Assembly (NCBI GenBank): GCA_003152105.1
Contig: PLZJ01000002.1
Span: forward strand, 236,257 to 300,256
Direction: 5' to 3'
Length of the DNA: 64,000 bases
From: Candidatus Levyibacteriota bacterium
GTDB taxonomy: Bacteria; Patescibacteriota; Microgenomatia; Levybacterales; UBA12049
Part shown: positions 1 to 64,000 of the stretch, piece by piece
Position numbering within the stretch: position 1 is the first letter of the stretch
Layout of the letters: the number at the start of each line of letters is the position of its first letter
Notes under the pieces: generated by a model
Told to the model about the DNA's origin: nothing
The model's input: the letters and a program-made list of their open reading frames with translations, nothing else
The model's database searches: none
Made by a program: the position numbers and the translations under genes

Positions 1-1
1 T

Positions 2-766
2 GTATCAAAAATAGCAAGAACTTTTTTTGGCAAGGTTGAGGGTGTTACTAAGCCTGATAATACAGTAGTTACTAAGGTAGATTTTAAAATCGGAAAACAA
101 ATAATCGATAAATTACAAAATACGTTTCCTGACGCAAATATTATTGATGAGGAAAAAGGAGTTATTGATAAACAAAGTAAATTAACTTGGGTAATTGATC
201 CAATCGATGGTACTTCTAATTATGCACTTGGAATTCCTTTGTATGGAATTATGATCGGACTTTTGGAAAATAATCAACCTATTGCTGGTGGAGTCGCTTT
301 GCCATATTTTAATGAAATAATTATAGCAGAAAAAAATAAAGGGGCATTTTGTAATGCAACTCCAATACACGTAACGAAAGAAAAAACATTGAGAAGCACA
401 CTGGTAGCATATGGGTCTGATCCTCATTATGAAGACCCAGCTATAACTAGAAAGGAATTCCAAAAGTTATTTCAAATTTATTTAGGAATAAGAAATTTAC
501 GGTCTAGTAATTGTGTCTATGATTCTATGCTAGTCGCAAAAGGAAAATATGGTGGATTTTTAAGTAGAACTAGTAAAATATGGGATAACGTTGCTCAGCA
601 AGTAATTCTTGAAGAGTCAGGCGCAGTGTATACTGATTTTTTTGGGAATTCGATAAATTATAGTAACCCTCTTAGAAAAGTTAACGATAATTTTACTTTT
701 TGTATGGCATCTCCAACTTTACACAACTCCTTACAACAATTAATCGCGAAAAAAAGCGATTATTAA
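2..766 (+). CDS. Inositol monophosphatase family protein (SuhB/CysQ-like), 5' end outside window
   Basis: Open frame runs from the window edge. The translation contains WVIDPIDGTSNYALGIP, matching the IMPase metal-binding motif W-x-IDPIDGT. The ORF-track Met at 239 is internal. Confidence 0.7.
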   Translation, partial: VSKIARTFFGKVEGVTKPDNTVVTKVDFKIGKQIIDKLQNTFPDANIIDEEKGVIDKQSKLTWVIDPIDGTSNYALGIPLYGIMIGLLENNQPIAGGVALPYFNEIIIAEKNKGAFCNATPIHVTKEKTLRSTLVAYGSDPHYEDPAITRKEFQKLFQIYLGIRNLRSSNCVYDSMLVAKGKYGGFLSRTSKIWDNVAQQVILEESGAVYTDFFGNSINYSNPLRKVNDNFTFCMASPTLHNSLQQLIAKKSDY

Positions 767-883
767 TGACTATGCCAAACGCCTTTTTTCACTAACGCAA
801 GAGATATATTATCAGTCTTACTTTCAGTTTCCATAATAAATTGAAGATATAACTATAATAAAACAAATACACTTATCTAGCCG

Positions 884-915
884 TTAACTTAGTAAGTTAA
901 AGATTTTGTTATAAT
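884..915 (+). promoter_or_regulatory. Perfect 17-bp palindrome plus extended -10 upstream of the aldo/keto reductase gene
   Basis: TTAACTTAGTAAGTTAA at 884-900 and TGTTATAAT at 907-915. The ATG is at 922, only 6 nt after the -10. Confidence 0.4.
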
Positions 916-921
916 GTTTCA

Positions 922-1758
922 ATGAAGATACCATCAAAAAAATTATCAAATGGGTTTTCACTACCTGTTTATGGACTCGGTACTTGGTTAATGGGTGGAT
1001 CGTTTTCTGCAGAAAAAAATGACGACAAAAGAAATGTTAACTCAATAAAAACTGCAATAGAACTGGGTGTTACACATATAGATACAGCAGAGATTTATGG
1101 AAAAGGACACACAGAAGAATTAGTGGGATTATCAATTAAATCTTTCCAGAGGAGCAGTCTTACTATAACTACAAAGGTCTGGAGTGATAATTTAAAATAT
1201 AATGATATTATTGCAGCTTGTCAAAGATCTTTAAATAGATTGCAAACTAGCTATATTGATTTATATCTAATTCATCACCCCAGCAATACGATTCCCCTAG
1301 AAGAATCTATGCTTGCAATGGATTATTTAAAAAAGAAAGCCTTAATAAAAGATATTGGAGTAAGCAATTTTACTGTAGATTTATTTAAAAAAGCTCAATT
1401 GTTAAGTAGTAACAAGATTTGCGTAAATCAGATTCATTATAATATAGCAAATAGAGAACATCAGGACATGGTTTCATACGCACAACAAAATGATATTTTA
1501 ATCACTGCTTACAGGCCATTAGAGAAAGGATTTCTTCTTGATAAGGATATCAGTGAGCTACAAGTATTAAGCAAGAAATATAATAAAACTCCTGCTCAGA
1601 TCGCATTAAATTGGTTAATTTGCAAAAAAAATATTGTTCTTATTGCTAAAACTGTTAATATAAAACATTTGCAAGAAAATATCGGAGCTTTGATTTGGAA
1701 ATTGGAAGAAAAAGATATCGAAATGTTAGATCGCTTAAATTTGACAAGTATCACGTGA
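922..1758 (+). CDS. Aldo/keto reductase family oxidoreductase
   Basis: LPVYGLGTW...IDTAEIYG...LYLIHHP signature blocks of the AKR superfamily. Length is 278 aa. Confidence 0.8.
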   Translation: MKIPSKKLSNGFSLPVYGLGTWLMGGSFSAEKNDDKRNVNSIKTAIELGVTHIDTAEIYGKGHTEELVGLSIKSFQRSSLTITTKVWSDNLKYNDIIAACQRSLNRLQTSYIDLYLIHHPSNTIPLEESMLAMDYLKKKALIKDIGVSNFTVDLFKKAQLLSSNKICVNQIHYNIANREHQDMVSYAQQNDILITAYRPLEKGFLLDKDISELQVLSKKYNKTPAQIALNWLICKKNIVLIAKTVNIKHLQENIGALIWKLEEKDIEMLDRLNLTSIT

Positions 1759-1776
1759 GTATTTAATAATAAAATT

Positions 1777-1968
1777 GTGAATAAGAGTTTGATAGCTGAA
1801 TTATGCGGAGTATTTCTGCTTCTCACAGGTGGCATTTTGTTTATATTTATATTTTACCAAGGAGAAACGCAACCAAAATATGCCTTGATAGTAATAATGC
1901 TTATAGCTCTTGGTATATATTCAATATACAATAGCAGGAAATTTAAAAAGCATCACAAGTTAAAATGA
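1777..1968 (+). CDS. Small hypothetical membrane protein (two predicted TM helices)
   Basis: 63 aa and hydrophobic. It overlaps the next gene by 4 nt (ATGA), suggesting translational coupling. Confidence 0.3.
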   Translation: MNKSLIAELCGVFLLLTGGILFIFIFYQGETQPKYALIVIMLIALGIYSIYNSRKFKKHHKLK

Positions 1969-2360
1969 AATCGATAACACAGTCATATGTGATACATGCA
2001 TCGATTAGTGAAGTTTGGAATGGACTTGTGAATGAGGAATACATAAATAGCTGGGGTGGTGGTCCTGCTAAAATGAATAAAATTCCGGAGGGTAAATTTT
2101 TTTTATGGGGAGGTAGTATCTGGGGTATCAATAAAAAAGTTGAGAAGAATAAAAGTTTAATACAGGAATGGTATAGTGAAAGTAAAAATAGAAAATGGGA
2201 TAAGCCATCGATCGTGACATTTTCCATAAGACAAGATGGAAATAATGTGAAAGTAGAATTGCATCAAACTAATATTCCAGATGATGATGTAAAAAGTATC
2301 GATTCAGGATGGAAGGAATATTATCTTGGCCCAATGAAAGAATATCTTGAATCAAAATAA
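1965..2360 (+). CDS. SRPBCC-fold protein (AHSA1/activator-of-Hsp90-ATPase-like)
   Basis: 131 aa and soluble. Composition and length are typical of AHSA1/START-like domain proteins. Only weak motif support. Confidence 0.4.
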   Translation: MKSITQSYVIHASISEVWNGLVNEEYINSWGGGPAKMNKIPEGKFFLWGGSIWGINKKVEKNKSLIQEWYSESKNRKWDKPSIVTFSIRQDGNNVKVELHQTNIPDDDVKSIDSGWKEYYLGPMKEYLESK

Positions 2361-2397
2361 GTTAAGATCTATTATTTGAATTATTTCAGTTTTACTT

Positions 2398-2976
2398 ATG
2401 AAAAAATTATTTATACCAGTGATTTTAGGTACTTCTCGTCCTGGTAGGCAATCAGAGAAAGTAGCAAATCTCATAGTTAAAACAAGCAAAGAAATACCTA
2501 ATATCGTAACTAGCTTAATAGATCCGTTGGACTTCCATTTTCCTTATGACGGAAATGATAGTGAAAATAAAGATCCTAGGTACACCGAAATTACAGATAA
2601 AGCTGATGGATTTATTATCGTAACACCTGAATATAACCATAGTTTTCCAGGAACTTTAAAACGAATGTTAGATAGCGAGCTGAAAAATTACATACACAAA
2701 CCAGTTGCAATTGCAGGTGTTTCAAATGGAATTTTTGGTGGAGCAAGAGCAATAGAAAATTTATTGCCTACACTTCGAGAAATGGGTATGATTGCTTCAT
2801 TTTCTGATCTCTATTTTCCAGAAGTCCAAAACTTATTTGATGAAAATGGAAACATACTGGATACGTCTTATGTTAGAAGAATTAAAAGAACATTAGATGA
2901 ATTAACTTGGTTAGCAACAACACTAAATTGGGGTAAAGAAAATATACCAAATATATATCACAAAATAGAAAAATAG
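2398..2976 (+). CDS. NAD(P)H-dependent FMN reductase family protein
   Basis: N-terminal MKKLFIPVILGTSRPGRQS flavodoxin-like start and the IIVTPEYNHSFPGTLK motif typical of NADPH-dependent FMN reductases. Confidence 0.7.
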   Translation: MKKLFIPVILGTSRPGRQSEKVANLIVKTSKEIPNIVTSLIDPLDFHFPYDGNDSENKDPRYTEITDKADGFIIVTPEYNHSFPGTLKRMLDSELKNYIHKPVAIAGVSNGIFGGARAIENLLPTLREMGMIASFSDLYFPEVQNLFDENGNILDTSYVRRIKRTLDELTWLATTLNWGKENIPNIYHKIEK

Positions 2977-3010
2977 AATTATAGTTTTTTTGAATTAAAA
3001 CCTCAAACTA

Positions 3011-3451
3011 TTATTTATCTTCAGTGTCGGGTGAATAGCGAATCGCAATAGTTCTAATAGCTATAAGTGAAAATAAAATTAGTATTAAGGGAAGAGTATT
3101 TTGAATAGTAGTTCCCTTAAACCAAAGAGATATCACCTCGTTAAGCATGACTATTAATACGGTATCAACAATAAATGTAACTCTTACTCTACCATTAGAT
3201 AGATAGCCGTTTATGGTTTTTAGCACTTCTACTACTGCAAGTAGCGTTAACGCATCGACGAGTATTTGTCGGAGCGCATTTTCTAAATTCCCAAAAAGTA
3301 ATAGAAGGTCAATTGCAGTTTTTAGTATACCTATTAAAAAAGCTAACAATATAATTCCAATTAAAGCGCGAAGCAAAAGAAGTGTATATCTTGTTAAATA
3401 ATCTGACGCAGATTTGTCTGAACTTTTAAGCAGATGTTTTGTAACTGCCAT
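3011..3451 (-). CDS. PsiE-like (phosphate-starvation-inducible E family) membrane protein
   Basis: 146 aa with 4 TM helices. The central block LLAVVEVLKTINGYLSNGRVRVTFIVDTVLIVMLNEV resembles the PsiE family. Confidence 0.4.
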   Translation of the reverse strand: MAVTKHLLKSSDKSASDYLTRYTLLLLRALIGIILLAFLIGILKTAIDLLLLFGNLENALRQILVDALTLLAVVEVLKTINGYLSNGRVRVTFIVDTVLIVMLNEVISLWFKGTTIQNTLPLILILFSLIAIRTIAIRYSPDTEDK

Positions 3452-3554
3452 AGTATTTTCGCTTGTATGATAATCTAAATAGTTTTAAAAAACAAGGTTA
3501 TTTTATTAAACACTTAAGCTTATTCTCAGAAACGAAGTGTATACTCTATGTAAT

Positions 3555-3589
3555 AAAACGATACCGAACTCTGGATGCGGTATCGTTTT
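3555..3589. other. 12-bp perfect stem-loop in the divergent intergenic region (AAAACGATACCG-N11-CGGTATCGTTTT)
   Basis: Read directly from the sequence. Lies between the divergently transcribed psiE-like and metzincin genes, so it is not a terminator for either. Confidence 0.35.
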
Positions 3590-3614
3590 ACTTTGTTCCT
3601 CAGTATAAAATTAC

Positions 3615-3643
3615 TTGAAAGAATTTTCTTAAATAGGTACAAT
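3615..3643 (+). promoter_or_regulatory. Promoter TTGAAA-17-TACAAT ending 7 nt before the metzincin start codon
   Basis: TTGAAA at 3615-3620, TACAAT at 3638-3643, ATG at 3651. Confidence 0.4.
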
Positions 3644-3650
3644 TAGTGCC

Positions 3651-4553
3651 ATGAAAAGATTTATAGCCTTTGTACTAGTGATAATTATAATTATTGCTTA
3701 TCACACATATTTAATTGCTATTATTACACCATATATTTCTTATTCTCCCTGTGACACGCCTCTTGGTTATCATATTGGTAGTATTGATAGTAGATTTAAT
3801 ATTACTAAAAATGAATTTGCCTCAGATATTACAGAAGCTACAAATATTTGGAGTAAGGCTGAAAATAAAAATTTATTTGTATACAGTAACTCACAAAATG
3901 CTATAACCGTAAATTTTGTTTATGACCAGAGACAATATCTCAATACGCAAATTACTCAAATTAATAATCAATTACACACAGAACAAACAAATATAGACCC
4001 TAAAATTAATCAATACAATAGTGAATCTCAGGCATTTCATCAACAGGCAAGTGCATTAAATCAACAAATTGCTTATTGGAATAGTAAGGGTGGTGCGCCA
4101 CCAGACACGTATAATACATTAATTCAACAACAAAACGCACTTCAAGCTGAAGCTAATCGTTTGAACGAAATGGCATCTGAACTTAATCAGTCAACAGGTG
4201 ATTATAATCTTCAAATAAAGCAATTAAATCAAACAGAAAATACCTATAACCAGGTAATAAAAGCAAGACCAGAAGAAGGTTTATGGAATCCTAAGGCAAA
4301 TACTATCACTATATATTTTAATATAACTCACATCGAATTAGTACATACCCTAGCTCATGAATTTGGACATTCACTTGGCATGGAGCATGTTCCTGATCAA
4401 CTTGCTATAATGTATTTTCAAACGAATGATCGAATCACACCAACTAGCGATGATTTAAATCAGTTACACACAGTTTGTAAAAAGGTAACTATATTTGAAT
4501 TATGGATAGAAAAAGTAAACTATATTATTGCTTCTCTTCAACAAATTAAATAA
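3651..4553 (+). CDS. Membrane-anchored metzincin (matrixin-like Zn metalloprotease) with long Q/N-rich coiled-coil insert
   Basis: HEFGHSLGMEH is the HExxHxxGxxH zinc-binding motif, followed by a Met-turn (AIMYF). There is an N-terminal signal anchor. About 130 aa of heptad-like Q/N-rich sequence sits between the N-terminal matrixin block and the HExxH. Confidence 0.7.
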   Translation: MKRFIAFVLVIIIIIAYHTYLIAIITPYISYSPCDTPLGYHIGSIDSRFNITKNEFASDITEATNIWSKAENKNLFVYSNSQNAITVNFVYDQRQYLNTQITQINNQLHTEQTNIDPKINQYNSESQAFHQQASALNQQIAYWNSKGGAPPDTYNTLIQQQNALQAEANRLNEMASELNQSTGDYNLQIKQLNQTENTYNQVIKARPEEGLWNPKANTITIYFNITHIELVHTLAHEFGHSLGMEHVPDQLAIMYFQTNDRITPTSDDLNQLHTVCKKVTIFELWIEKVNYIIASLQQIK

Positions 4554-4572
4554 GTTTTTAAAATAACCAGCT

Positions 4573-5397
4573 ATGCAAAAATCTTTAATAATAATTTCTA
4601 ATAGTAACGAAATCAAAACACTACAAAAAAAAATCGCTAAACAAAAAAAAGTATTACTCAATTTGAGTGACAAAATAGAATTACTCACCATGGAAATTGA
4701 TGATATTGAGCAGCAATATAGAGTTAGAATAGGAAGTCTACAAGTAAAAGATAATATGTTGGAGATTGAAATAATTCGAGCCCGTAAAATATTAGAATTG
4801 ATGGAAGTAGGATTAACTAGAGAAGAAGCAACTGAAGAGGTTCTACAAAATCTTAAGAATGAAAATAAGTATGAAGAAGATATTAATTTTACTGAAGGAT
4901 CTATTCCTTCATTCCTTTTTGATAATAATAAAGATGAAGATGTAAGCATTAAGAAATTATGGAAGAAACTCCTGCACGCCTTTCATCCAGATTTGACACA
5001 AGATAAAGCAGAAAAGAAGCGCAGAAATGAAATTGTAAAGAAAATAAATACTGCTTATAGATTAGGTGATTTTAATACACTCAGAAACGTAGAAGAAAAA
5101 GAATATCTTACCCTTGAAAAGAATGAAAGCCTCTCATCGATTTCAAAACTTCAAGAAACGTTAATTTCAATAGAAAATGCAATTATACATCAAGTGTCTC
5201 AACTCGATAAATTGAAGAAAACGGAATGGTATAAATGGGTAATAATTTCAAATAAAAAACGAGAATCACTATTTTTGAATCTTGAATCTAAGCTTCAGTT
5301 TCAAGTAAATAATAAAGAAAAACTACTCCATACGTTAAAAAATAAGAACCCAATAAGTAGATTTTCATACGCTTTTAGAAACGAGGACAGTAAATAA
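4573..5397 (+). CDS. J-domain (DnaJ-like) co-chaperone with coiled-coil N-terminal region
   Basis: KKLWKKLLHAFHPDLTQDKAEKKRRNEIVKKINTAYRLGDF is a J-domain with the HPD tripeptide. The flanking sequence is charged and coiled-coil-like. Confidence 0.6.
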   Translation: MQKSLIIISNSNEIKTLQKKIAKQKKVLLNLSDKIELLTMEIDDIEQQYRVRIGSLQVKDNMLEIEIIRARKILELMEVGLTREEATEEVLQNLKNENKYEEDINFTEGSIPSFLFDNNKDEDVSIKKLWKKLLHAFHPDLTQDKAEKKRRNEIVKKINTAYRLGDFNTLRNVEEKEYLTLEKNESLSSISKLQETLISIENAIIHQVSQLDKLKKTEWYKWVIISNKKRESLFLNLESKLQFQVNNKEKLLHTLKNKNPISRFSYAFRNEDSK

Positions 5398-5434
5398 TCC
5401 TAATAGCTACACGCAACTTCTTAACTAGAAGTAA

Positions 5435-7246
5435 TTAAAGAAACGTAATTCCTAATATAGTTTTTATACCCAAAGCTTTTGCTGTGAGATTGATAAGCAT
5501 ATTATCAATTGAGTGTTTTACCCACCCGTAATTCGTAAAATTTTGCTCGTTATATGAATTTATAAATAGCGAAGGAATAGTGACACCAAATTGTTTTGCT
5601 TGATTTTCATTTTTAATAACCATAAGTTGACTTGCATGACTCTGAAGACAATTAATAAATTGATTTCTATTTAAGCCTAATTGAGTAGCATAATCTGCTA
5701 AGGTAATTGGAAGTGAAGAGGTAGTATCAGCAGTCCAATCATGTTGAGCCGAATATAATAGATCATGAAACTGCCAAAACTTATGTTGAGAACTTGCACA
5801 TTCAGAAGCTTCGTTTGCTAGTTCTGAATTTTGATATTGCTGGTTGTAGATAGGAAAATAATATAATGATATTTGCCCAGAATTAATATAAGTTGGAAGA
5901 ATTTTATTGAAGACTAGTTCATAAAACTGTTTACTTGTTGTACTTTGAAAATCTCCAAATTCAACTATATTTATATTTGTATTTATTTTTCCTTTGACAG
6001 GGAGATTGTTTAGCTGAAGGTTAGATCTAAAAGTACTTAAATCATTTGTGTGACTTATTGTTTGTGATAGAACATCTTTTAGTTTACTTAAAGGTTGAAC
6101 ATGACTTGGTGTTATATTATTTGTCGCGAGATTTGAAAAAGTAACTGAAATAGAAAGTGGGAATCCATTACTTGTAACTGGAGTTATATATTGAGTTATT
6201 GGCATAAATATAGTGTTAATATTCAGCTTAGTAATCCGATATGTAGATTTGTCTATAAAGAGATTAACTATAGTAGATCTTAAAAATCTAGAAAAATAAA
6301 CAAAATTGCTTAATTTTGGATTCGTTTGACGGAGGAAATTATCTATTTCTTGAAGCGTAGAAGTGTCTGTATTAATAGTAAAAAGATAAGTAGGATTATT
6401 ATTTTGCAGCACGTCAGATACCTTAGCGCGAGATAAAAGATCGTTTTCTAAATTTGAAAGTATCTGTTGTTTTTCGTTGTCATTTATAGGTGGATTATCT
6501 GAAAGTGTTGTTGATGGTAAAGTCCTATCAGTATACCAAGTTTTAGCTAAAAGTTTTTGATTTTGATTGGAAACTCCAAACGCGCTATATAAGAATGGGA
6601 ATGAATTGAATTTATAATAAACATTATTTTTTACATATAAAGTATTAATACTCAAATTATTTGCTTGCGTCGTGAATAAATTGATACTAGGATTATTGCT
6701 ATAATCTACACTCCCTTTTGTTAAAAATGTAAGTTCATTAACTCCTAATAAGGAATGTATTGAGGCAGTGCGAATTGTTGTCTTTGCAGTAAAAGATTGG
6801 CTTGAAGTGTCCATTTGAGTTGTAAAAACTTTATCGAGAATGTACCGAGGTGTTTTTGGTAAAAATGGAATGGATAAAATAAAGCTAGTTAGCTGCGATT
6901 GAAGATTGTCATTTGTAATAGGGATAAGTCCGTACGCCGCAAAAATAACAGTTAAAGGTAGTATTATTAGTATAATGAGTACCGGCAAAATTATTTTTAC
7001 TTTAGTTTTTGATTTTTTTCCAGATAAGGGTTTTTCGTTAAAGAAGTGCGACTCATGAAGTGAATTTGATACTGTTTCTTCCTGTTTTATATTCTCTTTT
7101 TGTTTTAGGTTTAATATGTGGTTAAATCCTGACTCTATATCATTCTTGTTCCAACCAGCTGTTAGAAGTGCATTTATGATTTCTTGCTTACTAACATTAT
7201 GTTTTAGCTGCGAAGTAATGTAGGAAATTAATTCAGGAGTTATCAT
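5435..7246 (-). CDS. Membrane-anchored protein with C-terminal DsbA/thioredoxin-like domain lacking the CxxC active site
   Basis: N-terminal cytoplasmic helical domain, one TM (ILPVLIILIILPLTVIFAAYGLI), then a large exported region. The C-terminus matches DsbA-family blocks (VEFGDFQSTTSKQF...ECASSQHKFWQFHDLLY). The position of the canonical CPFC is occupied by STTS. Confidence 0.5.
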   Translation of the reverse strand: MITPELISYITSQLKHNVSKQEIINALLTAGWNKNDIESGFNHILNLKQKENIKQEETVSNSLHESHFFNEKPLSGKKSKTKVKIILPVLIILIILPLTVIFAAYGLIPITNDNLQSQLTSFILSIPFLPKTPRYILDKVFTTQMDTSSQSFTAKTTIRTASIHSLLGVNELTFLTKGSVDYSNNPSINLFTTQANNLSINTLYVKNNVYYKFNSFPFLYSAFGVSNQNQKLLAKTWYTDRTLPSTTLSDNPPINDNEKQQILSNLENDLLSRAKVSDVLQNNNPTYLFTINTDTSTLQEIDNFLRQTNPKLSNFVYFSRFLRSTIVNLFIDKSTYRITKLNINTIFMPITQYITPVTSNGFPLSISVTFSNLATNNITPSHVQPLSKLKDVLSQTISHTNDLSTFRSNLQLNNLPVKGKINTNINIVEFGDFQSTTSKQFYELVFNKILPTYINSGQISLYYFPIYNQQYQNSELANEASECASSQHKFWQFHDLLYSAQHDWTADTTSSLPITLADYATQLGLNRNQFINCLQSHASQLMVIKNENQAKQFGVTIPSLFINSYNEQNFTNYGWVKHSIDNMLINLTAKALGIKTILGITFL

Positions 7247-7339
7247 GATTAAAAATAACCCAAATTAGTATAAATTAGATTACATTTATTTATCAACAGA
7301 CCATCAAGTGAGAAAAATTAATTGTCAACAACTGCAAAG

Positions 7340-8233
7340 TTATTGTCCTGCAGTAGGGCTTACATTAATTGTTGGTGAAATACTTGGGTTTGGGAGTTTT
7401 TTCGAGTGTATAATATCTCTCATGCCAGAGTTAATAGTAGCAATATCTGATGCTATTCCTTTGATATCATTTATGACTGATTGTACTTTACTTCTAGCAT
7501 CAAGTATATTTGACCTGTTTCCAGGATATCCTTGTGGAGTTAATGCCAATAATTCAGTTTGTGCCTGGGAAATTAATCCTTGCGCATCAGTTAGCTTAGA
7601 TTGCGCATCAGAGAGAGCAGTAGTAAGGGCACTATTGCTGCTTCCCCCAGAGTTTATTGCTGTTTGTTTTCCTGTTAGTTTAGCAGATATCTCATTAAGG
7701 AGAGTTGTTAGTTTGTCCGTTGCAGCGAGTAAATTAATTTCAGGTATAAATACTGCAAATACTCGATATGAATCAATTATAGATTGCTTGTCTGATTTAA
7801 GTGTTGTCGGATCGGTATCTGAGTCAATTTTTGTTTGAAGTGAAGTTAATGTAGAAATTTCTGACTGAACTTGTGAAGTGTAAGAATTAATTTGAGTTTG
7901 CGTTAAATTTTTCATTTGTCCGAGCCTAGTTATTAAGTTTTGCAAACCCGTGATCCTTCGCTGTATCTCCTTATCTGCGTTCGATTTAGCATTAGTAATA
8001 TGTTGTGTGAGATTATCGCTTCGTTTTTGAGCTGCCGCCGTAATATTTGCAATATGGTTTTCTTTATTTAATCCTGTTGTTATGCCGCCTGATGCTTGAG
8101 ATGTAGGAGCTATAGTAGGTTGCGAGTCAGAAGCAGTTTGAGCAAATGAGATTTTAATTAAGGCTATTTCGAATACGAGAAATACTAAAGTGAAAATTAT
8201 AATTTTATGTAGTAGTAATAATTGAATTCTCAT
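7340..8233 (-). CDS. Secreted coiled-coil protein (hypothetical)
   Basis: Signal-peptide-like N-terminus (LVFLVFEIALIKISFAQTA). The remainder is rich in Q/T/S/L heptads. Preferred over the overlapping + strand ORF at 7308..7838. Confidence 0.45.
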   Translation of the reverse strand: MRIQLLLLHKIIIFTLVFLVFEIALIKISFAQTASDSQPTIAPTSQASGGITTGLNKENHIANITAAAQKRSDNLTQHITNAKSNADKEIQRRITGLQNLITRLGQMKNLTQTQINSYTSQVQSEISTLTSLQTKIDSDTDPTTLKSDKQSIIDSYRVFAVFIPEINLLAATDKLTTLLNEISAKLTGKQTAINSGGSSNSALTTALSDAQSKLTDAQGLISQAQTELLALTPQGYPGNRSNILDARSKVQSVINDIKGIASDIATINSGMRDIIHSKKLPNPSISPTINVSPTAGQ

Positions 8234-8241
8234 AGTATTTA

Positions 8242-8643
8242 TTATTGATTTACGTTAATTGGTTTATCATTTATGCCTTGATCTGCGTTTGATGTATCAG
8301 AGTTAACAGAATTTAGGCTTGAATCAATACTTTGTACATCAGGATCACTACTCGTAATAGAAGGCGTTACGGGAGTTGGAGTATTTGAAATTGAAGAGGT
8401 TTGACTAACTGTTTTTTGTGTCAATGCAGGAGGCGGATTATTTGTTTTGGTAGGAATAAATAAATAAACAAGAATACCTCCGATAACTACCACTCCAAAA
8501 ATTACAAGGAGAATTATAACCTTGTTAGGAGATTTTTTCTCAGATGAAGTTACTGGTTGGTTTACGGTGCTAGTGCTCGCTTGTTGTTGAGCAGGTTGCA
8601 CAGGAGGATTTATTGGAGGAGTAGGTTGTTGAATATCGCTCAT
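8242..8643 (-). CDS. Pro/Thr/Ser-rich single-pass membrane protein (hypothetical)
   Basis: P/Q-rich N-terminus, one TM (VIILLVIFGVVVIGGILVYLFI), and an S/T/P-rich exported tail. Confidence 0.4.
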   Translation of the reverse strand: MSDIQQPTPPINPPVQPAQQQASTSTVNQPVTSSEKKSPNKVIILLVIFGVVVIGGILVYLFIPTKTNNPPPALTQKTVSQTSSISNTPTPVTPSITSSDPDVQSIDSSLNSVNSDTSNADQGINDKPINVNQ

Positions 8644-8944
8644 ATAATAAGAGTAATAAATTTATATTAGCGAGTCAAGTGTTTTTAAAATTTAATATTT
8701 TTTCTTACATTGTTCTTACGATTTTATTATGGATAAGTTACCTCAATATAGTTTAATGTATATATGAAATATATGTTCTATAAAAAATATGGTCAAACTC
8801 AACAGGAATTTAACGCAATTTATCAAATAGATCCTTTTTCAATTTCGTTATTCAATACAGAATACGAAACGCATAAAGGTAGTAAAGGTGGCAAATCTAT
8901 TAGAGTTAAAAAATCTAAGAAAATATATAAATAATCATTAGTCT

Positions 8945-9727
8945 TTAAGTCTCGACTATGTTTGTTGCATCTGAAAGTATAAAATCTCCTATTTTAACCC
9001 TTTTTATTTTATAAGCTAAACCATTTGAACGTAGGCTCTTACCTAATTCATTAGCAAGAGAACGAATATACGTACCGCTCGTACAAGAAACGCTGATATT
9101 AACTAAAGGAAAAGAAGTTGTTTTATGCTTATTCAAAAAGTTTTTCCATCCTACTAAAATTTCAGCTTGACGAAATGCACCTGATACGTTTTCTATATTG
9201 CATTTAGCATAGCTTAGAAGTTGTATGCCATTTATATAATAAAGTTTATTAATAGATATAGCATCTATGGTTATTTGTTTTGACGGAATAGTAATGCTGT
9301 TAATTTTATCTTCTCTTGCCCAATAAAATAGTGGTTTTCCTTGTACTCTTACCGAAGAGTATGGGGGATAACTTTGTTTATAAGTGCCTATAAATTTATT
9401 AATACTTTTTGATAGTTTTTTATCTAGATTTAGATTGGATATAGGTTTAAATTGTATGATTTTACCTAATAAATCAAAAGTATCTGTGCCTATGCCTAGT
9501 AAAATTATAGCTTCATATGTTTTTACCAAGTTTTCATAGTATAATTTTTTCTTATTCTCCTCGTCTAGAAGAAGTAATAATAGTCCTTCAGCCATGGGAT
9601 CTAGTCTTCCAGCATACCCTATTTTGCTAGATTTATATTTAGGAAATTTTTTTTGAAAAAGTTTAACAGCTTGAAGCGGAGTAAGTCCTTGTGGTTTAGA
9701 GATTGTGACTATATCTTTATGTATCAT
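8945..9727 (-). CDS. truB: tRNA pseudouridine(55) synthase TruB
   Basis: KIGYAGRLDPMAEGLLLLL (TruB catalytic Asp motif) and GTYIRSLA blocks. Confidence 0.85.
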   Translation of the reverse strand: MIHKDIVTISKPQGLTPLQAVKLFQKKFPKYKSSKIGYAGRLDPMAEGLLLLLLDEENKKKLYYENLVKTYEAIILLGIGTDTFDLLGKIIQFKPISNLNLDKKLSKSINKFIGTYKQSYPPYSSVRVQGKPLFYWAREDKINSITIPSKQITIDAISINKLYYINGIQLLSYAKCNIENVSGAFRQAEILVGWKNFLNKHKTTSFPLVNISVSCTSGTYIRSLANELGKSLRSNGLAYKIKRVKIGDFILSDATNIVET

Positions 9728-9770
9728 ATTTTATTTGTCGACAAGAATGTAGGGATGATAAAGGATTTTA

Positions 9771-10526
9771 TTAAGATGAAATATTTAGAAAATTAAGAAT
9801 TTTTTCTATTTCCTCAAGTGAGTCAATAACTAAATTAGCGCCTGATTCTTCGAGTGTCTTTTTAGAGTAATTACCAGTTGGAATACCAATAGATTTAATA
9901 TTATTATCTCTTGCACATTTAATATCTGCAGGCGTATCTCCAATAATAACAAAGGCTTCGATCGGAATTGATGAAATCCCATACTTAACTTCAGCTCTCT
10001 CTTTTGCAATTGGTACAAGTTTTCTTCTTTCAAGTGCTAGGTTGCCAAATGAACCAAATTCAATAAAATCTTTCATACCAACTTGTGCTAGTCTTTCCCA
10101 AGCTACCGCTTCAGTATTGCCAGTTAGTACTCCAATAGGAATCTCGCGACGAGTTATTTCTTTAAACAAAGAAAGTGCTCCTGGAAGAGGCGTATAAGTG
10201 CCTTCATTGGCATGCGCAATAAAGTAATCTGCCATAATTGTTGCCAAAGATTCTAAGTTTTCAATAACGTCTTTTTCAGAAAGATTATGATTTGGACTAG
10301 TTAGTACCTCGTAAAATATTTGACTATCTGTTTTTCCGCTAGGATCTATTTCTCTTTTTTTGGCGTCAATATTAAATACTTTTTTAACCGCAACTGAAAA
10401 TCCTGTATCGTAAGCAGAATTTGTATCAGCTAAAAGTGTTCCATCAATATCAAAAAGTGGAATATGAACACCCTTTGCTAATAGTCTTTCAACAGAATTT
10501 GTTCTACTCAATTCGTTATTTTCCAT
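9771..10526 (-). CDS. HAD-superfamily hydrolase (beta-phosphoglucomutase/phosphatase-like)
   Basis: FDIDGTLL motif I near the N-terminus and IGDTPADIKCA motif IV. Overlaps the next gene by 11 nt. Confidence 0.7.
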   Translation of the reverse strand: MENNELSRTNSVERLLAKGVHIPLFDIDGTLLADTNSAYDTGFSVAVKKVFNIDAKKREIDPSGKTDSQIFYEVLTSPNHNLSEKDVIENLESLATIMADYFIAHANEGTYTPLPGALSLFKEITRREIPIGVLTGNTEAVAWERLAQVGMKDFIEFGSFGNLALERRKLVPIAKERAEVKYGISSIPIEAFVIIGDTPADIKCARDNNIKSIGIPTGNYSKKTLEESGANLVIDSLEEIEKILNFLNISS

Positions 10527-11217
10527 TCTTTTTTTCTAAAATAAAATAATCTCTAGGTACATACAGTAATGGTTTATTAAATAATTTTATAATTGTTTCT
10601 TTAGATTCTTTTGAAACGTCAGAATAATAGTTGTCGCAATAAATATTAAATAGTGTTTCTATATAGTATCCTTCTGCTTGAGCCTTCACGTCGGCAGTTA
10701 ATAATGTAAAGTTCCAATCTTTTCGAGAAGTAAAATACCCATCATTGAATGTGTCATGTAGCGCTACGACTTTAGTAACATACATAATTAATTTTTGTGA
10801 GAAGCCAAGAGGAGCAAGTAATTCTGGAATTAGAGTTGAGCCGTAGTATTGGTGACCAGGACTGGTTGTTGTTCCATCAGGGTGAATTGTTGTTATAGGT
10901 AGAACGTGTCCACCTTCTTTATATGAAAGTGCTTTACCAATATCATGTAGTAGAGCAATAAGCACCATGATGTTTCCCCTTTTTATCCCATCAATATGTT
11001 TATTGGCAAAATGAAAGTATAGCTCTCTTGCCTTATGATTGGTTATGAATTTACCTTTAATTTCTTTCTGGGCTATTTTCATTGTCTTGATAGAGTGATC
11101 ATAAACGGTTTCATTTTCATGCCAGAGATTATTTTCATTAACTGACTTAAGTTTTTTAAATATTTTATTTTTAATTAATGTTGCAATGATATATTCGATG
11201 TCCATAATATTTTCCAA
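10516..11217 (-). CDS. HD-domain phosphohydrolase
   Basis: H...LIALLHDIGK metal-binding HD motif. 233 aa. Confidence 0.65.
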   Translation of the reverse strand: MENIMDIEYIIATLIKNKIFKKLKSVNENNLWHENETVYDHSIKTMKIAQKEIKGKFITNHKARELYFHFANKHIDGIKRGNIMVLIALLHDIGKALSYKEGGHVLPITTIHPDGTTTSPGHQYYGSTLIPELLAPLGFSQKLIMYVTKVVALHDTFNDGYFTSRKDWNFTLLTADVKAQAEGYYIETLFNIYCDNYYSDVSKESKETIIKLFNKPLLYVPRDYFILEKKNGK

Positions 11218-11305
11218 TTATAATGCATTGACTTTTAAGAGAAAAGTAGTATTATTCCTAATACCTAGACCTTCATATATTTCAACAGCAGTAATAGAAT
11301 AAAGT

Positions 11306-11851
11306 TTGGAATTTATAATGAGCTTTTTTATTATCAACCTATTCATATTAGTTATAATACTCGTTTTATTATTATTACTTTCATGGGTTTGGCCACCTGA
11401 TTCTCCATGGTCTCCTTGGTGGAAGACAACTGCCGCGGTAGCTCATGTGGTCGTACGATTAGCAAAATTAACAAATAAAGATATAATATTTGAATTAGGT
11501 TGTGGGGATGCGGAGCATTTAATTGTTTTTGCAAAGAAATATAAAATTAGATGTGTCGGAGTAGAAATTGATCCATTGCGTTATTTGATTGCTAAGTGGA
11601 ATGTAAGAAGAAATAGACTTGATAAAAAAATTACCATACGAAAAGGTAATCTATATGATTGTGATATTTCTACAGCTACAGTGATATATGTTTATTTACT
11701 CCCAAGAGTTTTAAAGAAATTACTTCCAATATTTAAAAAACAATTAAAACCTGGAACTAAGATAATTAGTTACCGATACAAAATTGAAGGGTTAAAACAA
11801 ATCGGATTTGATGAGAAAAATATTATATATGTATATAAAGTTTCACGATAA
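11306..11851 (+). CDS. Class I SAM-dependent methyltransferase with N-terminal TM helix
   Basis: IFELGCGDAEHLIVFAKKY...VGVEIDP motif I/II of Rossmann-fold methyltransferases. Confidence 0.6.
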   Translation: MEFIMSFFIINLFILVIILVLLLLLSWVWPPDSPWSPWWKTTAAVAHVVVRLAKLTNKDIIFELGCGDAEHLIVFAKKYKIRCVGVEIDPLRYLIAKWNVRRNRLDKKITIRKGNLYDCDISTATVIYVYLLPRVLKKLLPIFKKQLKPGTKIISYRYKIEGLKQIGFDEKNIIYVYKVSR

Positions 11852-11988
11852 TAATATTTATTGTTCTTAAATAGCCTTGAGATATTTAAATACCCATTAA
11901 TTACTAAAAAGCCTCTCTTAATAAGGTAAATTAAGTTGCAGTTTTAACTAGTTTATGCAATTATCTTTGTGAAAACATAGTAATATAT

Positions 11989-13038
11989 TTATTTTATTTT
12001 AAGCAAAAGCCAACGTAGTCTGTTCGAAATTTTGTACAAATTATACAAACTATTATTCATTATTAAATCGTAACTTCCGATAAATTCAATTAGTTCTGGG
12101 CTATAACCAAGTTTTAATCTATGGAATCCATACCAAGAATCTTTGGTGTCAGGATTGGTTCCTAAAGAGCCCCACATATCGAATTTTTTTAGTCCATGTT
12201 TTTTACCAAATTCAATTACTTCCCACATCATTAAATTTGATGCCATTAAATTCCTAAATTGAGTACTTGATGCTCCGTAAGGATAATAAAGTGTGTCTTT
12301 AAATTCAAATAAAATCCAAGCTACTAAATCATAAGTGGTTTTATTTTCAATATTTTCATGACTCGCAATTAGCAAATGTGCTTTTAGATCATTTGAATTA
12401 CTGTGCAACGTATCCCACATTAGTCTATGATATCGTTTCGTATGAGCATAAAATTTTTGACGCGATGTAGTTTCTTTCATCAATCTCCAATAGACATCAA
12501 AATTATCACTTTCAGTAATTTTGACTCCATGTTTTTTTGCAACTTTAATATTGTAGCGTGTTTTTGAATGCATATTATTTCGTAGCTCTTCTTCCGTTTT
12601 AGTTAAATCAAGCATGAATGTAAATTTTGTAAAAAGAGGATGAGCTGAATCAACAATGTTAGGATGAGATGTTATATTTTTATTTTTATTTTCTTTAACC
12701 AACTCATTTGATTTACTGTCAAATATTTTTTCAATTACATTTGGTTCAAGTTGTATAAAAATACATTTTTCTATTTTGCCGATTCTATTTAATTCTTCGA
12801 GCATTTCTTCTTCGGGGTAGTTGCATTTTGGCACATAACCAATTGTAAATGGAGTATAAGGAATAGGATGAATAGTTATGCTAAATCCATCAATGAGCTT
12901 GTTGTCTTGAAAGATGCCTTTTCTAATAACCTTTATTCCGGTTTTTTTTCTGAATTCTCCCCATTCAAATGATTGTAGTGGATGAGAAATAACTTTGTTA
13001 TAGTCTTCTTTTTCGTCTAATTCTATATCGCGTATCAT
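11989..13038 (-). CDS. FemAB-family peptidoglycan interpeptide-bridge aminoacyltransferase
   Basis: LQSFEWGEFRKKTG N-terminal block, HSKTRYNIKVAKKHGV, and the YYPYGASS...WEVIEFGKKHG...DMWG blocks typical of the FemABX/MurM family. Confidence 0.7.
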   Translation of the reverse strand: MIRDIELDEKEDYNKVISHPLQSFEWGEFRKKTGIKVIRKGIFQDNKLIDGFSITIHPIPYTPFTIGYVPKCNYPEEEMLEELNRIGKIEKCIFIQLEPNVIEKIFDSKSNELVKENKNKNITSHPNIVDSAHPLFTKFTFMLDLTKTEEELRNNMHSKTRYNIKVAKKHGVKITESDNFDVYWRLMKETTSRQKFYAHTKRYHRLMWDTLHSNSNDLKAHLLIASHENIENKTTYDLVAWILFEFKDTLYYPYGASSTQFRNLMASNLMMWEVIEFGKKHGLKKFDMWGSLGTNPDTKDSWYGFHRLKLGYSPELIEFIGSYDLIMNNSLYNLYKISNRLRWLLLKIK

Positions 13039-14885
13039 AGATATTCGGGGACATCATTGTCCTGATCTATATGTGAATAAAGGCTTCGCTTAACTATATG
13101 TTCAGGTAATTCAAATAAAAAGCGTGAAACAGTATTTGCACTTCTTTGACCGAAAAATAATCGTTTTCGAGCATATGATAAAAAAAGCTTTTTTTCAGCT
13201 CTCGTAATTCCTACATAACATAATCTACGTTCTTCCTCTAATTCGTTTTTATCCATAAGAGACCTGCTGTGTGGAAATAGTCCCTCTTCCATTCCTACCA
13301 TAAAAACAATAGGAAATTCAAGGCCTTTTGCTGCATGAAGAGTCATGAGTGTAATTGCATTCTTTTTATCATCATTTCCTGGATGATCTGGCATGTATTC
13401 TTGTTCCACCAGGGCTACATTTTCAAGAAAATTGATTAGATCAGGAAAATTCAATGCAACCGAACGAAGTTCTCTTATATTCTCTAGTCTTCCTCTGTCT
13501 TCCTCATCTTTATCATCATATATTTCTAAATATTGTGTCCCTTTAAGAATTGCATCAAGTAGCTCTAATGTGTTTATTTCTTCACCTTGTTGTTTATTTT
13601 TAAGTTCCAATGATATATCGGCAAATTTCTGCATTCGACCTTTCCCAAGTTTTTCAATTCGTTTATGTGAAACTAAATCATTATTATTAATGTAAAGTCT
13701 AAGATATGATATTACATCTTTAATTTCTTTTCTTTCGTAAAATCTAGTCCCTCCAACTAAACGATAAGGAATACTTTTATGTAAAAAGGCCTCTTCAAGA
13801 GTTCTAGATTGTGCATTGGTTCTATAAAGTACAGCAATGTCGTTTAAGTTCTTGATATTATGAGCGTGTATCTGGCGAATTATAAAATCAGCCTCATCTT
13901 GCTCATTAGTAGATTCATATATTACGATCTCATCTCCTGTAGCATTTTTAGTCCATAAAGAAAGAATAGGATGAGTTTTATTTTTTTGTATAATTGCTGT
14001 AGCTGCGTCTAAAATATTCTGCGTGGAACGATAGTTTTGAGAAAGAGGAAATGTTTTAGCGTTTGGAAAATCTGTTTTAAACTTTAATAGATTTTGAAAA
14101 TCTGCTCCTCTCCAAGAATATATGCTTTGCGAAAAATCTCCAACAATAGAGATATTTTTCCATTTTCCGCTTAGCAGTTTGGTTAACTGATATTGTGCGT
14201 GATTTGTATCTTGATATTCATCAACAAGAATATATTGAAATCTATATTGATATTTAGTTAATATTTCAGGATTCTCTTTAAGAAGTTGCACTGTTTTTAA
14301 TATTAAATCATCGAAATCTACCGCATCATTTGTCTGGAGTAATTTTTGATAAACTCTGTATATTTGAGCAACCGTTTCTTGAAAACGACCCTTAGAAAAT
14401 GATTGATACGATTTTTCATCGATAAGTTGATTTTTTGCTCCAGAAATAGTTGCTAAAACCGATTGAGGCTTAAAATCTTTTGTAGATATTCCAAGAGTAT
14501 TCATTGCCTCTTTAATTACTTCTATTTGATCTTGTTTATCGTATATCACGTAAGAAGATGAAAGTCCTATGTATTTACCATCGATTCGAAGTAATCTTGA
14601 ACAGAATGAATGGAAAGTTGCTATTAAAGGTACTCCAGTATGAAGATTTGACTGCTTTATAAACGTTTCAATTCTGGTCTTCATTTCAGAAGCAGCTTTA
14701 TTTGTGAATGTTACAACCAATACATTTGAAGGATCAATACCTTTTTTTAGTAAATAGACAACTTTATAGGTAATGCATTTTGTTTTCCCACTTCCTGCAC
14801 CTGCCAAAATTATAATTGGCCCTTCTGTTTCTAAAACCGCTTTTTGTTGTTCAATATTTAAATCCTTGAGAAAGTTCTTTTCCAT
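13035..14885 (-). CDS. UvrD/PcrA-type ATP-dependent DNA helicase (short form, 616 aa)
   Basis: Walker A AGAGSGKT, the TFTNKAASEM motif Ia, the DEYQDTN motif II and later UvrD helicase motifs. Overlaps the FemAB gene by 4 nt. Confidence 0.85.
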   Translation of the reverse strand: MEKNFLKDLNIEQQKAVLETEGPIIILAGAGSGKTKCITYKVVYLLKKGIDPSNVLVVTFTNKAASEMKTRIETFIKQSNLHTGVPLIATFHSFCSRLLRIDGKYIGLSSSYVIYDKQDQIEVIKEAMNTLGISTKDFKPQSVLATISGAKNQLIDEKSYQSFSKGRFQETVAQIYRVYQKLLQTNDAVDFDDLILKTVQLLKENPEILTKYQYRFQYILVDEYQDTNHAQYQLTKLLSGKWKNISIVGDFSQSIYSWRGADFQNLLKFKTDFPNAKTFPLSQNYRSTQNILDAATAIIQKNKTHPILSLWTKNATGDEIVIYESTNEQDEADFIIRQIHAHNIKNLNDIAVLYRTNAQSRTLEEAFLHKSIPYRLVGGTRFYERKEIKDVISYLRLYINNNDLVSHKRIEKLGKGRMQKFADISLELKNKQQGEEINTLELLDAILKGTQYLEIYDDKDEEDRGRLENIRELRSVALNFPDLINFLENVALVEQEYMPDHPGNDDKKNAITLMTLHAAKGLEFPIVFMVGMEEGLFPHSRSLMDKNELEEERRLCYVGITRAEKKLFLSYARKRLFFGQRSANTVSRFLFELPEHIVKRSLYSHIDQDNDVPEYL

Positions 14886-14969
14886 AACGTATAATAAGCT
14901 ATCGGGTCATCAAAAGTGGTAATTTTTATATAACTTTGTAATGACAATGGGATAATGTAATTTTATCAT

Positions 14970-15626
14970 ATGAAGCAGCTTTATATTATTGGCAATTGGA
15001 AATCAAATAAAAATACGGTAGAAGCTAAGCAATGGTTGTATGAATTCGCAACATTAAAAAACAACAAACAAAATATAATTTCAATAGTTTGTCCTCCTTT
15101 GCAGCTGCTCTCATACGTGCACGCATATATTGAAGCAAACGATTTGCCTTTAAAAATTGGCGCACAGAATATATCTCCTTATGGAGATGGGGCATTCACT
15201 GGAGAAGTAAATGCAAGACAAATTAAAGAATTTGCTTCATATGTTATTATTGGGCATTCTGAAAGACGTCAGCATTTTTCCGAATCTGATCAAATGCTTG
15301 ATTTAAAAGTTAAACAAGCACTACAAGTAGGATTAGAAGTAATTTTTTGTGTGCAGAATGAAAGTACTCCTATACCAGAAAATGTTCAACTCGTAGCATT
15401 TGAACCAGTTTCCGCAATTGGAAGTGGTAATCCGGACTCACCTAAAGATGTTGAAGCGATTGCATCTAAGATCTTAAATAGAAATAAAGGCATAGTGATA
15501 TATGGGGGTAGTGTTACAGCGGAAAATGTTCATTCGTTCACTAGTTTAGAAAATATACACGGAGTGCTTGCTGGAGGAGAGAGCTTAGATCCAGATACAT
15601 TCTCAGAATTAATTACTTATGCGTAG
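14970..15626 (+). CDS. tpiA: Triose-phosphate isomerase
   Basis: GNWKSN, GAQN, IIGHSERR, EPVSAIGSG and YGGSV blocks. 218 aa is short for a TIM. Confidence 0.8.
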   Translation: MKQLYIIGNWKSNKNTVEAKQWLYEFATLKNNKQNIISIVCPPLQLLSYVHAYIEANDLPLKIGAQNISPYGDGAFTGEVNARQIKEFASYVIIGHSERRQHFSESDQMLDLKVKQALQVGLEVIFCVQNESTPIPENVQLVAFEPVSAIGSGNPDSPKDVEAIASKILNRNKGIVIYGGSVTAENVHSFTSLENIHGVLAGGESLDPDTFSELITYA

Positions 15627-16761
15627 ACGAAGTCTTCCTAAGCGCACTAACTCTCGTAGATTTGGTTCGATTAAGAAATTCATTTATATACTAATTTTTA
15701 TCGTACTTTTATTAGTAGGTATCAAGGTATTAGTTATAGCAAAATCATATGGGCCATTTATTTTTCAACTAATTTTTAATCATGATATATCACTATCTTC
15801 AAATAACGGACAAGTTAATATACTGCTTTTAGGTATTGGTGGTGCATCACATGATGGGCCTAATTTAACTGATACTATAATTCTTGCAAGCGTGGATCAA
15901 TCAAAGAATAGTTTAACCCTCCTTTCTATCCCAAGAGATTTATGGATTCCCGAAATGAAGGGTAAAATTAACACGGCATACGCAATTGGTCAAAATAAGC
16001 AATTAGGGGATGGTTTAATATTAGCTAAAGCAGCGGTGGAACGGGTAACTGGTCAACAAATTAACTATGGAGTAAGATTGGATTTTGGTGGTTTTGTTAA
16101 GGCAGTTAATTTACTGGGTGGATTAAATATAGATGTGGTAAGGACATTTGATGATTATCAATATCCAATTGAAGGAAAAGAAGACGATACATGCGGAGAA
16201 TCTCAACAGCAAATACAAGATATCGCAACTGCATCTTCTGAATTGGAAGCATTTCCATGTCGCTATAAACATATTCACTTTACGAGTGGATTGCAGCATA
16301 TGGATGGAGAAACAGCTCTGGAATACGTAAGATCGAGGCATGCAATTGGGATCGAAGGGTCTGATTTTGCAAGATCAGCACGAGAAGAAAAAGTAATAGC
16401 TACATTAAAAAATAAAATATTATCCGCAGAAACTTTACTAAACCCATCAAAGATTATTGCTTTATATGAGGTTCTTAAGGATAGCGTGGATACTGATATT
16501 CCAGAAGATAAATTTGATGATTTTATTCGATTAGGCCAGAAACTTCGTGGTGCAAAAATTCATACGTATGTTATTGATGAAGGTGATACCACGCAGAATC
16601 GACCGGGTCTTTTAATAAATCCCACATCAAATTTGCAGGACTATGGATTTCAATGGACTTTAATACCAAGAGTTGGAAACGGAAATTATTCAGAGATTCA
16701 AAAATATACAAACTGCATTCTTATTAGTGTAAATTGTACTGTTGCAAAGACGTCGATGTAG
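15619..16761 (+). CDS. LytR-CpsA-Psr (LCP) family cell-envelope phosphotransferase
   Basis: Short cytoplasmic tail, one TM, then VNILLLGIGG...TDTIILASVD...LLSIPRDLWI typical LCP blocks. Overlaps tpiA by 8 nt. Confidence 0.75.
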   Translation: MRRRSLPKRTNSRRFGSIKKFIYILIFIVLLLVGIKVLVIAKSYGPFIFQLIFNHDISLSSNNGQVNILLLGIGGASHDGPNLTDTIILASVDQSKNSLTLLSIPRDLWIPEMKGKINTAYAIGQNKQLGDGLILAKAAVERVTGQQINYGVRLDFGGFVKAVNLLGGLNIDVVRTFDDYQYPIEGKEDDTCGESQQQIQDIATASSELEAFPCRYKHIHFTSGLQHMDGETALEYVRSRHAIGIEGSDFARSAREEKVIATLKNKILSAETLLNPSKIIALYEVLKDSVDTDIPEDKFDDFIRLGQKLRGAKIHTYVIDEGDTTQNRPGLLINPTSNLQDYGFQWTLIPRVGNGNYSEIQKYTNCILISVNCTVAKTSM

Positions 16762-16766
16762 ATACC

Positions 16767-18980
16767 TCACAATAATTTGTATATAGTTGTTTGTCCTGAA
16801 CGGAAAACAGGTTTTCCCAGAACAGAAAACTTTCCATCTTGTAGATTGGGATATTTTTCCCTCTCTAAATCTCCGACAAATACATATTTTACATGATATT
16901 TCTCAAGCAATGCTCTGGCTTGTGAGAGACTTGATGTTTCATACATTGTCTTCACTTCAGTTATTCGTGGAGCTGGGATGTCATATGTTCCTCTCCAAAG
17001 CCATTCATGCACTGTCCAGCCAAGTATAGTTGGTAGTCCAGTATTCGAGGATATTCTGGCGTAATCAGTATATGAATCTCCTTGTGCCTCAAGAATTACA
17101 GGGTTGCCTGATATATGCGCGTTAATCCAATTTATTGCCTGATAATCAGTAGGATATAAATTTTTAAGATATGTTGTTCCATTGAGTCCCACATACTGTT
17201 TTGGTATAGGATAGTATGAAGTAATAGCAAAATATGGATATATAGCAACAAGAGATAATCCTATTAAAGCAAAAAAAGCCCATACAAGCAAAAATCCAAT
17301 ATGTAATTTTTTAATACGGTTTGCCTTAATGTAAGTGACTATCCTTATTAAGATATAAGCGCTTGAAATGGAAAGCATCATAAATGCCTGATAAACAAAC
17401 TTAAACATTGTGTTTGCTCTATAATAGGTTGGATAAATATCTTTTACGTAAAAAAATTCAGGAATTATGATAAGTATTGTTGAAAGGAGAATTAAAGCAA
17501 TAACAAAATAATCAATATCAATAATTTTCTTGGTCTTTTTTAAAAATACAATAAAAGAAAGTACCCAAAAATAGAAAAATCCATAAAGAATAAAAAGTTG
17601 CCAAAGAGGAGATCTTTCACAATGATTTGCCTCAAACAAAAATGGGCCAATTTTACCTTTTTGAATTAAAAAGTTTGGCGCACAAATCACCCCTATACCA
17701 GATACAAATGGTTTGAAAAATAAAGAAAATGGTAATGCAAATACAATCCCACCACATATCAGTATAATGATTATAAGAATTAGAATATACATTTGATCTA
17801 TACCTTTTTTTATATCTTTTAGATTCCTAGAAAAAATTAAACTTAAAATAATAAGTGTTAATAAGAAATAAATAAAAGCATCCCATGCATTTGTCATATA
17901 CATTATTGCAAAGAGAAAACATAATGTAGTTAATTCAAATGCCCAATTGCTAAAGATAAGTTTAATTGTTGCGAATGATTCCTCTTTATTAACAGAAGGT
18001 AATTTTTTGAAAAATAATGAAAGTAAAATTGCTACTGTGAGTAATACAAAGGGTATATCTAATACGTGGCCATGTAGATCTGATACTACAAAAGAATAAA
18101 TTGGGAATTCGTGAATGGTGTGATAGATAAAACGAGTTGCATTTGGATACCAATAGGCATTTGGAAATGTAAATGGTGAAAATTTCAATTGCCAAAAAGG
18201 TACAGGATAATCATTTTGATATGGCTTAAAAAAAGTATATATAGTATGTAGGTTTCCACCAAGGGTAACTAAAAAGCTCGTAATAATTCCTCCGGCTATT
18301 AATCGTATCCAACCTAGTTTTTTCCCAATATGTGAGTAAAGGGTAATACCAATAGAGAAAGAACCCATAAAGGTAAATGAAAATAAAGTTGCCAACATTA
18401 AATTAAATGTTATCGTAGAGCTTATGCCCGATAATTTTGTTAACACGGCAGTAATAAAATGACCAAAATAATAATAATTTATAGAATAAGGGGTAAACCA
18501 TATATCTGTTGGAGGGAAATAAGTACTTCGCAATATTGAATTTAGAAATCCAAAATCCATGTATTTCTCTAAACCATGTATGTCGGGTTGGTAACCACGA
18601 ACATAGCTCCAGGCTATTAGACCAATTAAAAATAAACATTCTTCTATGACAAAAATCTTCCAATTTGAAAAGACGCTTTTTAGATGCATTTTTTTTGGAG
18701 GAACTGAAAATGAACCGCTTTTTACCGATATGTATAGAAAAATAAATATAAAAATACATAGCATGCTTACAATCTCGATTTGAGAAAATGTCGCTAGGTG
18801 CAAGGTACCAAGTATAAATATGACATAGGAAACGATAGCACTTCCAATAATTTTTGAGAAAATATAACCTTTATCTATGAATGAAGGAAGAAGTCGTTTT
18901 GAAAATGGCAGAAAAATAATCCCTATTATAAAAAGTAAAATCCACCAATGTAGGATATTGATAAGATCGAAATACCACAT
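16767..18980 (-). CDS. Large polytopic membrane protein of the DUF2298/YYY-domain class (putative GT-C-type glycosyltransferase)
   Basis: 737 aa with more than 12 TM helices. Contains the SINYYYFGHF YYY motif characteristic of the Chloroflexi/Archaea YYY domain. A soluble domain sits at the C-terminus. Confidence 0.55.
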   Translation of the reverse strand: MWYFDLINILHWWILLFIIGIIFLPFSKRLLPSFIDKGYIFSKIIGSAIVSYVIFILGTLHLATFSQIEIVSMLCIFIFIFLYISVKSGSFSVPPKKMHLKSVFSNWKIFVIEECLFLIGLIAWSYVRGYQPDIHGLEKYMDFGFLNSILRSTYFPPTDIWFTPYSINYYYFGHFITAVLTKLSGISSTITFNLMLATLFSFTFMGSFSIGITLYSHIGKKLGWIRLIAGGIITSFLVTLGGNLHTIYTFFKPYQNDYPVPFWQLKFSPFTFPNAYWYPNATRFIYHTIHEFPIYSFVVSDLHGHVLDIPFVLLTVAILLSLFFKKLPSVNKEESFATIKLIFSNWAFELTTLCFLFAIMYMTNAWDAFIYFLLTLIILSLIFSRNLKDIKKGIDQMYILILIIIILICGGIVFALPFSLFFKPFVSGIGVICAPNFLIQKGKIGPFLFEANHCERSPLWQLFILYGFFYFWVLSFIVFLKKTKKIIDIDYFVIALILLSTILIIIPEFFYVKDIYPTYYRANTMFKFVYQAFMMLSISSAYILIRIVTYIKANRIKKLHIGFLLVWAFFALIGLSLVAIYPYFAITSYYPIPKQYVGLNGTTYLKNLYPTDYQAINWINAHISGNPVILEAQGDSYTDYARISSNTGLPTILGWTVHEWLWRGTYDIPAPRITEVKTMYETSSLSQARALLEKYHVKYVFVGDLEREKYPNLQDGKFSVLGKPVFRSGQTTIYKLL

Positions 18981-18983
18981 ACG

Positions 18984-19526
18984 TTAATTTTGAAATACAC
19001 CTTGGAGAGATGTTATTGCAAAAAGATTGGTTGAAAGTTTTTTTTGCACCTGAGGATTTAACCAATAAAATTTAACAGATTTGTTATTCGTTGCTAAATA
19101 TTTAAGTAAGGCAAGATCGTCATCAATATAGATGTTTATTTTTAAAGTCTTAATCTTGTCGTCCTTAAACTCATGCGCCTGAAGATTATTATAGTTAAAA
19201 TATAAGCCATCAAAAATAGCATCAAGTTTGTATTTTTTAACAACATTTTCAGTGCGTTTTCTTAGGAAAGAATATCTACTGGAAATTAAGTAGTATTTAT
19301 TATTTTTATTACTGACTAGTTTTTCTAAAAATGCAATGTTATTTTTAATTGGCCTTCTCAAAATAGGTAAATGAGAAAGATTTCGAAATATTTGTTCAGG
19401 TTGATTCGGAATTCTATAAGTTAGTTTTTCCGCAGACTCATTTTTATAAAATCGATCTATAAGACGAGGAGAAATAAAGGGAGGGTAGTTTATAAAAACC
19501 TTATCTAAGTCAAATCCGATATTCAT
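18984..19526 (-). CDS. HAD-like hydrolase (hypothetical)
   Basis: GFDLDKV (DxD), LISSR and YIDDD blocks resemble HAD motifs I-III. Weak. Confidence 0.35.
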   Translation of the reverse strand: MNIGFDLDKVFINYPPFISPRLIDRFYKNESAEKLTYRIPNQPEQIFRNLSHLPILRRPIKNNIAFLEKLVSNKNNKYYLISSRYSFLRKRTENVVKKYKLDAIFDGLYFNYNNLQAHEFKDDKIKTLKINIYIDDDLALLKYLATNNKSVKFYWLNPQVQKKLSTNLFAITSLQGVFQN

Positions 19527-19530
19527 AACA

Positions 19531-20604
19531 TTATGCGATATTTTTTATTAAATTAAGTAGTTTAAAATTCCAATTTACGCGATGAGTATCTCCACGAGTG
19601 TTTAAAATACTACTTCTATTTTTCTCATACCATTTATAGCTTTCTAGTAATAATTCTTTATTGGATTTTTTAGGATGCCATTTAAGTTTTTTTTCTGCCT
19701 TTGAAATCGAAACATAGGAGGGTACTGGTAGTGTTTTGTAATGCCAAGCGCTAATTGGAGAAAGATTTGCCTTTTCAAGAATCATTAATAACAATTGAGA
19801 AGGTAAAACTGGCAATGAAATTATTCGTGATTTAGAGTTAGCATATTTTATTATTGATCCAAGATCTTTTCTCCAAGTACTGAATTCTTTTGCGCCAATA
19901 TTAAACGTTTCGTCACTTACTTCAAGAGTCAATGCCTTATATATTGCATCAACTACATCTGATACTGCAAGTAACTGATATTTATTATTTCCATTTCCAA
20001 GGATATATACATTTTTTCCAGAGTATATTGCTTCAAACCATAGTTGAAAAACTCCAAGTCTTTCGGGTCCTAGAAATGTTTTAGGGCGAATAATGTTTAT
20101 TGATAAACCTTTTTTTGTGAATTCATGACAAAGTTTTTCTCCTTCAACTTTTGATTCTCCATAATAACCAATGGGATCAATTGGGCTATCCTCTTGTTCT
20201 GGTAAGTACTTTGGCACACCGTAGACAGCAGTTGTAGAAATATAAACTAACCTTTTGGCTTTCTGTTTTAATGCTGCTTCTAATACATTGTGAGTCCCAT
20301 CAATATTAATACTATAAATAATTTTTTTACCTCTTTGTATAGGCAGAGCTGCAGCTGCATGAACAACTAAATCACTTCCTTTAATCGCGGTGTTGAGAGT
20401 ATGTTTATTGCGAATATCTCCTGAAATATAGGTAACTTTGCCAATTAAATCTTTTGCATCTAGGGGGGCAATGTCATACAGTACAACTTTGCATTTTTGC
20501 TTTAGTAGTTTTCTAGCTAGATGTACGCCTAGGAATCCTGTCCCTCCGGTAATAAATACTTTCATGTGACTCATATTGTAACATTTGGATTGTAATAATA
20601 ACAA
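19531..20604 (-). CDS. NAD-dependent epimerase/dehydratase (extended SDR)
   Basis: VFITGGTGFLGVHLARKLL glycine-rich NAD-binding motif. The size is typical of nucleotide-sugar epimerases. The likely true start is the internal MKVFITGG. Confidence 0.75.
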   Translation of the reverse strand: MLLLQSKCYNMSHMKVFITGGTGFLGVHLARKLLKQKCKVVLYDIAPLDAKDLIGKVTYISGDIRNKHTLNTAIKGSDLVVHAAAALPIQRGKKIIYSINIDGTHNVLEAALKQKAKRLVYISTTAVYGVPKYLPEQEDSPIDPIGYYGESKVEGEKLCHEFTKKGLSINIIRPKTFLGPERLGVFQLWFEAIYSGKNVYILGNGNNKYQLLAVSDVVDAIYKALTLEVSDETFNIGAKEFSTWRKDLGSIIKYANSKSRIISLPVLPSQLLLMILEKANLSPISAWHYKTLPVPSYVSISKAEKKLKWHPKKSNKELLLESYKWYEKNRSSILNTRGDTHRVNWNFKLLNLIKNIA

Positions 20605-20627
20605 TAACTGAACTTACTTTATTTAAT

Positions 20628-22415
20628 TCATATTTTTTTAAATATCATTACGATAGGATGATCATAAACAGTAAAAGATTCGTCTGCAGATTGGTCATTA
20701 ATCTGTATGCCTAAAAGAGGAATAGTTGGATATTCTGAAAATTGAGCTACTTTTTTAAATCCTAATTTTCCACTGAATAAATCGTGATAGTAAGATGCCG
20801 TTCGTTTATAGCAAAATTGCGTTGGTAACTTTGTGCAGTCAGTCAATTTTTGCAGTGGTACATAAAGTCTATTGGATGCAATGATAATATAGTCTGTGTG
20901 TTGTAATATTTGATGAACTCCTAGCCACTTGTCACCTGTATCTGGATTATATAAAGGTAAAATCAACGTACTGTATTTAATGCTATCACCTAAGGGTAAT
21001 TGATCATCCCAATGTTCTACTGCTAACGTTTTGTTTTGGCCAATATTCTGATAAATCCAATTCGATGCTTGTACTCGGGTGTTGGGATATGAATAAATAT
21101 GCATAAAGCTAAGTGGCCATATAACTATCGAACATAAAATAAAAATTCCAATAATGTAATAACCAATTCTAGGATACGTTTTGTGCATATAGTTGAAGAC
21201 ATAATAAAAAAATAACCCACCAAAAATGCATAGTAATGGATATAATGGGAGCATATATCTCATAAAAGCTACAGAAAAATTACCAACAATCAGGAAGTAG
21301 GGTATAAAAAATAAAAATAATACTAAGATGTTTCTCCAATGTTTTTCATTGAGATTTCTAATTGCTTTAACGAATGCATAACCCGTTCCAATATAACAAA
21401 TTATCGCAAGCATAGGTCCTTGTCCCCATAGAAATATATTCTTCAGTTCGTAATAATAAGGTATTATGCCAACGTATTGCAATGTATATGGAAATATAAA
21501 TGCGTTATGAGTCATTTGGGATTGTTGTTGTGTTTGCAACCAAAAAGAAGAAAAATCTATCAGTGCATATGGTTCAAATAACACAATAATTAGAAGTACT
21601 GTAACGATAAAAAAAATTGGCGAAAAAATTATTAATTTTGCATTTTTAGATATATACGTTTTCCAAAAATGATTTTTATTCAAATGAGATTTCAAAAGTA
21701 GCAAGCTTAATAGATAGGTGAGAATTATAGTTGATAATAAAATTAAACCAGTATCTTTTGTCACTAAACTGAGACCAAAAGATAATCCAAGCAGAACTGA
21801 AAATTTTAATGAAGGATGTTCATAATATTTTAAAATAAAATAAAGTGTTAATAAGATAAAGAAACATAATTGGGCATCAACTGTATAAAAGTGAGAATTT
21901 TGTATAGGGAAAGTACTCACTGCATAAAAAAACATTGCCAATAGGCCAATTTTTTTTGACGCAACGAGTTTTGAGATGTTAAAAATAAGTAGCATGCTGC
22001 AAAGTTCAAATAAGACAGATAAATCGCGACCAAGAATGTTGATTCCGTCATAGGTTGCATAAACGGGGTTGTGTAGTGACGCAAAAATACTAACGATCTT
22101 TAAAAAATATAAAGGAAACGATCCATATGCAAAAAAATGAGGATTTAGCGGACTATTCGGTGATAAATATTGCGTTACTGTTTTTGGAAAGTTAAGAGGC
22201 AGTGTATAAAGTACAATAGCTCGTTCATCTGGGTGCAGGTGAAATCCATTATCCCAATCTGTACCATAAAATCTAAATAGTGCTGCAAGCAGAAGAATGA
22301 GGCAAAAAACTATTGTAAAATAGAATTTCTTAGTATGATGCTTTATATTCATATCAGTCGGATTTTTTAAATATAAAAATGGTTGGTCTATCAAATACGC
22401 TAGCTGTTTCTTCAT
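20628..22415 (-). CDS. GT-C-fold integral membrane glycosyltransferase (PMT/ArnT-like, GT39/GT83 class)
   Basis: More than 10 TM helices. The first extracytoplasmic loop carries FRFYGTDWDNGFHLHPDER, a DE-type motif. It is a paralogue of the next gene. An alternative start at 22352 (MNIKHH) would remove the overlap. Confidence 0.55.
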   Translation of the reverse strand: MKKQLAYLIDQPFLYLKNPTDMNIKHHTKKFYFTIVFCLILLLAALFRFYGTDWDNGFHLHPDERAIVLYTLPLNFPKTVTQYLSPNSPLNPHFFAYGSFPLYFLKIVSIFASLHNPVYATYDGINILGRDLSVLFELCSMLLIFNISKLVASKKIGLLAMFFYAVSTFPIQNSHFYTVDAQLCFFILLTLYFILKYYEHPSLKFSVLLGLSFGLSLVTKDTGLILLSTIILTYLLSLLLLKSHLNKNHFWKTYISKNAKLIIFSPIFFIVTVLLIIVLFEPYALIDFSSFWLQTQQQSQMTHNAFIFPYTLQYVGIIPYYYELKNIFLWGQGPMLAIICYIGTGYAFVKAIRNLNEKHWRNILVLFLFFIPYFLIVGNFSVAFMRYMLPLYPLLCIFGGLFFYYVFNYMHKTYPRIGYYIIGIFILCSIVIWPLSFMHIYSYPNTRVQASNWIYQNIGQNKTLAVEHWDDQLPLGDSIKYSTLILPLYNPDTGDKWLGVHQILQHTDYIIIASNRLYVPLQKLTDCTKLPTQFCYKRTASYYHDLFSGKLGFKKVAQFSEYPTIPLLGIQINDQSADESFTVYDHPIVMIFKKI

Positions 22416-23994
22416 ATGAGTATATAGGATTATTTAAATAAGTAATACGACAAAAAATATCACAAGGAGTTATGTACATTAGTTTATATCCGGCTTCACC
22501 GTTTATCAGATGTTGGTAAAACACTGAACTTATTGGAAAGATTTTCGGTTTAAGTAATCTCGTTTTAATGATTCTTTGACTTGGTAAAATAATATAGTCT
22601 GCATTCCCAATACCTTTTGCAATATCAGAATGTAATATATCACTATCGTAAAAATTATATAGTTTTATATTTTCAAATGAACTGTTAAATGGAACTATTC
22701 CTAGATCATATATTTCAGAAACTATAGTTGCATTTTTTGGAATATGATTATGCGCATAAATCGCAGCAATTTCTCGAGTATCAGTTTCAACAAATGCTGT
22801 AATTACATACGAAATAGCAAAAATTGCAGAAATAAGTTCTAGTGTGCTTATGATAATTATCAATTGAAATTTCTTAGTTTTGAACTGATTCTGAAGATGG
22901 GTAAGCGTATATGCTATTAATAAATAAATAAAAGGTAGCGTTGGTATCATATATCTTGTCCATTTAACAAATAGAATTGCCTGCGAAACAAATAAGATAA
23001 TGAAAAATAATAATAGAAACAGTATCTGTTTTGACTTAAATCTGAACACAAGATAGATACAATAAATAAAACTAAATATAAATAGTAAAGTAACGAATGG
23101 ATTTAATAAAAAAGGGTATACATGTAGTAACTGAAATAAAATATCATTTTGTGAGATGAATTCTTGCGTATAGAATACTGGTAAAGTTCCCATTGCGACA
23201 GAAGATTCATACGTAATACTATGAATAAAAGAAGATGAATCTAAAATAGTATAAGGTGAAAAAATTACCGTAAGTATTACAATAAATGCGTATAACAACA
23301 ACGAGATAATTAAAAATGTAATTATATTTCTTGGCTGGAATCTAAATTTATTCAGTTTTCGAAATTCATTTTTGGCTTTATAGATTTGTAGAAATATTAA
23401 AATAGGAATTATTACACTATTTGATATTTTAATTGATAATAGAACGCCAATTATAAATACGCTTATAAATAAGTATTTATATGAAGGATTTTTCAAGAAT
23501 AATAAGACATCTAAAAATAAAAGAGTAAAGAAAAAAGTGCTCCACATTTCAAAAGTTCCAAAATGAGCAAATTGAATAAATCCTACACTAAATACTCCAA
23601 GCAGAAAAGCGATGGTGCCCGTTTGTCTGTTATGCATTTTTTTGCCAATAATAAAAAGAAGGATTGGTAAAAATGCGCTGAGAATAGCTGAATAAAATCG
23701 ATTAATAATTATTCCTTCAGAAAAGCTTACCTGCCATAGTTGTTGCAGCGGCATTCTACTTAAAAAATGCATTAATATTCCTGTAAAGTACACAATATAA
23801 ATAGGAAGTGATCCATAGGCAAAAAAATGCGGATTCATTTGGGAAGGAAATTGAAGTTGAGTAATGGATGAGGCAATATTACGTTCATCAGGATGAAAAT
23901 AGTAAGGTGTTCCCCAATTCAAATTATAAAATCGAAGCAAGAATAAGCATACAATAAGTATAAGTACGCTAAGGAAAAGAAAGAGTTTTCTCAT
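22354..23994 (-). CDS. GT-C-fold integral membrane glycosyltransferase (paralogue of preceding gene)
   Basis: LLRFYNLNWGTPYYFHPDERNIA loop motif identical in type to the neighbour. More than 10 TM helices. Confidence 0.55.
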   Translation of the reverse strand: MRKLFLFLSVLILIVCLFLLRFYNLNWGTPYYFHPDERNIASSITQLQFPSQMNPHFFAYGSLPIYIVYFTGILMHFLSRMPLQQLWQVSFSEGIIINRFYSAILSAFLPILLFIIGKKMHNRQTGTIAFLLGVFSVGFIQFAHFGTFEMWSTFFFTLLFLDVLLFLKNPSYKYLFISVFIIGVLLSIKISNSVIIPILIFLQIYKAKNEFRKLNKFRFQPRNIITFLIISLLLYAFIVILTVIFSPYTILDSSSFIHSITYESSVAMGTLPVFYTQEFISQNDILFQLLHVYPFLLNPFVTLLFIFSFIYCIYLVFRFKSKQILFLLLFFIILFVSQAILFVKWTRYMIPTLPFIYLLIAYTLTHLQNQFKTKKFQLIIIISTLELISAIFAISYVITAFVETDTREIAAIYAHNHIPKNATIVSEIYDLGIVPFNSSFENIKLYNFYDSDILHSDIAKGIGNADYIILPSQRIIKTRLLKPKIFPISSVFYQHLINGEAGYKLMYITPCDIFCRITYLNNPIYSYEETASVFDRPTIFIFKKSD

Positions 23995-23999
23995 TTGCT

Positions 24000-25280
24000 T
24001 TATGCCGTTGAAATGTCAGCGATTTTTTGCCCAAGTTCTACAGCATAATTTGTTCCTCTGTCCCAAGGATAAACTTGTTCAATATTTGCCAAAAATACAT
24101 TCGGTAAAGGAGTTTTAAATTTAGGGATAATTTTAGAATAATTTGTTGGAATTATCGGTTGCGCAAATGGAGTTCTAAATACACGATAATCAATTAAGTA
24201 TTCTTTGTACTTAGAATTAATTCTACTCAGTAAGGGATCATACATTTTTAATAATTCTTCATCGCTTGCTAAATATTTTTCTGAGTCTGTGGAAGGATAA
24301 TTACCAACATAAACAAGATGTTCGTTATTATAATTAGCAATATCCATCAGATTTGTATGTTCTACGACTACCATAACTGGAGACGGAGTTTCGCAAATGC
24401 TTAACCAATATGTTCCGTCTTTGATAAGTTGCTTTTTTAATCGTAGAACCATATTAGTAGCACCTAATCCTTGTAACTTAACTAGCGAATTCCTATATGT
24501 ATCAGGCAGTTGTGGAGTAATTTTCAAAAATAGATAAGATGGAAGAGTCACGATTATTTTGTCAAATTCATATGTTTCTTCTTCTCCCTTATTGTTTTTA
24601 AAAATCACGTTAGTTTTTTTATCATCTACAATTTTTAAAATCTCTGAATTATAGAGTACTTTTCCACCCTTTTTTTCTATAGTTGAAACAAGAGCTTCGG
24701 CAAATGAAAGAAATCCTCCTTTCGGATAGGCAAGTTGAGGAGTTCGTTTATAAATACGTGTCCAAAACCATACAAGGGAAACTACAGTTGCAAATTTACC
24801 CATTTTATTTACTAACTGTGGTTGCCACAGTAATTCATAGCCATGTTTACCCATTATTTTAGGTAAGAATGTACTTGCGTTTATTTTTTCAAGTGGTTTC
24901 CAAAATGGATTAAATTTTAAGAATGCAAGAGAGGCACCCATACGAAGCCGTTCAATAAGTGTTAATTTAGAGAATGTAAGTAGTGCTGAAGGAGAATCTA
25001 ACTGATAATTACTTCCATCAATAAAAACTGATGTTTTTGGTCGTTTGATGAGCACTTCAAAATTGATTTCTTTTGCAAGATCTAATACAAATGTGTCATT
25101 TGTAAACCAATGATGATAATGTTTTTCTAGTGACCATTTCCAATTTTTTTCCTTGTAACCAATTGCCAATCCTCCAGGATTTCCATCTTTTTCAATAATA
25201 GTAATATCATGATTTTGTTTTTGAAGTGCATGTGCTGCAGCAAGACCAGTAAAGCCCGCTCCTATTATTCCAATCTTCAT
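24000..25280 (-). CDS. FAD/NAD(P)-binding oxidoreductase (amine-oxidase/protoporphyrinogen-oxidase-like fold)
   Basis: N-terminal MKIGIIGAGFTGLAAAHAL...IIEKDGNPGG dinucleotide-binding motif. 426 aa. Confidence 0.6.
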   Translation of the reverse strand: MKIGIIGAGFTGLAAAHALQKQNHDITIIEKDGNPGGLAIGYKEKNWKWSLEKHYHHWFTNDTFVLDLAKEINFEVLIKRPKTSVFIDGSNYQLDSPSALLTFSKLTLIERLRMGASLAFLKFNPFWKPLEKINASTFLPKIMGKHGYELLWQPQLVNKMGKFATVVSLVWFWTRIYKRTPQLAYPKGGFLSFAEALVSTIEKKGGKVLYNSEILKIVDDKKTNVIFKNNKGEEETYEFDKIIVTLPSYLFLKITPQLPDTYRNSLVKLQGLGATNMVLRLKKQLIKDGTYWLSICETPSPVMVVVEHTNLMDIANYNNEHLVYVGNYPSTDSEKYLASDEELLKMYDPLLSRINSKYKEYLIDYRVFRTPFAQPIIPTNYSKIIPKFKTPLPNVFLANIEQVYPWDRGTNYAVELGQKIADISTA

Positions 25281-26635
25281 AATTTTGGTATTGTACCACG
25301 TGTAAGTGAAAATAGAATTATTCCGAAAAGTGCAAGTATGCCACCAATGACACTTCCTAATAGAACTGAATTGCTGCCCGTAGGTTTATTAGGCAACACT
25401 ACAGTAGGGGTGGGAGAAATTGAAAATGAAGGAGTGGTCGTAATGGTTACGGACGGTTTAGTAGAAGGAATGAGAGTTGGTGTAGTAGTTGGGAGTGGTG
25501 TAATGGTTGCCGAACTCGTGGCAGCTCCCTCGACAGAAGAACCAACAGGTAAAATAGAAAATTGTTCAGTAGCTTGTTTTAACACACCAGAGCTATCCCG
25601 AGAAATTATTGTAATTGTGTGGACTCCTACACTCAACGGACTATTTGGACGAAAAGTCCATTGCCCGTTACTATCTGAAGTTGTTTCAGTTTTGATGTTT
25701 GCGTTATCTTGTATATCGATTTCTATTTTGGAATTAGGTAAAGCAGTTCCTTCAAATCTGGGTTGGGGGTCATTGAAATTTTGATTTTTCTTTGGCGAAG
25801 TAAAACCAAGGGTTGTGCTTTGAACTAGTTGTGCACGAAGTATTACTGATGGAAAGGACTGGAGAAGAAGTAGATGGCTATTATTTTGAATCGGAGGAAA
25901 AGAATAAGAATTTGATAGCGTTAATAGTGGTAATGGATTCGTGTTAATTGTAAATAGCGAAACTATAGTTGTATATGATTGCGTACTTGCAACAAGACGA
26001 AGCATAGTCTGTGGAGTTATCGCAAAATAATTAGTCCCGTTTGTTGATCTAATCTGTGAAAGAGGTATGGAAAAGTTTTGTGTTTGATTAATAAGTTCTG
26101 AAATTAATGAAAACGAATTTGATTGAAGGTAAATTAATGCTTCATCTGGCGTGCTTCCATCTGGTAGTTCAAGCTTCCCCGATATCGAGTGTTGTGATAA
26201 AGGTTTTGAATGAATGTTCTGAAAGGTTTTTATAATATATGGTTGGCTATTTGTATTTTCATAGGTTTGTCCACCTGAGGCTATCGTAAAGTAATATGGA
26301 GTATTAGGAAGTAATCCTGTTACATTAAAGTAATGAATGTAGTGAGGCAGGGATTTTCCTGCATTATCGATTTGATCTAATTGCACTTTTCCTAGTGATG
26401 AATTAGGGCCATATGATAGAGAACCCAGTAGAAGAGAATTTGTTGTATAGGATACGGTAAATGATGTGTCGGTAAGATTGCTGATTGTCACATCTTGAGG
26501 TACTGAGGATATTGATGCGTGACCTTGATAATTTGTTTTTTGTTGCAAAAAATAGGAAGTAACTAGTATGCTTAGTAAAAGCGTACCTATAGCAAATAAA
26601 GAGGGAATGCGTTTTTCAGAGATGTTTCTGTTCAT
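25277..26635 (-). CDS. Surface protein with N-terminal signal anchor, beta-rich (FN3-like) region and C-terminal PT-rich stalk plus TM anchor
   Basis: N-terminal TM, long T/S/N-rich exported region, C-terminal P/T-rich tract, then a hydrophobic helix (VLLGSVIGGILALFGIILFSL). Confidence 0.4.
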   Translation of the reverse strand: MNRNISEKRIPSLFAIGTLLLSILVTSYFLQQKTNYQGHASISSVPQDVTISNLTDTSFTVSYTTNSLLLGSLSYGPNSSLGKVQLDQIDNAGKSLPHYIHYFNVTGLLPNTPYYFTIASGGQTYENTNSQPYIIKTFQNIHSKPLSQHSISGKLELPDGSTPDEALIYLQSNSFSLISELINQTQNFSIPLSQIRSTNGTNYFAITPQTMLRLVASTQSYTTIVSLFTINTNPLPLLTLSNSYSFPPIQNNSHLLLLQSFPSVILRAQLVQSTTLGFTSPKKNQNFNDPQPRFEGTALPNSKIEIDIQDNANIKTETTSDSNGQWTFRPNSPLSVGVHTITIISRDSSGVLKQATEQFSILPVGSSVEGAATSSATITPLPTTTPTLIPSTKPSVTITTTPSFSISPTPTVVLPNKPTGSNSVLLGSVIGGILALFGIILFSLTRGTIPKL

Positions 26636-26970
26636 GGTTGAGCAGGAGTCACATCTTGCACTGACTGAGTGTTTGAAGATGTAGAATCTTGCTGCACTGG
26701 TGTTTGCGTAGATGAAGGGGTAGGTGTGATTAATCCAGATAACGTTGCTGTTTCAATGTCATATAATGGATCTATTGATTGTCTTTGTTTAAGCTTATTA
26801 AGTGTTGTAGTATCAAATGTTGGATTAATGGGAAGTATTTGCATATTTAATTGTTGATCAATAGTAGAAGCGTGAAGTTTATGAAATACATTTACTCCAA
26901 TCCACACTAATACCGCAATAAATGTTAGAAAAAGTAAAATTACTAAGTCGCGTTGTGTATTACTCTTCAT
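26632..26970 (-). CDS. Small single-pass membrane protein (possibly pilus-assembly accessory)
   Basis: 112 aa, one TM, S/T/Q/P-rich tail. Sits immediately after the PilN/PilO-like pair with a 4-nt overlap. Confidence 0.3.
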   Translation of the reverse strand: MKSNTQRDLVILLFLTFIAVLVWIGVNVFHKLHASTIDQQLNMQILPINPTFDTTTLNKLKQRQSIDPLYDIETATLSGLITPTPSSTQTPVQQDSTSSNTQSVQDVTPAQP

Positions 26971-27604
26971 AATAAGCCTTTCCAGATATTATTAAACTAT
27001 AATTATCATTTGGGTTAACCGTTGTACTTGTGCTGCTGTTAGAGCTATCAGTTACTAATTGCGAATAAGATAATGAATCAATTGTAAGTATTCTGTCCAA
27101 AGTTAACAATGATTTTACATATGTATCTAAATATTCTCGGGGTCCATGAGCATTAATCGTAAAGGAATAATTACTTGCAGTATTTGGAACTTGTATTAAG
27201 GGTACTATAGATACAGTATTGATAATAACAGTATCAATTTTTACGCCATTATTTTCTCCTAATCGCTGCAATTGACCAACTAGATATGATGAATTTGGAG
27301 ATTTTGGTATTGCTGCGATAACCACAGGAATATCAAATTGTAGGTTTGCATACTCGGTAGTTAGGGAATCAAGGTTTTGATTTTTGGTTTCTAATTGATT
27401 CAAAACAAGAGTATTATCCGATATCTCTTTTTGTAACTGTGCAATAGTAGTAAGAGTTGGTCTTATTGCAAATATTCCAAATACGCAAAGAATAAAAAGT
27501 GTTAAAGCAAGAGTGGTATATTGTTGTGTTTTTTCACTCTTAAAATTAGGGAGAAACTTTGAAACCGTTTTTTGTTTAAAAAATAATTCTTTTGTATCAG
27601 TCAT
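26960..27604 (-). CDS. PilO-like type IV pilus assembly protein
   Basis: Short cytoplasmic segment, one TM (LALTLFILCVFGIFAI), a coiled coil (IAQLQKEISDNTLVLNQLETKNQNLDSL), then a beta-rich periplasmic-type domain. This is the PilO architecture. Confidence 0.4.
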   Translation of the reverse strand: MTDTKELFFKQKTVSKFLPNFKSEKTQQYTTLALTLFILCVFGIFAIRPTLTTIAQLQKEISDNTLVLNQLETKNQNLDSLTTEYANLQFDIPVVIAAIPKSPNSSYLVGQLQRLGENNGVKIDTVIINTVSIVPLIQVPNTASNYSFTINAHGPREYLDTYVKSLLTLDRILTIDSLSYSQLVTDSSNSSTSTTVNPNDNYSLIISGKAYYEE

Positions 27605-27605
27605 A

Positions 27606-28142
27606 TTATTTTAAGGTTAATGTGTAATTTGCTGTGATCGTACCATTAGAAGTGCTATTGTCGATTTGGTCAAGCTTAATGTTTGAGAAATCAGGTGAAG
27701 ATTGAAACGCGGAAGTAAGAGATTTGAGAGAGTCGGTTGAATAGGCTACCGCAGCCACAGTAACTGTTGATGAAGTAAATGCTACTGAGTTTAACTTTAT
27801 ATTGCTGGGAAGAAGTGCTTCTATATCAAATAAGCTTTTGATGGTACTATTTTCTTGCTTATTGTACGTTGAAGCGTAGCTAAGTCTACTCTGAAGATTA
27901 CGAAAAATTTTTTCATTCTGTGCGTAGGATTCTGTAATTAATTGTTCACTTTGAATTTGTGTGTTTAAATTTGCAATTTGATTGTCAAGTGAAAAACGGT
28001 ATATAAATGCGATTAAGGCAATAAGTTCCGTAATTATTACAACCAATTTTCCAATCCCAAGTGCCCAGCTTAAAAAGTTATCATAAAAGCCCTGTGAACT
28101 TTCTTGCGAAGCCAAATTAATAGCAACATCATTCTTTGCCAT
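27606..28142 (-). CDS. PilN-like type IV pilus assembly protein
   Basis: N-terminal AINLASQE (similar to the PilN INLLP motif), one TM, coiled coil, about 180 aa. Directly precedes the PilO-like gene. Confidence 0.4.
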   Translation of the reverse strand: MAKNDVAINLASQESSQGFYDNFLSWALGIGKLVVIITELIALIAFIYRFSLDNQIANLNTQIQSEQLITESYAQNEKIFRNLQSRLSYASTYNKQENSTIKSLFDIEALLPSNIKLNSVAFTSSTVTVAAVAYSTDSLKSLTSAFQSSPDFSNIKLDQIDNSTSNGTITANYTLTLK

Positions 28143-28201
28143 ATAATTAGTCTAGGAGGTTTGTAAAGATTTGTCAAAGGAGAAATTTATCTAAAAAAAA
28201 G

Positions 28202-28486
28202 CTATTTAGTTTTCTTTTTTACAGTGGGTGATTTTTCCTTAAGAGGAGCCTTAGGGCTCGAAATTTTAGATAATGCTGATTTAACTCGTGCAGCTTTATT
28301 TTTATGTATAATTCTATGTTTTACAGCTTTATCGATTGCGCTAACAGCATCATGAATCGTTGTTTGTTTTGATGTTTTTTTCGCTTCTTTTACTAAGCTT
28401 TTATATAGATTTTTTAGCTTATCATTATGTATTTGGCGTTTCTTATCTTGTTTAAGCTTTTTTTTCGCTGATTTTATTACTGGCAT
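28202..28486 (-). CDS. rpsT: 30S ribosomal protein S20
   Basis: MPVIKSAKKKLKQDKKR...IIHKNKAARVKSAL matches the S20 pattern (IKSAKKR...IHKNKAAR). Confidence 0.75.
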   Translation of the reverse strand: MPVIKSAKKKLKQDKKRQIHNDKLKNLYKSLVKEAKKTSKQTTIHDAVSAIDKAVKHRIIHKNKAARVKSALSKISSPKAPLKEKSPTVKKKTK

Positions 28487-28571
28487 GCGGGTATTTTAGC
28501 ATGCTATACTATATTACGCAACAGTAATCCAAGGAGAAGGAATTGTTAGTAATTTCTGTGGCAAAAAATGT

Positions 28572-30230
28572 ATGGAATTTGTAAAAAAGAGTATACACCT
28601 CATAACGCTGCGACAAACAAATATTTTATCTGCTGCATTTGTAATAATGGCAATGACTGTATTCTCACAGTTGCTTGGTCTAATTAGACAGCGACTTCTG
28701 GTATCACATTTTGGTGCGTATAGTAATTTAGGCATATATTCAACCGCTACTCAGATACCTGATTCTTTGTTTCAGGTAATAATTGCTGGCGGATTAGCTT
28801 CAGCTTTCATCCCAGTTTTTTCAGATTTTTACGCAAAAGGAAAAGACGACGAAGCATACAGATTTGCTTCTTCAACTATTTTAATTGGAATGTTGGTATT
28901 TGCTTTTTTCGGACTACTATTATTATTTTTTACGCCATATATATTATTGCCAGCAAATTTAGGTGGACATTATAGTCAAGCTCAAATGACACTCATGGCA
29001 AATTTAGTACGGGTAGTAATATTTGCTCAACTTTTAATTATAGTAGCCAGCTTCTTTTCTGCAATTTTACAGTCATATAATAGATTTCTTATTCCTGGAT
29101 TTGCAGCAGCAATGTATAACTTGGGAATTATTCTTGGCATTGTATTATTTTCTCATACATATGGTATATTTGCCCCGGCGTACGGAGCAATAATTGGAGC
29201 CTTATTTTTTGCGGTAGTGCAAATACCATTACTTCGAAAATTACATTTTAAATTTCATCCCCAACTATCTTTATCTGCTCCAGGAGTTAAGAAGTTTATT
29301 CATCTTATGTGGCCACGAACAATTTCTATAGCAATTACTCAGTTTGGAATACTTTTCACATTACCTTTAATTTCGTTTTTGGCTGATCCAGGAAGAAATA
29401 GAATAATATTTGATTTTGCACAAACGCTAGCATTTGCCCCAACAGTTTTATTTGGTCAATCAATTGCGCAAGCAGCTTTTCCAGTACTATCACGAGAAAG
29501 AGACAGATTGGATCAATTTAAACTCACATTTACTACGAGTTTTACCCAATTACTTTATGTAATTTTACCGTTTTCTGTACTTTTCCTTGTTTTACGAATT
29601 CCTATCGTGCGTTTAGTTTATGGCGCACCAAGACTCGATTGGAACGCAACCGTATTGATTGGAACCACACTTGCTTGTTTTACTATTTCAATATTTTCTC
29701 AAGCTTTACTATATTTAGTATCACGAGCTTTTTACGCGTTGCACGATACAAGAACCCCTCTAATAGTTAGTTTTATCACCACTGTTCTTATGTTACTGTT
29801 GAGTTTAGGATTTATTACTTATTATCAGTGGGGTGTTGCTGGAATCGCACTTGCTTATTCTTTGGCAAGTTTTCTACAGCTGCTCATATTATTCATAATA
29901 CTAGATCATAGAATAGGTGGCTTTTTTCATAGCGGCTTATTCATCTCCATAGGAAAGATATTTACGGCTGCATTTTTTACTGGAATAGCTCTATATATTC
30001 CTATAAAACTTCTTGATAAATTAGTTTTTGATACAACTCATACGATCAATTTATTGATGCTTTCTGGAATTTCCAGTTTTATAGGTCTTTTACTTTATTT
30101 ATTATTAACATGGTTATTAAATGTGAAAGAAGCCATGCTGTTTATAGTCGCATTCAAAAAAATAGATACCTGGAAAGAAGTCTTATTTCGTTCCGATGAA
30201 ACAATAGATCCAAAAAGACTAAATACTTAG
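28572..30230 (+). CDS. murJ: Lipid II flippase MurJ (MviN family)
   Basis: 14 TM helices. SQLLGLIRQRLLVSHFGA...ATQIPDSLFQVIIAGGLASAFIPVFS conserved MurJ N-terminal blocks. Confidence 0.8.
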   Translation: MEFVKKSIHLITLRQTNILSAAFVIMAMTVFSQLLGLIRQRLLVSHFGAYSNLGIYSTATQIPDSLFQVIIAGGLASAFIPVFSDFYAKGKDDEAYRFASSTILIGMLVFAFFGLLLLFFTPYILLPANLGGHYSQAQMTLMANLVRVVIFAQLLIIVASFFSAILQSYNRFLIPGFAAAMYNLGIILGIVLFSHTYGIFAPAYGAIIGALFFAVVQIPLLRKLHFKFHPQLSLSAPGVKKFIHLMWPRTISIAITQFGILFTLPLISFLADPGRNRIIFDFAQTLAFAPTVLFGQSIAQAAFPVLSRERDRLDQFKLTFTTSFTQLLYVILPFSVLFLVLRIPIVRLVYGAPRLDWNATVLIGTTLACFTISIFSQALLYLVSRAFYALHDTRTPLIVSFITTVLMLLLSLGFITYYQWGVAGIALAYSLASFLQLLILFIILDHRIGGFFHSGLFISIGKIFTAAFFTGIALYIPIKLLDKLVFDTTHTINLLMLSGISSFIGLLLYLLLTWLLNVKEAMLFIVAFKKIDTWKEVLFRSDETIDPKRLNT

Positions 30231-30262
30231 TATTACGCAAAGGTAAAAAATACTCATTTAGA

Positions 30263-30291
30263 TTGAATTATTAGCTTTCTCCCTATATACT
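30263..30291 (+). promoter_or_regulatory. Promoter TTGAAT-17-TATACT ending 7 nt before the lepA start codon
   Basis: TTGAAT at 30263-30268, TATACT at 30286-30291, ATG at 30299. Confidence 0.45.
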
Positions 30292-30298
30292 ACCCATT

Positions 30299-32014
30299 AT
30301 GCAGTCAAATATACGTAATTTTGCAATAATCGCACACGTTGATCATGGAAAATCTACTTTATCAGATAGGTTTTTGGAGTTAACCCACACTGTGCCAAAA
30401 GATAAGCTGAAAGAACAATTTTTAGATCAGAATCCAATTTCTCGCGAAAGAGGAATCACAATAAAGCTTGCCCCGGTGAGGATGCATTATAAAAATTATA
30501 TTCTTAACTTAATTGATACTCCAGGGCATGTAGATTTTTCTTATGATGTATCTCGAACTCTTGCTGCCTGTGAGGGAGCAATACTTCTTGTTGATGCAAC
30601 ACAAGGAATTCAAGCTCAAACTGTTGCTCATTTAAGATCTGCAAGAGAAGAAGGGCTACTTATTATTCCAGTTATTAATAAAATTGACATGCCTCAAGCG
30701 AATACAGATGCAGTGGTAGATTCACTTATCGAAACATTGAATTTTTCTAAAGATGAAATAGTTTTTGTGTCTGCTAAAACTGGTCAGGGAGTAAACGAAT
30801 TACTTGATAGAATAATTAGTCGTATTCCGAGTCCAAAAGGCAACGAAAGTGCTTTGCTCCGCGCATTGATTTTCGATGCAGTTTACGACGAACATAAAGG
30901 TGTCGTAGCCTTCGTAAGAGTTATAGATGGTAAATTAGAGCGAGGAAACGCAATTGGTTTTGCTCAAAATAGTACAAAGGCAGATGCAGTAGATGTTGGT
31001 TATTTTTCTCCAGCATTAACTTCCTCTGCGCATTTATTAACGGGAGAAATAGGTTATATTGTAACGGGAGTAAAAGATATTAGGCTTGTGCGCGTTGGAG
31101 ATACCATAAAGCCTTATAATGCAGAGATAACAACGCTTGCAGGGTATAAAGCACCACAGCCAATGGTTTTTTTTGGTGTATACCCACAATCTCCTTCTGA
31201 ATTTGCAAATCTTCGTGAAGCTTTGGCAAAACTTATGTTATCAGATGCGTCTTTGACGCTTAGCGAAGAATACTCAGCTTTTTTGGGAAGTGGATTTCGA
31301 GTGGGATTTTTAGGATTACTACATGCTGACATTATAAAAGAAAGATTAAGTAGAGAATTTGGAGTAACGCCGCTTCTTACAATGCCTCAAGTATTATATA
31401 AGCACGATACATCAGGTCAAATCACCGAACCATACATGATACTAACAATTTTTACTCCCAACACGTATGTTGGTTCAATTATGACATTATGTCAAAAAAA
31501 GAAAGGAACACTTCTTGACATGAAATATGCAGGCGATAATGCAATTTTATCGTACGATATCCCATATAGTATGTTTATAAGAGGTCTTTCTGCGAGCTTG
31601 AAGAGTGTATCTCAAGGTTTTGCAAGCTTTGATTATGAACTAAATGAATATAAGCCTGCAAATGTTGTTACACTAGAAATGAAGATAAATGATGTTTCTA
31701 TAGATGTCTTATCAGAGCAAGTATACAAAGAAGAAGCAGAATACGTGGCAAGGAGAAAAGCAGAAGAACTCAAAGAATCGCTTCCAAGAAATCAATTTCG
31801 ACAAATCATTCAAGGTGTAATAGGTGGAAAAATTGTTGCCAGAGAAGAGATTTCTCCATACAGGAAAGATGTACTGCAAAAAATGAGTGGTGGAGATAGA
31901 ACTAGAAAAGACAAATTACTTGAAGCGCAAAAAAAGGGTAAAAAACGATTAGCTGCTACAGGAAAAATTTCCTTGCCTCAGGAAGCATTATTTTCTCTTC
32001 TTAAAAAAGACTGA
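30299..32014 (+). CDS. lepA: Elongation factor 4 (LepA)
   Basis: IRNFAIIAHVDHGKSTLSDR G1 motif, DTPGHVDF, NKIDM, and the LepA-specific C-terminal domain. Confidence 0.9.
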   Translation: MQSNIRNFAIIAHVDHGKSTLSDRFLELTHTVPKDKLKEQFLDQNPISRERGITIKLAPVRMHYKNYILNLIDTPGHVDFSYDVSRTLAACEGAILLVDATQGIQAQTVAHLRSAREEGLLIIPVINKIDMPQANTDAVVDSLIETLNFSKDEIVFVSAKTGQGVNELLDRIISRIPSPKGNESALLRALIFDAVYDEHKGVVAFVRVIDGKLERGNAIGFAQNSTKADAVDVGYFSPALTSSAHLLTGEIGYIVTGVKDIRLVRVGDTIKPYNAEITTLAGYKAPQPMVFFGVYPQSPSEFANLREALAKLMLSDASLTLSEEYSAFLGSGFRVGFLGLLHADIIKERLSREFGVTPLLTMPQVLYKHDTSGQITEPYMILTIFTPNTYVGSIMTLCQKKKGTLLDMKYAGDNAILSYDIPYSMFIRGLSASLKSVSQGFASFDYELNEYKPANVVTLEMKINDVSIDVLSEQVYKEEAEYVARRKAEELKESLPRNQFRQIIQGVIGGKIVAREEISPYRKDVLQKMSGGDRTRKDKLLEAQKKGKKRLAATGKISLPQEALFSLLKKD

Positions 32015-32016
32015 AT

Positions 32017-33327
32017 TTAAAGGATAAAGAAAAGTAATCCTCCAACGATTGTCAGTACTGCACCAGCAACTCCGATACCAAGTATCTGTTCACCTGGGCC
32101 AGTTGCTGCAACGGTTGGGGTTGCTGTTGGAGGGTTACTTGATGTTGCTGTTGGATTTGCTGCTTTAGGTCCACCTGGAGTTGCTGTAGGTCCACTAATT
32201 GTGATTGTCTGTGTGCAATTTCCTGGAACGCTTACTGCTCCAGATGAATCAGTAAAGGTTACAGATGCATTATAGGATCCACCCGCTGCATAAGTATGGG
32301 CAAGCTGAGCTGAGCCGGCAACACTTTGAGCAGTTGTAGGCGTAGGTGTTTCAGTTGGTGTATCTGTTGGTGCTGATGTTGTAGGTGTTGGTGTATCTGT
32401 TGGTGCTGATGTTGGTGTATCGGTTGCATTATTTGAAATAGATACGTCCTGAACTGTTCCATCTCCAAAGTTAAATGTTGCCTTTGAAAGTGTAGCGCTT
32501 CCTTGAGGTTGGCCATTAGCAGTAAATGTTATCGTATAAGGCGCAGTACCGGAAGTGCCAACGTCTGTTGTTAAACTTGAACATACCGGAGGGTTTAGTG
32601 ATGTTGTAGGTGTTGGAGTATCAGTGGGTGTTGCTGCACCTGGAACTAAAGTAGGTGTTGGAGTATCAGTGGGTGTTGCTGCACCGACTGTTGTAGGAGT
32701 AGGTGTATTTGTAAGAGTAGGAACTTGCACATTGCCAATATATAAAGTAGCAGGTTGTGTAGACGCAATGACGCTTGATTCAGGATCTTGATTTTGAGAA
32801 GAGTCAGCTTGAGAAAGCCCTCCAAATGTTACCTGAGTTGATCCACTTACGTTTGGATTTACTAAAAACTTTATGTCTGCGATTTCCGTTTTTGTTGTAA
32901 TAAAATTACTTACACTCGAGGCTGCAAGACGCACAAGAGCGCTTCCAGTACTATTGCTACACGTAGCTTTTGTGACAACATTCGCGAGTGCACCGGTAGA
33001 GTTTATACAGGTTGTGGGATCGGCAACCTGTAGATATTTTGGATTAAAAGTAATTTGTATGGTAACAACAGAAACAGTATTTACCGTCTGTCCGTTTTTA
33101 GGATCTACGAAAATAGGTAGGTCAACTGTATCGTTTGGATTTACATGTTTTATTACCCCGCCATCTGATGATGTACTAGAATCAAAGGAAACAACTGTAG
33201 CCCTAGTAGCACCTGCGCCAGGATGTTGTTGATGGCGTATTAGATAAAGAGTAACCGGTATTGCTACGCCAAGTATTAGTAGAAATCCGAAAAGAAAAAT
33301 TTGCTTTCTGCTTAAGTTTCCAAGCAT
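32017..33327 (-). CDS. Secreted/anchored PT-repeat protein with beta-rich domains
   Basis: N-terminal TM/signal, Ig-like beta-rich segments separated by TDTPTPT-type linkers, and a C-terminal hydrophobic anchor. The coding DNA contains direct tandem repeats. Confidence 0.5.
   Translation of the reverse strand: MLGNLSRKQIFLFGFLLILGVAIPVTLYLIRHQQHPGAGATRATVVSFDSSTSSDGGVIKHVNPNDTVDLPIFVDPKNGQTVNTVSVVTIQITFNPKYLQVADPTTCINSTGALANVVTKATCSNSTGSALVRLAASSVSNFITTKTEIADIKFLVNPNVSGSTQVTFGGLSQADSSQNQDPESSVIASTQPATLYIGNVQVPTLTNTPTPTTVGAATPTDTPTPTLVPGAATPTDTPTPTTSLNPPVCSSLTTDVGTSGTAPYTITFTANGQPQGSATLSKATFNFGDGTVQDVSISNNATDTPTSAPTDTPTPTTSAPTDTPTETPTPTTAQSVAGSAQLAHTYAAGGSYNASVTFTDSSGAVSVPGNCTQTITISGPTATPGGPKAANPTATSSNPPTATPTVAATGPGEQILGIGVAGAVLTIVGGLLFFIL
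32330..32700. repeat. Intragenic direct tandem repeats encoding TDTPTPT linkers
   Basis: Two units starting ggtgttggagtatcagtgggtgttgctgcacc at about 32608 and 32662. Related ggtgtatctgttggtgctgatgtt units at about 32363-32425. Confidence 0.5.
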
Positions 33328-33412
33328 ATATAAAACCCTTCAACGAAGAGTGTGTACTTTTATGGTAGAGGAGAGAAAGATACGGTGTCAAGTAGCGATA
33401 TGCTATGGGGTA

Positions 33413-33441
33413 TTGACAATAGATTAATGGTATTGTATAAA
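33413..33441 (+). promoter_or_regulatory. Sigma-70-type promoter of groES-groEL (TTGACA-17-TATAAA)
   Basis: TTGACA at 33413-33418, a 17-nt spacer, and TATAAA at 33436-33441, immediately followed by a CIRCE-like repeat. Confidence 0.5.
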
Positions 33442-33468
33442 TTAGCAGTCACTTTCTTCTAGTGATAT
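33442..33468 (+). promoter_or_regulatory. CIRCE-like operator upstream of groES (TTAGCAGTC-N9-TAGTGATAT)
   Basis: Same 9-N9-9 architecture and nearly the same left arm as the element upstream of hrcA. The right arm is more degenerate. Confidence 0.45.
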
Positions 33469-33498
33469 ATTGCCCAATCAGCTTATTACAATAATTTA

Positions 33499-35461
<1,963 letters not shown>

Positions 35462-35481
35462 TCTGTATTACTTCATTTTAT

Positions 35482-35505
35482 AAACCGCGTAAAGCGGTTT
35501 TTTTA
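35482..35505 (+). terminator. Rho-independent terminator after groEL
   Basis: AAACCGC-gtaaa-GCGGTTT followed by an 8-nt T-run. Confidence 0.6.
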
Positions 35506-35559
35506 TATTCAGTTTGTTTGTTTTTCATTACTATGATATAGTATTTTCACCCAAATTCT

Positions 35560-36411
35560 ATGAGGAAAATTATCGCGATAATTGTACCGTTACTATTAGC
35601 ATGTATCGTCTTTTTTGTATTCGAATATTTTGCAAACAAATCAAGTGATAAAGGCGCACTTCAGGTTACCTCAACTCCAGCGAGTAACGTATATGTAAAT
35701 GGGGCTTATGTCGGTAAAACTCCAATTTGTAAATGTGATTTACCAAACATGTTACCGATCGGTAACTATTCAATAAGCTTAGTACCAATTGATACACAAT
35801 ATTCAGCATATGAAGACTCAATTTCTATCACAAAGTCAGTACTTACTGTGGTAGATAGGACATTTGGTAAGGGAGCTTTTTCTGAGGGAAGCATAATAGG
35901 CTTAACTCCATTACCTGATAAAAATGCAATGGAAATAATAGTGCAAACAGTCCCAGATAAAGTGCATGTAATGCTGGATAATATTTCACAAGGAGATAGT
36001 CCTCAAATTATAAAAAATGTGACTGCATCAGATCATGAAATTGAATTATCAAAAGATGGCTATCGAGAGAAAATAATTCGAATACATACTGTTTCTGGAT
36101 ATCAACTAATAGCAAAAGTGTATTTAAGTGTTAATCCAAATCCCACATCATCACAACAAAAAGTAAGCACAACTCCCACGCCAAGTGTATCAACAACTCC
36201 AACTGCGTCAACATCTCAGATTATCATTCTACAAACTCCTACCGGTTATTTACGTGTTCATTCAACTGCTTCAACACAAGCAAGCGAAGTTGGACGTGTT
36301 AATCCAGGAGATACTTTTCCATTAATTGATCAGAAAACAGGCTGGTTTGAAATAACACTTACAGATGGAACGAAGGGTTGGGTTAGTAGTCAGTATGCGA
36401 AAATCAAATAA
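35560..36411 (+). CDS. PEGA-domain plus bacterial SH3 (SH3b) domain membrane-anchored protein
   Basis: N-terminal TM. LQVTSTPASNVYVNGAYVGKTPI is a PEGA repeat. The C-terminal GYLRVHSTAS...GDTFPLIDQKTGWFEITLTDGTKGWVSSQY is an SH3b fold signature. Confidence 0.6.
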   Translation: MRKIIAIIVPLLLACIVFFVFEYFANKSSDKGALQVTSTPASNVYVNGAYVGKTPICKCDLPNMLPIGNYSISLVPIDTQYSAYEDSISITKSVLTVVDRTFGKGAFSEGSIIGLTPLPDKNAMEIIVQTVPDKVHVMLDNISQGDSPQIIKNVTASDHEIELSKDGYREKIIRIHTVSGYQLIAKVYLSVNPNPTSSQQKVSTTPTPSVSTTPTASTSQIIILQTPTGYLRVHSTASTQASEVGRVNPGDTFPLIDQKTGWFEITLTDGTKGWVSSQYAKIK

Positions 36412-37404
36412 TTAATAATTAGCTGGATTAATAAAATAGATTACAAAAATTAAAAGAACAACCCATATTATTATTGATATAAAAAATGGCCGGTCAGATA
36501 AGAATACTTTTTCAGGACTTTCTCCTTCATGCTTTTCATAAATATCTTGAAGGTAACGCATGAGCCCATATACAACAGGTGCAATAGTTATCATTAACCA
36601 TTTTCTCGTTAAAAAAGTTGGTAAATAATCAGGGAATAAAATACTAAATGATGGTTTAAATCCAGTTTGATTCTCAAAAAAAGTGAAAAAAGAGTAAGTT
36701 ATAAAAGTAGATGTTGCAAACATTGCGATATAAACGTCTAATAGTCTTTCAGAATAATGTGAAAGTGATTTTCTGGTTGCAGCTATTTGTGAAGCGGGAA
36801 ACTTTGAAATAAGTGTAAGTTCTTGTCTTCTCTTGCCGCTTGCTAAAAAGAGCGATAATGAAATAGTTGTAAGTAAGAGCCAAACTGAAATATGCCAACC
36901 TGTTGCAAATTCACCGGCCAAAACTCTTATAATATATCCCGCAGCAAGCATCAATATGTCAATAATCGCTACATGTTTCAAGAATGCCGAATAAGAAAGT
37001 TGTAAGATTACATATACGATTATAATAAGGAAAAATGCAGGCGTGATAAATAAACTTCCAATAATTGAACCAACTGTGAGAAGAATGGTAATTGCTATAG
37101 CTAATGGTATTGATAAATCTCCGTGAGCAAGCGGGCGAAATTTTTTAAATGGATGAAGCTTATCTTTACTTACATCTAGAATATCGTTGGCAACATAGAT
37201 AGCTGAAGATACTCCACAAAATATAAAAAAGGCAATTACCGTTTTATAAAATAACCCTCCATCAAATAGATGTCCACTAAATGTTATTGCCGCAAATACA
37301 GCAAAATTTTTAATCCACTGACGTGGTCTCAATAGTTTTAAAATGCTAAACAATTTTGTTTTTTTCATCTTTTTGGGTGCTAAAGTGTAAAAACAATAAG
37401 GCAC
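36412..37404 (-). CDS. UbiA-family prenyltransferase, decaprenyl-phosphate 5-phosphoribosyltransferase (DPPR synthase)-like
   Basis: LRPRQWIKNFAVFAA and the ANDILDVSKDKLHP (NDxxDxxxD) motif match the DPPR-synthase subfamily of UbiA enzymes. Polytopic membrane protein. Confidence 0.65.
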   Translation of the reverse strand: MPYCFYTLAPKKMKKTKLFSILKLLRPRQWIKNFAVFAAITFSGHLFDGGLFYKTVIAFFIFCGVSSAIYVANDILDVSKDKLHPFKKFRPLAHGDLSIPLAIAITILLTVGSIIGSLFITPAFFLIIIVYVILQLSYSAFLKHVAIIDILMLAAGYIIRVLAGEFATGWHISVWLLLTTISLSLFLASGKRRQELTLISKFPASQIAATRKSLSHYSERLLDVYIAMFATSTFITYSFFTFFENQTGFKPSFSILFPDYLPTFLTRKWLMITIAPVVYGLMRYLQDIYEKHEGESPEKVFLSDRPFFISIIIWVVLLIFVIYFINPANY

Positions 37405-38440
37405 CCGTTACGACAACTGCTAGCATGCACAATGCGAACAACTTCCCTTTACTGTTTAACAAAAGAGCAACCGTGCCTAATATAGCAGAAACCAACCAGT
37501 AAAACAATGCAATACGTCTTTGAGACCATCCTTTTTGCAAAAGTAAGTGATGTAAATGCTTCTTATCTCCTTTAAAAACCGACTTCCCACTGAGTAGTCT
37601 CCTAAATAACGTAAAAATTCCGTCGACCATTGGTACTCCCATTACCAGTATTGCCGTTGCAAGTTTAGCCGATGACAATATGGACACTACGCTTAGTAAT
37701 AAATAAATTGAAGTTGCTCCGTATCCAGGAAAAATTTTAGCTGGATAAAAATTATAAAACAAAAAACCTATTGAGGCTCCAGCAATAATAAAACTTAGCT
37801 GTGCAGCAAGTAAAGAGTGACTATCTACTGATGCAAAACGTAAGCTAAGTATACCAATTACAAAGGCAGAAATAGCCACAATTCCTGGCATTTGTCCATC
37901 AACTCCCTTGCTCCAGTTAAGCATATTCATCACCCATACAAGCCACAATCCTGCAATTACATCAGATAATAATAATATTGAGTGTGTCCCAAAAAATGAA
38001 AAAGAAATCCTTACGGTATCTAGATGTAATATGCCGCCAAATGGATTTGTAATAAAAGGAATACTGATACCGCTTCCAACTACAAGTAATGCGCAAAATA
38101 TATTTGCTAGAAAACGTATGTACCTTGAAAAATCGCCTACTTTGTCATCTATTAATCCTATAAGTAATGCTATTAATGAGGCTATAAAAAGTATTAGAGT
38201 GAGCTTGGTATGAGGAAGAAATATTATTCCAGAAACTAACACGCCAAGATAAAAAGGCAATCCGCCACCTCTTGGGATAGGTTTAGTGTGAATAATTGCC
38301 GGATGTATATGTTGTTTTGGATCATCAATCAAAATTTTGTATTTCTTGAATAAAAATATAAAAATAGGTGTTGTAATGGTCGTTACAATAAGCGAAACTG
38401 CTAAGGAGAAAAGAAATGTCCCAGAAAATACATTGTACAT
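37346..38440 (-). CDS. MraY/WecA-family polyprenyl-phosphate N-acetylhexosamine-1-phosphate transferase (GT4)
   Basis: 10-11 TM helices. GLIDDK, MNMLNWSKGVDG and DKKHLHHLL blocks are characteristic of the MraY/WecA/WbpL superfamily. It is not in a dcw context, so WecA-like is favoured. Confidence 0.65.
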   Translation of the reverse strand: MYNVFSGTFLFSLAVSLIVTTITTPIFIFLFKKYKILIDDPKQHIHPAIIHTKPIPRGGGLPFYLGVLVSGIIFLPHTKLTLILFIASLIALLIGLIDDKVGDFSRYIRFLANIFCALLVVGSGISIPFITNPFGGILHLDTVRISFSFFGTHSILLLSDVIAGLWLVWVMNMLNWSKGVDGQMPGIVAISAFVIGILSLRFASVDSHSLLAAQLSFIIAGASIGFLFYNFYPAKIFPGYGATSIYLLLSVVSILSSAKLATAILVMGVPMVDGIFTLFRRLLSGKSVFKGDKKHLHHLLLQKGWSQRRIALFYWLVSAILGTVALLLNSKGKLFALCMLAVVVTGALLFLHFSTQKDEKNKIV

Positions 38441-38441
38441 A

Positions 38442-38798
38442 TTAAAAAAATACTACGATTAATGTCCTGAGTAAAAATAAAAAAGATAATGAAATAGTAA
38501 CAAATGCAGATAAAGAAATCATACGCGAAACCAAAGCATATTTTTGATAGAAAAAAGAAGCAATAGTAGTATTTAATACTAAAATTCCAAGTCCTAATGT
38601 AAAAGGCAAAAAAATTGTAACTCGCGATGCAATTCTTCCGACTCCCCACGGCATTTGATTATATATAGGAATCAATGGAGGTAAATTATGGTATGCAAGA
38701 ACTACAATTCCTAAAAATAGCACTAAAAATAAAATGGAAAGCAGTACGCTTCCGCTTATAATTCTATCGGTAAATAATGTTTTAAAACGTTCGTTCAT
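38442..38798 (-). CDS. Small polytopic membrane protein (hypothetical)
   Basis: 118 aa with 3 TM helices. Overlaps the upstream GT-C gene by 17 nt. Confidence 0.35.
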   Translation of the reverse strand: MNERFKTLFTDRIISGSVLLSILFLVLFLGIVVLAYHNLPPLIPIYNQMPWGVGRIASRVTIFLPFTLGLGILVLNTTIASFFYQKYALVSRMISLSAFVTISLSFLFLLRTLIVVFF

Positions 38799-40239
38799 AA
38801 ATAGTTGTGTCTTTTATCTTCAATTTTTCCATGTATTGACTTAAAGAATAGGGGTACTGGCCTGCGTTAGAAATAACAACAATGTATTTTGGTTTTGCTT
38901 TATACACTATTTGCCTTGTTTCATTTAATGTCTTTTGGGAAGCGTTAATATGATAGGCAACGGTAAATCTTCCTGGAGGAATTTTATTTGCTAATTTGTA
39001 TATTTGTGCATCATTTCCCCATATAAATATTGAATCGCGTTGCTTAGCATTTCCATTAATAAAACTGGCGACTTCGTAGTCACGAATTGTGTTTTGATCA
39101 AAAAATTGCTGGTAGGTAGCAACAGATTCACGATTTTGAACAAAGGAGATAAAATTTCGATAGTATGGAATTATTGATTTACCAAATCCATGAAAATTAT
39201 TAAGAATTAGCATAATTAATCCAATCTGAAAAACAGCAAAAAATAGTTTTCCTCTATATCGTGAAAAAAGTAATCCAAAAAGGAGAGACATACTGCTAAT
39301 AGTTACGAGTAAATAATGCGTATAAGGACGTTGTGAGAAAAAAGTATCAAATATTGCAAAGCCTGTCCAAAGAAGAATAAATTGTACTTGACTTGGAATT
39401 TTTTTTCGTAAAAAGAAAATAATACAACATAGTACAAGAAGTAAAATAAGTTTTGCAATTAATAGTCCTTGAGGTATTATAAAAGTGTTTCCGTACCCAA
39501 CATACCCAACATTCTGAGAAAAAGAAGCATTAATAAAGTCACCAAGTGAATGAGTGAGTAAAAAGAAAGCTACAGTTACAAAAATTGGTAGAAAAAAACC
39601 AACTATTAAAGGTGTTACTTTAATAACTTGACTCGGAACCAGCTTAATTGATTTGTAGTCTTGAATTAATAAGTAAAGTCCAAATGCGCCCAAGTCAAAA
39701 ATGCCAACAATTTTTATCAGAAATGCAAATGAAAGTAAGAGTCCTGCAAAAAATTGTAATTTGCCAAAATGTTTTGATGTTTTGTTTTGAATTATTAAAA
39801 GCCCACTGCACATAATAGGTAGAATCATAAAATTTTCCGCATTTGCGATATTTCCTTCCAGTATAGGTAGTCCAAAAAGAACAGCAAATACAAGCGCAGA
39901 AATTGAAGATGCAATCGTTGAATGTAGTAATCGTCTCGCAAGAAAATAGATTGTAATTACTGAAAGTAGTCCAAAAATTAGTGATGCAAGCTTAGCACCA
40001 AATTGATCCCCATTAAATAATGCGTATATGATGTATAAAAGTGGTGGTTTATTATCCCAAATCCCGGTGTAAAGCAATCTGCCATGTCTCATGGCAAATC
40101 CGATAGCCTCATAAATCCCTTCATCTCCATACCAATATGGTTCAAATAAGGAAGGGAATCTGAGTATAAAAAATAAAATACATGTACATAATAAAAACCA
40201 AAAGTGAAAACTTTTCTCAAGTTTTGACAATAAATTCAT
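38782..40239 (-). CDS. GT-C-fold membrane glycosyltransferase (PMT/ArnT-like)
   Basis: First loop carries YWYGDEGIYEAIGFAMRHG, a DE motif typical of GT39/GT83 lipid-linked sugar transferases. 485 aa and polytopic. Confidence 0.6.
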   Translation of the reverse strand: MNLLSKLEKSFHFWFLLCTCILFFILRFPSLFEPYWYGDEGIYEAIGFAMRHGRLLYTGIWDNKPPLLYIIYALFNGDQFGAKLASLIFGLLSVITIYFLARRLLHSTIASSISALVFAVLFGLPILEGNIANAENFMILPIMCSGLLIIQNKTSKHFGKLQFFAGLLLSFAFLIKIVGIFDLGAFGLYLLIQDYKSIKLVPSQVIKVTPLIVGFFLPIFVTVAFFLLTHSLGDFINASFSQNVGYVGYGNTFIIPQGLLIAKLILLLVLCCIIFFLRKKIPSQVQFILLWTGFAIFDTFFSQRPYTHYLLVTISSMSLLFGLLFSRYRGKLFFAVFQIGLIMLILNNFHGFGKSIIPYYRNFISFVQNRESVATYQQFFDQNTIRDYEVASFINGNAKQRDSIFIWGNDAQIYKLANKIPPGRFTVAYHINASQKTLNETRQIVYKAKPKYIVVISNAGQYPYSLSQYMEKLKIKDTTIYERTF

Positions 40240-40240
40240 G

Positions 40241-41734
40241 TTATACCTTTTCTGTTACCTTATATTCCATTCGTTTACCAAACATTAATTTTGTATGTGA
40301 AATCATTGCAGGGACTGTTGCTAGAAAAAATCCCACTATTGGAAGAAGAAAAAATTCAAGGGGAAATAAAAACTGTCTAGTTTTTGAAACATGCGATTCT
40401 CTAGGTCTCATTCTATAATCAATTATAATCATGCAAAGAATAGCAAAAAGGGTTGTGGTAAGTATTGTTCTTGCAATATCAGGAAGAGTGTTCCCGAGTG
40501 AAGTTCTTGTAAAAATAGGATTTACAAAAGGCATGATATTGGCTGCAACTGTGATAATAAACCAATTGACAGGCCAAAGAAAATGATCAAGTAAGACGTT
40601 AAATAAAAGCCATGTTTTTCTAAAAAATGGCACACCAGGAACTGTTAGCCACCACTTAATAAAAAGAGGGTCATCTGAAACTCCCCAAGACCATCGCATT
40701 TCTTGGTTATATCTATTTTTAAGACTTTTGATATAAGTTGATGATTGCGCAGCATCCATAGAAGTTTTTAGGAAAATTGGCTCAACCCAAGCATTGCCTT
40801 TTAACACAAAAAAGGCTTTAAAGAAAATTCGATAATCCTCTGGTACTACATCAGTATCCCAATACCCTATTTCATGTAACATTTTAAATGTTAATGAATA
40901 GGTTGAATTAGATACTAATCTGTCTGGTTGTACGAGTAATGCTGCCCTGTGTAGGCTATTAAAAAATGACATTACACGAATAGGAGCGGGTACATCCCAG
41001 AAATTGTTGTAATGTACATTTGCTGATTGCCAAAATTTACTATATCGTTTTGGATCTCTTAAAAAGGAATAAGTTAAATAAGAAAAATAATTTTTATCAA
41101 ATAATGAATCTGCATCTACTGAGGAAATTGTTGCGTAATTAATATCAATTAAACCTGTTTCAACTAACTTACTGTAAGCAAATTTGCCTCCAAATGCTTC
41201 ATTTGATGATTTTCCAACCACTTCACCGGGAATTCTTGGATGAAAGGAAGCGAGTACTGAACCGAACCTATCACCAAATTCTTTTATTAGAATACTAGCT
41301 TTTTCTTTTGAGTCAACAGCTCTTTCTTCCATTGCAAGAACAATATGAATTTTTTTAAGAGGAAGTGTTTGATAAGTTAATACATGGAGCGTTTTCCTGA
41401 TTTTTTCAACTGATTCGTTGTAATTTGGAATTATTACTACATGAGTTGTTTTCTCAAAATTTTCCAATTTTTCTGCCTTTGAAAGCCAGTCAGTCTTTTC
41501 AGCTGCTCGAATACGCTTTAAAGCAATATAGGCTGATACCACAAGTGAAAAAGATTTATAAAACCAATAAACATCGAAAAATAAGATAAAGTAAGCAACA
41601 ACTGCTGGAAATGTTATGGAACCCCAAACCGGAAACGTAATAAGAGCCCACGAAAAAAAACCAGGTACAATTTCAAGCGCGCGGCGTGTTTTGATAGGAT
41701 ATTTTGTAAAAAGCTTTGCAAATGCAAGTGTCAT
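40241..41734 (-). CDS. Membrane-bound family 2 glycosyltransferase, processive type (QxxRW)
   Basis: N-terminal TMs, VVIIPNYNES GT-A start, DxD region, QEMRWSWG (the QxxRW motif of cellulose/chitin/hyaluronan synthase-like enzymes), then C-terminal TMs. Confidence 0.65.
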   Translation of the reverse strand: MTLAFAKLFTKYPIKTRRALEIVPGFFSWALITFPVWGSITFPAVVAYFILFFDVYWFYKSFSLVVSAYIALKRIRAAEKTDWLSKAEKLENFEKTTHVVIIPNYNESVEKIRKTLHVLTYQTLPLKKIHIVLAMEERAVDSKEKASILIKEFGDRFGSVLASFHPRIPGEVVGKSSNEAFGGKFAYSKLVETGLIDINYATISSVDADSLFDKNYFSYLTYSFLRDPKRYSKFWQSANVHYNNFWDVPAPIRVMSFFNSLHRAALLVQPDRLVSNSTYSLTFKMLHEIGYWDTDVVPEDYRIFFKAFFVLKGNAWVEPIFLKTSMDAAQSSTYIKSLKNRYNQEMRWSWGVSDDPLFIKWWLTVPGVPFFRKTWLLFNVLLDHFLWPVNWFIITVAANIMPFVNPIFTRTSLGNTLPDIARTILTTTLFAILCMIIIDYRMRPRESHVSKTRQFLFPLEFFLLPIVGFFLATVPAMISHTKLMFGKRMEYKVTEKV

Positions 41735-42525
41735 ATATGAAATATCATTCTTACGTTTTCCGTTGTAATACGATTCACGTCTTCAAGGGGTATCTTTTTT
41801 ACCTTCGCTATATGTTCCCCTACAAGTATAACATAAGAGGGTTTATTTCTTGAACCTCTATAGGGTTCAGGAGTTAAAAAGGGACTATCAGTCTCAGTTA
41901 AGATTCTTTCAATTGGCGTAAGTTCTATTAATTCGTTTAGCGTTACAGTTTCACCTGGCGCTAACCCTTTATATGTGCTATTTCCATCAAATCCAATATA
42001 AAATCCTAAGTTTAATGCGTCAAATAAAACTTCTTTTGAACTCGCAAAACAATGAAACATTCCAGGTATTCTTTTCAAGAGCGATCTATGCTTTTTAAGT
42101 ATTGCAATTACATCTTCTCCAGCATGCCTGTTATGAATCTGTATTGGTAAATTTAACGTATGCGCTATATGAATTTGTTTTTCAAATAACACTTTTTGCA
42201 AATTTTTATCTACGATCCCGTTGGACTTATATGCATAATAGTCAAGGCCGATTTCGCCAATTCCTAAAACCTTATCGTGCTTTCCTAGCTCTTTTAGTCT
42301 ATCTTCCCAACCTTTTTCAACTTTATCAGCATGATGAGGATGAATTCCAACAATAGCATAAAGCTGATCATATTTTGCCGCCAGTTCAATTGCTTGTTGA
42401 GAAGAATCTATTTGTGTGCCTACATTTATTATTTCAGTTACTCCGTTTCCTAAGGCTTCTTTTATTACGTTGTCAAAGTCAGAGGTATAAGAGTGGAAAT
42501 TTAAATGACAATGTACGTCAATCAT
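41731..42525 (-). CDS. tatD: TatD-family metal-dependent hydrolase/DNase
   Basis: MIDVHCHLNF start, and GEIGLDYY and H..H metal ligands of TatD. Confidence 0.8.
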   Translation of the reverse strand: MIDVHCHLNFHSYTSDFDNVIKEALGNGVTEIINVGTQIDSSQQAIELAAKYDQLYAIVGIHPHHADKVEKGWEDRLKELGKHDKVLGIGEIGLDYYAYKSNGIVDKNLQKVLFEKQIHIAHTLNLPIQIHNRHAGEDVIAILKKHRSLLKRIPGMFHCFASSKEVLFDALNLGFYIGFDGNSTYKGLAPGETVTLNELIELTPIERILTETDSPFLTPEPYRGSRNKPSYVILVGEHIAKVKKIPLEDVNRITTENVRMIFHI

Positions 42526-42527
42526 GT

Positions 42528-43964
42528 TTAAGATATTCTTGGAAATAGTGGTTTATCTAGCTTTACTTTTTCATGAAATATAGATAAGATTTTTTCTGAA
42601 GTGTTTGGTAAAAAAGGCGATAAGAGCACCGCAATTTCTTCTATTTGGTCTACTAAATGCGCGAGCACCTCTTTTGATCTATTTGGATTTGATTTTATAA
42701 GACTCCATGGTTGTTCCTTATTAATATACTTATCTGTATCTGCAATTTTATTCCAGACGATTGATAGAGCTTCATTAAATTTAAATTCTTCAATAGCTTT
42801 TGTATATGTATCATTATCAATACTATGCTTTGAATGATCAGTTATATCAAAACTAGCATTTTCGCAGAGTTTTGCAATGCGAGATACTAAATTGCCTAAT
42901 CCATTTGATAAATCGGACGTGTAAATTGATTGTAATTTCTCTTCTGAAAAATCACCATCCGAAAATGGCGAAAATTTTGCTAAAAAATAATAACGTAAAG
43001 CATCGGTACCGTACTTTTGAATAAGTATTTCTGGGTCAATGACATTACCAATAGTTTTGGACATTTTTTTGCCATTTACGGTAAAGTATTCATGAATAAA
43101 GAGTTTTTTAGGTAACGCTAGGTTTGCAGATAACAAAAACGCTGGCCAATAAATTGCATGAAAACGCGCGATTCCTTTACCAATTACATGAATGTCTGCA
43201 GGCCACCATTTTTTATATTCAGCTTGATTCCAACCAAATCCTATACCGCTTTGATATATATTGAGTCCGTCGAACCATACATAAATTCTTTGGGATGCAT
43301 CATTGGGTACCGGAACTCCCCAGTTTTTAGCTCGTTCATTACTCCTTGAAATACTGATATCTTCCAGAGGGTTTTTTAAAAAACTTAACATCTCGTTTTT
43401 TCGGAATTCTGGAACTATTTGATATTTTCCAGAAGAAAGGAGATCGATTAATTGATTTTGATATTTTGATAACCGGAAAAAGTAGTTTTCTTCTTCTACC
43501 TCATCTAATCGTTTACCTGGATGCTCAAAGCATTCTCTATTTTCATCAAGTTCATCCTCGGAATAAAACATTTCACATCCAACACAATAAAGTCCCTTGT
43601 AGGCTTTTTTATAAATATCTCCTGCTTTATTGCATAATTCCCATAATTTTTGCGTTGCAGCATAGTGGTTTTTTTTGTCACTACCTTTTTGCCACACATC
43701 GAATGAAACAGAAAGATGCTTTGAAAGATTGTGGAATAATTCAGTGTTTTTATCTACGAATTCTTGTATTGGGACACCAGCTTTTTCTGCTGCCTGGACA
43801 TTTTTTAATGCGTTTTCATCTCCTCCACTCAGTAGCAATACGTTATCTCCCTGAATTTTTCTGTATCTAGCTATCACATCGCTTTGTACAAATTCAAGCG
43901 CATGACCAATATGGGGTTTGGCATTTACATACGGAATTGCGTTGGTAATATAAAACTTGCTCAT
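42528..43964 (-). CDS. metG: Methionyl-tRNA synthetase (short form)
   Basis: YITNAIPYVNAKPHIGHALE (HIGH), KMSKTIGNV (KMSKS), and a Zn-knuckle region CVGCEMF. Confidence 0.9.
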   Translation of the reverse strand: MSKFYITNAIPYVNAKPHIGHALEFVQSDVIARYRKIQGDNVLLLSGGDENALKNVQAAEKAGVPIQEFVDKNTELFHNLSKHLSVSFDVWQKGSDKKNHYAATQKLWELCNKAGDIYKKAYKGLYCVGCEMFYSEDELDENRECFEHPGKRLDEVEEENYFFRLSKYQNQLIDLLSSGKYQIVPEFRKNEMLSFLKNPLEDISISRSNERAKNWGVPVPNDASQRIYVWFDGLNIYQSGIGFGWNQAEYKKWWPADIHVIGKGIARFHAIYWPAFLLSANLALPKKLFIHEYFTVNGKKMSKTIGNVIDPEILIQKYGTDALRYYFLAKFSPFSDGDFSEEKLQSIYTSDLSNGLGNLVSRIAKLCENASFDITDHSKHSIDNDTYTKAIEEFKFNEALSIVWNKIADTDKYINKEQPWSLIKSNPNRSKEVLAHLVDQIEEIAVLLSPFLPNTSEKILSIFHEKVKLDKPLFPRIS

Positions 43965-44003
43965 TTGCTGATTTTAACAGAAGTGCGGAGGCTAAACAAG
44001 CAA

Positions 44004-44348
44004 TTATTTGATAAAAGAGAATTCAATTACCGCGAGTATCATGATGAGTATGAGTAAATAAAAAGGGTGCGTGTAATTAAACAAACGAAGAAGTAAATAG
44101 CCATCACCTAAAATTGCTAACAAAATTCCTCTTCTTTTACCAAGTAGAAAAGACCCAAATGACGTTATAGAAATAAATAAAAGTAGTAGAACAATAGCTA
44201 CGATTGGTATATGCAGTTTATATAGTTGTAGTGTAATTTTAGGAGAAAAAGCAATAGAAATATAGATAAATGACCCTGTTGTCAAAAGAGCAATGAGTAG
44301 CAAGAGGATTTTTTTCGTCAATGCATTCATATATTGTAAGTGTAACAT
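44004..44348 (-). CDS. Small membrane protein (hypothetical)
   Basis: 114 aa with 3-4 TM helices. Confidence 0.3.
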   Translation of the reverse strand: MLHLQYMNALTKKILLLLIALLTTGSFIYISIAFSPKITLQLYKLHIPIVAIVLLLLFISITSFGSFLLGKRRGILLAILGDGYLLLRLFNYTHPFYLLILIMILAVIEFSFIK

Positions 44349-44413
44349 AGCAAAAATTTATCCTTAGGAAACTATTATGTAATGTAATAACAATATTGGG
44401 CACGATATTCCAC

Positions 44414-44442
44414 TTGACATCAATTGGCAGTCATGATATATT
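44414..44442 (+). promoter_or_regulatory. Sigma-70-type promoter of the hrcA operon (TTGACA-17-TATATT)
   Basis: TTGACA at 44414-44419, a 17-nt spacer, and TATATT at 44437-44442. The -10 overlaps the CIRCE element. Confidence 0.5.
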
Positions 44443-44450
44443 AGTGCTAA
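44424..44450 (+). promoter_or_regulatory. CIRCE-like HrcA operator (TTGGCAGTC-N9-TAGTGCTAA)
   Basis: 9-N9-9 inverted repeat. Three mismatches to the canonical TTAGCACTC-N9-GAGTGCTAA. Located just upstream of hrcA. Confidence 0.6.
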
Positions 44451-44484
44451 TTCAAACAGATAAAAATAGAATATATAGTCTCTT

Positions 44485-45216
44485 ATGCACGATTTAACAC
44501 AAAGACAGGTAGAAATTTTAAAAAGTTTAATAGAAGAATATATTAATACTGCTGAAGCAGTAGGTTCCGAAACACTTGAGAAAAAATATAACCTTTCAGC
44601 ATCTCCAGCGACAATTAGGAATGAAATGGTTAGATTGACTGAGCTCAATTACTTAAAAAAACCACATACATCAGCAGGCAGAATTCCTACTTCAGAAGGC
44701 ATGAAGTTCTATGTGCAACAGCTAATGCGAGAAAAGGAATTATCTGTTGCTGAAGAGGTTGCCGTAAAGGAAAAAGTATGGGATTCCAGAGATAATATTC
44801 AACGATGCTTACGCGAGGTAACTAAAACATTAGCTGATAAAACTAAAACATTAGCAGTCGCGTCTACAGACGATGGTGAATTAATTATTTCGGGCTATTC
44901 TTATATTTTGGATGCACCCGAATTTTATGATATTAATACAACTAAAATATTGCTTGAAGCAATAGACGAATATAGTTATTTTAGAACTATATTTTCTCAA
45001 TTTTTAGGCGATGCGGAAGTGCATGTTTTGTTAGGTGCAGATTTAGGAGAGCGACTTAAGGGTCCATATGGAGTAGTATTTACCGGTTTTGAAACGCCAA
45101 TGAGACTAAAGGGAGATATTGGAATAATAGGTCCATCTCGACTTAATTTTCCATCGGTGGTACCAATGGTTAGATATTTTGGAGAGTTAATTGAAGAAAT
45201 TGCAAAAGGGTGGTAA
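44485..45216 (+). CDS. hrcA: Heat-inducible transcription repressor HrcA
   Basis: N-terminal winged helix (QRQVEILKSLIEEYINTAEAVGSETL...SPATIRNEMVRLTELNYL) and a HrcA C-terminal domain. Located upstream of grpE-dnaK. Confidence 0.8.
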   Translation: MHDLTQRQVEILKSLIEEYINTAEAVGSETLEKKYNLSASPATIRNEMVRLTELNYLKKPHTSAGRIPTSEGMKFYVQQLMREKELSVAEEVAVKEKVWDSRDNIQRCLREVTKTLADKTKTLAVASTDDGELIISGYSYILDAPEFYDINTTKILLEAIDEYSYFRTIFSQFLGDAEVHVLLGADLGERLKGPYGVVFTGFETPMRLKGDIGIIGPSRLNFPSVVPMVRYFGELIEEIAKGW

Positions 45217-45701
45217 TAACTATGGCTAAAAATACAACGAAAACAAAACAAGAAGATACGGATAATCATCAAAATCAAGCTACGATTGAAGAACTTGATG
45301 CAAAATGTCAAGATTTGGAAGAAAAATATAAGCGTGCTTTAGCGGATTACCAAAACTTAGAAAAAAGAGTCAGGGAAGAAAAAGTACATTGGATTTTGGC
45401 AGCCAATAAAGAGTTAATTCAGAGAATGCTGCCAGTTTTAGACACTTTATTGTTAGCCTCAAAGCATACAGATGATCAAGGAATTAAGATGACAGTTACA
45501 CAATTTATACAAGCATTAGAGAATGAAGGAGCAAAACGAATAAAAACAGAAGGTGCAACATTTGATCCTAATACAATGGAGGCCGTTGAAATAGTTGAAG
45601 GTGAAGATAATAAAGTAATAGAAGAAATTCGTCCTGGATTTGAATTAAACGGGGCAGTAATTAGACCAGCGCAAGTTAAAGTTGGCAAGGTCCAGAATTA
45701 A
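45210..45701 (+). CDS. grpE: Nucleotide exchange factor GrpE
   Basis: ALADYQNLEKRVREEK (like GrpE ADFENYRKR), a coiled-coil, and a C-terminal beta domain. Overlaps hrcA by 7 nt. Confidence 0.8.
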   Translation: MVITMAKNTTKTKQEDTDNHQNQATIEELDAKCQDLEEKYKRALADYQNLEKRVREEKVHWILAANKELIQRMLPVLDTLLLASKHTDDQGIKMTVTQFIQALENEGAKRIKTEGATFDPNTMEAVEIVEGEDNKVIEEIRPGFELNGAVIRPAQVKVGKVQN

Positions 45702-45757
45702 TTTAAATTTTGCCTCTTTTCTTGAGAGTAAAATAGGTATAAAATAGGAGATAGATT

Positions 45758-47647
45758 ATGGGAAAAATAATTGGAATAGATTTAGGTACAACAAATTCAT
45801 GCGTTGCAGTAATGGAAGGTGGTTCACCAAAGGTAATTCACTCTGCTGAAGGTAGAAACACAATTCCTTCTGTTGTTGATCCAAAAACTCACGTTGTTGG
45901 AGATATCGCAAAAAGACAACTTGTCTTAAAGCCAAAAGAAACTATTTATTCAATTAAAAGATTAATGGGAAAGAAATTCTCTGATAAATCTGTCCAATTT
46001 GATATGAAATGGCTTCCTTACACGGTAAAAGCAGGTAGAAATGATATGGCAGTTGTTGAAGTAGACGGCAAAACATATACCCCTCAGGAACTTTCTGCAA
46101 TGATTCTCCAAAAAATTAAAAGTGATGCCGAAGCATATCTTGGTAGTAAAGTGACACAGGCTGTTATCACAGTACCTGCGTATTTTGATGACTCTCAAAG
46201 ACAAGCAACAAAACAAGCGGGAGAAATTGCTGGCCTTGAAGTACTTCGAATTATTAATGAACCAACTGCTGCTGCACTTTCGTACGGTCTTGATAAAAAG
46301 AATGCGCATACTGTAGCTGTATATGATTTAGGAGGCGGAACGTTTGATATTTCAGTCTTAGAACTAGGTGAAGGTGTATATGAAGTAAAGTCCACAAATG
46401 GAGATACGCATTTAGGAGGAGATGACTTTGATCAAGCTATTGTAACTTATATTGCGGACGAATTTAAGAAAGAACACAATGTAGATCTTCGTTCCGATCC
46501 ACAAGCGCTCCAAAGATTAAGAGAAGCAGCTGAAAAAGCAAAAATTGAATTATCGTCCGCAGCTGAAGCTCAAATAAATCAACCATTTATTACGGTGACT
46601 CCTAACGGACCATTGCATTTAACAATGACATTAACTCGTTCAAAACTCGAACAAATCGTAGACGATCTAATTCAAAAAACTATTAAACCTCTTCAGTTAG
46701 CAATTAAAGATGCAAAAATAAATGTAAAAGACATCGATGAAATTGTAATGGTAGGTGGAATGACTAGGATGCCAAAGGTTATCGAAACAGTTACTAAATT
46801 CTTTGGCAAAGAACCAAACAAATCAGTTAATCCAGACGAAGTAGTTGCAGTAGGAGCAGCAATACAAGGTGGAGTTCTCGGAGGAGAAGTAAAAGACGTA
46901 TTGCTTTTGGATGTTACCCCTCTTACGCTTGGTATTGAAACTTTAGGAGGCGTTTCTACTCCTCTAATTGAAAGAAATACGACAATTCCTTCTTCAAAGT
47001 CTCAAACATTTTCTACAGCAGCAGATAATCAAACCCAAGTAGAAATTAACGTACTTCAGGGCGAGAGACCTATGGCAGCTGATAATAAAACATTAGGTAG
47101 ATTTATCTTAGATGGTATTCCACCTGCTCCAAGAGGAGTGCCTCAGGTTGAAGTAAGCTTTGATATCGATGCGTCAGGAATATTGCATGTAAAAGCAAAA
47201 GATAAAGCTTCAGGGAAAGAACAATCTATCAAAATTACAGGATCAACTGGCTTGTCTAAAGAAGAAGTAGAAAAGATGCAAAAAGATGCAGAAGCACACG
47301 CACAGGAAGATGAGGAAAAGAAAGGGCAAGTTGAAGCGAGAAATCAAGCAGATTCATTAATATTTACTGCAGAAAAAGCGCTTAAGGATGGAGGAGATAA
47401 GGTGCCTGCTGAAATAAAGTCAGAAGTGGAAGAGAAAATAAAATCAGTAAAAGATATTTTAGCAACTGGCAGTAAGGAAGATTTAGAGTCAAAAACAAAA
47501 GAACTATCTGAATCACTTTCAAAAATAGGACAAGAAGCATATAGTCAAACAGGTCAACCCGAAGAAATAGAAAAAGAGGAAAAAGAAGGAAAAGAGGAGA
47601 CTTCTACTGGTAGTGAGAATGTGCAAGAAGGTGAAGTAGTAGAGTAA
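45758..47647 (+). CDS. dnaK: Chaperone DnaK (Hsp70)
   Basis: [21 protein letters not shown], and a full Hsp70 architecture. AGGAG sits 9 nt upstream. Confidence 0.95.
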
Positions 47648-47673
47648 GTCTTAAGTTATTTATGTAATCAAAT

Positions 47674-47694
47674 AAGCGCTATGAGCGCTTTTTT
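47674..47694 (+). terminator. Rho-independent terminator after dnaK
   Basis: AAGCGCT-atg-AGCGCTT stem-loop followed by a T-run. Confidence 0.55.
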
Positions 47695-47714
47695 AGTATA
47701 CTACACATATATAT

Positions 47715-48602
47715 ATGGCAGCTTCACAAGATTATTATAAAATTTTAGGCGTTACTAAAGGCGCTACTGCTGAGGAAATAAAACGAGCATATCGTAAGCT
47801 GGCTCTTCAATATCATCCTGACAAAAATTCTTCTAAAGAAGCGTCTGAAAAATTCAAAGAAGTAAGTACTGCTTACGAAGTATTGTCTGACACTCAAAAA
47901 CGTCAAACATATGATCAGTTTGGGTCAGCTGCATTTGAGCAAGGAGGAGCTGGACAAGGGCCATTTGGAGGTTTTAATGGTGGCAATAATGCAGGAGGAG
48001 GATATGGGCCATTTACCTACTCCTATTCTACTGGCAACGCAAGTGATTTCGGAGGATTTGCAGATCCTTTTGAAATTTTTGAGCAATTTTTTGGAGGTTC
48101 ACAATTTAACTCTCGAGCAAGACGTCAAATGTATTCAATTACCATACCATTTTTAGAAGCCGTAAATGGTGTTGAAAAGAACGTAAGCATAAATGGTAAA
48201 GATCAAAAGATTAAAATACCAAAAGGTGTGAATAGTGGCTCAAGAATTCGATTCGACAATTTCGATATTGTAGTCGAAGTTATGCCCGACAAACGTTATA
48301 AACGTGAAGGCGACGATGTTATTACTGAGGAAAGCTTAACGTTTTCCCAGGCTGCATTGGGAACTCAGCTTAAAATAGAAACACTTGAAGGAAGCGTAAC
48401 GCTTAGAATTCCACCTGGCACGCAGCCAAGCACTGTTATGCGTTTACGAGGAAAAGGTGTGCCTCATGTTCGTGGAAATGGTAGGGGAGATCATTATGTT
48501 AGGCTTTCTGTAGCAGTTCCTAGAAAAATAACAAGAAAACAAAGAGAGCTGCTCGTAGAATTCGACAAAGAATCATCCTCAGGTTCTTCGCATTGGTTTT
48601 AG
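47715..48602 (+). CDS. DnaJ-like co-chaperone lacking the cysteine-rich zinc-finger domain (type II/CbpA-like)
   Basis: DYYKILGV...[14 protein letters not shown]-domain, a G/F-rich region, and two C-terminal beta domains. No CxxCxGxG repeats. Confidence 0.75.
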
Positions 48603-48641
48603 TATTATTTTAATTAACTCGGAACAATCACAAGTATTAGC

Positions 48642-49271
48642 TTATTTATTTTTTGTTTTATGTAGATAAAATAATAACCCAAAAAAGAGTATAAAGGGAA
48701 GAAATAAAAATAGTCTTAGATAGGTATGCGCATGAAGTAATGCCATTGTTTTTGCTCCTAGATTCAATCCAAGAGATAAATAAATAATTATCCAAAAAAT
48801 AACAGATACAAATGTGCTTGCAATAAAGGTTTTATATGAAACATCTGATATCCCTGAAAATACCGTAACCGGAACTCGAAAACCAGGTATATGTCTGCCA
48901 AAAATGATAGCAAGTATGCCATATTTTCTAAAATGTTTTTCGACTGTTAATAGTTTTTTTTCATCCAAGTGTATGTATTTCCCGAGTGTAAGTATAAGTC
49001 TATTGCCGAAGCGAAAGGATAATCCATATAAAATCGTTGAGCCAATTAGCACCGAAATAAGTATTAGTATAAAAGCAACTTGATAAGATATATTGCCTTG
49101 CGCAACTTGATATCCCGTATATGCAATAATTAAATCTCCAGGTACAGGAAGTGGTATGCCAGCCTCTTCAAGCGCGAGAAGAAGTATAGGAGCAATTACT
49201 TTTTGCGAATTTAAGAAACCAATTAATGCATCCGAGTAGTTGTCTAAGAATGTGGGATCTAGATTTATCAT
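48642..49271 (-). CDS. DedA/TVP38-family membrane protein
   Basis: LEEAGIPLPVPGDLIIAYTGY re-entrant loop motif of the DedA family, plus 4-5 TM helices. Confidence 0.7.
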   Translation of the reverse strand: MINLDPTFLDNYSDALIGFLNSQKVIAPILLLALEEAGIPLPVPGDLIIAYTGYQVAQGNISYQVAFILILISVLIGSTILYGLSFRFGNRLILTLGKYIHLDEKKLLTVEKHFRKYGILAIIFGRHIPGFRVPVTVFSGISDVSYKTFIASTFVSVIFWIIIYLSLGLNLGAKTMALLHAHTYLRLFLFLPFILFFGLLFYLHKTKNK

Positions 49272-49342
49272 ATGCCTTATTATACAGGAAGTGTTTTCCT
49301 GATAAGGATTATTAGTACATATAGTCCGAATGATTTGTACGC

Positions 49343-49371
49343 TTGAACCGCAAGTGTGGTTTTGGTATACT
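49343..49371 (+). promoter_or_regulatory. Promoter TTGAAC-17-(TGG)TATACT ending 9 nt before the nusA ATG at 49381
   Basis: TTGAAC at 49343-49348 and an extended -10 TGGTATACT at 49363-49371. Confidence 0.45.
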
Positions 49372-49380
49372 CTTGCTACT

Positions 49381-50433
49381 ATGCCAGCAGTACAAAGAAG
49401 CGAATTTTCACTTGCACTTAATCAGGTCGCCGCAGAACGCGGAGTTGATGCTGCTGTGGTTTTGGATACTGTTAAAAATGCAATCCTTGCAGCCTACAGA
49501 AAAGATCATCCTGGAATTGAGATTGAAGAATACAGTACTTCTCTCGATAAAAATACAGGTGAGGCTAAAATATTTCATAATGATGCTGATGTAACTCCTC
49601 CGGGATTTGGTCGAATTGCTGCACAGACAGCAAAGCAGGTTATATTGCAAAAAATTCGAGAAAAAGAAAAAGAAGCTATTTTATCTGACTATAAAGTTCG
49701 AATAGGAACAGTAGTGAATGGTATGATTTTGCGATTTGCAGGCCCCAATATCATCGTTGATATAGGAAAGGCAGAAGGAGTTATGCCTCCACAAGAACAA
49801 ATCCAAAATGAGAAATATCACTTAAATCAACGACTCGCTGTACATTTAGTTGAAATCCACGACGGAATAAAAGGAGAGGAGATTATAGTTTCAAGAGCAA
49901 ATAATGGATTGCTTGAAGGACTATTCAAAAGAGAAGTGCCTGAAATTGCACAAGGTTCAGTTATTATTAAGGCAATAGCTCGCGAGGCTGGAAATCGTTC
50001 TAAAATAGCAGTAGTTTCAAATCAAACTGGCATTGATCCTGTTGGAAGCTGTGTAGGACAAAAAGGAGTTCGAGTTCAAGCTGTTATACAAGAATTCGGT
50101 GGTGCGGAAAAAATTGATATTATTCAGTGGCAAGAAAATGCAAAGCAATATATTGCCGCAGCCTTATCTCCGGCAAAGGAGTTAACAGTTGAAGTAAACG
50201 AAAAAGAGAAAGTAGCTACCGTTACGGTTGCAGCTGCAGAATTGCCACTTGCGATTGGAAAAGATGGGCAAAATGTAAGACTTGCTTCAAAGCTAACAGG
50301 CTATCGAATAGAAATTGAGGGTCCAAAAATCGCAGCAGATGATAAACATGAAGAAGTAAAAGAAAGCCCTATTGAACGTAAAGATGAAAATGTATCTCAA
50401 GAGATCACAGATTCAAAAAATGAACATGAGTAG
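49381..50433 (+). CDS. nusA: Transcription termination/antitermination factor NusA
   Basis: MPAVQRSEFSLALNQVAAERGV NusA N-terminal domain, an S1 domain, and two KH domains (VGSCVGQKGVRVQ). The ORF-track start at 49330 is probably upstream of the real start. A promoter -10 lies at 49366-49371. Confidence 0.85.
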   Translation: MPAVQRSEFSLALNQVAAERGVDAAVVLDTVKNAILAAYRKDHPGIEIEEYSTSLDKNTGEAKIFHNDADVTPPGFGRIAAQTAKQVILQKIREKEKEAILSDYKVRIGTVVNGMILRFAGPNIIVDIGKAEGVMPPQEQIQNEKYHLNQRLAVHLVEIHDGIKGEEIIVSRANNGLLEGLFKREVPEIAQGSVIIKAIAREAGNRSKIAVVSNQTGIDPVGSCVGQKGVRVQAVIQEFGGAEKIDIIQWQENAKQYIAAALSPAKELTVEVNEKEKVATVTVAAAELPLAIGKDGQNVRLASKLTGYRIEIEGPKIAADDKHEEVKESPIERKDENVSQEITDSKNEHE

Positions 50434-50487
50434 ATTTATTTTTGATCAGTTCATGGGCATGAAAAACAGAAGAGAAACTTGTAGTAT

Positions 50488-51963
50488 ATGGATAATAAAT
50501 TACAACAAAACAATCAATTTTCACCCGTTATTGCCGTTGTAGGTCATGTTGACCACGGAAAGACCTCTCTTTTAGATGCAATACGAAATACTTCAGTAGC
50601 CTCAGGTGAGCATGGAGGCATTACGCAAAAGATTGGTGCTTCTCAAGTAGAAGTCGATCATGAGGGAAAAAAGCGATTTATAACACTAATTGATACTCCA
50701 GGGCATGCAGCTTTTTCGAGCATGAGAGGCAGAGGTGCCAGAGCGGCAGATATTGGCTTATTAGTTGTATCCTTAGCCGACGGTGTAAAGCCACAAACAA
50801 AAGAAAGCATAGAACTACTTAAGAATGCACAGATACCCTATATAGTCGTGTTTACTAAGGCAGATTTGCCTAATACTATTCCTGAAAAAGTAAAGCAAGA
50901 GTTACTTAGAGAAAATGTGATGCTTGAAGGATATGGAGGTAGTATTCCCTATATAGAAGTTTCTTCAGTTAGCGGCAAAAACATAAAAGAGCTTTTAGAG
51001 CTTATATTATTAAGTTTTGACATGATAGATAATACTCGTTCTGATTTAAACTCTTCAGCTTCACTTGAAGCTATTATAATTGAATCTAAACTAGATCCTA
51101 AAACCGGTTCAAAGGCAACAATTATTATAAAAAATGGCACAATCTCACTCAGAGACGAGATCATATGTGAAGGTGTGTTAGGAAAGGTAAAAAGCCTCCA
51201 AAATGATAAGGGTGTTAGTAAGCAAAGCGCAACTATTGGTGAGGCCGTTGAAGTTCTTGGATTTGAGAAGGTTCCGCCAGTTGGAGGAGTAGTTTATAAA
51301 AAAGGTCAGGAAAAGAAACAAGAACAAAAAGTGACTACAAATGTGCCGCAAATATCTCAAAATTTAACGCCAGAACAGCTTTTTATGGATGAAAAAACTA
51401 ATAGTTTGTCGCTTATTCTCTGCGCAGATACGCAAGGCTCACTTGAGGCCATTACACAGTCGTTATCTCCTGAAATAGTTATTGTGCTTGAAAAAACTGG
51501 AGATATTTCTGAAGCTGACGTTTTACTTGCAAAATCCACTGGAGCAATTTTACTAGGATTTAATATACGATTACGCCCAGAAGTTGTACGTTTGGCACAA
51601 ACTGAAAAGATTCTTATGAAAACATATAGGGTTATATATGAGTTAATAGACGAAGTGCATGATGTCATGGAAGGAAAAAGACTACAGGGTATTGATGAAG
51701 AGCTTGGAAAGGCAAAAATATTAGCGACATTTCCTTTTGAAAAACAAACCGTACTAGGCATAAAAGTGCTCGAAGGGAGGATCGCAAAAGGCGATAAAAT
51801 GAAGCTAATTCATGAAAATGATCATATTGGAGACGCAACAATAGCCTCACTACGGCAAGGTAAACAGCCTCTATCTAAAGTCGAAGTAGGTGCAGAGGCA
51901 GGTATAATTATCACTCCTCAACTTGACATTACTATAGGGGATATGGTAATATCCTACAGGTAA
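50488..51963 (+). CDS. infB: Translation initiation factor IF-2, minimal form (491 aa, no N-terminal extension)
   Basis: VIAVVGHVDHGKTSLLD only about 12 aa from the start, DTPGHAAF, TKAD, then the IF2 domain II-C2 pattern. An in-frame stop lies 2 codons upstream of the ATG. Confidence 0.85.
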   Translation: MDNKLQQNNQFSPVIAVVGHVDHGKTSLLDAIRNTSVASGEHGGITQKIGASQVEVDHEGKKRFITLIDTPGHAAFSSMRGRGARAADIGLLVVSLADGVKPQTKESIELLKNAQIPYIVVFTKADLPNTIPEKVKQELLRENVMLEGYGGSIPYIEVSSVSGKNIKELLELILLSFDMIDNTRSDLNSSASLEAIIIESKLDPKTGSKATIIIKNGTISLRDEIICEGVLGKVKSLQNDKGVSKQSATIGEAVEVLGFEKVPPVGGVVYKKGQEKKQEQKVTTNVPQISQNLTPEQLFMDEKTNSLSLILCADTQGSLEAITQSLSPEIVIVLEKTGDISEADVLLAKSTGAILLGFNIRLRPEVVRLAQTEKILMKTYRVIYELIDEVHDVMEGKRLQGIDEELGKAKILATFPFEKQTVLGIKVLEGRIAKGDKMKLIHENDHIGDATIASLRQGKQPLSKVEVGAEAGIIITPQLDITIGDMVISYR

Positions 51964-51969
51964 CAACTT

Positions 51970-53028
51970 ATGGATACTAGTGCATTTCAAAAAATCAACG
52001 ATTTACTCGAAAAGAACGATAAAGTAGCTATCGCTGTGGGTAAAAATCCTACTCTGGATGATATGGCAGCAGCCTTATCTTTATACCTCAGTTTTAAGCA
52101 AATTAATAAACAAGTTACTATTGTTTCTCCTACTAACCCAATAGTTGAGCTTTCAAATTTAGTGGGAATAGATAAAGTTAAATCGTCATTAGAAGGTGAT
52201 TCTGGAGATTTAATTGTTTCTTTTCCTTATCAAGATCGCCAAATAGAGAAAGTTTCTTATAACTTAGATGAAGAAGCTCACCAGCTACACATTATTGTAA
52301 AAGCAGGAGAAGCTGGATTACAGTTTGATGAAAAAGATGTGCAGTTTCGTAGAAGTGGTGGTTTACCAAAATTACTATTTATTTTAGGTACACAACGTCT
52401 AACAGAACTAGAATCGCTATTTGACGCAAACGCTTTGAAAGAAACAACAGTAGTTAATATTGATAATAATCAAGCAAATCAACGATTTGGTGAAATAGTT
52501 ATGGTTTCACCAGACTTTTCATCTTTGTCTGAACAAATAGGTAACTTATTAATGGTTCTTGATTTACCTATTGATCAAGATACTGCTCAAAATTTATTAG
52601 CTGGAATATCACAAGCTACTGAAAATTTTCAAAGTCCACAAACTAGCTACATAGCGTTTGAAATTGCAGCAATGCTTATGAGAAAAGGAGCAAAGAGAAC
52701 TCAAGGATATGCTCAAGCACGTGTTCAGCAACAAAATAGAGCTCCTTTTTCATCGCCACAGCCACAGCCACAACCACAACGACAGTCACCAGCTGAATTA
52801 CAGCAACGTTTATCTCAGGAGTTAAAAGCTATGCAACAACAACGAGGAGAACCAAGACGTGCGCAATTTCCTCAATCTAGACCAAATCAAAATACTATGC
52901 CAAATTCTCCACAACAGATAAATCCTATTCAACAACCAGTTCGTGGATCAGTACAAAATGATCAACAACCGGAACCACCATCAGATTGGTTAGAACCAAA
53001 AGTATATAAAGGCTCAACACCTCTTTAA
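51970..53028 (+). CDS. DHH/DHHA1-family (NrnA-like) protein with degenerate catalytic motifs and Q/P-rich C-terminal tail
   Basis: Aligns with the NrnA pattern, but motif I is LDDMAAA and the DHH motif is replaced by DNN (NIDNNQANQRFGEIVMVSPDFSS versus IDHHPN..GDLLWVDTSASS). The C-terminal roughly 100 aa are Q/P-rich low complexity. Sits at the position between infB and rpsO that nrnA occupies in Actinobacteria. Confidence 0.5.
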   Translation: MDTSAFQKINDLLEKNDKVAIAVGKNPTLDDMAAALSLYLSFKQINKQVTIVSPTNPIVELSNLVGIDKVKSSLEGDSGDLIVSFPYQDRQIEKVSYNLDEEAHQLHIIVKAGEAGLQFDEKDVQFRRSGGLPKLLFILGTQRLTELESLFDANALKETTVVNIDNNQANQRFGEIVMVSPDFSSLSEQIGNLLMVLDLPIDQDTAQNLLAGISQATENFQSPQTSYIAFEIAAMLMRKGAKRTQGYAQARVQQQNRAPFSSPQPQPQPQRQSPAELQQRLSQELKAMQQQRGEPRRAQFPQSRPNQNTMPNSPQQINPIQQPVRGSVQNDQQPEPPSDWLEPKVYKGSTPL

Positions 53029-53107
53029 AAAGTATAAGAAAGTTAAAGTATTTCCACAGACCATAACGTCTAAAGAATAATAAAATCACAATTTTAGATT
53101 CATATGC

Positions 53108-53136
53108 TTGCTTGAAGAAGGGGAACTTGCTATAAT
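53108..53136 (+). promoter_or_regulatory. Extended -10 promoter (TGcTATAAT) ending 6 nt before the rpsO start codon
   Basis: TTGCTT-17-TGCTATAAT. The ATG is at 53143, implying a leaderless or near-leaderless transcript. Confidence 0.4.
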
Positions 53137-53142
53137 ACTACT

Positions 53143-53412
53143 ATGTCATTAGATCCAACACAAAAACAAGACATTATAAAACAGTATCAAACCGTTGATG
53201 GGGATACTGGGAGTCCAGAAGTGCAAATAGCACTGCTTTCAACTAGAGTTAGTAGATTGACCGAGCATTTGAAATTACACGCTCATGATGTGCATAGTCG
53301 TAGAGGATTACTATCTATGATTGCAAAACGCAGACGTCTCATTTTCTTTTTATCAAAACTTGATAAGGCAAGAGCCTCATCGATATCCAAGAAAGTCGGA
53401 CTCAAAGACTAA
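53143..53412 (+). CDS. rpsO: 30S ribosomal protein S15
   Basis: MSLDPTQKQ...GDTGSPEVQIALLSTRVSRLTEHLKLHAHDVHSRRGLL matches S15 closely. Confidence 0.85.
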   Translation: MSLDPTQKQDIIKQYQTVDGDTGSPEVQIALLSTRVSRLTEHLKLHAHDVHSRRGLLSMIAKRRRLIFFLSKLDKARASSISKKVGLKD

Positions 53413-55673
53413 TGAAACAACCCCAAAAATTAATCGAAAAAAGCACTGAAATAGGAGGCAAAAAACTTACTCTACAAACAGGTAATCTAGCTTCTCAAGC
53501 AACTGCAGCTGTACTTGGAAGACTAGGAGATACTATGGTGCTTGTTACGGTAACTGCCGGATCAAAAACTGACCTTGGGTACTTTCCGCTTTCTGTCGAA
53601 TTCGTAGAGAGACTGTATGCTGGCGGTAAAATTAAAGGAAGTCGATGGGTTAAGCGAGAAGGTAGACCTTCAGACGAAGCTGTTTTATCTGGAAGACTGA
53701 TCGATCGATCTATTAGACCACTATTTCCAAAAGATTTCAAAAATGACGTACAAGTTGTATCAACAGTATTATCAGTTGATGGCGAGAATGAACCAGATAT
53801 CTTAGCAATGATTACTGTTTCTGCAGCTTTGGCAATGTCAAATATTCCATGGAATGGACCAATAAGCGCTGTGCGTATGGGTCTTACGAAAACTTCGGAT
53901 GAAAAGGTAGAATATAAAATAAACCCAGGTGGCGCAGAACTAGAACTATCAGAACTAGATTTAATCGTATCCCAAACAGAAGATAAAACTTTGATGCTAG
54001 AAGCTGGCGCAAAACAAGTTTCTGAAGCTCATATGCTTGAAGCCATAAAGCTAGCGCAAGTTGAAAATAAAAAAATGATTTCATTCATAAAAGAATTTGC
54101 AAAAGAAGCAGGATCAGAGAAAATCAAAGTTGAACCCGACACTATGTTACTGGAGATGAAAGCAGTTGTTGAAAAATCTTACAGTAGCGATATAGATAAG
54201 CTTATTGAGGCTCGAATTAATAAAGATTCCTCAAAAGAGCTACAAGATGAACTTATTACCAGAATTTTTGAAGAAGAAAACATGCGAAACCCCGAGGGAA
54301 AATATGATAAAAAATCAATCGCAAAAGCAGTAGAGGCAATATTTTTCAAAAAAATAAGACAAAATGTTCTAAAAAAAGGTATTCGACCTGATGGAAGAAA
54401 GGTTGATGAAATTAGACCAATCAGTGCAACAGTTGGCCTACTACCTAGAACACACGGTTCAGCAATTTTTCAAAGAGGAAATACGCAAGTATTAACCGTA
54501 GTAACATTAGGTTCTCCTAGGCTTGAATTGCTAATAGAATCTGCTGACGGTGAAGAAGCAAAACGCTACATACATCATTATTCAATGCCACCTTATTCTG
54601 TAGGTGAAACGGGAAGAATGGGAACTCCAAGTAGACGCGAAATCGGTCATGGAGCATTGGCAGAACGTGCCTTAGTAGGAGTAATTCCTTCTCAGGAGAA
54701 TTTCCCCTATACAATCAGAGTTGTGTCTGAAGTATTGTCTTCAAATGGTTCAACTTCAATGGCATCTACTTGCGGATCGACTCTAGCATTGATGGATGCA
54801 GGTGTACCAATAATTTCCCCTGTATCAGGAATATCAGTAGGCATGATGTCTGATGGAGATGATTATGTATTACTTACTGATATTCTCGGACTGGAAGATT
54901 TTTCAGGTGATATGGATTTTAAAGTTACTGGAACTGATAAAGGTATTACTGCTATTCAGCTAGATGTAAAAATACCGGGTTTAACAATTAAGCAAGTTGA
55001 AGAAACGCTAAAGAAAGCATATACAGGACGAATGTTTGTTCTAGAAAAAATGCTTGCTATATTGCCTAAATCAAGAACTGGTGTATCTGAATATGCTCCA
55101 AAAATAGAATTAGTAAAAATACCAGTTGAAAAAATTGGTGAACTTATTGGTCCAGGAGGGAAAACAATTAAAAATATTATTGCTCAAACCGGCGCAACTG
55201 TTGATGTTGAAGATGATGGTAATGTGGCAATATCTGGAACAGACGAGGCAAATGTTAAAAAAGCAGTAGATTGGGTAAAATCATTAACTCGAGAAGTGGT
55301 TATGGGTGAATCTTTTGAAGGTGAAGTTAAAAGAATATTACCATTTGGTGCATTTGTTGAAATTCTTCCTGGTAAAGAAGGAATGGTTCATGTGTCTCAA
55401 ATGTCAAATGATTTTGTAAAATCTCCTTCAGATGTAGTAAAAATTGGGGAAAAAGTAAAAGTTCGTGTAATTGAAATAGATGAACAAGGGAGAATAAATC
55501 TCAGCATGAAATCAGGCGACGCTCAAAGTTCTGGCGAACAACGCCCACAGAGAGAACAAAGAACTGAAAATCGAGAATTTCGTTCAAACGACCATCCATT
55601 ATCAAGACAACTTCGAAGAGAAAAAATGGAAAGTCAAAAATTACAACCTCGAGGAAGAAAAACTCATTATTAA
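53412..55673 (+). CDS. pnp: Polyribonucleotide nucleotidyltransferase (PNPase)
   Basis: Two RNase PH domains, then KH (GPGGKTIKNI) and S1 domains at the C-terminus. Overlaps the rpsO stop. Confidence 0.9.
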   Translation: MKQPQKLIEKSTEIGGKKLTLQTGNLASQATAAVLGRLGDTMVLVTVTAGSKTDLGYFPLSVEFVERLYAGGKIKGSRWVKREGRPSDEAVLSGRLIDRSIRPLFPKDFKNDVQVVSTVLSVDGENEPDILAMITVSAALAMSNIPWNGPISAVRMGLTKTSDEKVEYKINPGGAELELSELDLIVSQTEDKTLMLEAGAKQVSEAHMLEAIKLAQVENKKMISFIKEFAKEAGSEKIKVEPDTMLLEMKAVVEKSYSSDIDKLIEARINKDSSKELQDELITRIFEEENMRNPEGKYDKKSIAKAVEAIFFKKIRQNVLKKGIRPDGRKVDEIRPISATVGLLPRTHGSAIFQRGNTQVLTVVTLGSPRLELLIESADGEEAKRYIHHYSMPPYSVGETGRMGTPSRREIGHGALAERALVGVIPSQENFPYTIRVVSEVLSSNGSTSMASTCGSTLALMDAGVPIISPVSGISVGMMSDGDDYVLLTDILGLEDFSGDMDFKVTGTDKGITAIQLDVKIPGLTIKQVEETLKKAYTGRMFVLEKMLAILPKSRTGVSEYAPKIELVKIPVEKIGELIGPGGKTIKNIIAQTGATVDVEDDGNVAISGTDEANVKKAVDWVKSLTREVVMGESFEGEVKRILPFGAFVEILPGKEGMVHVSQMSNDFVKSPSDVVKIGEKVKVRVIEIDEQGRINLSMKSGDAQSSGEQRPQREQRTENREFRSNDHPLSRQLRREKMESQKLQPRGRKTHY

Positions 55674-55694
55674 TTTATTGCTCGTATTTTTTAG

Positions 55695-56855
55695 ATGGTG
55701 TATGATGGATTAATGGATCCACAGCAAACTAATCCTCCAGAAAATAATAACGATCAAGATCGAAATACAAACGCAAAATCAACTATGACTTCGCAGAGTG
55801 ACCCAAATAATATCCTAAACGAGTTAAAACATAAAATTGATAACGCAAATCTACCTTTAGAGTTAAAAAATAACTTGAATGAGCGAATAGCACGCCTTGA
55901 GTTATTGCGAAGTGGTAACGGAATTTCTACATCAAGTTATATTATTGAACTAGAAAATAGCATAACTTATATTAATTGGGTCTTATCACTTCCGTGGTTT
56001 GCGAAAAGTGAAGATTTGCTCGATCTTGTTCGAGCAAAACAAATTTTAGACAAGAATCACTACGCATTGCAAAATGTTAAGGACAGAATATTAGAATATT
56101 TAGCAGAAATTATATTAAATGCAAAAAATCATTCAGATGGAATTATACGATCTCCGGTTCTTTGTCTCATAGGGCTTGCAGGTACTGGAAAAACAACGCT
56201 CGGAGAGTCTATTGCGCAAAGTTTAGGAAGAAAGTTTGAGAGAATACCTTTTGGTGGAATGGGTGATGCAAGAGCTTTGAGAGGACAATCTCGAGCATTC
56301 CCAGACGCGGAACCTGGTTACATTATTAAAAAACTAGCCCATGCTAAAACAAAGAATGCTGTTATTTTATTAGATGAGTTAGATCGTGTAGCTGATTCAG
56401 CTCGAACTGATATTATGGGTGTACTCGTAGAATTGTTAGATCCAGAGCAAAATAAAGCATACACTGATCATTATATAGATTATCCGTTTGACTTATCTAA
56501 TGTGCTATTTGTTGCCACTGCAAATAATACGACAAATATTGCCACTGCAGTACTCGATAGATTAGAGATAATTCAAATGCCATCATATACCGATGAGGAA
56601 AAAGTTGTTATAGCTAAAAATTATCTATTTCCAAAATTACGAGCGCAAACAGGACTTGCGGTAAATCAATTAGAGATTGCCGATGATGTATGGGAAGGTA
56701 TTATCCGACCATTAGGATTTGATTCTGGTATTCGTAGTTTGCAACGTACAATTGAAGGAATTTGTAGAAAAGTTGCAAGAGAGATAGTTGAGGGAAAAAT
56801 TCAAACAATGGTAATTACAAACGGAAATCTTAAGGAATTTCTACAAACGTGGTAA
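55695..56855 (+). CDS. Lon-family AAA+ ATPase module without N-terminal (LAN) domain and without S16 peptidase domain
   Basis: YINWVLSLPW, ILDKNHYALQNVKDRILEYLA, Walker A GLAGTGKTTLGESIAQSLGRKFERIPFGGMGDARALRGQSRAF, Walker B AVILLDELDRV, VELLDPEQNKAYTDHYIDYPFDLSNVLFVATAN and SYTDEEKVVIAKNYLFPK are collinear with the central ATPase part of Lon. The protein ends where the protease domain would begin. The N-terminus is a short N/Q/D-rich tail. Confidence 0.65.
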   Translation: MVYDGLMDPQQTNPPENNNDQDRNTNAKSTMTSQSDPNNILNELKHKIDNANLPLELKNNLNERIARLELLRSGNGISTSSYIIELENSITYINWVLSLPWFAKSEDLLDLVRAKQILDKNHYALQNVKDRILEYLAEIILNAKNHSDGIIRSPVLCLIGLAGTGKTTLGESIAQSLGRKFERIPFGGMGDARALRGQSRAFPDAEPGYIIKKLAHAKTKNAVILLDELDRVADSARTDIMGVLVELLDPEQNKAYTDHYIDYPFDLSNVLFVATANNTTNIATAVLDRLEIIQMPSYTDEEKVVIAKNYLFPKLRAQTGLAVNQLEIADDVWEGIIRPLGFDSGIRSLQRTIEGICRKVAREIVEGKIQTMVITNGNLKEFLQTW

Positions 56856-58528
56856 AATACCCTGATATGCATAATTCGCTTTCTCTTATTCCATTAGGTG
56901 GTGTTGGTGATGTAACAAAAAACATGTACGTGTACGAAATGGAAGACGAAATCCTTCTTATTGATTGTGGATTAGGGTTTGCTAACGACAGTATGCCAGG
57001 TGTTGATTTACTACTACCAGATATTTCTTATTTGCAAAGTGTTAATAAAAAAATTGTGGGTATGGTTATTACTCATGGACATGAAGATCATATGGGAGGA
57101 TTGCCTTTTATATTGCCTCAATTGCCAAATTTTCCTATTTATGCTTCACCGCTCACTGCAGCGCTTGCAAACGAAAAGCTTAAAGAATTTGGTAATCCGA
57201 CAAAAGTTCAAGCTATATCATTTGCCCAAAAAGAACTAACTATCGGAAAATTTACAATTTCACTTATTCGCGTAACGCACTCAGTACCAGATACTGCACA
57301 CATACTCATTAAAACTCCAGTAGGATATTTTTACCATGGTAGCGATTTTAAATTTGATTTGACTCCTGCAGATGGTAAGAAAACCGATTTGCTAAAAATT
57401 GCCAGAACTGGGGAGTTGAATGTAAGATGCTTACTTTCAGATTGCTTAGGTTCTGAACGGGAAGGACATACACCTTCAGAAATAACATTGACAGAAAATA
57501 TAGAACAAGAAATGAGGATTTGTGAAGGGAAGTTTATTATAACTACCTATTCGTCTAATATTTCACGACTTAACCAAGCAATAGAAGTTGCGGAAAAAAT
57601 GGGAAGACAAATTTGTTTTATTGGTAGATCATTAATTAGAGCAAAAGAAGTTGCCAAAAATTTGGGCTATTTAAAGATAAAAGCAGGAATTGAGGTAACA
57701 CCAGAGCAAGCGAAGAAAATTCCAGATAACAAACTTATGTTACTTGTCGCAGGTTCTCAAGGTCAACAAGGTAGTGCAATGAATAGGATCGCTGAAGATG
57801 AACATAAAGATATTAAGCTTCGAAGTAAGGATGTAGTATTATTTTCATCTGATCCTATTCCCGGAAATGAAATTGCAGTGAATATGTTAATAGATGCAAT
57901 TGTTAAAAAAGGTGCAAAAGCAGTGTATTCTGATTCAGCAAGTAAGTATCATGTTTCAGGGCATGGAGCTGCCTTGGAACTTAAACTGCTTATGTCTTTA
58001 GTAAAAGCAAAAACAGTGCTTCCAATTGGAGGAACTTATAGACAAATGGTAGTTTATAAAAAATTAGCAAAAGAACTAGGATATGAAGATAAAAATATTT
58101 TACTTCTTGAAGATGGGCAGGAAATGATATTTACTAATACCTCAATGCATCTTGGTAAAAAAGTACCATCACGCTTTGTATATGTTGATGAAATAAGCGG
58201 GGAAGAGGTTGAAAGTTTTATTTTACGTGATCGAAAAAGGATTTCAAAAGAAGGCATAGTAATTGCTATGACACAAATTGATTCTGAAACTGGTAATATC
58301 TTAGAAACTCCAGATGTAATAATTCGTGGATTCAAAGTTGATTCGCAAGCTCACGCAAAATTAGTTGAACATATCACAAAAGATTTAAAAAGTAATATAG
58401 GTAAACGAAAAACGCGAATTATTGATTGGATTCATATCAGAAAGCAAATTAGTGACATAGTAGAAAAGCAATTTTTTAAGCAGTTTAAGAGAAGACCTCT
58501 TGTTTTGCCAATAGTTGTTGAGGTTTAG
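56849..58528 (+). CDS. rnj: Ribonuclease J (metallo-beta-lactamase/beta-CASP)
   Basis: LIPLGGVGDVTKNMYVYE...LLIDCGLGF, ITHGHEDHMGG, and beta-CASP and C-terminal domains. Overlaps the Lon-like gene by 7 nt. Confidence 0.85.
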   Translation: MVKYPDMHNSLSLIPLGGVGDVTKNMYVYEMEDEILLIDCGLGFANDSMPGVDLLLPDISYLQSVNKKIVGMVITHGHEDHMGGLPFILPQLPNFPIYASPLTAALANEKLKEFGNPTKVQAISFAQKELTIGKFTISLIRVTHSVPDTAHILIKTPVGYFYHGSDFKFDLTPADGKKTDLLKIARTGELNVRCLLSDCLGSEREGHTPSEITLTENIEQEMRICEGKFIITTYSSNISRLNQAIEVAEKMGRQICFIGRSLIRAKEVAKNLGYLKIKAGIEVTPEQAKKIPDNKLMLLVAGSQGQQGSAMNRIAEDEHKDIKLRSKDVVLFSSDPIPGNEIAVNMLIDAIVKKGAKAVYSDSASKYHVSGHGAALELKLLMSLVKAKTVLPIGGTYRQMVVYKKLAKELGYEDKNILLLEDGQEMIFTNTSMHLGKKVPSRFVYVDEISGEEVESFILRDRKRISKEGIVIAMTQIDSETGNILETPDVIIRGFKVDSQAHAKLVEHITKDLKSNIGKRKTRIIDWIHIRKQISDIVEKQFFKQFKRRPLVLPIVVEV

Positions 58529-58578
58529 TGAATTCAAATTGACTTGTCGAATACTTTTATTCGCCATATAATACTAAT

Positions 58579-60690
58579 ATGCCCAGACATAGAAGACGTA
58601 GAATTAAATTAAAGCTACAAACTAAAACTATATACTCACTGTTTGCTTTCGGTTTGTTTATTAGTGGTGTGCTCGCATTACTTTCTTTTACCAGAAGCGG
58701 ACAGTCATTTACGTATGCTAATGATGAATTGTCAAAATATTTTGGTTGGGCGAGCATTTTATTCGCTTTTGCATTAATGCTTCTTGCATTTTTATTCCTT
58801 CAGCTTAAAAAATTTGTCTTGTCCAAACCCAATGTAATACTTGGTTATTTGGTAACATTTATTTCTCTGATGGGCATATCACATAGCGGATTAATTGGGT
58901 TTAACTTATTTGAAACCTTAGCTGCATTTTTAACTCCTCTTGGGACTGGAGCTGTCTTTTTGGCAGGAATTTTTGTAGGCTTAATTGTTTTATTTGATAC
59001 ATCAATTGATGAAATCATTGGTTTTTTCTTTACTATTGTTAATAATTTATACAGATTTTTTCCAAAATCAATACTTTCTCTATTTAAATCAAAACCTAAA
59101 CGATTAACTGATAAACCATTTAAAATTAAGGGTGGTCAAAAAGATTTTAGTGCATCTAACTCACAAAATAGTAATGATATGCAAATTAAAAAAGAGCAAG
59201 TATTAATTGCAGACAAGTTGGTTTCTAATGCAACGATGCTTGGAGGTGGTGTATGGGAATATCCCCCATTGTCATTGCTCTCAGAAGTACCAGGTCAAAA
59301 AGCAGAGCGCGGTGACGTAAAACGTATCGCAAGCGTTATCGAAAAAACGCTCCAAAGTTTTGGAATAGAAGCAAGAGTAGCTGAAGTCAATTTAGGTCCT
59401 GCTGTTACACAATATGCACTTGAAATAGCTTTAGGTACAAAGGTTTCAAAAATTACATCACTTGCGAATGATTTGGCGCTTGCTACAGAAGCTCCAACTG
59501 GTCAAATTAGAATTGAAGCACCAATTCCAGGGAGAAATTTAGTAGGCATCGAAATTCCTAATAGATCTCTTGAAGTTGTTACTCTTCGTACAATGCTAAG
59601 TTCTGCATTAATGCAAAAAAATAAATCTAAATTAGTCGTATCAATGGGGTTAGATGTTTCTGGTACTCCAGTTGTGTCTGATATTTCAAAAATGCCTCAT
59701 GTACTCATAGCGGGAACTACTGGATCAGGTAAGTCTGTTATGATGAATTCTATTATTTCTTCCTTACTTTTTCGAGCATCTCCAGCAGAAGTAAAACTAA
59801 TTTTAGTTGATCCTAAACGAGTAGAATTTACTGCATATAATAATATACCTCATCTTATGACTCCGGTAATTGTTGAACCAGAAAAAATAATTTCTGCACT
59901 TAAGTGGGCCATGGGAGAAATGGATAGGAGATATAAAACATTTGCGGAACGTGGTGTTAGAAATATTGATTCATACAATGAATTATCTGGTTTTCAAGCT
60001 TTACCATATATAGTAATAGTTATCGATGAACTCGCTGATTTAATGATGTTTGCACCAGTTGAAGTCGAAGATGCCATTGCAAGAATTGCTCAAATGGCAA
60101 GAGCTACAGGTATTCATTTAGTAATCGCAACACAACGTCCATCAGTTAACGTTATAACGGGTTTGATAAAGGCAAATATACCTGCTCGTATTGCGTTCAA
60201 TGTTTCCTCAATGATTGATTCTAGGGTCATTATAGACGGTCCAGGGGCTGAAAAATTGCTTGGTCGTGGAGATATGTTATACATTCCACCAGAGCAAGCA
60301 AAGCCAACTAGAATACAAGGTGCATTTGTATCTGAAAAAGAAATAAAGAAGCTCGTTGAATTCCTTAGGCAACAAGGTGGTCCAGTTGAATATACAGAGG
60401 AAGTATTAACGCAGCCAATAATGTCTCGCAAGGGTACAGGTATAACTAGTGCTAATAGTGGTAGCGGAAGAGATGTGCTTTTCGAAGAAGCAATTCGTGT
60501 AGTATGCCAACATGATCGTGCGTCTGCATCATTATTGCAAAGACGTCTTAAGGTAGGATATGCCAGAGCCGCGCGAATTTTAGATGAACTTGAAGAGGCA
60601 GGTATTGTTGGCCCTGGAGAAGGAGCTAAACCAAGAGAAGTACTTACTCAAAATGCTGAAGACATTATTAATAGTCTGCACACACAATAA
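58579..60690 (+). CDS. ftsK: DNA translocase FtsK/SpoIIIE
   Basis: N-terminal TMs, motor domain with Walker A IAGTTGSGKSV, Walker B IVIVIDELADL, and a C-terminal winged-helix gamma domain. Confidence 0.85.
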   Translation: MPRHRRRRIKLKLQTKTIYSLFAFGLFISGVLALLSFTRSGQSFTYANDELSKYFGWASILFAFALMLLAFLFLQLKKFVLSKPNVILGYLVTFISLMGISHSGLIGFNLFETLAAFLTPLGTGAVFLAGIFVGLIVLFDTSIDEIIGFFFTIVNNLYRFFPKSILSLFKSKPKRLTDKPFKIKGGQKDFSASNSQNSNDMQIKKEQVLIADKLVSNATMLGGGVWEYPPLSLLSEVPGQKAERGDVKRIASVIEKTLQSFGIEARVAEVNLGPAVTQYALEIALGTKVSKITSLANDLALATEAPTGQIRIEAPIPGRNLVGIEIPNRSLEVVTLRTMLSSALMQKNKSKLVVSMGLDVSGTPVVSDISKMPHVLIAGTTGSGKSVMMNSIISSLLFRASPAEVKLILVDPKRVEFTAYNNIPHLMTPVIVEPEKIISALKWAMGEMDRRYKTFAERGVRNIDSYNELSGFQALPYIVIVIDELADLMMFAPVEVEDAIARIAQMARATGIHLVIATQRPSVNVITGLIKANIPARIAFNVSSMIDSRVIIDGPGAEKLLGRGDMLYIPPEQAKPTRIQGAFVSEKEIKKLVEFLRQQGGPVEYTEEVLTQPIMSRKGTGITSANSGSGRDVLFEEAIRVVCQHDRASASLLQRRLKVGYARAARILDELEEAGIVGPGEGAKPREVLTQNAEDIINSLHTQ

Positions 60691-60758
60691 ATATGATAGT
60701 GTTTTAGAATCCAAATTACTTGCTTTCTGATTCATGATTATATTTGAAAATTTCAATC

Positions 60759-61391
60759 ATGATAACAATAGGTCAGATACTTAAAAAAGAAAGATTAAAG
60801 AGGAAACTATCACTTACTGATGTTGAGATTGCAACTAAAATTAAATCTAGTTTTCTAGATGCAGTTGAAAAAGGACAGTACGATAAATTACCATCAAGCG
60901 CCTATGCTTCTGGGTTTGTTACTAGTTACGCACAGTTTTTAGACATTCCTAAATCACAAGCCATCGGTTTGTTTAAAAGAGAGTTTGATGAAAAAAGTGC
61001 ATTTAAAGTATTACCAAAAGGTTTTACGAATGAAAAAGATTTTCAACTTCATAGGAGAAGATTTTCTGCACCAGTTTTTGGAATTAGCTTAGTTGTAATA
61101 GCAATTTTAGCATATCTTTTTTTCCAGTACCGTTATGCAATTATTAATCCCCCATTATCCGTTTATACCCCAAAAGATAACTCTATCATAACCTCTCAAA
61201 ATATTATGGTAAAAGGTAGTACTGACCCTAATGCTACGGTAGTTGTTAATACCCAAGAAGTTGCGGTTGATGATAATGGATATTTTTCCACTACTATACC
61301 AGTTTTTCCCGGAACCTCAGTAGTTCATATCGTTGCAACTAACCGATTCGGTAAAGTATCCACAGTTGATCGTAATATAACCGTAAAATAA
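60759..61391 (+). CDS. RodZ-like cytoskeleton-associated protein (HTH_25 plus TM plus C-terminal domain)
   Basis: IGQILKKERLKRKLSLTDVEIATKIKSSFLDAVEKGQYDKLP is a RodZ-type HTH, followed by a TM helix and a beta-rich C-terminal domain. The ORF-track start at 60744 is a TTG, and the ATG at 60759 is preferred. Confidence 0.6.
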   Translation: MITIGQILKKERLKRKLSLTDVEIATKIKSSFLDAVEKGQYDKLPSSAYASGFVTSYAQFLDIPKSQAIGLFKREFDEKSAFKVLPKGFTNEKDFQLHRRRFSAPVFGISLVVIAILAYLFFQYRYAIINPPLSVYTPKDNSIITSQNIMVKGSTDPNATVVVNTQEVAVDDNGYFSTTIPVFPGTSVVHIVATNRFGKVSTVDRNITVK

Positions 61392-61439
61392 TATACTACT
61401 TGCATTTTTTTATTTTCGCTCATTTTTCCGTACTTTGAC

Positions 61440-61840
61440 CAAGGTAGTATATTTGAAAACAGATGGGAGATTTGGCAAACTGCAATTACAGCTGGCTTAA
61501 GCAGTCCTATATTCGGAAATGGATTGGAAACATTGTGCCATTTATGCTTAGTGCGTCTAGTACTGTAAATAATCATTTGCAGCAATATACTATCGATAGC
61601 ACGCATAATATCTTTTTAGATTATTGGGTACAGGGTGGAATTATCGGTGTCATGCTGTTCGGAACAGTGCTCTTCACCGCTTTTTATAAGTTCATAAAAA
61701 ACAATAAAAAATTTGAGATTACTATTCTATTTGGTTTACTCACTGTTTTTTCATTTAACCCTTTAAGTGTAGCTTCGCTTATTGCACTTTGGTGGGTTCT
61801 TGGTCAGGCGTTTATTGTTGACAGTAATCATAGAAAATGA
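61440..61840 (+). pseudogene. 3' remnant of an O-antigen ligase/Wzy_C-family gene, frameshifted
   Basis: Frame 0 (61440-61544) encodes RWEIWQTAITAGLSSPIFGNGLETL, then stops. After a +1 shift near 61530, frame 2 continues ...THNIFLDYWVQGGIIGVMLFGTVLF (the conserved H-N...GxxG block of O-antigen ligases) to 61840. The N-terminal roughly 250 aa of such proteins are absent, since rodZ ends at 61391. Confidence 0.5.
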
Positions 61841-61852
61841 TACGTTAATAAT

Positions 61853-62128
61853 ATGATTGATTCCACACAGCTTGTACTTCTTATTGTTATTGTTGTTCTC
61901 ACGATATTGCTTCTTGTGCTTGGAATTCAAGTATTTTTTATCCTAAAAGAACTTCGTAAGACTATTTTCAAAATGAATAAGGTGCTTGATGATGCAAGTA
62001 CCATAACTGAAAGTGTATCAGAGCCAATATCCTCATTATCTACCATTGTGTCAGGTATGAAAACTGGAGCATTCTTCGCACATCTATTAAAAGGTAAATT
62101 AAGCCATAAGGAGGAAGATGGAGACTAA
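61853..62128 (+). CDS. Small TM plus coiled-coil protein (DUF948-like, hypothetical)
   Basis: One N-terminal TM followed by an amphipathic helix. Confidence 0.3.
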   Translation: MIDSTQLVLLIVIVVLTILLLVLGIQVFFILKELRKTIFKMNKVLDDASTITESVSEPISSLSTIVSGMKTGAFFAHLLKGKLSHKEEDGD

Positions 62129-62492
62129 TAAAAAGCAATCAGGAGGCAAATTTATATCCGGATTTTTTTGGGGTGCAGTTATAGGAGCTGGCGTGGTAGT
62201 TTTTTTAAAAACACAAAAAGGTAAGGATATTCTAAAAAAGTTTTCAGACGAAGGACTAGATCAATTATCTCAATTGACTAATATGGATGAGATGATTGAA
62301 GAGGAAGAAGAAGAGCAAGGTAATCAGCGAATAAATCAAATGCCCGAAAGTACAGAAGGAATCAAAATATTACATGTGCATACAGGACAAGTAGATGCTG
62401 ATAACACAAAAACGACAAATAATATTTCAGAGACAAAAGATAAAGTTAAAAAACAGTCAAAGAAATTCTTCAAGGGATTATCTAAAAAATAA
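62118..62492 (+). CDS. YtxH-like small membrane protein
   Basis: GGKFISGFFWGAVIGAGVVVFLKTQKGKD resembles the YtxH-domain N-terminal glycine-zipper helix. Acidic/lysine-rich tail. Confidence 0.4.
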   Translation: METNKKQSGGKFISGFFWGAVIGAGVVVFLKTQKGKDILKKFSDEGLDQLSQLTNMDEMIEEEEEEQGNQRINQMPESTEGIKILHVHTGQVDADNTKTTNNISETKDKVKKQSKKFFKGLSKK

Positions 62493-62528
62493 TAATCCAT
62501 CTTCTGTGCTACAATATCGCGATATATT

Positions 62529-63527
62529 ATGAAATATCTTTATAAAAACGCTATTGCTGCAGGTACATTTGACCATTTCCATATAGGGCATAAGAAATTG
62601 CTTGATAATGCATTTTCGTTTTCAGAGTTTGTCTACATTTATGTCGTTGCAAATGAGGCGATGTATAGGAAAAAATTATTAGCTTTAACGATTGAATCGT
62701 ATGATAAAAGGCGCGAAGGTATAAGTAATTATATTTTGGAAAATGGATACAATAAGAGAGCAAAAATAATTCCCTTGGACACCATATATGGGGATACGTT
62801 ACAAAATGATAAGCTGGATGCAATCTATGTTACAAATAAAACCTATGCAAACGCAGAGCAAATAAATAGAAAAAGACTTCAGAAAGGTTTTAAGACGCTT
62901 TCAATTATAACTATACCAATGCTTGCTAGTTTAGAAGGAAAAGAAATATCTTCAGAAAGAATTAGATTAGGAGAAATTAACCGAGACGGGATAAGTTTCA
63001 CTGAAGTATTCAAAATGAATAAAATTCTTACATTGCCAATATCACTTCGTGAAACCCTACGGTTGCCATTTGGTACCGTCTTGCAGACTCTAAAAAATAA
63101 CAAGGAATTTAAAGATGCAACCTGTGTTATTACTATTGGAGATATTGTGACAAAAACAGCAATAGAAAGTATAGGTCAGCCTGCAATTAGTATTATTGAT
63201 TTTAAAACGCAAAGAAATGTTATTCAGAATGACAGTATATTAAACGGATTAAAAAAATCTGCTTTAGAAATAAGTAATAGGCCTGGTTCAATCAATACGG
63301 AAATTGTCTTATTATTCCAGAATGCTTTGAGGGTCTATTTTGAAAATAGAAGTAATACTGTAATAGTCGTTGAAGGGGAAGAAGATTTGCTTGCATTACC
63401 CATAATGCTACTTGCCCCACTAGGGTCTATTGTGTTGTATGGTTTGCAGGGAAAGGGTGCCGTAAAAATAGTTATTACAGAAGAAAAGAAAAGAGAAGTG
63501 CAAGTATTATTAGAGAAGTTTTCGTAG
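62529..63527 (+). CDS. Fusion of archaeal-type phosphopantetheine adenylyltransferase (cytidylyltransferase-like) and DUF359 GTP-dependent dephospho-CoA kinase
   Basis: N-terminal AIAAGTFDHFHIGHKKLL (the (H/T)xGH nucleotidyltransferase motif, archaeal PPAT-like). The C-terminal half carries VITIGDIVT...ISIIDFKTQR and VVEGEEDLLALPIMLLAPLGSIVLYGLQGKG, which are the DUF359/COG1909 signatures. Confidence 0.55.
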   Translation: MKYLYKNAIAAGTFDHFHIGHKKLLDNAFSFSEFVYIYVVANEAMYRKKLLALTIESYDKRREGISNYILENGYNKRAKIIPLDTIYGDTLQNDKLDAIYVTNKTYANAEQINRKRLQKGFKTLSIITIPMLASLEGKEISSERIRLGEINRDGISFTEVFKMNKILTLPISLRETLRLPFGTVLQTLKNNKEFKDATCVITIGDIVTKTAIESIGQPAISIIDFKTQRNVIQNDSILNGLKKSALEISNRPGSINTEIVLLFQNALRVYFENRSNTVIVVEGEEDLLALPIMLLAPLGSIVLYGLQGKGAVKIVITEEKKREVQVLLEKFS

Positions 63528-63534
63528 GTTTATT

Positions 63535-64000
63535 TTATAATCCGTATTTTGTAATGTTTGCATTTTGTTTATCCAGTGTTTTTGCAAAATGAGTAACTCC
63601 TTTATTGTCAGCTAAGTAGTATAAATAATCACTTGAAGCAGGATTCGCAGCTGCCTGTAATGATTGCAAGCCTGGGTTGCAAATTGGTCCAGGTGGAAGT
63701 CCAGAGTTAACATATGTATTGTACGAGGAGTTTATTTGCAGATCTGAGGTTGTTAAGTTTTGTTTCCAGTATGTATGATCAGTGGTGTCATATCCAAGTG
63801 CATATTGTACTGTAGCGTCAACTTGCAAAGCCATACCTAGCTTAAGTCTATTCATATATACAGAAGCAATTAATGGTCTATCCGTGTTTGATTTTCCTTC
63901 TCTTTCAATTAATGATGCAAGTATAACTATTTGTTTTTGATTGAGATTTGAATTAATATTTAGTGTTGCATATCGTTTATTGAATGTGTCGGTTAATTCT
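63535..64000 (-). CDS. mltG: Endolytic murein transglycosylase MltG (YceG family), N-terminal part beyond window edge
   Basis: The reading frame stays open to position 64000. ...ILASLIEREGKSNTDRPLIASVYMNRLKLGMALQVDATVQYALG...YNTYVNSGLPPGPICNPG...AAANPASSDYLYYLADNKGVTHFAKT are YceG/MltG signature blocks. The Met at 63855 listed in the ORF track is internal. Confidence 0.7.
   Translation of the reverse strand, partial: ELTDTFNKRYATLNINSNLNQKQIVILASLIEREGKSNTDRPLIASVYMNRLKLGMALQVDATVQYALGYDTTDHTYWKQNLTTSDLQINSSYNTYVNSGLPPGPICNPGLQSLQAAANPASSDYLYYLADNKGVTHFAKTLDKQNANITKYGL

Follow-up and report, generated by a model that had tools for sequence, protein, structure and literature searches.

A candidate two-block gene system for lipid-linked pentofuranose glycosylation in a Levybacteria-type CPR bacterium

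The window analysed here, a 64,000-nucleotide stretch of DNA from a tiny, uncultured CPR bacterium of the Levybacteria type (genome 1.14 Mb), encodes a UbiA-family protein that homology strongly supports as a polyprenyl-phosphate phosphoribosyltransferase of the Rv3806c type. Around this protein we propose a system that glycosylates with lipid-linked pentofuranose, of the mycobacterial DPA or "three-component" kind, the genes of which would lie in two blocks 11 kb apart (Table 1); we consider this the probable reading, with some reserve. That a lipid-linked pentose donor feeds surface glycosylation was the core of the original prediction and is still the best interpretation, because the UbiA protein falls in the DPPR-synthase clade and its gene is linked with GT-Cs that use polyprenyl-phosphate sugars.

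Table 1. Position and assignment of the proteins discussed, in window coordinates.
Position	Strand	Assignment	Basis
15619..16761	+	LCP (LytR-CpsA-Psr) glycopolymer transferase, 380 aa	TIGR00350, PF03816
16767..18980	-	DUF2298 / chlor_Arch_YYY polytopic membrane protein, probable GT-C-like transferase, 737 aa	PF10060, TIGR03662
18984..19526	-	Soluble protein with HAD-like motifs, candidate ribose-5-phosphate phosphatase, 180 aa	Motif inspection only
19531..20604	-	Extended SDR (NAD-dependent epimerase/dehydratase family), candidate pentose epimerase/oxidoreductase, 357 aa (347 as called)	Epimerase E 2.7e-43
20628..22415	-	GT-C glycosyltransferase (PMT_2), 595 aa	PMT_2 E 6e-13
22354..23994	-	Polytopic membrane protein, probable GT-C, 546 aa	PMT_2 E 0.004, homologue context
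24000..25280	-	PRK07233-type FAD oxidoreductase (amine-oxidase fold), candidate lipid-linked-pentose tailoring enzyme, 426 aa	NF005560, neighbourhoods
36412..37368	-	UbiA-family polyprenyl-phosphate 5-phosphoribosyltransferase (PPPRS/DPPRS type), 318 aa	NCBIfam, PDB, residues, tree
37346..38440	-	Divergent MraY/WecA-family (PNPT, PF00953) membrane protein (GT4), 364 aa	Pfam E 2.3e-20
38442..38798	-	Three-TM protein, probable GT4 partner/subunit, 118 aa	Conservation, fusion-like segment in L111
38782..40239	-	GT-C glycosyltransferase (PMT_2/GT39-like, ArnT-like fold) with C-terminal soluble domain, 485 aa	Pfam, AlphaFold, Foldseek
40241..41734	-	Membrane-embedded processive-synthase-type GT2, pentose-system membership uncertain, 497 aa	Homologue domains, motifs, fold

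The UbiA protein matches PF01040 (Pfam, E 8.5e-18) and passes the cut-offs of two NCBIfam equivalog models for decaprenyl-phosphate phosphoribosyltransferase, NF008977 (237.8 bits, cut-off 234) and NF008978 (230.8 bits, cut-off 207). It carries both the RPRQWIKN and NDILDVSKD motifs and matches Rv3806c from Mycobacterium tuberculosis (PDB: 8j8j) with an E value of 5e-42 and 35% identity. Translation probably begins at the ATG at 37368, since the resulting product is identical to a database protein (P0001) and the product of the GTG at 37404 matches none exactly. All 12 residues with assigned roles in PRPP or lipid binding in Rv3806c (PMC10994848) are kept (R22, K28, Y70, N73, D77, K87, R90, Q135, Y138, K143, Y157, and K191), and they are conserved in 78–80 of 80 relatives. 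Membership of Pfam UbiA, and JGI records in which some homologues are named "4-hydroxybenzoate polyprenyltransferase", would fit an ordinary prenyltransferase of the quinone, heme O, chlorophyll, or archaeal-lipid type, which makes no lipid-linked pentose. We give that reading almost no credence: no model of another UbiA subfamily scores above 47 bits, whereas the DPPRS models reach 238 bits, the phosphoribose-binding residues that set Rv3806c apart from prenyltransferases are all present, and the tree places the protein in the DPPRS clade, apart from E. coli UbiA, MenA, and CyoE, in 99 of 100 bootstraps. The predicted subfamily is thereby upheld, and a quinone, heme, or archaeal-lipid prenyltransferase is effectively refuted.

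Finding a DPA-like pathway outside Actinobacteria had been called notable, a view that is outdated. Many bacteria are already known to have pentofuranose systems of the PPPRS kind (Kelly et al., 2024, PMC11127046), homologues annotated as this phosphoribosyltransferase come from Proteobacteria, Bacteroidota, Bacillota, Cyanobacteria, and haloarchaea, and the CPR UbiA proteins themselves bear the name in NCBI and JGI. The kind of pathway is known beyond TB bacteria; it is the set of partner genes found here that is uncharacterised.

In the minus-strand block 36412..41734 five consecutive ORFs are tightly packed, as originally described; in order of position, the first and third junctions are overlaps of 23 and 17 nt, and the second and fourth are gaps of 1 nt. 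That none of them is a chance ORF is confirmed, and the five proteins are supported by highly significant homology as opposed to chance motif matches. The 485-aa protein, predicted to be a GT-C with a DEGIY loop, scores 38.3 bits against PMT_2 (Pfam, cut-off 26.1), and its WYGDEGxY motif is invariant across 31 homologues; Foldseek with its AlphaFold model (pLDDT 88.8, pTM 0.88) returned ArnT (5f15) as the best match, followed by AglB, STT3, and PMT. The 497-aa protein proved to be the expected QxxRW processive GT2. It has no Pfam match itself, its homologues carry PF13632/PF13641, and D207/D209, E299-D300, and Q344xxR347W348 (QEMRW in the window) are invariant. It resembles class I hyaluronan synthase, BcsA, and PgaC/IcaA in these D,D,ED and QxxRW motifs and in the N- and C-terminal TM helices that flank a GT-A domain; hyaluronan synthase and BcsA are the best fold matches (the TM part of the model is of low confidence) and the PgaC_IcaA HMM matches weakly. 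It differs from them in sharing only 12–15% identity and in lacking PilZ or any other regulatory domain.

The GT4 protein belongs to the PF00953 family, as predicted, but "HexNAc-1-P transferase" stands as a family-level label only, as two acidic residues are missing. WecA and MraY models (NCBIfam) match it weakly, far under their equivalog cut-offs. The PF00953 fold family, DDxxD, a WecA-like HxHH (here HLHH), and PxxD...RR are shared with MraY/WecA; unlike in those enzymes, the NxxNxxDGxDGL motif reads NMLNWSKGVDGQ, with Lys replacing the first Asp, and VFMGDxGS reads KIFPG-YGA, with the Asp missing. This divergent pattern is invariant in 75 homologues, and the protein, without two canonical acidic residues of PNPTs, may be something other than a conventional transferase. 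A further departure from MraY/WecA is the accompanying novel 118-aa protein, correctly anticipated as a small membrane protein, which is apparently fused to the GT4 protein in one lineage: at locus L111, a GT4 homologue of 504 aa begins with a segment that matches it weakly. Conserved in 76 of 80 loci and marked by an invariant loop, LPPxxPxxNQxPWGxxR, it probably works with the GT4 protein, as a partner or subunit. Searches of Pfam, NCBIfam, and PDB assigned it to no family, and comparison with GtrA, SMR, and EamA yielded no match.

The original prediction confined the module to these five genes, which are real, but it was drawn too narrowly, as the block 16767..25280 is also among the most conserved CPR neighbours of UbiA. 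SDR and FAD families adjoin DPPRS/UbiA genes in other lineages, which argues that the pentose system spans this second block as well. Aligned over its full length, the SDR shares 34–42% identity with SDRs that adjoin, or lie within about 5.5 kb of, DPPRS-type UbiA genes in Natronococcus, Halostagnicola, Haloterrigena, Streptomyces SAT1, Nonomuraea, S. fredii NGR234, and Rhizobium sp. CCGE531; this proximity was found in all eight plasmid records in which both positions were examined. Haloarchaeal UbiA loci contain the SDR and lack the flavoprotein. Homologues of the flavoprotein, which scores 369 bits against NF005560 (NCBIfam, cut-off 252), directly adjoin UbiA in Shapirobacteria L109 (40% identity) and in L110 (37%), and are found within HAD-UbiA/DprE1-like/DprE2-like/SDR/FADox/GtrA cassettes of Rhizobium, Agrobacterium, Rhodobacteraceae, and Burkholderia, where they co-occur with the DprE1/E2-like genes and do not replace them. 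Both genes had been put forward as DprE partners; by neighbourhood they are real PPPRS partners, but they are not DprE homologues. DprE2 for the former and DprE1 for the latter are ruled out, as the SDR is of the extended type and the flavoprotein has a PRK07233-type amine-oxidase fold.

Other members of the second block also have counterparts in UbiA clusters. The 595-aa GT-C has homologues in those of L109 (47% identity) and L110 (36%), in both of which a PMT_2-annotated homologue of the 546-aa protein (about 10 hydrophobic segments, weak PMT_2 match) directly follows UbiA. The L109 cluster ends with a homologue (48% identity) of the 737-aa protein, itself matched by PF10060 (E 7e-97) and TIGR03662 (498 bits). 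The DLDxV, SSR/TSR, and IDDD motifs of the 180-aa protein are conserved in its L109 homologue (33% identity); HMM and PDB searches gave no support for a HAD assignment. Adjoining the cluster on the opposite strand is the LCP gene, whose product scores 84.8 bits against TIGR00350 (cut-off 62.3), also matches PF03816, and is a possible final ligase. The genes pilN-pilO-112aa-Big_13 share the strand of the cluster and run straight into it, overlapping by 4 nt.

Searches by tblastn with DprE1- and DprE2-like queries from Rhizobium and Burkholderia returned nothing from the window and 91 CPR loci (1.54 Mb), and PAP2, HAD-PRP, PHP, GtrA, SMR, and EamA went undetected in the same sequences. The 64-kb window and the 10 kb on either side contain no FAD_binding_4/ALO or classical adh_short gene of the DprE type and no PAP2-type gene, and the flippase candidates GtrA, SMR, and MATE were not found. 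These absences leave the originally proposed arabinose (DPA) product unsupported. Some loci outside Actinobacteria do combine DprE1/DprE2-like genes with PPPRS genes (also PMC11127046), the UbiA protein appears to be a close functional homologue of Rv3806c, and the genome search covered 64 kb plus 20 kb, so that a true DPA pathway as in Corynebacterineae might have its DprE1 and DprE2 elsewhere in the genome and the GT-C as its arabinofuranosyltransferase. Against the negative searches, and with UbiA linked instead to an extended SDR and a PRK07233 flavoprotein, we judge this improbable.

The pathway we favour would proceed in six steps. The UbiA protein would transfer 5-phosphoribose from PRPP to polyprenyl phosphate at the cytoplasmic membrane face, a step strongly supported by homology. 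The 5-phosphate would then be removed, for which the HAD-like 180-aa protein is the sole candidate seen, and the SDR, the flavoprotein, or both would tailor or epimerise the lipid-linked ribose, as cross-phylum neighbourhoods suggest; arabinose is not required, and the product could be a ribo-, xylo-, or other pentofuranose. After the donor has been flipped across the membrane, several GT-Cs (the 485-aa ArnT-like enzyme, the 546-aa and 595-aa PMT_2-type proteins, and perhaps DUF2298) would transfer the pentose outside it, consistent with family, fold, and linkage. In the sixth and most tentative step, the divergent PNPT and its small partner would prime an acceptor glycan, or the synthase-type GT2 would make it, or both, and the LCP enzyme might attach the product to the wall, a logic resembling arabinogalactan assembly. 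Steps two to four rest on candidates without precedent because the characterised phosphatase, flippase, and epimerase families were not detected.

Gene order bears on whether all five genes of the first block serve this pathway. TatD-GT2-GT-C-small protein-GT4-UbiA is retained in 70–80 of 80 Levybacteria loci (L036 lacks the GT-C). The whole MetRS-to-MurJ region is syntenic throughout Levybacteria, so adjacency within that group is weak functional evidence, and MetRS and TatD belong to the same tight operon as these genes though functionally unrelated. UbiA could thus act with the GT-C, SDR, and FAD proteins while the GT2, and perhaps the GT4 and small proteins, serve a separate polymer or role and adjoin it only through MetRS-TatD housekeeping synteny. 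In line with this, the GT2 homologue of L110 (47% identity) lies beside MetRS, 6.6 kb from a UbiA gene in the order FAD-UbiA-GT-C-GT-C, and L109 (FAD-UbiA-546-aa homologue-595-aa homologue, then further on homologues of the 180-aa and DUF2298 proteins) has UbiA with FAD and four GT-Cs, GT4 and the 497-aa GT2 being absent nearby. This separation is a serious competitor that we nevertheless find rather unlikely: L112 retains the complete order despite rearranged flanks, GT-C-small protein-GT4-UbiA persists in L108 and GT2-GT4-UbiA in L111 at only 31–44% identity, and overlapping stop and start codons suggest co-translation. UbiA is also found with GT-C genes in Legionella, haloarchaea, Lactococcus, and L108, L109, and L110, a linkage with published precedent (PMC11127046) that underlies our proposal of a pentose donor feeding surface glycosylation. 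Identity across Levybacteria is housekeeping-like, which suggests a core envelope function as opposed to variable antigen decoration.

The acceptor might be protein and not polysaccharide, the GT-Cs O-glycosylating surface proteins with pentofuranose in the manner of TfpW, which adds D-Araf to Pseudomonas aeruginosa pilin (cited in PMC11127046). The GT-Cs are PMT/GT39-like, the second block continues from the pil genes, and pilO-Big_13 again precedes FAD-UbiA-GT-C in L110; possible targets are type IV pilins, the Big_13 protein, and a Ser/Thr/Pro-rich PEGA-SH3 protein with a T/S/P-rich linker, the gene of which converges on UbiA in 79 of 80 loci. We regard a protein acceptor as doubtful, since no pilin gene was identified beside the clusters, the pil synteny may be incidental, and the LCP ligase, PNPT, and synthase-type GT2 point to a glycopolymer.

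Compared with known systems, the proposed pathway could parallel the overall logic of the M. tuberculosis DPA/arabinan pathway (Rv3806c, Rv3807c PAP2, DprE1/DprE2, Emb/Aft GT-Cs, WecA, GlfT2, and Lcp1), with which it shares the substrate-binding residues of Rv3806c, several GT-Cs, and a nearby PNPT, GT2, and LCP. It differs in that DprE1, DprE2, PAP2, and Glf were not found, the GT2 is membrane-embedded and synthase-type where that of M. tuberculosis is GlfT2, the GT-Cs are small and ArnT/PMT-like instead of Emb/Aft-like, the PNPT lacks its two acidic residues, and the host is a CPR bacterium whose genome measures ~1.1 Mb. In structure the 485-aa GT-C is best matched by ArnT, the undecaprenyl-phosphate pentose transferase of the lipid A aminoarabinose system, but the donor of that system is made by a GT2 (ArnC) from a UDP-sugar and not by a PRPP-dependent UbiA enzyme, and CPR bacteria are monoderm without lipid A. 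Pilin D-arabinofuranosylation in P. aeruginosa (PPPRS, DprE1/E2 homologues, and the GT-C TfpW) likewise pairs a PPPRS homologue with a GT-C outside Actinobacteria, and the GT-C/SDR/FAD cluster here directly follows type IV pilus assembly genes; the clusters lack adjoining DprE1/E2 or pilin genes, however, and a protein acceptor is hypothetical here. In the three-component system, exemplified by Citrobacter youngae O1/O2 (ORF15 PPPRS-PRP, ORF14 MATE, ORF12 GT136 GT-C, and ORF13 SDR epimerase; PMC11127046), genes belong to a variable O-antigen locus, whereas those of the window are core-conserved in two separated blocks, with a stand-alone UbiA lacking a fused HAD phosphatase, several GT-Cs and not one, an extra PRK07233 flavoprotein, and no MATE, SMR, or GtrA flippase found. 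Common to both are a PPPRS paired with GT-Cs and an SDR-type candidate epimerase, whose homologue occurs in the Rhizobium sp. CCGE531 locus listed in the same paper, and the concept of a polyprenyl-P-Ribf donor with optional epimerisation.

Five tightly packed minus-strand genes, here called block A, encode a UbiA-family enzyme, a GT4-type transferase (364 aa), a small protein of 118 aa, a GT-C enzyme (485 aa) and a GT2 enzyme (497 aa). The original prediction had described this five-gene unit, which is confirmed, and had picked out the motifs RPRQWIKN, NDILDVSKD, DEGIY and QEMRW, all of which are present and are invariant or nearly so in homologues. Its interpretation of the genes as an envelope glycan module is supported in part. 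MetRS and TatD precede block A in the same orientation, with junctions of only 1–4 nt (gap or overlap), and the 3' end of block A lies tail-to-tail with a gene for a PEGA and SH3b protein, which has a Thr/Ser/Pro-rich linker and is convergent with UbiA at a gap of 0 nt. This PEGA/SH3 gene keeps its place beside UbiA in 79 of 80 Levybacteria loci (the best 80 of 197 matches) and in the more distant locus L112, and is found ~2.7 kb beyond UbiA in another distant locus, L111; a glycosylation target or a wall-binding protein are possible roles for its product. The window has a G+C content of ~33%; Rfam and tRNA scans found no tRNA or Rfam feature in it, and promoter and terminator scans gave nothing informative.

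The start of UbiA is better set at ATG 37368, which gives a product of 318 aa identical to the database gene, with a match to PF01040 (E 8.5e-18). The family is large (12,686 clusters at 50% identity, E <= 1e-3), and the predicted membership of the decaprenyl-phosphate phosphoribosyltransferase (DPPRS) subfamily is borne out by equivalog scores, by binding residues and by a tree. The protein scores above the cut-offs of two NCBIfam “decaprenyl-phosphate phosphoribosyltransferase” equivalog models (NF008977, 237.8 bits against a cut-off of 234; NF008978, 230.8 against 207) and below that of a third DPPRS model (NF008976, 184 against 474), and it can be aligned from end to end with the structure of Mycobacterium tuberculosis Rv3806c (PDB: 8j8j; E 5e-42, 35% identity). 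According to the cryo-EM work on Rv3806c, residues R22, K28, Y70, N73, D77, K87, R90, Q135, Y138, K143, Y157 and K191 bind decaprenyl phosphate, ribose, the 5-phosphate, pyrophosphate and Mg2+, and the phosphoribose-binding residues are absent from ordinary UbiA prenyltransferases (PMC10994848). All 12 of these PRPP- and lipid-phosphate-binding residues are identical in the window UbiA and are conserved in 78–80 of 80 Levybacteria homologues (best 80 of 197), among which N61, D62, D65 and D69 of the first Asp-rich motif (NDxxDxxxD, here NDILDVSKD) are invariant. Models of other UbiA subfamilies (DGGGP, chlorophyll and heme-O synthase) give at most 47 bits, and in a neighbor-joining tree with a limited outgroup (Escherichia coli UbiA, MenA and CyoE) the DPPRS-type clade that includes the window UbiA is monophyletic in 99 of 100 bootstrap replicates by explicit clade counts. 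The enzyme therefore does not cluster with other prenyltransferases, the outcome that the prediction had named as speaking against it. Strong homology identifies it as a PRPP-dependent lipid phosphoribosyltransferase, with polyprenyl-P-(5-P)-ribose as the predicted product.

The GT-C enzyme lies over the PMT_2 cut-off, with Pfam matches to PMT_2 and PMT, and in its polytopic membrane domain the acidic residues D39 and E40 of the first external loop are invariant. No match to the PDB was found by sequence, so its identity was settled through its fold: the structure model (pLDDT 88.8, pTM 0.88) best matches ArnT, which transfers aminoarabinose from undecaprenyl phosphate; AglB, STT3, DPY19 and PMTs come next. 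The protein is annotated as GT39-like. The anticipated GT-C with a DEGIY loop is supported. The GT2 enzyme has no Pfam match of its own, no PDB match by sequence and none among the plasmids searched, its only HMM signal being a weak match to PgaC_IcaA; its identity was obtained only via the Pfam matches of its homologues (PF13632/PF13641, named GT2 or “cellulose synthase/PNAG synthase-like”) and a fold search. Foldseek retrieved the hyaluronan synthases of a Chlorella virus (CvHAS) and Xenopus (XlHAS1) as well as BcsA (E 5e-8 to 1e-6, TM-score up to 0.58) with a model whose pLDDT is 70.5 overall, >85 in the GT-A domain and weak in the TM parts. D207/D209, E299-D300 and Q344..R347-W348 are invariant and TM helices flank the domain, and the earlier label of a processive GT2 is reasonable at the level of fold and motif.

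The GT4 enzyme, encoded at 37346..38440, belongs to PF00953 (Pfam, 73.6 bits) and keeps the DDxxD motif, with D98, D99 and D103 invariant. When it is aligned to MraY and WecA of E. coli, the WecA-like HLHH is seen to be retained and two sites to be altered: NxxNxxDGxDGL reads NMLNWSKGVDGQ, with K178 replacing the first Asp, and VFMGDxGS reads KIFPG-YGA, with the Asp of GD absent and Y240 invariant. This atypical pattern (Lys for Asp; FPG-YG) is held in all 75 Levybacteria homologues examined. Those acidic residues of MraY and WecA matter for catalysis and Mg2+ binding. The expected polyprenyl-phosphate HexNAc-1-P transferase is therefore upheld as to family and DDxxD motif but not as to the canonical acidic residues of two motifs, and the protein may be a metal-independent or repurposed member of the MraY/WecA family (PNPT).

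Its neighbor, the 118-aa protein, contains three hydrophobic stretches as well as a loop, LPPxxPxxNQxPWGxxR, that does not vary among homologues, and no match was found in Pfam (26 members searched) or, by profile search, in the PDB. A GtrA/SMR/EamA flippase or a PAP2 phosphatase was considered for it and rejected, as Pfam, the PDB profile search and a family HMM run against reference-locus flippases all failed to support either. The GT4 homologue of L111 (8026..9540) has 504 aa, with an extra ~150 N-terminal residues in the same three-helix layout and with a related loop, and the small-protein HMM gives a weak, position-consistent match there (17.8 bits, conditional E 6e-7), so that the L111 protein looks like a fusion of the small-protein and GT4 genes. 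This match and the shared layout suggest that the 118-aa protein is a putative partner of the GT4 enzyme and not a donor flippase.

The UbiA, GT2 and GT-C products of the window recur with every residue identical on a metagenome contig of 1.14–1.15 Mb (ENA ERZ28653421, WOOD18-1 scaffold_5), and the nearest relatives (59–81% identity) all come from MAGs labelled Levybacteria, Microgenomates or Patescibacteria, which makes the source a Levybacteria-type CPR bacterium. Genome matches numbered 197, of which the best 80 are all Levybacteria, and among these the order TatD-GT2-GTC-small-GT4-UbiA with a convergent PEGA/SH3 gene holds on every contig of sufficient length (number of loci with each gene: UbiA 80, GT4 78, small protein 76, GT-C 74, GT2 70). 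The sole case of the 80 in which the small protein directly follows GT2, without a GT-C, is L036 (RIFCSPHIGHO2_01_FULL_37_17, 7085..8866). Many Levybacteria-like contigs, including L016, L018 and L030 (UbiA 64–67%, same synteny), are titled “uncultured Gammaproteobacteria bacterium”, which looks like a mislabel in public records. Within Levybacteria the identities of GT2, UbiA and GT4 (60–70%) are similar to those of MetRS and GroEL, which suggests a core function for block A; adjacency there proves little, because the whole MetRS...GroEL...LepA...MurJ region is syntenic. Contexts in more distant CPR relatives, reached through 50%-cluster representatives, tell more. L112 (UbiA 56%) has TatD-GT2-GTC-small-GT4-UbiA-PEGA intact although its flanks are rearranged, L108 (46%) lacks GT2 and TatD but has GT-C-small-GT4-UbiA, L111 (44%) reads MetRS-TatD-GT2-GT4(504 aa)-regulator-UbiA without a GT-C, and in L110 (43%) the GT2 homologue adjoins MetRS, with UbiA 6.6 kb off. 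The linkage of GT4, the small protein and UbiA is the most robust in block A; that of GT2 to UbiA is plausible, not secure.

A second minus-strand cluster, block B (16767..25280), comprises genes for a flavoprotein (FAD426), a 546-aa protein (u546), a 595-aa PMT_2 protein (PMT2_595), a short-chain dehydrogenase/reductase (SDR357), a 180-aa protein (u180) and a DUF2298 protein. The most telling evidence linking it with UbiA is gene order in two distant CPR relatives: L109 (Shapirobacteria) reads FAD (40%)-UbiA-u546 homologue-PMT2_595 homologue (47%)-two more PMT_2 genes, followed further on by a u180 homologue and a DUF2298 gene (48%), and L110 reads FAD-UbiA-GT-C-GT-C. Block B is made up of these same genes except for UbiA, whose place in Levybacteria is 11 kb off, beside GT4.

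SDR357 and FAD426 had been put forward as DprE candidates. They are not DprE homologues and fall into other families, which are themselves linked to genes for polyprenyl-phosphate phosphoribosyltransferases (PPPRS) elsewhere. SDR357 is an extended SDR of the Epimerase family (best NCBIfam model HpnA, with GalE-like PDB matches), and FAD426 is a PRK07233-type flavoprotein of the amine-oxidase fold. Over its full length SDR357 is 38–42% identical to SDRs encoded directly beside DPPRS-type UbiA in Natronococcus AD-5, Halostagnicola, Haloterrigena, Streptomyces sp. SAT1 and Nonomuraea; a homologue in the same range lies ~3 kb from UbiA in Natronococcus CG52, and SDRs of 34% identity lie <= ~5.5 kb from UbiA in S. 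fredii NGR234 and Rhizobium sp. CCGE531, the latter locus being given as a candidate “elaborate” system by Kelly et al. (PMC11127046). Two haloarchaeal megaplasmids (L098 and L102) carry DPPRS-type loci with an SDR 41–42% identical to SDR357, together with genes for a “DolP-mannose mannosyltransferase” GT-C, a PHP-domain protein, an LPG-synthase TM-domain protein and a GT39 enzyme, with sulfotransferases nearby; these loci suggest a putative pentofuranose system in Archaea.

Homologues of FAD426 occur within a conserved proteobacterial plasmid cassette in Rhizobium, Agrobacterium, Rhodobacteraceae and Burkholderia, in the order HAD-UbiA, DprE1-like, DprE2-like, extended SDR, FAD oxidoreductase, GtrA and GT-C-like genes. 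The extended SDR of the six-gene proteobacterial cassette was rejected as an orthologue of SDR357 (weak match, E 1e-7 to 1e-11). Two flavoprotein/SDR pairs (DprE1-like with DprE2-like; PRK07233 flavoprotein with extended SDR) follow the HAD-fused UbiA in L089 (Rhizobium), L090 (Burkholderia), L092 (Rhodobacteraceae) and L093 (Agrobacterium), and may serve to epimerise a lipid-linked pentose twice in succession. Outside CPR, the homologue closest to FAD426 (31%) is from Embleya sp. (L091, a 5.7-Mb “plasmid”), where its gene comes after those for a DegT aminotransferase and a GT2 of 325 aa, with no UbiA gene nearby; it follows that the family may act on other polyprenyl-phosphate sugars too.

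Domains of DprE1 (FAD_binding_4/ALO), DprE2 (adh_short) and PAP2 were not found in the window or its 10-kb flanks, and tblastn with two DprE1-like and two DprE2-like proteins gave no match in the window and 91 CPR loci (1.54 Mb). The same search with PAP2, HAD-PRP, PHP, GtrA, SMR and EamA proteins from reference loci gave none in the window and the 1.54 Mb, and a PAP2 (Rv3807c-like) phosphatase beside UbiA is absent by both domain search and tblastn. The sole phosphatase candidate is u180, in which the HAD-like motifs DLDxV, S/T-S-R and IDDD, conserved with the L109 homologue, allow a HAD reading at motif level only; no match was found in Pfam or the PDB at E up to 10. TatD was set aside as the missing phosphoesterase, since it scores as an ordinary TatD/YchF exonuclease. 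No flippase of the MATE, SMR or GtrA family was found in the window, the 118-aa protein matches none of the three, and MurJ is a generic candidate only.

Features of the window discussed in the text
Feature	Coordinates	Strand	Remark
HAD hydrolase	9771..10526		near block B
FemAB-family peptidyltransferase	11989..13038		near block B
LCP glycopolymer ligase	15619..16761		near block B
Run from pilN to DUF2298	16767..28142	-	co-oriented
u180	18984..19526	-	block B
SDR357	19531..20604	-	block B
FAD426	24000..25280	-	block B
Big_13/fn3 surface protein	25277..26635	-	co-oriented run; overlaps FAD426 by 4 nt
112-aa Ser/Thr-rich protein	between pilO and Big_13	-	co-oriented run
pilO	26960..27604	-	co-oriented run with block B
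pilN	27606..28142	-	co-oriented run with block B
MurJ	28572..30230		generic flippase candidate
PEGA + SH3b protein	35560..36411	+	convergent with UbiA
Block A	36412..41734	-	five genes
UbiA	36412..37368	-	block A

The genes for pilN, pilO, the 112-aa protein and the Big_13 protein, followed by block B (FAD426, two GT-Cs, SDR357, u180 and DUF2298), all point the same way and make up a single run in which neighbors overlap or are separated by just a few nucleotides, and L110 repeats the order from pil genes to FAD-UbiA-GT-C. By analogy with P. aeruginosa, type IV pili may be tied to pentose glycosylation. Envelope-related genes near block B also include those for a HAD hydrolase, a FemAB-family protein and an LCP enzyme at 9771..16761.

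Taken together, UbiA would convert PRPP to polyprenyl-P-(5-P)-ribose, and the several GT-Cs genetically linked with it would use polyprenyl-P-sugars, both steps resting on strong homology. The gene neighborhoods suggest that SDR357 and/or FAD426 would tailor the lipid-linked ribose and that u180 may take off the 5-phosphate. More speculatively, an acceptor glycan might come from the divergent PNPT and its small partner and/or from the synthase-type GT2, and the LCP enzyme might then fix the product to the wall. The acceptor could alternatively be a protein instead of a glycan, as would fit the co-orientation and overlap of block B with pilN-pilO-Big_13, the same pil-to-block-B order in L110, and the identity of the conserved convergent neighbor of UbiA as a PEGA-SH3 protein with a Thr/Ser/Pro-rich linker.

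Allowing for either acceptor, we tentatively propose, as a scheme that may well prove wrong, that in Microgenomates-type CPR an uncharacterised tailoring set (FAD426, SDR357 and possibly a novel HAD-like phosphatase), replacing or unlike DprE1/DprE2, gives a pentofuranose donor (xylo-, arabino- or other). On the outer side of the membrane, three to five GT-C paralogues would polymerise this donor, and the product would be either a core glycan of the wall or a pentofuranan linked to protein. CPR bacteria (Patescibacteria) make up a large part of bacterial diversity and live attached to host cells, and to our knowledge their surface chemistry is almost unknown; a pentofuranose system whose genes are conserved at identities like those of housekeeping genes, in genomes of ~1 Mb, would give a testable handle on the CPR envelope. 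If the proposal is true, the PPPRS loci of haloarchaea, actinomycetes and Proteobacteria would also contain these SDR and flavoprotein families as components that have gone unrecognised. The two families, the PRK07233 flavoprotein and the HpnA-like extended SDR, have no assigned function; they accompany PRPP-dependent synthases of lipid-linked pentose in three domains or phyla and could account for pentofuranoses other than arabinose.

A DPA-like pathway outside Actinobacteria, which had been expected to be notable, is not new. In Citrobacter, an Rv3806c homologue, a flippase and a GT-C were shown biochemically to add alpha-pentofuranoses to glycans; an SDR epimerase turns the ribose donor into xylose, arabinose-containing examples come with DprE1/DprE2 homologues, and a Pseudomonas pilin D-Araf system is cited in the same work (Kelly et al., PNAS 2024, PMC11127046). 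A tblastn search of plasmids with the window UbiA likewise found genes annotated as DPPRS in Alpha-, Beta- and Gammaproteobacteria, in Bacteroidota, Lactococcus and a cyanobacterium, and in actinomycetes and haloarchaea; most of these adjoin genes for a GT-C and for a phosphatase of the PAP2, HAD or PHP kind, and many adjoin one for a GtrA, SMR or EamA protein. Our literature search found no published work on the CPR genes themselves. They resemble the three-component system of Kelly et al. in the linkage of PPPRS with GT-C, UbiA being two genes from the 485-aa GT-C in the window and directly adjoining GT-Cs in L109 and L110. They differ from it in that the window has no MATE/SMR/GtrA flippase; as to its 5-phosphatase, homologues of known examples were not found in the window or the 1.54 Mb of CPR loci, and u180 is a candidate at motif level. 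They differ from the mycobacterial DPA pathway in that the window, its 10-kb flanks and the 91 CPR loci gave no DprE1, DprE2 or PAP2 matches. In place of the usual phosphatase, flippase and DprE partners, the CPR system has uncharacterised ones: besides multiple GT-Cs, these are a flavoprotein of the PRK07233 type, an HpnA-like SDR and an atypical PNPT that is accompanied by a novel small protein.

Follow-up and report, generated by a model that had tools for sequence, protein, structure and literature searches.

A protease-less, stand-alone Lon-type AAA+ ATPase represents a conserved family in Microgenomates

Introduction

Lon is by definition an ATPase fused to a protease, with LonA (E. coli Lon and human LONP1; MEROPS S16, TIGR00763) the closest counterpart of the protein described here. 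This protein, encoded in a 64,000-nucleotide stretch of a Levybacteria genome (hereafter the window), shares with LonA the NTD three-helix bundle, the AAA+ alpha/beta core, and the Lon lid, at ~40–45% identity over ~340 residues, but lacks both the LAN/N domain and the S16 Ser-Lys peptidase. An isolated E. coli Lon AAA+ construct (PDB 6n2i) covers nearly the same segment, with a TM-score of 0.84 normalised to target and E = 6e-76, however it is an engineered fragment, whereas the gene for the window protein is natural, evolves independently, and carries substitutions specific to its family.

LonC of Meiothermus taiwanensis is likewise a Lon-family member in which one of the two enzymatic activities has been lost, with a chaperone function reported for it (PMC3391209, PMC13069640). 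LonC keeps the protease and carries a dead ATPase module, however, while the window protein, devoid of a protease, keeps a live ATPase site. The LotP protein of Liberibacter is similar in being a free-standing single Lon-like module linked to GroEL, which it binds physically (PMC5404198). LotP is considered by its authors to be a lineage of its own (PMC5404198), and it resembles the N-terminal substrate-binding domain, the very part missing from the window protein, whose family is connected to GroEL by gene adjacency alone. LONP1's chaperone-like activity offers a further parallel, with a Lon ATPase preventing aggregation in a manner that requires ATP hydrolysis but not proteolysis (PMC8368198). 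LONP1 also cooperates with mtHSP70 (PMC7801493), and its cooperation with Hsp70/Hsp60 has been described (PMC7801493, PMC4669791). LONP1 is nonetheless a full-length protease possessing an N-domain that the window protein lacks, and a preprint attributes the chaperone-like activity to this domain, independently of the ATPase (bioRxiv 10.64898/2026.05.06.723147). Full-text searches of the literature revealed no study of protease-less Lon ATPases from Patescibacteria/CPR, and none tying Lon-type ATPases to RNase J.

Results

Domain content and fold

The ATPase gene (55695..56855, + strand; ORF list) encodes 386 residues from its first ATG, with the true start probably lying at Met7 (55713), giving 380 residues, as orthologues begin with MDP and M7 is invariant. 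A sequence-only reading of this locus had proposed a stand-alone Lon-type AAA+ ATPase, collinear with the central ATPase module of Lon and preceded by a short N/Q-rich tail, and each of these elements is borne out. The tail (residues 1–34, 55695..55796, +) is predicted to be disordered (pLDDT <50), and varies in length and sequence across the family, its columns in the orthologue alignment being mostly gaps or poorly conserved. Longer N-terminal extensions of relatives are low-complexity Q/N/P/S/T tails. Rosetta-stone fusions were sought in the N- and C-terminal extensions of P0272, P0160, P0145, P0137, and P0165, and were rejected, all being low-complexity tails devoid of partner domains.

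The tail is followed by a helical region (residues 37–145, 55803..56129, +) corresponding to the last part of the LonA long helix together with the three-helix bundle (NTD-3H), aligning to residues 251–345 of E. coli Lon, with helices in the AF2 model at residues 37–50, 55–75, 80–97, 111–121, and 126–145. The two Lon blocks named in that reading, YINWVLSLPW and VKDRILEYLA, are found here at residues 92–101 and 128–137, with Y92, W95, P100, and W101 invariant among orthologues; the LonA equivalents Y294 and W297 have been described (PMC7239648). The AAA+ alpha/beta nucleotide-binding subdomain (residues 150–296, 56142..56582, +), evident as strands and helices in the model, and the Lon-type lid, the alpha-helical small AAA+ subdomain (residues 297–368, 56583..56798, +), complete the protein. 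Pfam (E <= 0.01) assigns AAA at 156–294 and Lon_lid at 318–368 and no other Lon domain, with neither Lon_C nor LON_substr_bdg (PF02190) matched in the 386 residues, which upholds the proposed absence of LAN and protease domains. Locally built profiles likewise detected no Lon_C or LAN when the complete 64-kb window was translated and searched in all six frames.

Collinearity with Lon is further supported by alignment of residues 41–383 with E. coli Lon 251–579 (phmmer against PDB, E ~1e-75), and by alignment to the middle segment (model positions 249–571 of 795) of TIGR00763 (endopeptidase La), at 339.8 bits, in contrast to LonA below the NCBIfam cut-off of 608.05. NF008053 scores 272.3 bits against a cut-off of 891. 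The AF2 monomer model is confident (pLDDT 81) and matches LonA ATPase modules (Foldseek TM 0.70–0.84). The C-terminus corresponds to E. coli Lon ~579–584, at the ATPase-protease linker, so that the protein does end where S16 should begin, as had been proposed. The gene thus encodes a genuine, and unusual, stand-alone Lon-type ATPase.

ATPase site and pore loops

Residue conservation was assessed by comparing 91 short-family sequences column by column with 57 LonA sequences. The residues of Walker A and B, sensor 1, the arginine finger, sensor 2, and the PS1-hairpin Tyr/acid pair (Y260/D262 in the window protein) are identical to those of LonA. The Walker A motif G-L-A-G-T-G-K-T-T (56172..56198, +) retains G160, G163, G165, K166, and T167 in 100% of the short family, while the P-P of the LonA version (G-P-P-G-V-G-K-T-S) is replaced by L-[AV]. 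Conservation is also 100% for D227 and E228 of Walker B (L-D-E-L-D, 56370..56384, +), the sensor-1 Asn N277 (E. coli N473; 56523..56525, +), the arginine finger R289 (E. coli R484; 56559..56561, +; 100% in LonA as well), and the sensor-2 R347 within the lid (56733–56735, +). The ATPase site is intact, and the protein is predicted to be catalytically competent.

The pore loops, in contrast to those of LonA, are remodelled. In Lon, Y398 and I399 form the substrate-gripping pincer (PMC7239648). Pore loop 1 of the window protein reads R-G-Q-S-R-A-F-P-D-A-E-P-G (56280..56318, +), compared with R-G-H-R-R-T-Y-[VI]-G-[AS]-[LM]-P-G in LonA, with the pincer and the first Arg flanking it replaced across the family by Q-S-[RK]-x-[F/S]-P-[DE]-A-E. 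The Tyr, present in 100% of the 57 LonA sequences, is F in 88% of Levy-type and S in 81% of groESL-type members, such that Tyr398/Ile399 becomes Phe-Pro in the window protein and Levy-type, and Ser-Pro in the groESL-linked clade. Both acidic positions, D/E204 and E206, show conservation of 95% or more, and the two clades share the loop Q-S-[RK]-x-x-P-[DE]-A-E-P-G. In the pore loop 2 region (residues 232–243, 56388..56423, +), column comparison shows the invariant LonA G-D-P replaced by [AS]-D-I, followed by an invariant M-G.

Family and distribution

Homologues of 340–450 residues number in the hundreds across Microgenomates (Levy-, Roizman-, Woese-, and Dojkabacteria), with more than 100 close homologues (357–450 residues, 62–73% identity) among the matches listed, and relatives found in 303 species-level genomes. 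Identity across species is 56–73%, the C-terminal boundary falls within 0–3 residues in 78 of 79 orthologues (species), and independent assemblies carry the identical protein. In a tree built from 172 modules the short proteins group as a single clade (bootstrap 48/100), with the window protein inside the 15-representative short clade and showing the features of the stand-alone family, namely AAA and Lon_lid only, a C-terminus at the linker, and Q-S-[RK]-x-x-P-[DE]-A-E-P-G. Judged from these sequences, the family is real and ancient, and the gene seems to belong to the Microgenomates core. The family is unnamed, carrying the label ‘AAA family ATPase’ at NCBI and ‘ATP-dependent Lon protease’ at JGI, the latter being misleading for proteins with no peptidase domain.

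The nearest named full-length Lons come from Anaerolineales, Vampirovibrionia, Deltaproteobacteria, and one eukaryote, with none from Patescibacteria. Proteins with two to three Lon-AAA modules and one Lon_C topped the exhaustive search ranking because their scores are summed over modules of 30–41% identity each; origin by fission of such a tandem-AAA Lon was rejected, the sister relation in the NJ tree having 0/100 bootstrap.

Genomic neighbourhood in Levybacteria

The ATPase gene lies directly after pnp (polynucleotide phosphorylase; 53412..55673, +; TIGR03591, 872 bits), from which it is separated by 21 nt (39 nt with the start at 55713), and before rnj (RNase J; 56849..58528, +; TIGR00649, 505 bits, aligned from residue 12), which is followed by ftsK (58579–60690, +; ORF list). 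The position between pnp and rnj is therefore as first reported. The claim that rnj begins 7 nt before the ATPase stop holds only for the GTG at 56849 chosen by ORF and gene callers; matches to RNase J profiles and to orthologues start at residues 7–13, which is consistent with the ATG at 56867, 11 nt after the stop. Translational coupling to rnj, also suggested from the sequence, is not conserved, with spacing in Levybacteria ranging from overlap to several hundred nt (median ~38 nt).

Within Levybacteria, 62 of 71 loci have rnj as the immediate downstream neighbour, and 45 of 61 have pnp as the immediate upstream one. The pnp-ATPase-rnj order is hence conserved within Levybacteria but not in the sister clade, where none of 80 loci has pnp or rnj nearby. 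The placement is Levybacteria-specific, inside an inherited housekeeping cluster (nusA-infB-DHH-rpsO-pnp ... rnj-ftsK) with which the gene is probably co-transcribed. Consensus promoter and terminator matches between 52900 and 60800 are no commoner than in shuffled sequence, and Rfam at the gathering threshold identifies no structured RNA in the window.

Linkage to groES-groEL

In the sister clade (47–56% identity) the ATPase gene is divergent, head-to-head, to groES-groEL in 79 of 80 metagenome loci. The same arrangement (groEL and groES reading away from the ATPase gene) is found in four further complete or large contigs (Roizmanbacteria, Woesebacteria, and others), in which all other flanking genes differ and pnp and rnj are again absent. 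Other distant family members adjoin alaS/UDG or dCMP deaminase/AhpC, with no association to ribonuclease genes. In the window genome groES-groEL (33499..35461, +), the locus that the sister clade has head-to-head with its ATPase gene, lies 20 kb upstream, its divergent neighbour being a PKD/Thr-Pro-rich surface protein.

A HrcA/CIRCE heat-shock operator for the ATPase gene was considered and rejected. The only two CIRCE-like sites in the window are those of groES (33442–33468) and hrcA (44424–44450), with none near 55695 or in Levybacteria spacers, and weak matches occur in 6 of 70 groESL-linked sister-clade spacers. Sister-clade spacers contain a conserved TTGTCAAG-N11-TCTGCTAAT element that looks like a −35/extended −10 promoter, and none of the 78 Levybacteria upstream regions contains this element. 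The divergent groESL adjacency is evidence of conserved linkage but not of co-regulation.

Discussion

We consider the protein to be an ATP-driven, non-degradative protein-quality-control factor, derived from a LonA module without its protease, with a probability of roughly 0.5. Most family members adjoin GroES/GroEL genes, making protein management a likelier role than RNA degradation. The disordered tail, NTD three-helix bundle, AAA+ core, and Lon lid would assemble into an ATP-hydrolysing ring, as suggested by retention of the trans-acting arginine finger, although isolated LonA ATPase modules without the protease ring oligomerise poorly, which counts against a ring. Such a ring would act as a chaperone or remodeller alongside GroES/GroEL and other heat-shock chaperones, perhaps binding or remodelling clients, possibly basic ones, at its face. 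With the Tyr-Ile pincer replaced by the acidic loop x-Pro-[Asp/Glu]-Ala-Glu, the protein is probably not a classical threading unfoldase, however threading may be possible in the Levy-type, where the aromatic Phe (88%) is kept at the pore-loop position. The chaperone reading is weakened by the absence of the N-domain credited for the LONP1 activity, and a partnership with the chaperonin by the location of the gene away from groESL in the window lineage.

A bolder form of this proposal, which we put forward tentatively, is that the family constitutes an unrecognised class of protease-free Lon-derived AAA+ chaperone with an acidic, non-aromatic pore loop, serving as a dedicated partner of GroES/GroEL, for instance by handing clients to the chaperonin or pulling them out of it, and re-wired into the pnp-rnj unit in Levybacteria. 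An acidic, non-aromatic loop in place of the universal aromatic paddle would, if true, imply that substrates are handled other than by hand-over-hand threading.

The recruitment to a degradosome-like, RNA-decay operon envisaged in the sequence-only reading fares poorly, with linkage to ribonuclease genes confined to Levybacteria and 79 of 80 sister loci at groES-groEL. In this scenario, which we regard as unlikely, the Levybacteria ATPase would be a remodeller that partners PNPase and/or RNase J, for instance in the assembly, recycling, or regulation of ribonucleases or ribonucleoprotein substrates. The gene does follow pnp by 21–39 nt and overlaps or nearly abuts rnj, with no + strand terminator-like site between the two, and the frequency of both neighbours in Levybacteria (62/71 and 45/61) is consistent with a link; the tight association with rnj could reflect a lineage-specific function, and the Phe and Ser versions of the pore loop would allow functional divergence. 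A relative of 43% identity also sits between pnp and ftsK, however it has no adjacent rnj, the pnp side is often broken by insertions of 1–5 kb, and the spacing to rnj is variable. The 0/80 sister loci with pnp or rnj nearby, the unrelated neighbours of other members, and a conserved acidic pore loop ill-suited to RNA all weigh against it. From the Bacillus subtilis map we also take pnp...rnj...ftsK proximity to occur in Firmicutes, so that the gene order may be inherited. Placement between pnp and rnj in Levybacteria is, in itself, no evidence of a degradosome role.

The other possibility raised at the outset was a split Lon, in which the ATPase ring docks on an S16 or other peptidase encoded elsewhere in the genome. 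AAA+ proteases built from two components, such as ClpXP and HslUV, are known, and the end of the protein coincides exactly with the LonA ATPase-protease linker. Had Lon split recently, at least some genomes would normally be expected to keep the two halves side by side, yet no S16 domain or adjacent protease half was found within ~10 kb of the gene in 172 loci. The search spanned 64 kb of the 1.15-Mb contig and ~10-kb flanks of relatives, with tblastn and profiles revealing no Lon_C in the window, in nine further contigs, or within ~10 kb on either side of the gene at 80 Levybacteria loci, and no peptidase neighbour among sister-clade gene calls. The pincer that feeds substrate to the Lon chamber has been lost, with the groESL-linked clade showing this strongly, and the nearest full-length Lons are from outside Patescibacteria. 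Taken together, these observations make a split Lon improbable.

Action of the ring on DNA or nucleoprotein, in the manner of Lon DNA binding or the HCLR relative RuvB, is highly improbable. Lon-family ATPase modules bind DNA (the title of PDB 6n2i is ‘DNA-binding ATP-dependent protease La’), and both Levybacteria and the 43% relative carry ftsK and a RodZ-like gene downstream; ftsK is, however, unlinked in the groESL-type clade and appears to have its own promoter-like site (58544–58572), and nucleic acid would be poorly accommodated by acidic pore loops. Whilst the protein resembles the middle third of a Lon gene, a functionless decaying remnant, pseudogene, or assembly artefact is all but ruled out by conservation across species, with the identical protein on independent assemblies, 56–73% identity with invariant catalytic residues, termini conserved in 78 of 79 species, and a confident AF2 model (pLDDT 81) leaving it scarcely conceivable. 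An anti-phage defence ATPase was also rejected, PADLOC giving only generic AAA matches of <=33 bits.

Microgenomates are ultra-small, uncultivated, and probably symbiotic, with minimal proteostasis equipment. The family described here is a conserved, unstudied Lon-ATPase lineage in these organisms. A live Lon motor that has been kept while the recognition domain and protease were discarded and the gripping loops rewritten would show that the Lon ATPase module can stand alone, and the family would be a natural system in which to test the chaperone activity, still debated, that Lon may have independently of its protease. As the gene is apparently core in Microgenomates, its role would help to explain protein upkeep in reduced cells.

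A Lon ATPase module without LAN or protease domains

The window contains exactly the gene order described in the sequence-only reading, pnp (53412–55673), the 386-aa lonAAA (55695–56855), and rnj (56849–58528), with rpsO (53143–53412) preceding and ftsK (58579–60690) following these genes, all on the forward strand. Pfam assigns the lonAAA product an AAA domain (residues 156–294) and a Lon-specific lid (318–368) and nothing else, with no match to Lon_C or LON_substr_bdg, and locally built Lon_C and LAN profiles gave zero matches to a six-frame translation of the 64-kb window, in which lonAAA is the only Lon-type gene. The NCBIfam Lon equivalog TIGR00763 scored 339.8 bits, well below its cut-off of 608 bits, and covered model positions 249–571 of 795; the Pfam, TIGR00763, and local profile searches thus agree with the original claim that both the LAN and S16 protease domains are missing. 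Residues 41–383 align with residues 251–579 of E. coli Lon (phmmer against the PDB, E ~1e-75). The AlphaFold2 model (pLDDT 81.4, pTM 0.74) comprises a disordered tail (1–34), a helical N-terminal region (37–145), an alpha/beta core, and the lid, with Foldseek matching it to LonA ATPase modules only; one of these is 6n2i, an AAA+ construct of E. coli Lon in isolation, with a target-normalised TM of 0.84.

Orthologues begin with MDP and the methionine equivalent to Met7 (55713) is invariant, so translation of lonAAA probably starts there. The 7-nt overlap with rnj described previously exists only if rnj is translated from the GTG at 56849; since RNase J profiles and orthologues align from rnj residue 7–13 onward, the ATG at 56867, 11 nt past the lonAAA stop, is at least as likely a start.

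Distribution and relationships of the short family

Searching 5.8 billion proteins by word index yielded at least 120 homologues of 357–451 aa with 62–73% identity to the lonAAA product, with all 120 listed consisting of AAA and Lon_lid only, under the names ‘AAA family ATPase’ at NCBI (Levybacteria, Patescibacteria) and ‘ATP-dependent Lon protease’ at JGI. With each species represented by a single genome, a scan found relatives encoded in 303 genomes, and the stop codon falls within 0–3 residues of the lonAAA C-terminus position in 78 of 79 orthologues, indicating that the break at the ATPase-protease linker is ancient. When 1.84 billion cluster representatives were searched exhaustively with HMMER, the closest clusters proved to be other short proteins (P0127, P0130, P0137, P0142, P0144, P0145, P0148, P0162, P0165, and others), each lacking Lon_C and LAN. 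A second search, seeded with a member of 50% identity, extended the family to Roizmanbacteria, Woesebacteria, and the ‘Microgenomates group’, and one member was found in Dojkabacteria. Ordinary LonA proteins of ~800 aa first appear at ~40–45% identity, with the named sources being Anaerolineales, Vampirovibrionia, Deltaproteobacteria, and a eukaryote, and no Patescibacteria among them. When 172 AAA modules are placed in a neighbour-joining tree, the 15 short representatives group as a single clade (bootstrap 48/100). The short family is real and clearly Lon-derived; it is also uncharacterised, and full-text literature searching found no description of it.

The additional length of longer members consists only of low-complexity Q/N/P/S/T-rich tails resembling lonAAA residues 1–34, and such tails, of highly variable length, are a trait of the family. 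The Levybacteria-type protein P0272/P0124 (locus L089) carries an N-terminal extension of 320–360 aa, nearly all Q/P-rich imperfect repeats (QPQQPQVQPVQFGQQ...), and its gene keeps the pnp-lonAAA-rnj-ftsK context despite this extension.

The top ranks of the exhaustive search are occupied by proteins in which two or three Lon-type AAA and lid modules in tandem precede a single S16 (Lon_C) domain, with LAN absent (P0121–P0163, P0171, P0186, P0199, and P0262; none in the window). They suggested a stacked-ring or fission scenario for the short family, which was rejected: their rank reflects summed modules, each of 30–41% identity, and their apparent sister position in the tree has 0/100 bootstrap support. 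At 50% identity their cluster representatives comprise 21 ‘AAC’ and 6 ‘AAAC’ proteins and two very long ‘ACAC’ proteins; P0121 derives from Candidatus Dependentiae. Modules of one protein group together in the tree, which suggests that they arose by internal duplication. No description of these tandem proteins was found in the full-text literature search.

A conserved ATPase site and an altered pore

In a comparison of 91 short-family with 57 canonical LonA sequences, every short-family member keeps the Lys/Thr of Walker A, the Asp-Glu of Walker B, the Asn of sensor 1, the arginine finger, and the Arg of sensor 2 (100% conservation), with the P-P of the LonA Walker A motif becoming L-[AV]. Pore loop 1, in contrast, changes from H-R-R-T-Y-[VI]-G-[AS]-[LM]-P-G in LonA to Q-S-[RK]-x-x-P-[DE]-A-E-P-G, and the invariant G-D-P of LonA pore loop 2 is replaced. 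In LonA, Y398 and I399 form a substrate-gripping pincer braced by R395 and R396 (Shin et al., PMC7239648); the lonAAA equivalents are F202/P203 and S199/R200 respectively. The tyrosine position, 100% Tyr in the LonA set, is Phe in 88% of Levybacteria-type sequences, and Ser in 81% of the sister clade (members at 47–56% identity), where 2% are aromatic; in both groups the acidic residues of the loop reach at least 95% conservation. The constrained ATPase site, together with the relaxed or lost aromatic paddle and the new acidic loop, indicates a working ATPase that would engage its substrate by means other than the hand-over-hand threading of Lon. The lonAAA product, which lacks both a peptidase and a LAN domain, scores under the equivalog cut-off, and has a changed pore loop, falls outside LonA, although its derivation from Lon is clear.

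Gene neighbourhood in Levybacteria

Levybacteria show strong conservation of the order infB-DHH-rpsO-pnp-lonAAA-rnj-ftsK-rodZ-like: of 71 informative loci, 62 have rnj immediately 3′ of lonAAA and 69 have it within 4 kb, and pnp is immediately 5′ in 45 of 61 (within 5 kb in 59). The lonAAA-rnj gap ranges from an overlap up to hundreds of nt (median ~38 nt). In the window, no terminator-like site lies on the forward strand between pnp and rnj, and a promoter-like site is present upstream of ftsK; taken together, such sites are no more numerous than in shuffled sequence. Rfam returned zero families at gathering score across positions 1–64000 (neither tRNA or rRNA nor riboswitch or leader RNA as modelled by Rfam).

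A minority of Levybacteria genomes carry insertions of 1–5 kb between pnp and lonAAA (L004, L009, L012, L037, L046, L057, L063, L068, L070, and others), and the matching gap of a 43%-identity relative (L081) contains DUF2079, an HTH/PIN toxin-antitoxin-like pair, and DUF4012. The pnp/lonAAA boundary looks like a hot spot for insertions. Between infB and rpsO, a 352-aa ORF (51970–53028), kept at the same position in most Levybacteria loci, has a long Q/P-rich C-terminal tail and an N-terminus with a weak DHH-family match (24 bits, under the 28-bit cut-off). It may be an NrnA-like nanoRNase, in which case nusA-infB-DHH-rpsO-pnp-(lonAAA)-rnj would be a cluster rich in RNA-metabolism genes.

Linkage to groES-groEL outside Levybacteria

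The gene lies head-to-head with groES-groEL in the 50%-identity member P0273, on the complete Roizmanbacteria chromosome CP065004.1, on a Woesebacteria contig, and in one further widespread member, with every other neighbouring gene differing between the four loci. In a metagenome scan, groES is the divergent neighbour, ~100–200 nt away, in 79 of 80 sister-clade loci, the exception being a locus without upstream sequence; pnp or rnj is near the gene in 0/80. Other distant members adjoin alaS/UDG or dCMP deaminase/AhpC, and the 43%-identity member lies between pnp and ftsK with rnj absent there. The pnp-lonAAA-rnj order is therefore conserved in Levybacteria and not in the sister clade, which marks the ribonuclease context as lineage-specific. 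Of the loci that adjoin family members, the chaperonin operon is both the most widespread and the one whose linkage is most tightly conserved.

In the window, groES-groEL (33499–35461) lies 20 kb upstream of lonAAA, and its divergent neighbour (32017–33327, reverse strand) encodes a predicted surface protein of 436 aa. This protein has a membrane helix at its N-terminus and a hydrophobic anchor at its C-terminus, and also long Thr-Pro-rich repeats (PTDTPTPT) and a weak PKD match. The G+C content of this region (0.40 versus ~0.33) is the window maximum.

Directly 5′ of the groESL-linked gene start, the groES/Lon-ATPase spacers (L085–L172) contain the element TTGTCAAG-N11-TCTGCTAAT, with TTGTCAAG found in 69 and TCTGCTAAT in 64 of 70 unique spacers, which reads as a -35/extended -10 promoter. 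The element ends 2–4 nt ahead of the annotated ATG (ATGGAYAAYCAA), so near that either the mRNA is leaderless or translation begins at a more downstream codon. It is not the CIRCE operator, an identity that was ruled out, and is absent from 78 of 78 Levybacteria upstream regions, so the data establish conserved adjacency of the sister-clade gene to groESL rather than co-regulation.

CIRCE-like inverted repeats do occur in the window upstream of groES (33442–33468, TTAGCAGTC-N9-TAGTGATAT) and of hrcA (44424–44450, TTGGCAGTC-N9-TAGTGCTAA), with hrcA (44485–45216) followed by grpE (45210–45701), dnaK (45758–47647), and dnaJ (47715–48602). Locus L047 has an hrcA-type site almost identical to that of the window.

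Possible function

We place at roughly one in two the probability that the LonA-derived lonAAA product is an ATP-hydrolysing, probably ring-forming factor, acting in protein quality control without degradation, within a chaperone network alongside GroES/GroEL. Precedents include LONP1, whose anti-aggregation activity needs ATP hydrolysis and not proteolysis (PMC8368198) and which works together with mtHSP70 (PMC7801493), and the stand-alone GroEL binder LotP (PMC5404198). However, LotP resembles the Lon N-domain, and a 2026 preprint places LONP1's chaperone-like activity in its N-domain (bioRxiv 10.64898/2026.05.06.723147), the domain absent from the lonAAA product. The Phe kept in the pore loop of the Levybacteria type is a further caveat.

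Recruitment to a degradosome-like operon, as the sequence-only reading proposed, fits the Levybacteria gene order, but the confinement of the pnp-lonAAA-rnj order to that lineage and an acidic pore poorly suited to RNA make an RNA-decay accessory in Levybacteria unlikely. A split Lon, in which the lonAAA ATPase would serve an S16 peptidase encoded elsewhere, is quite unlikely: neither S16 nor LAN turned up in the window, at 80 Levybacteria loci (~10 kb on either side), or on 12 further contigs; gene calls at the sister-clade loci show no peptidase neighbour, and the loss of the pincer residues argues against the feeding of a protease chamber. A nucleic-acid or cell-cycle ATPase is improbable, and a pseudogene or artefact can practically be dismissed.

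Of the two readings, linkage to the chaperonin gives the stronger lead and the degradosome framing is the weaker. As a non-degradative quality-control ATPase, lonAAA would in Levybacteria have been relocated into an inherited housekeeping cluster, with which it is probably co-transcribed.
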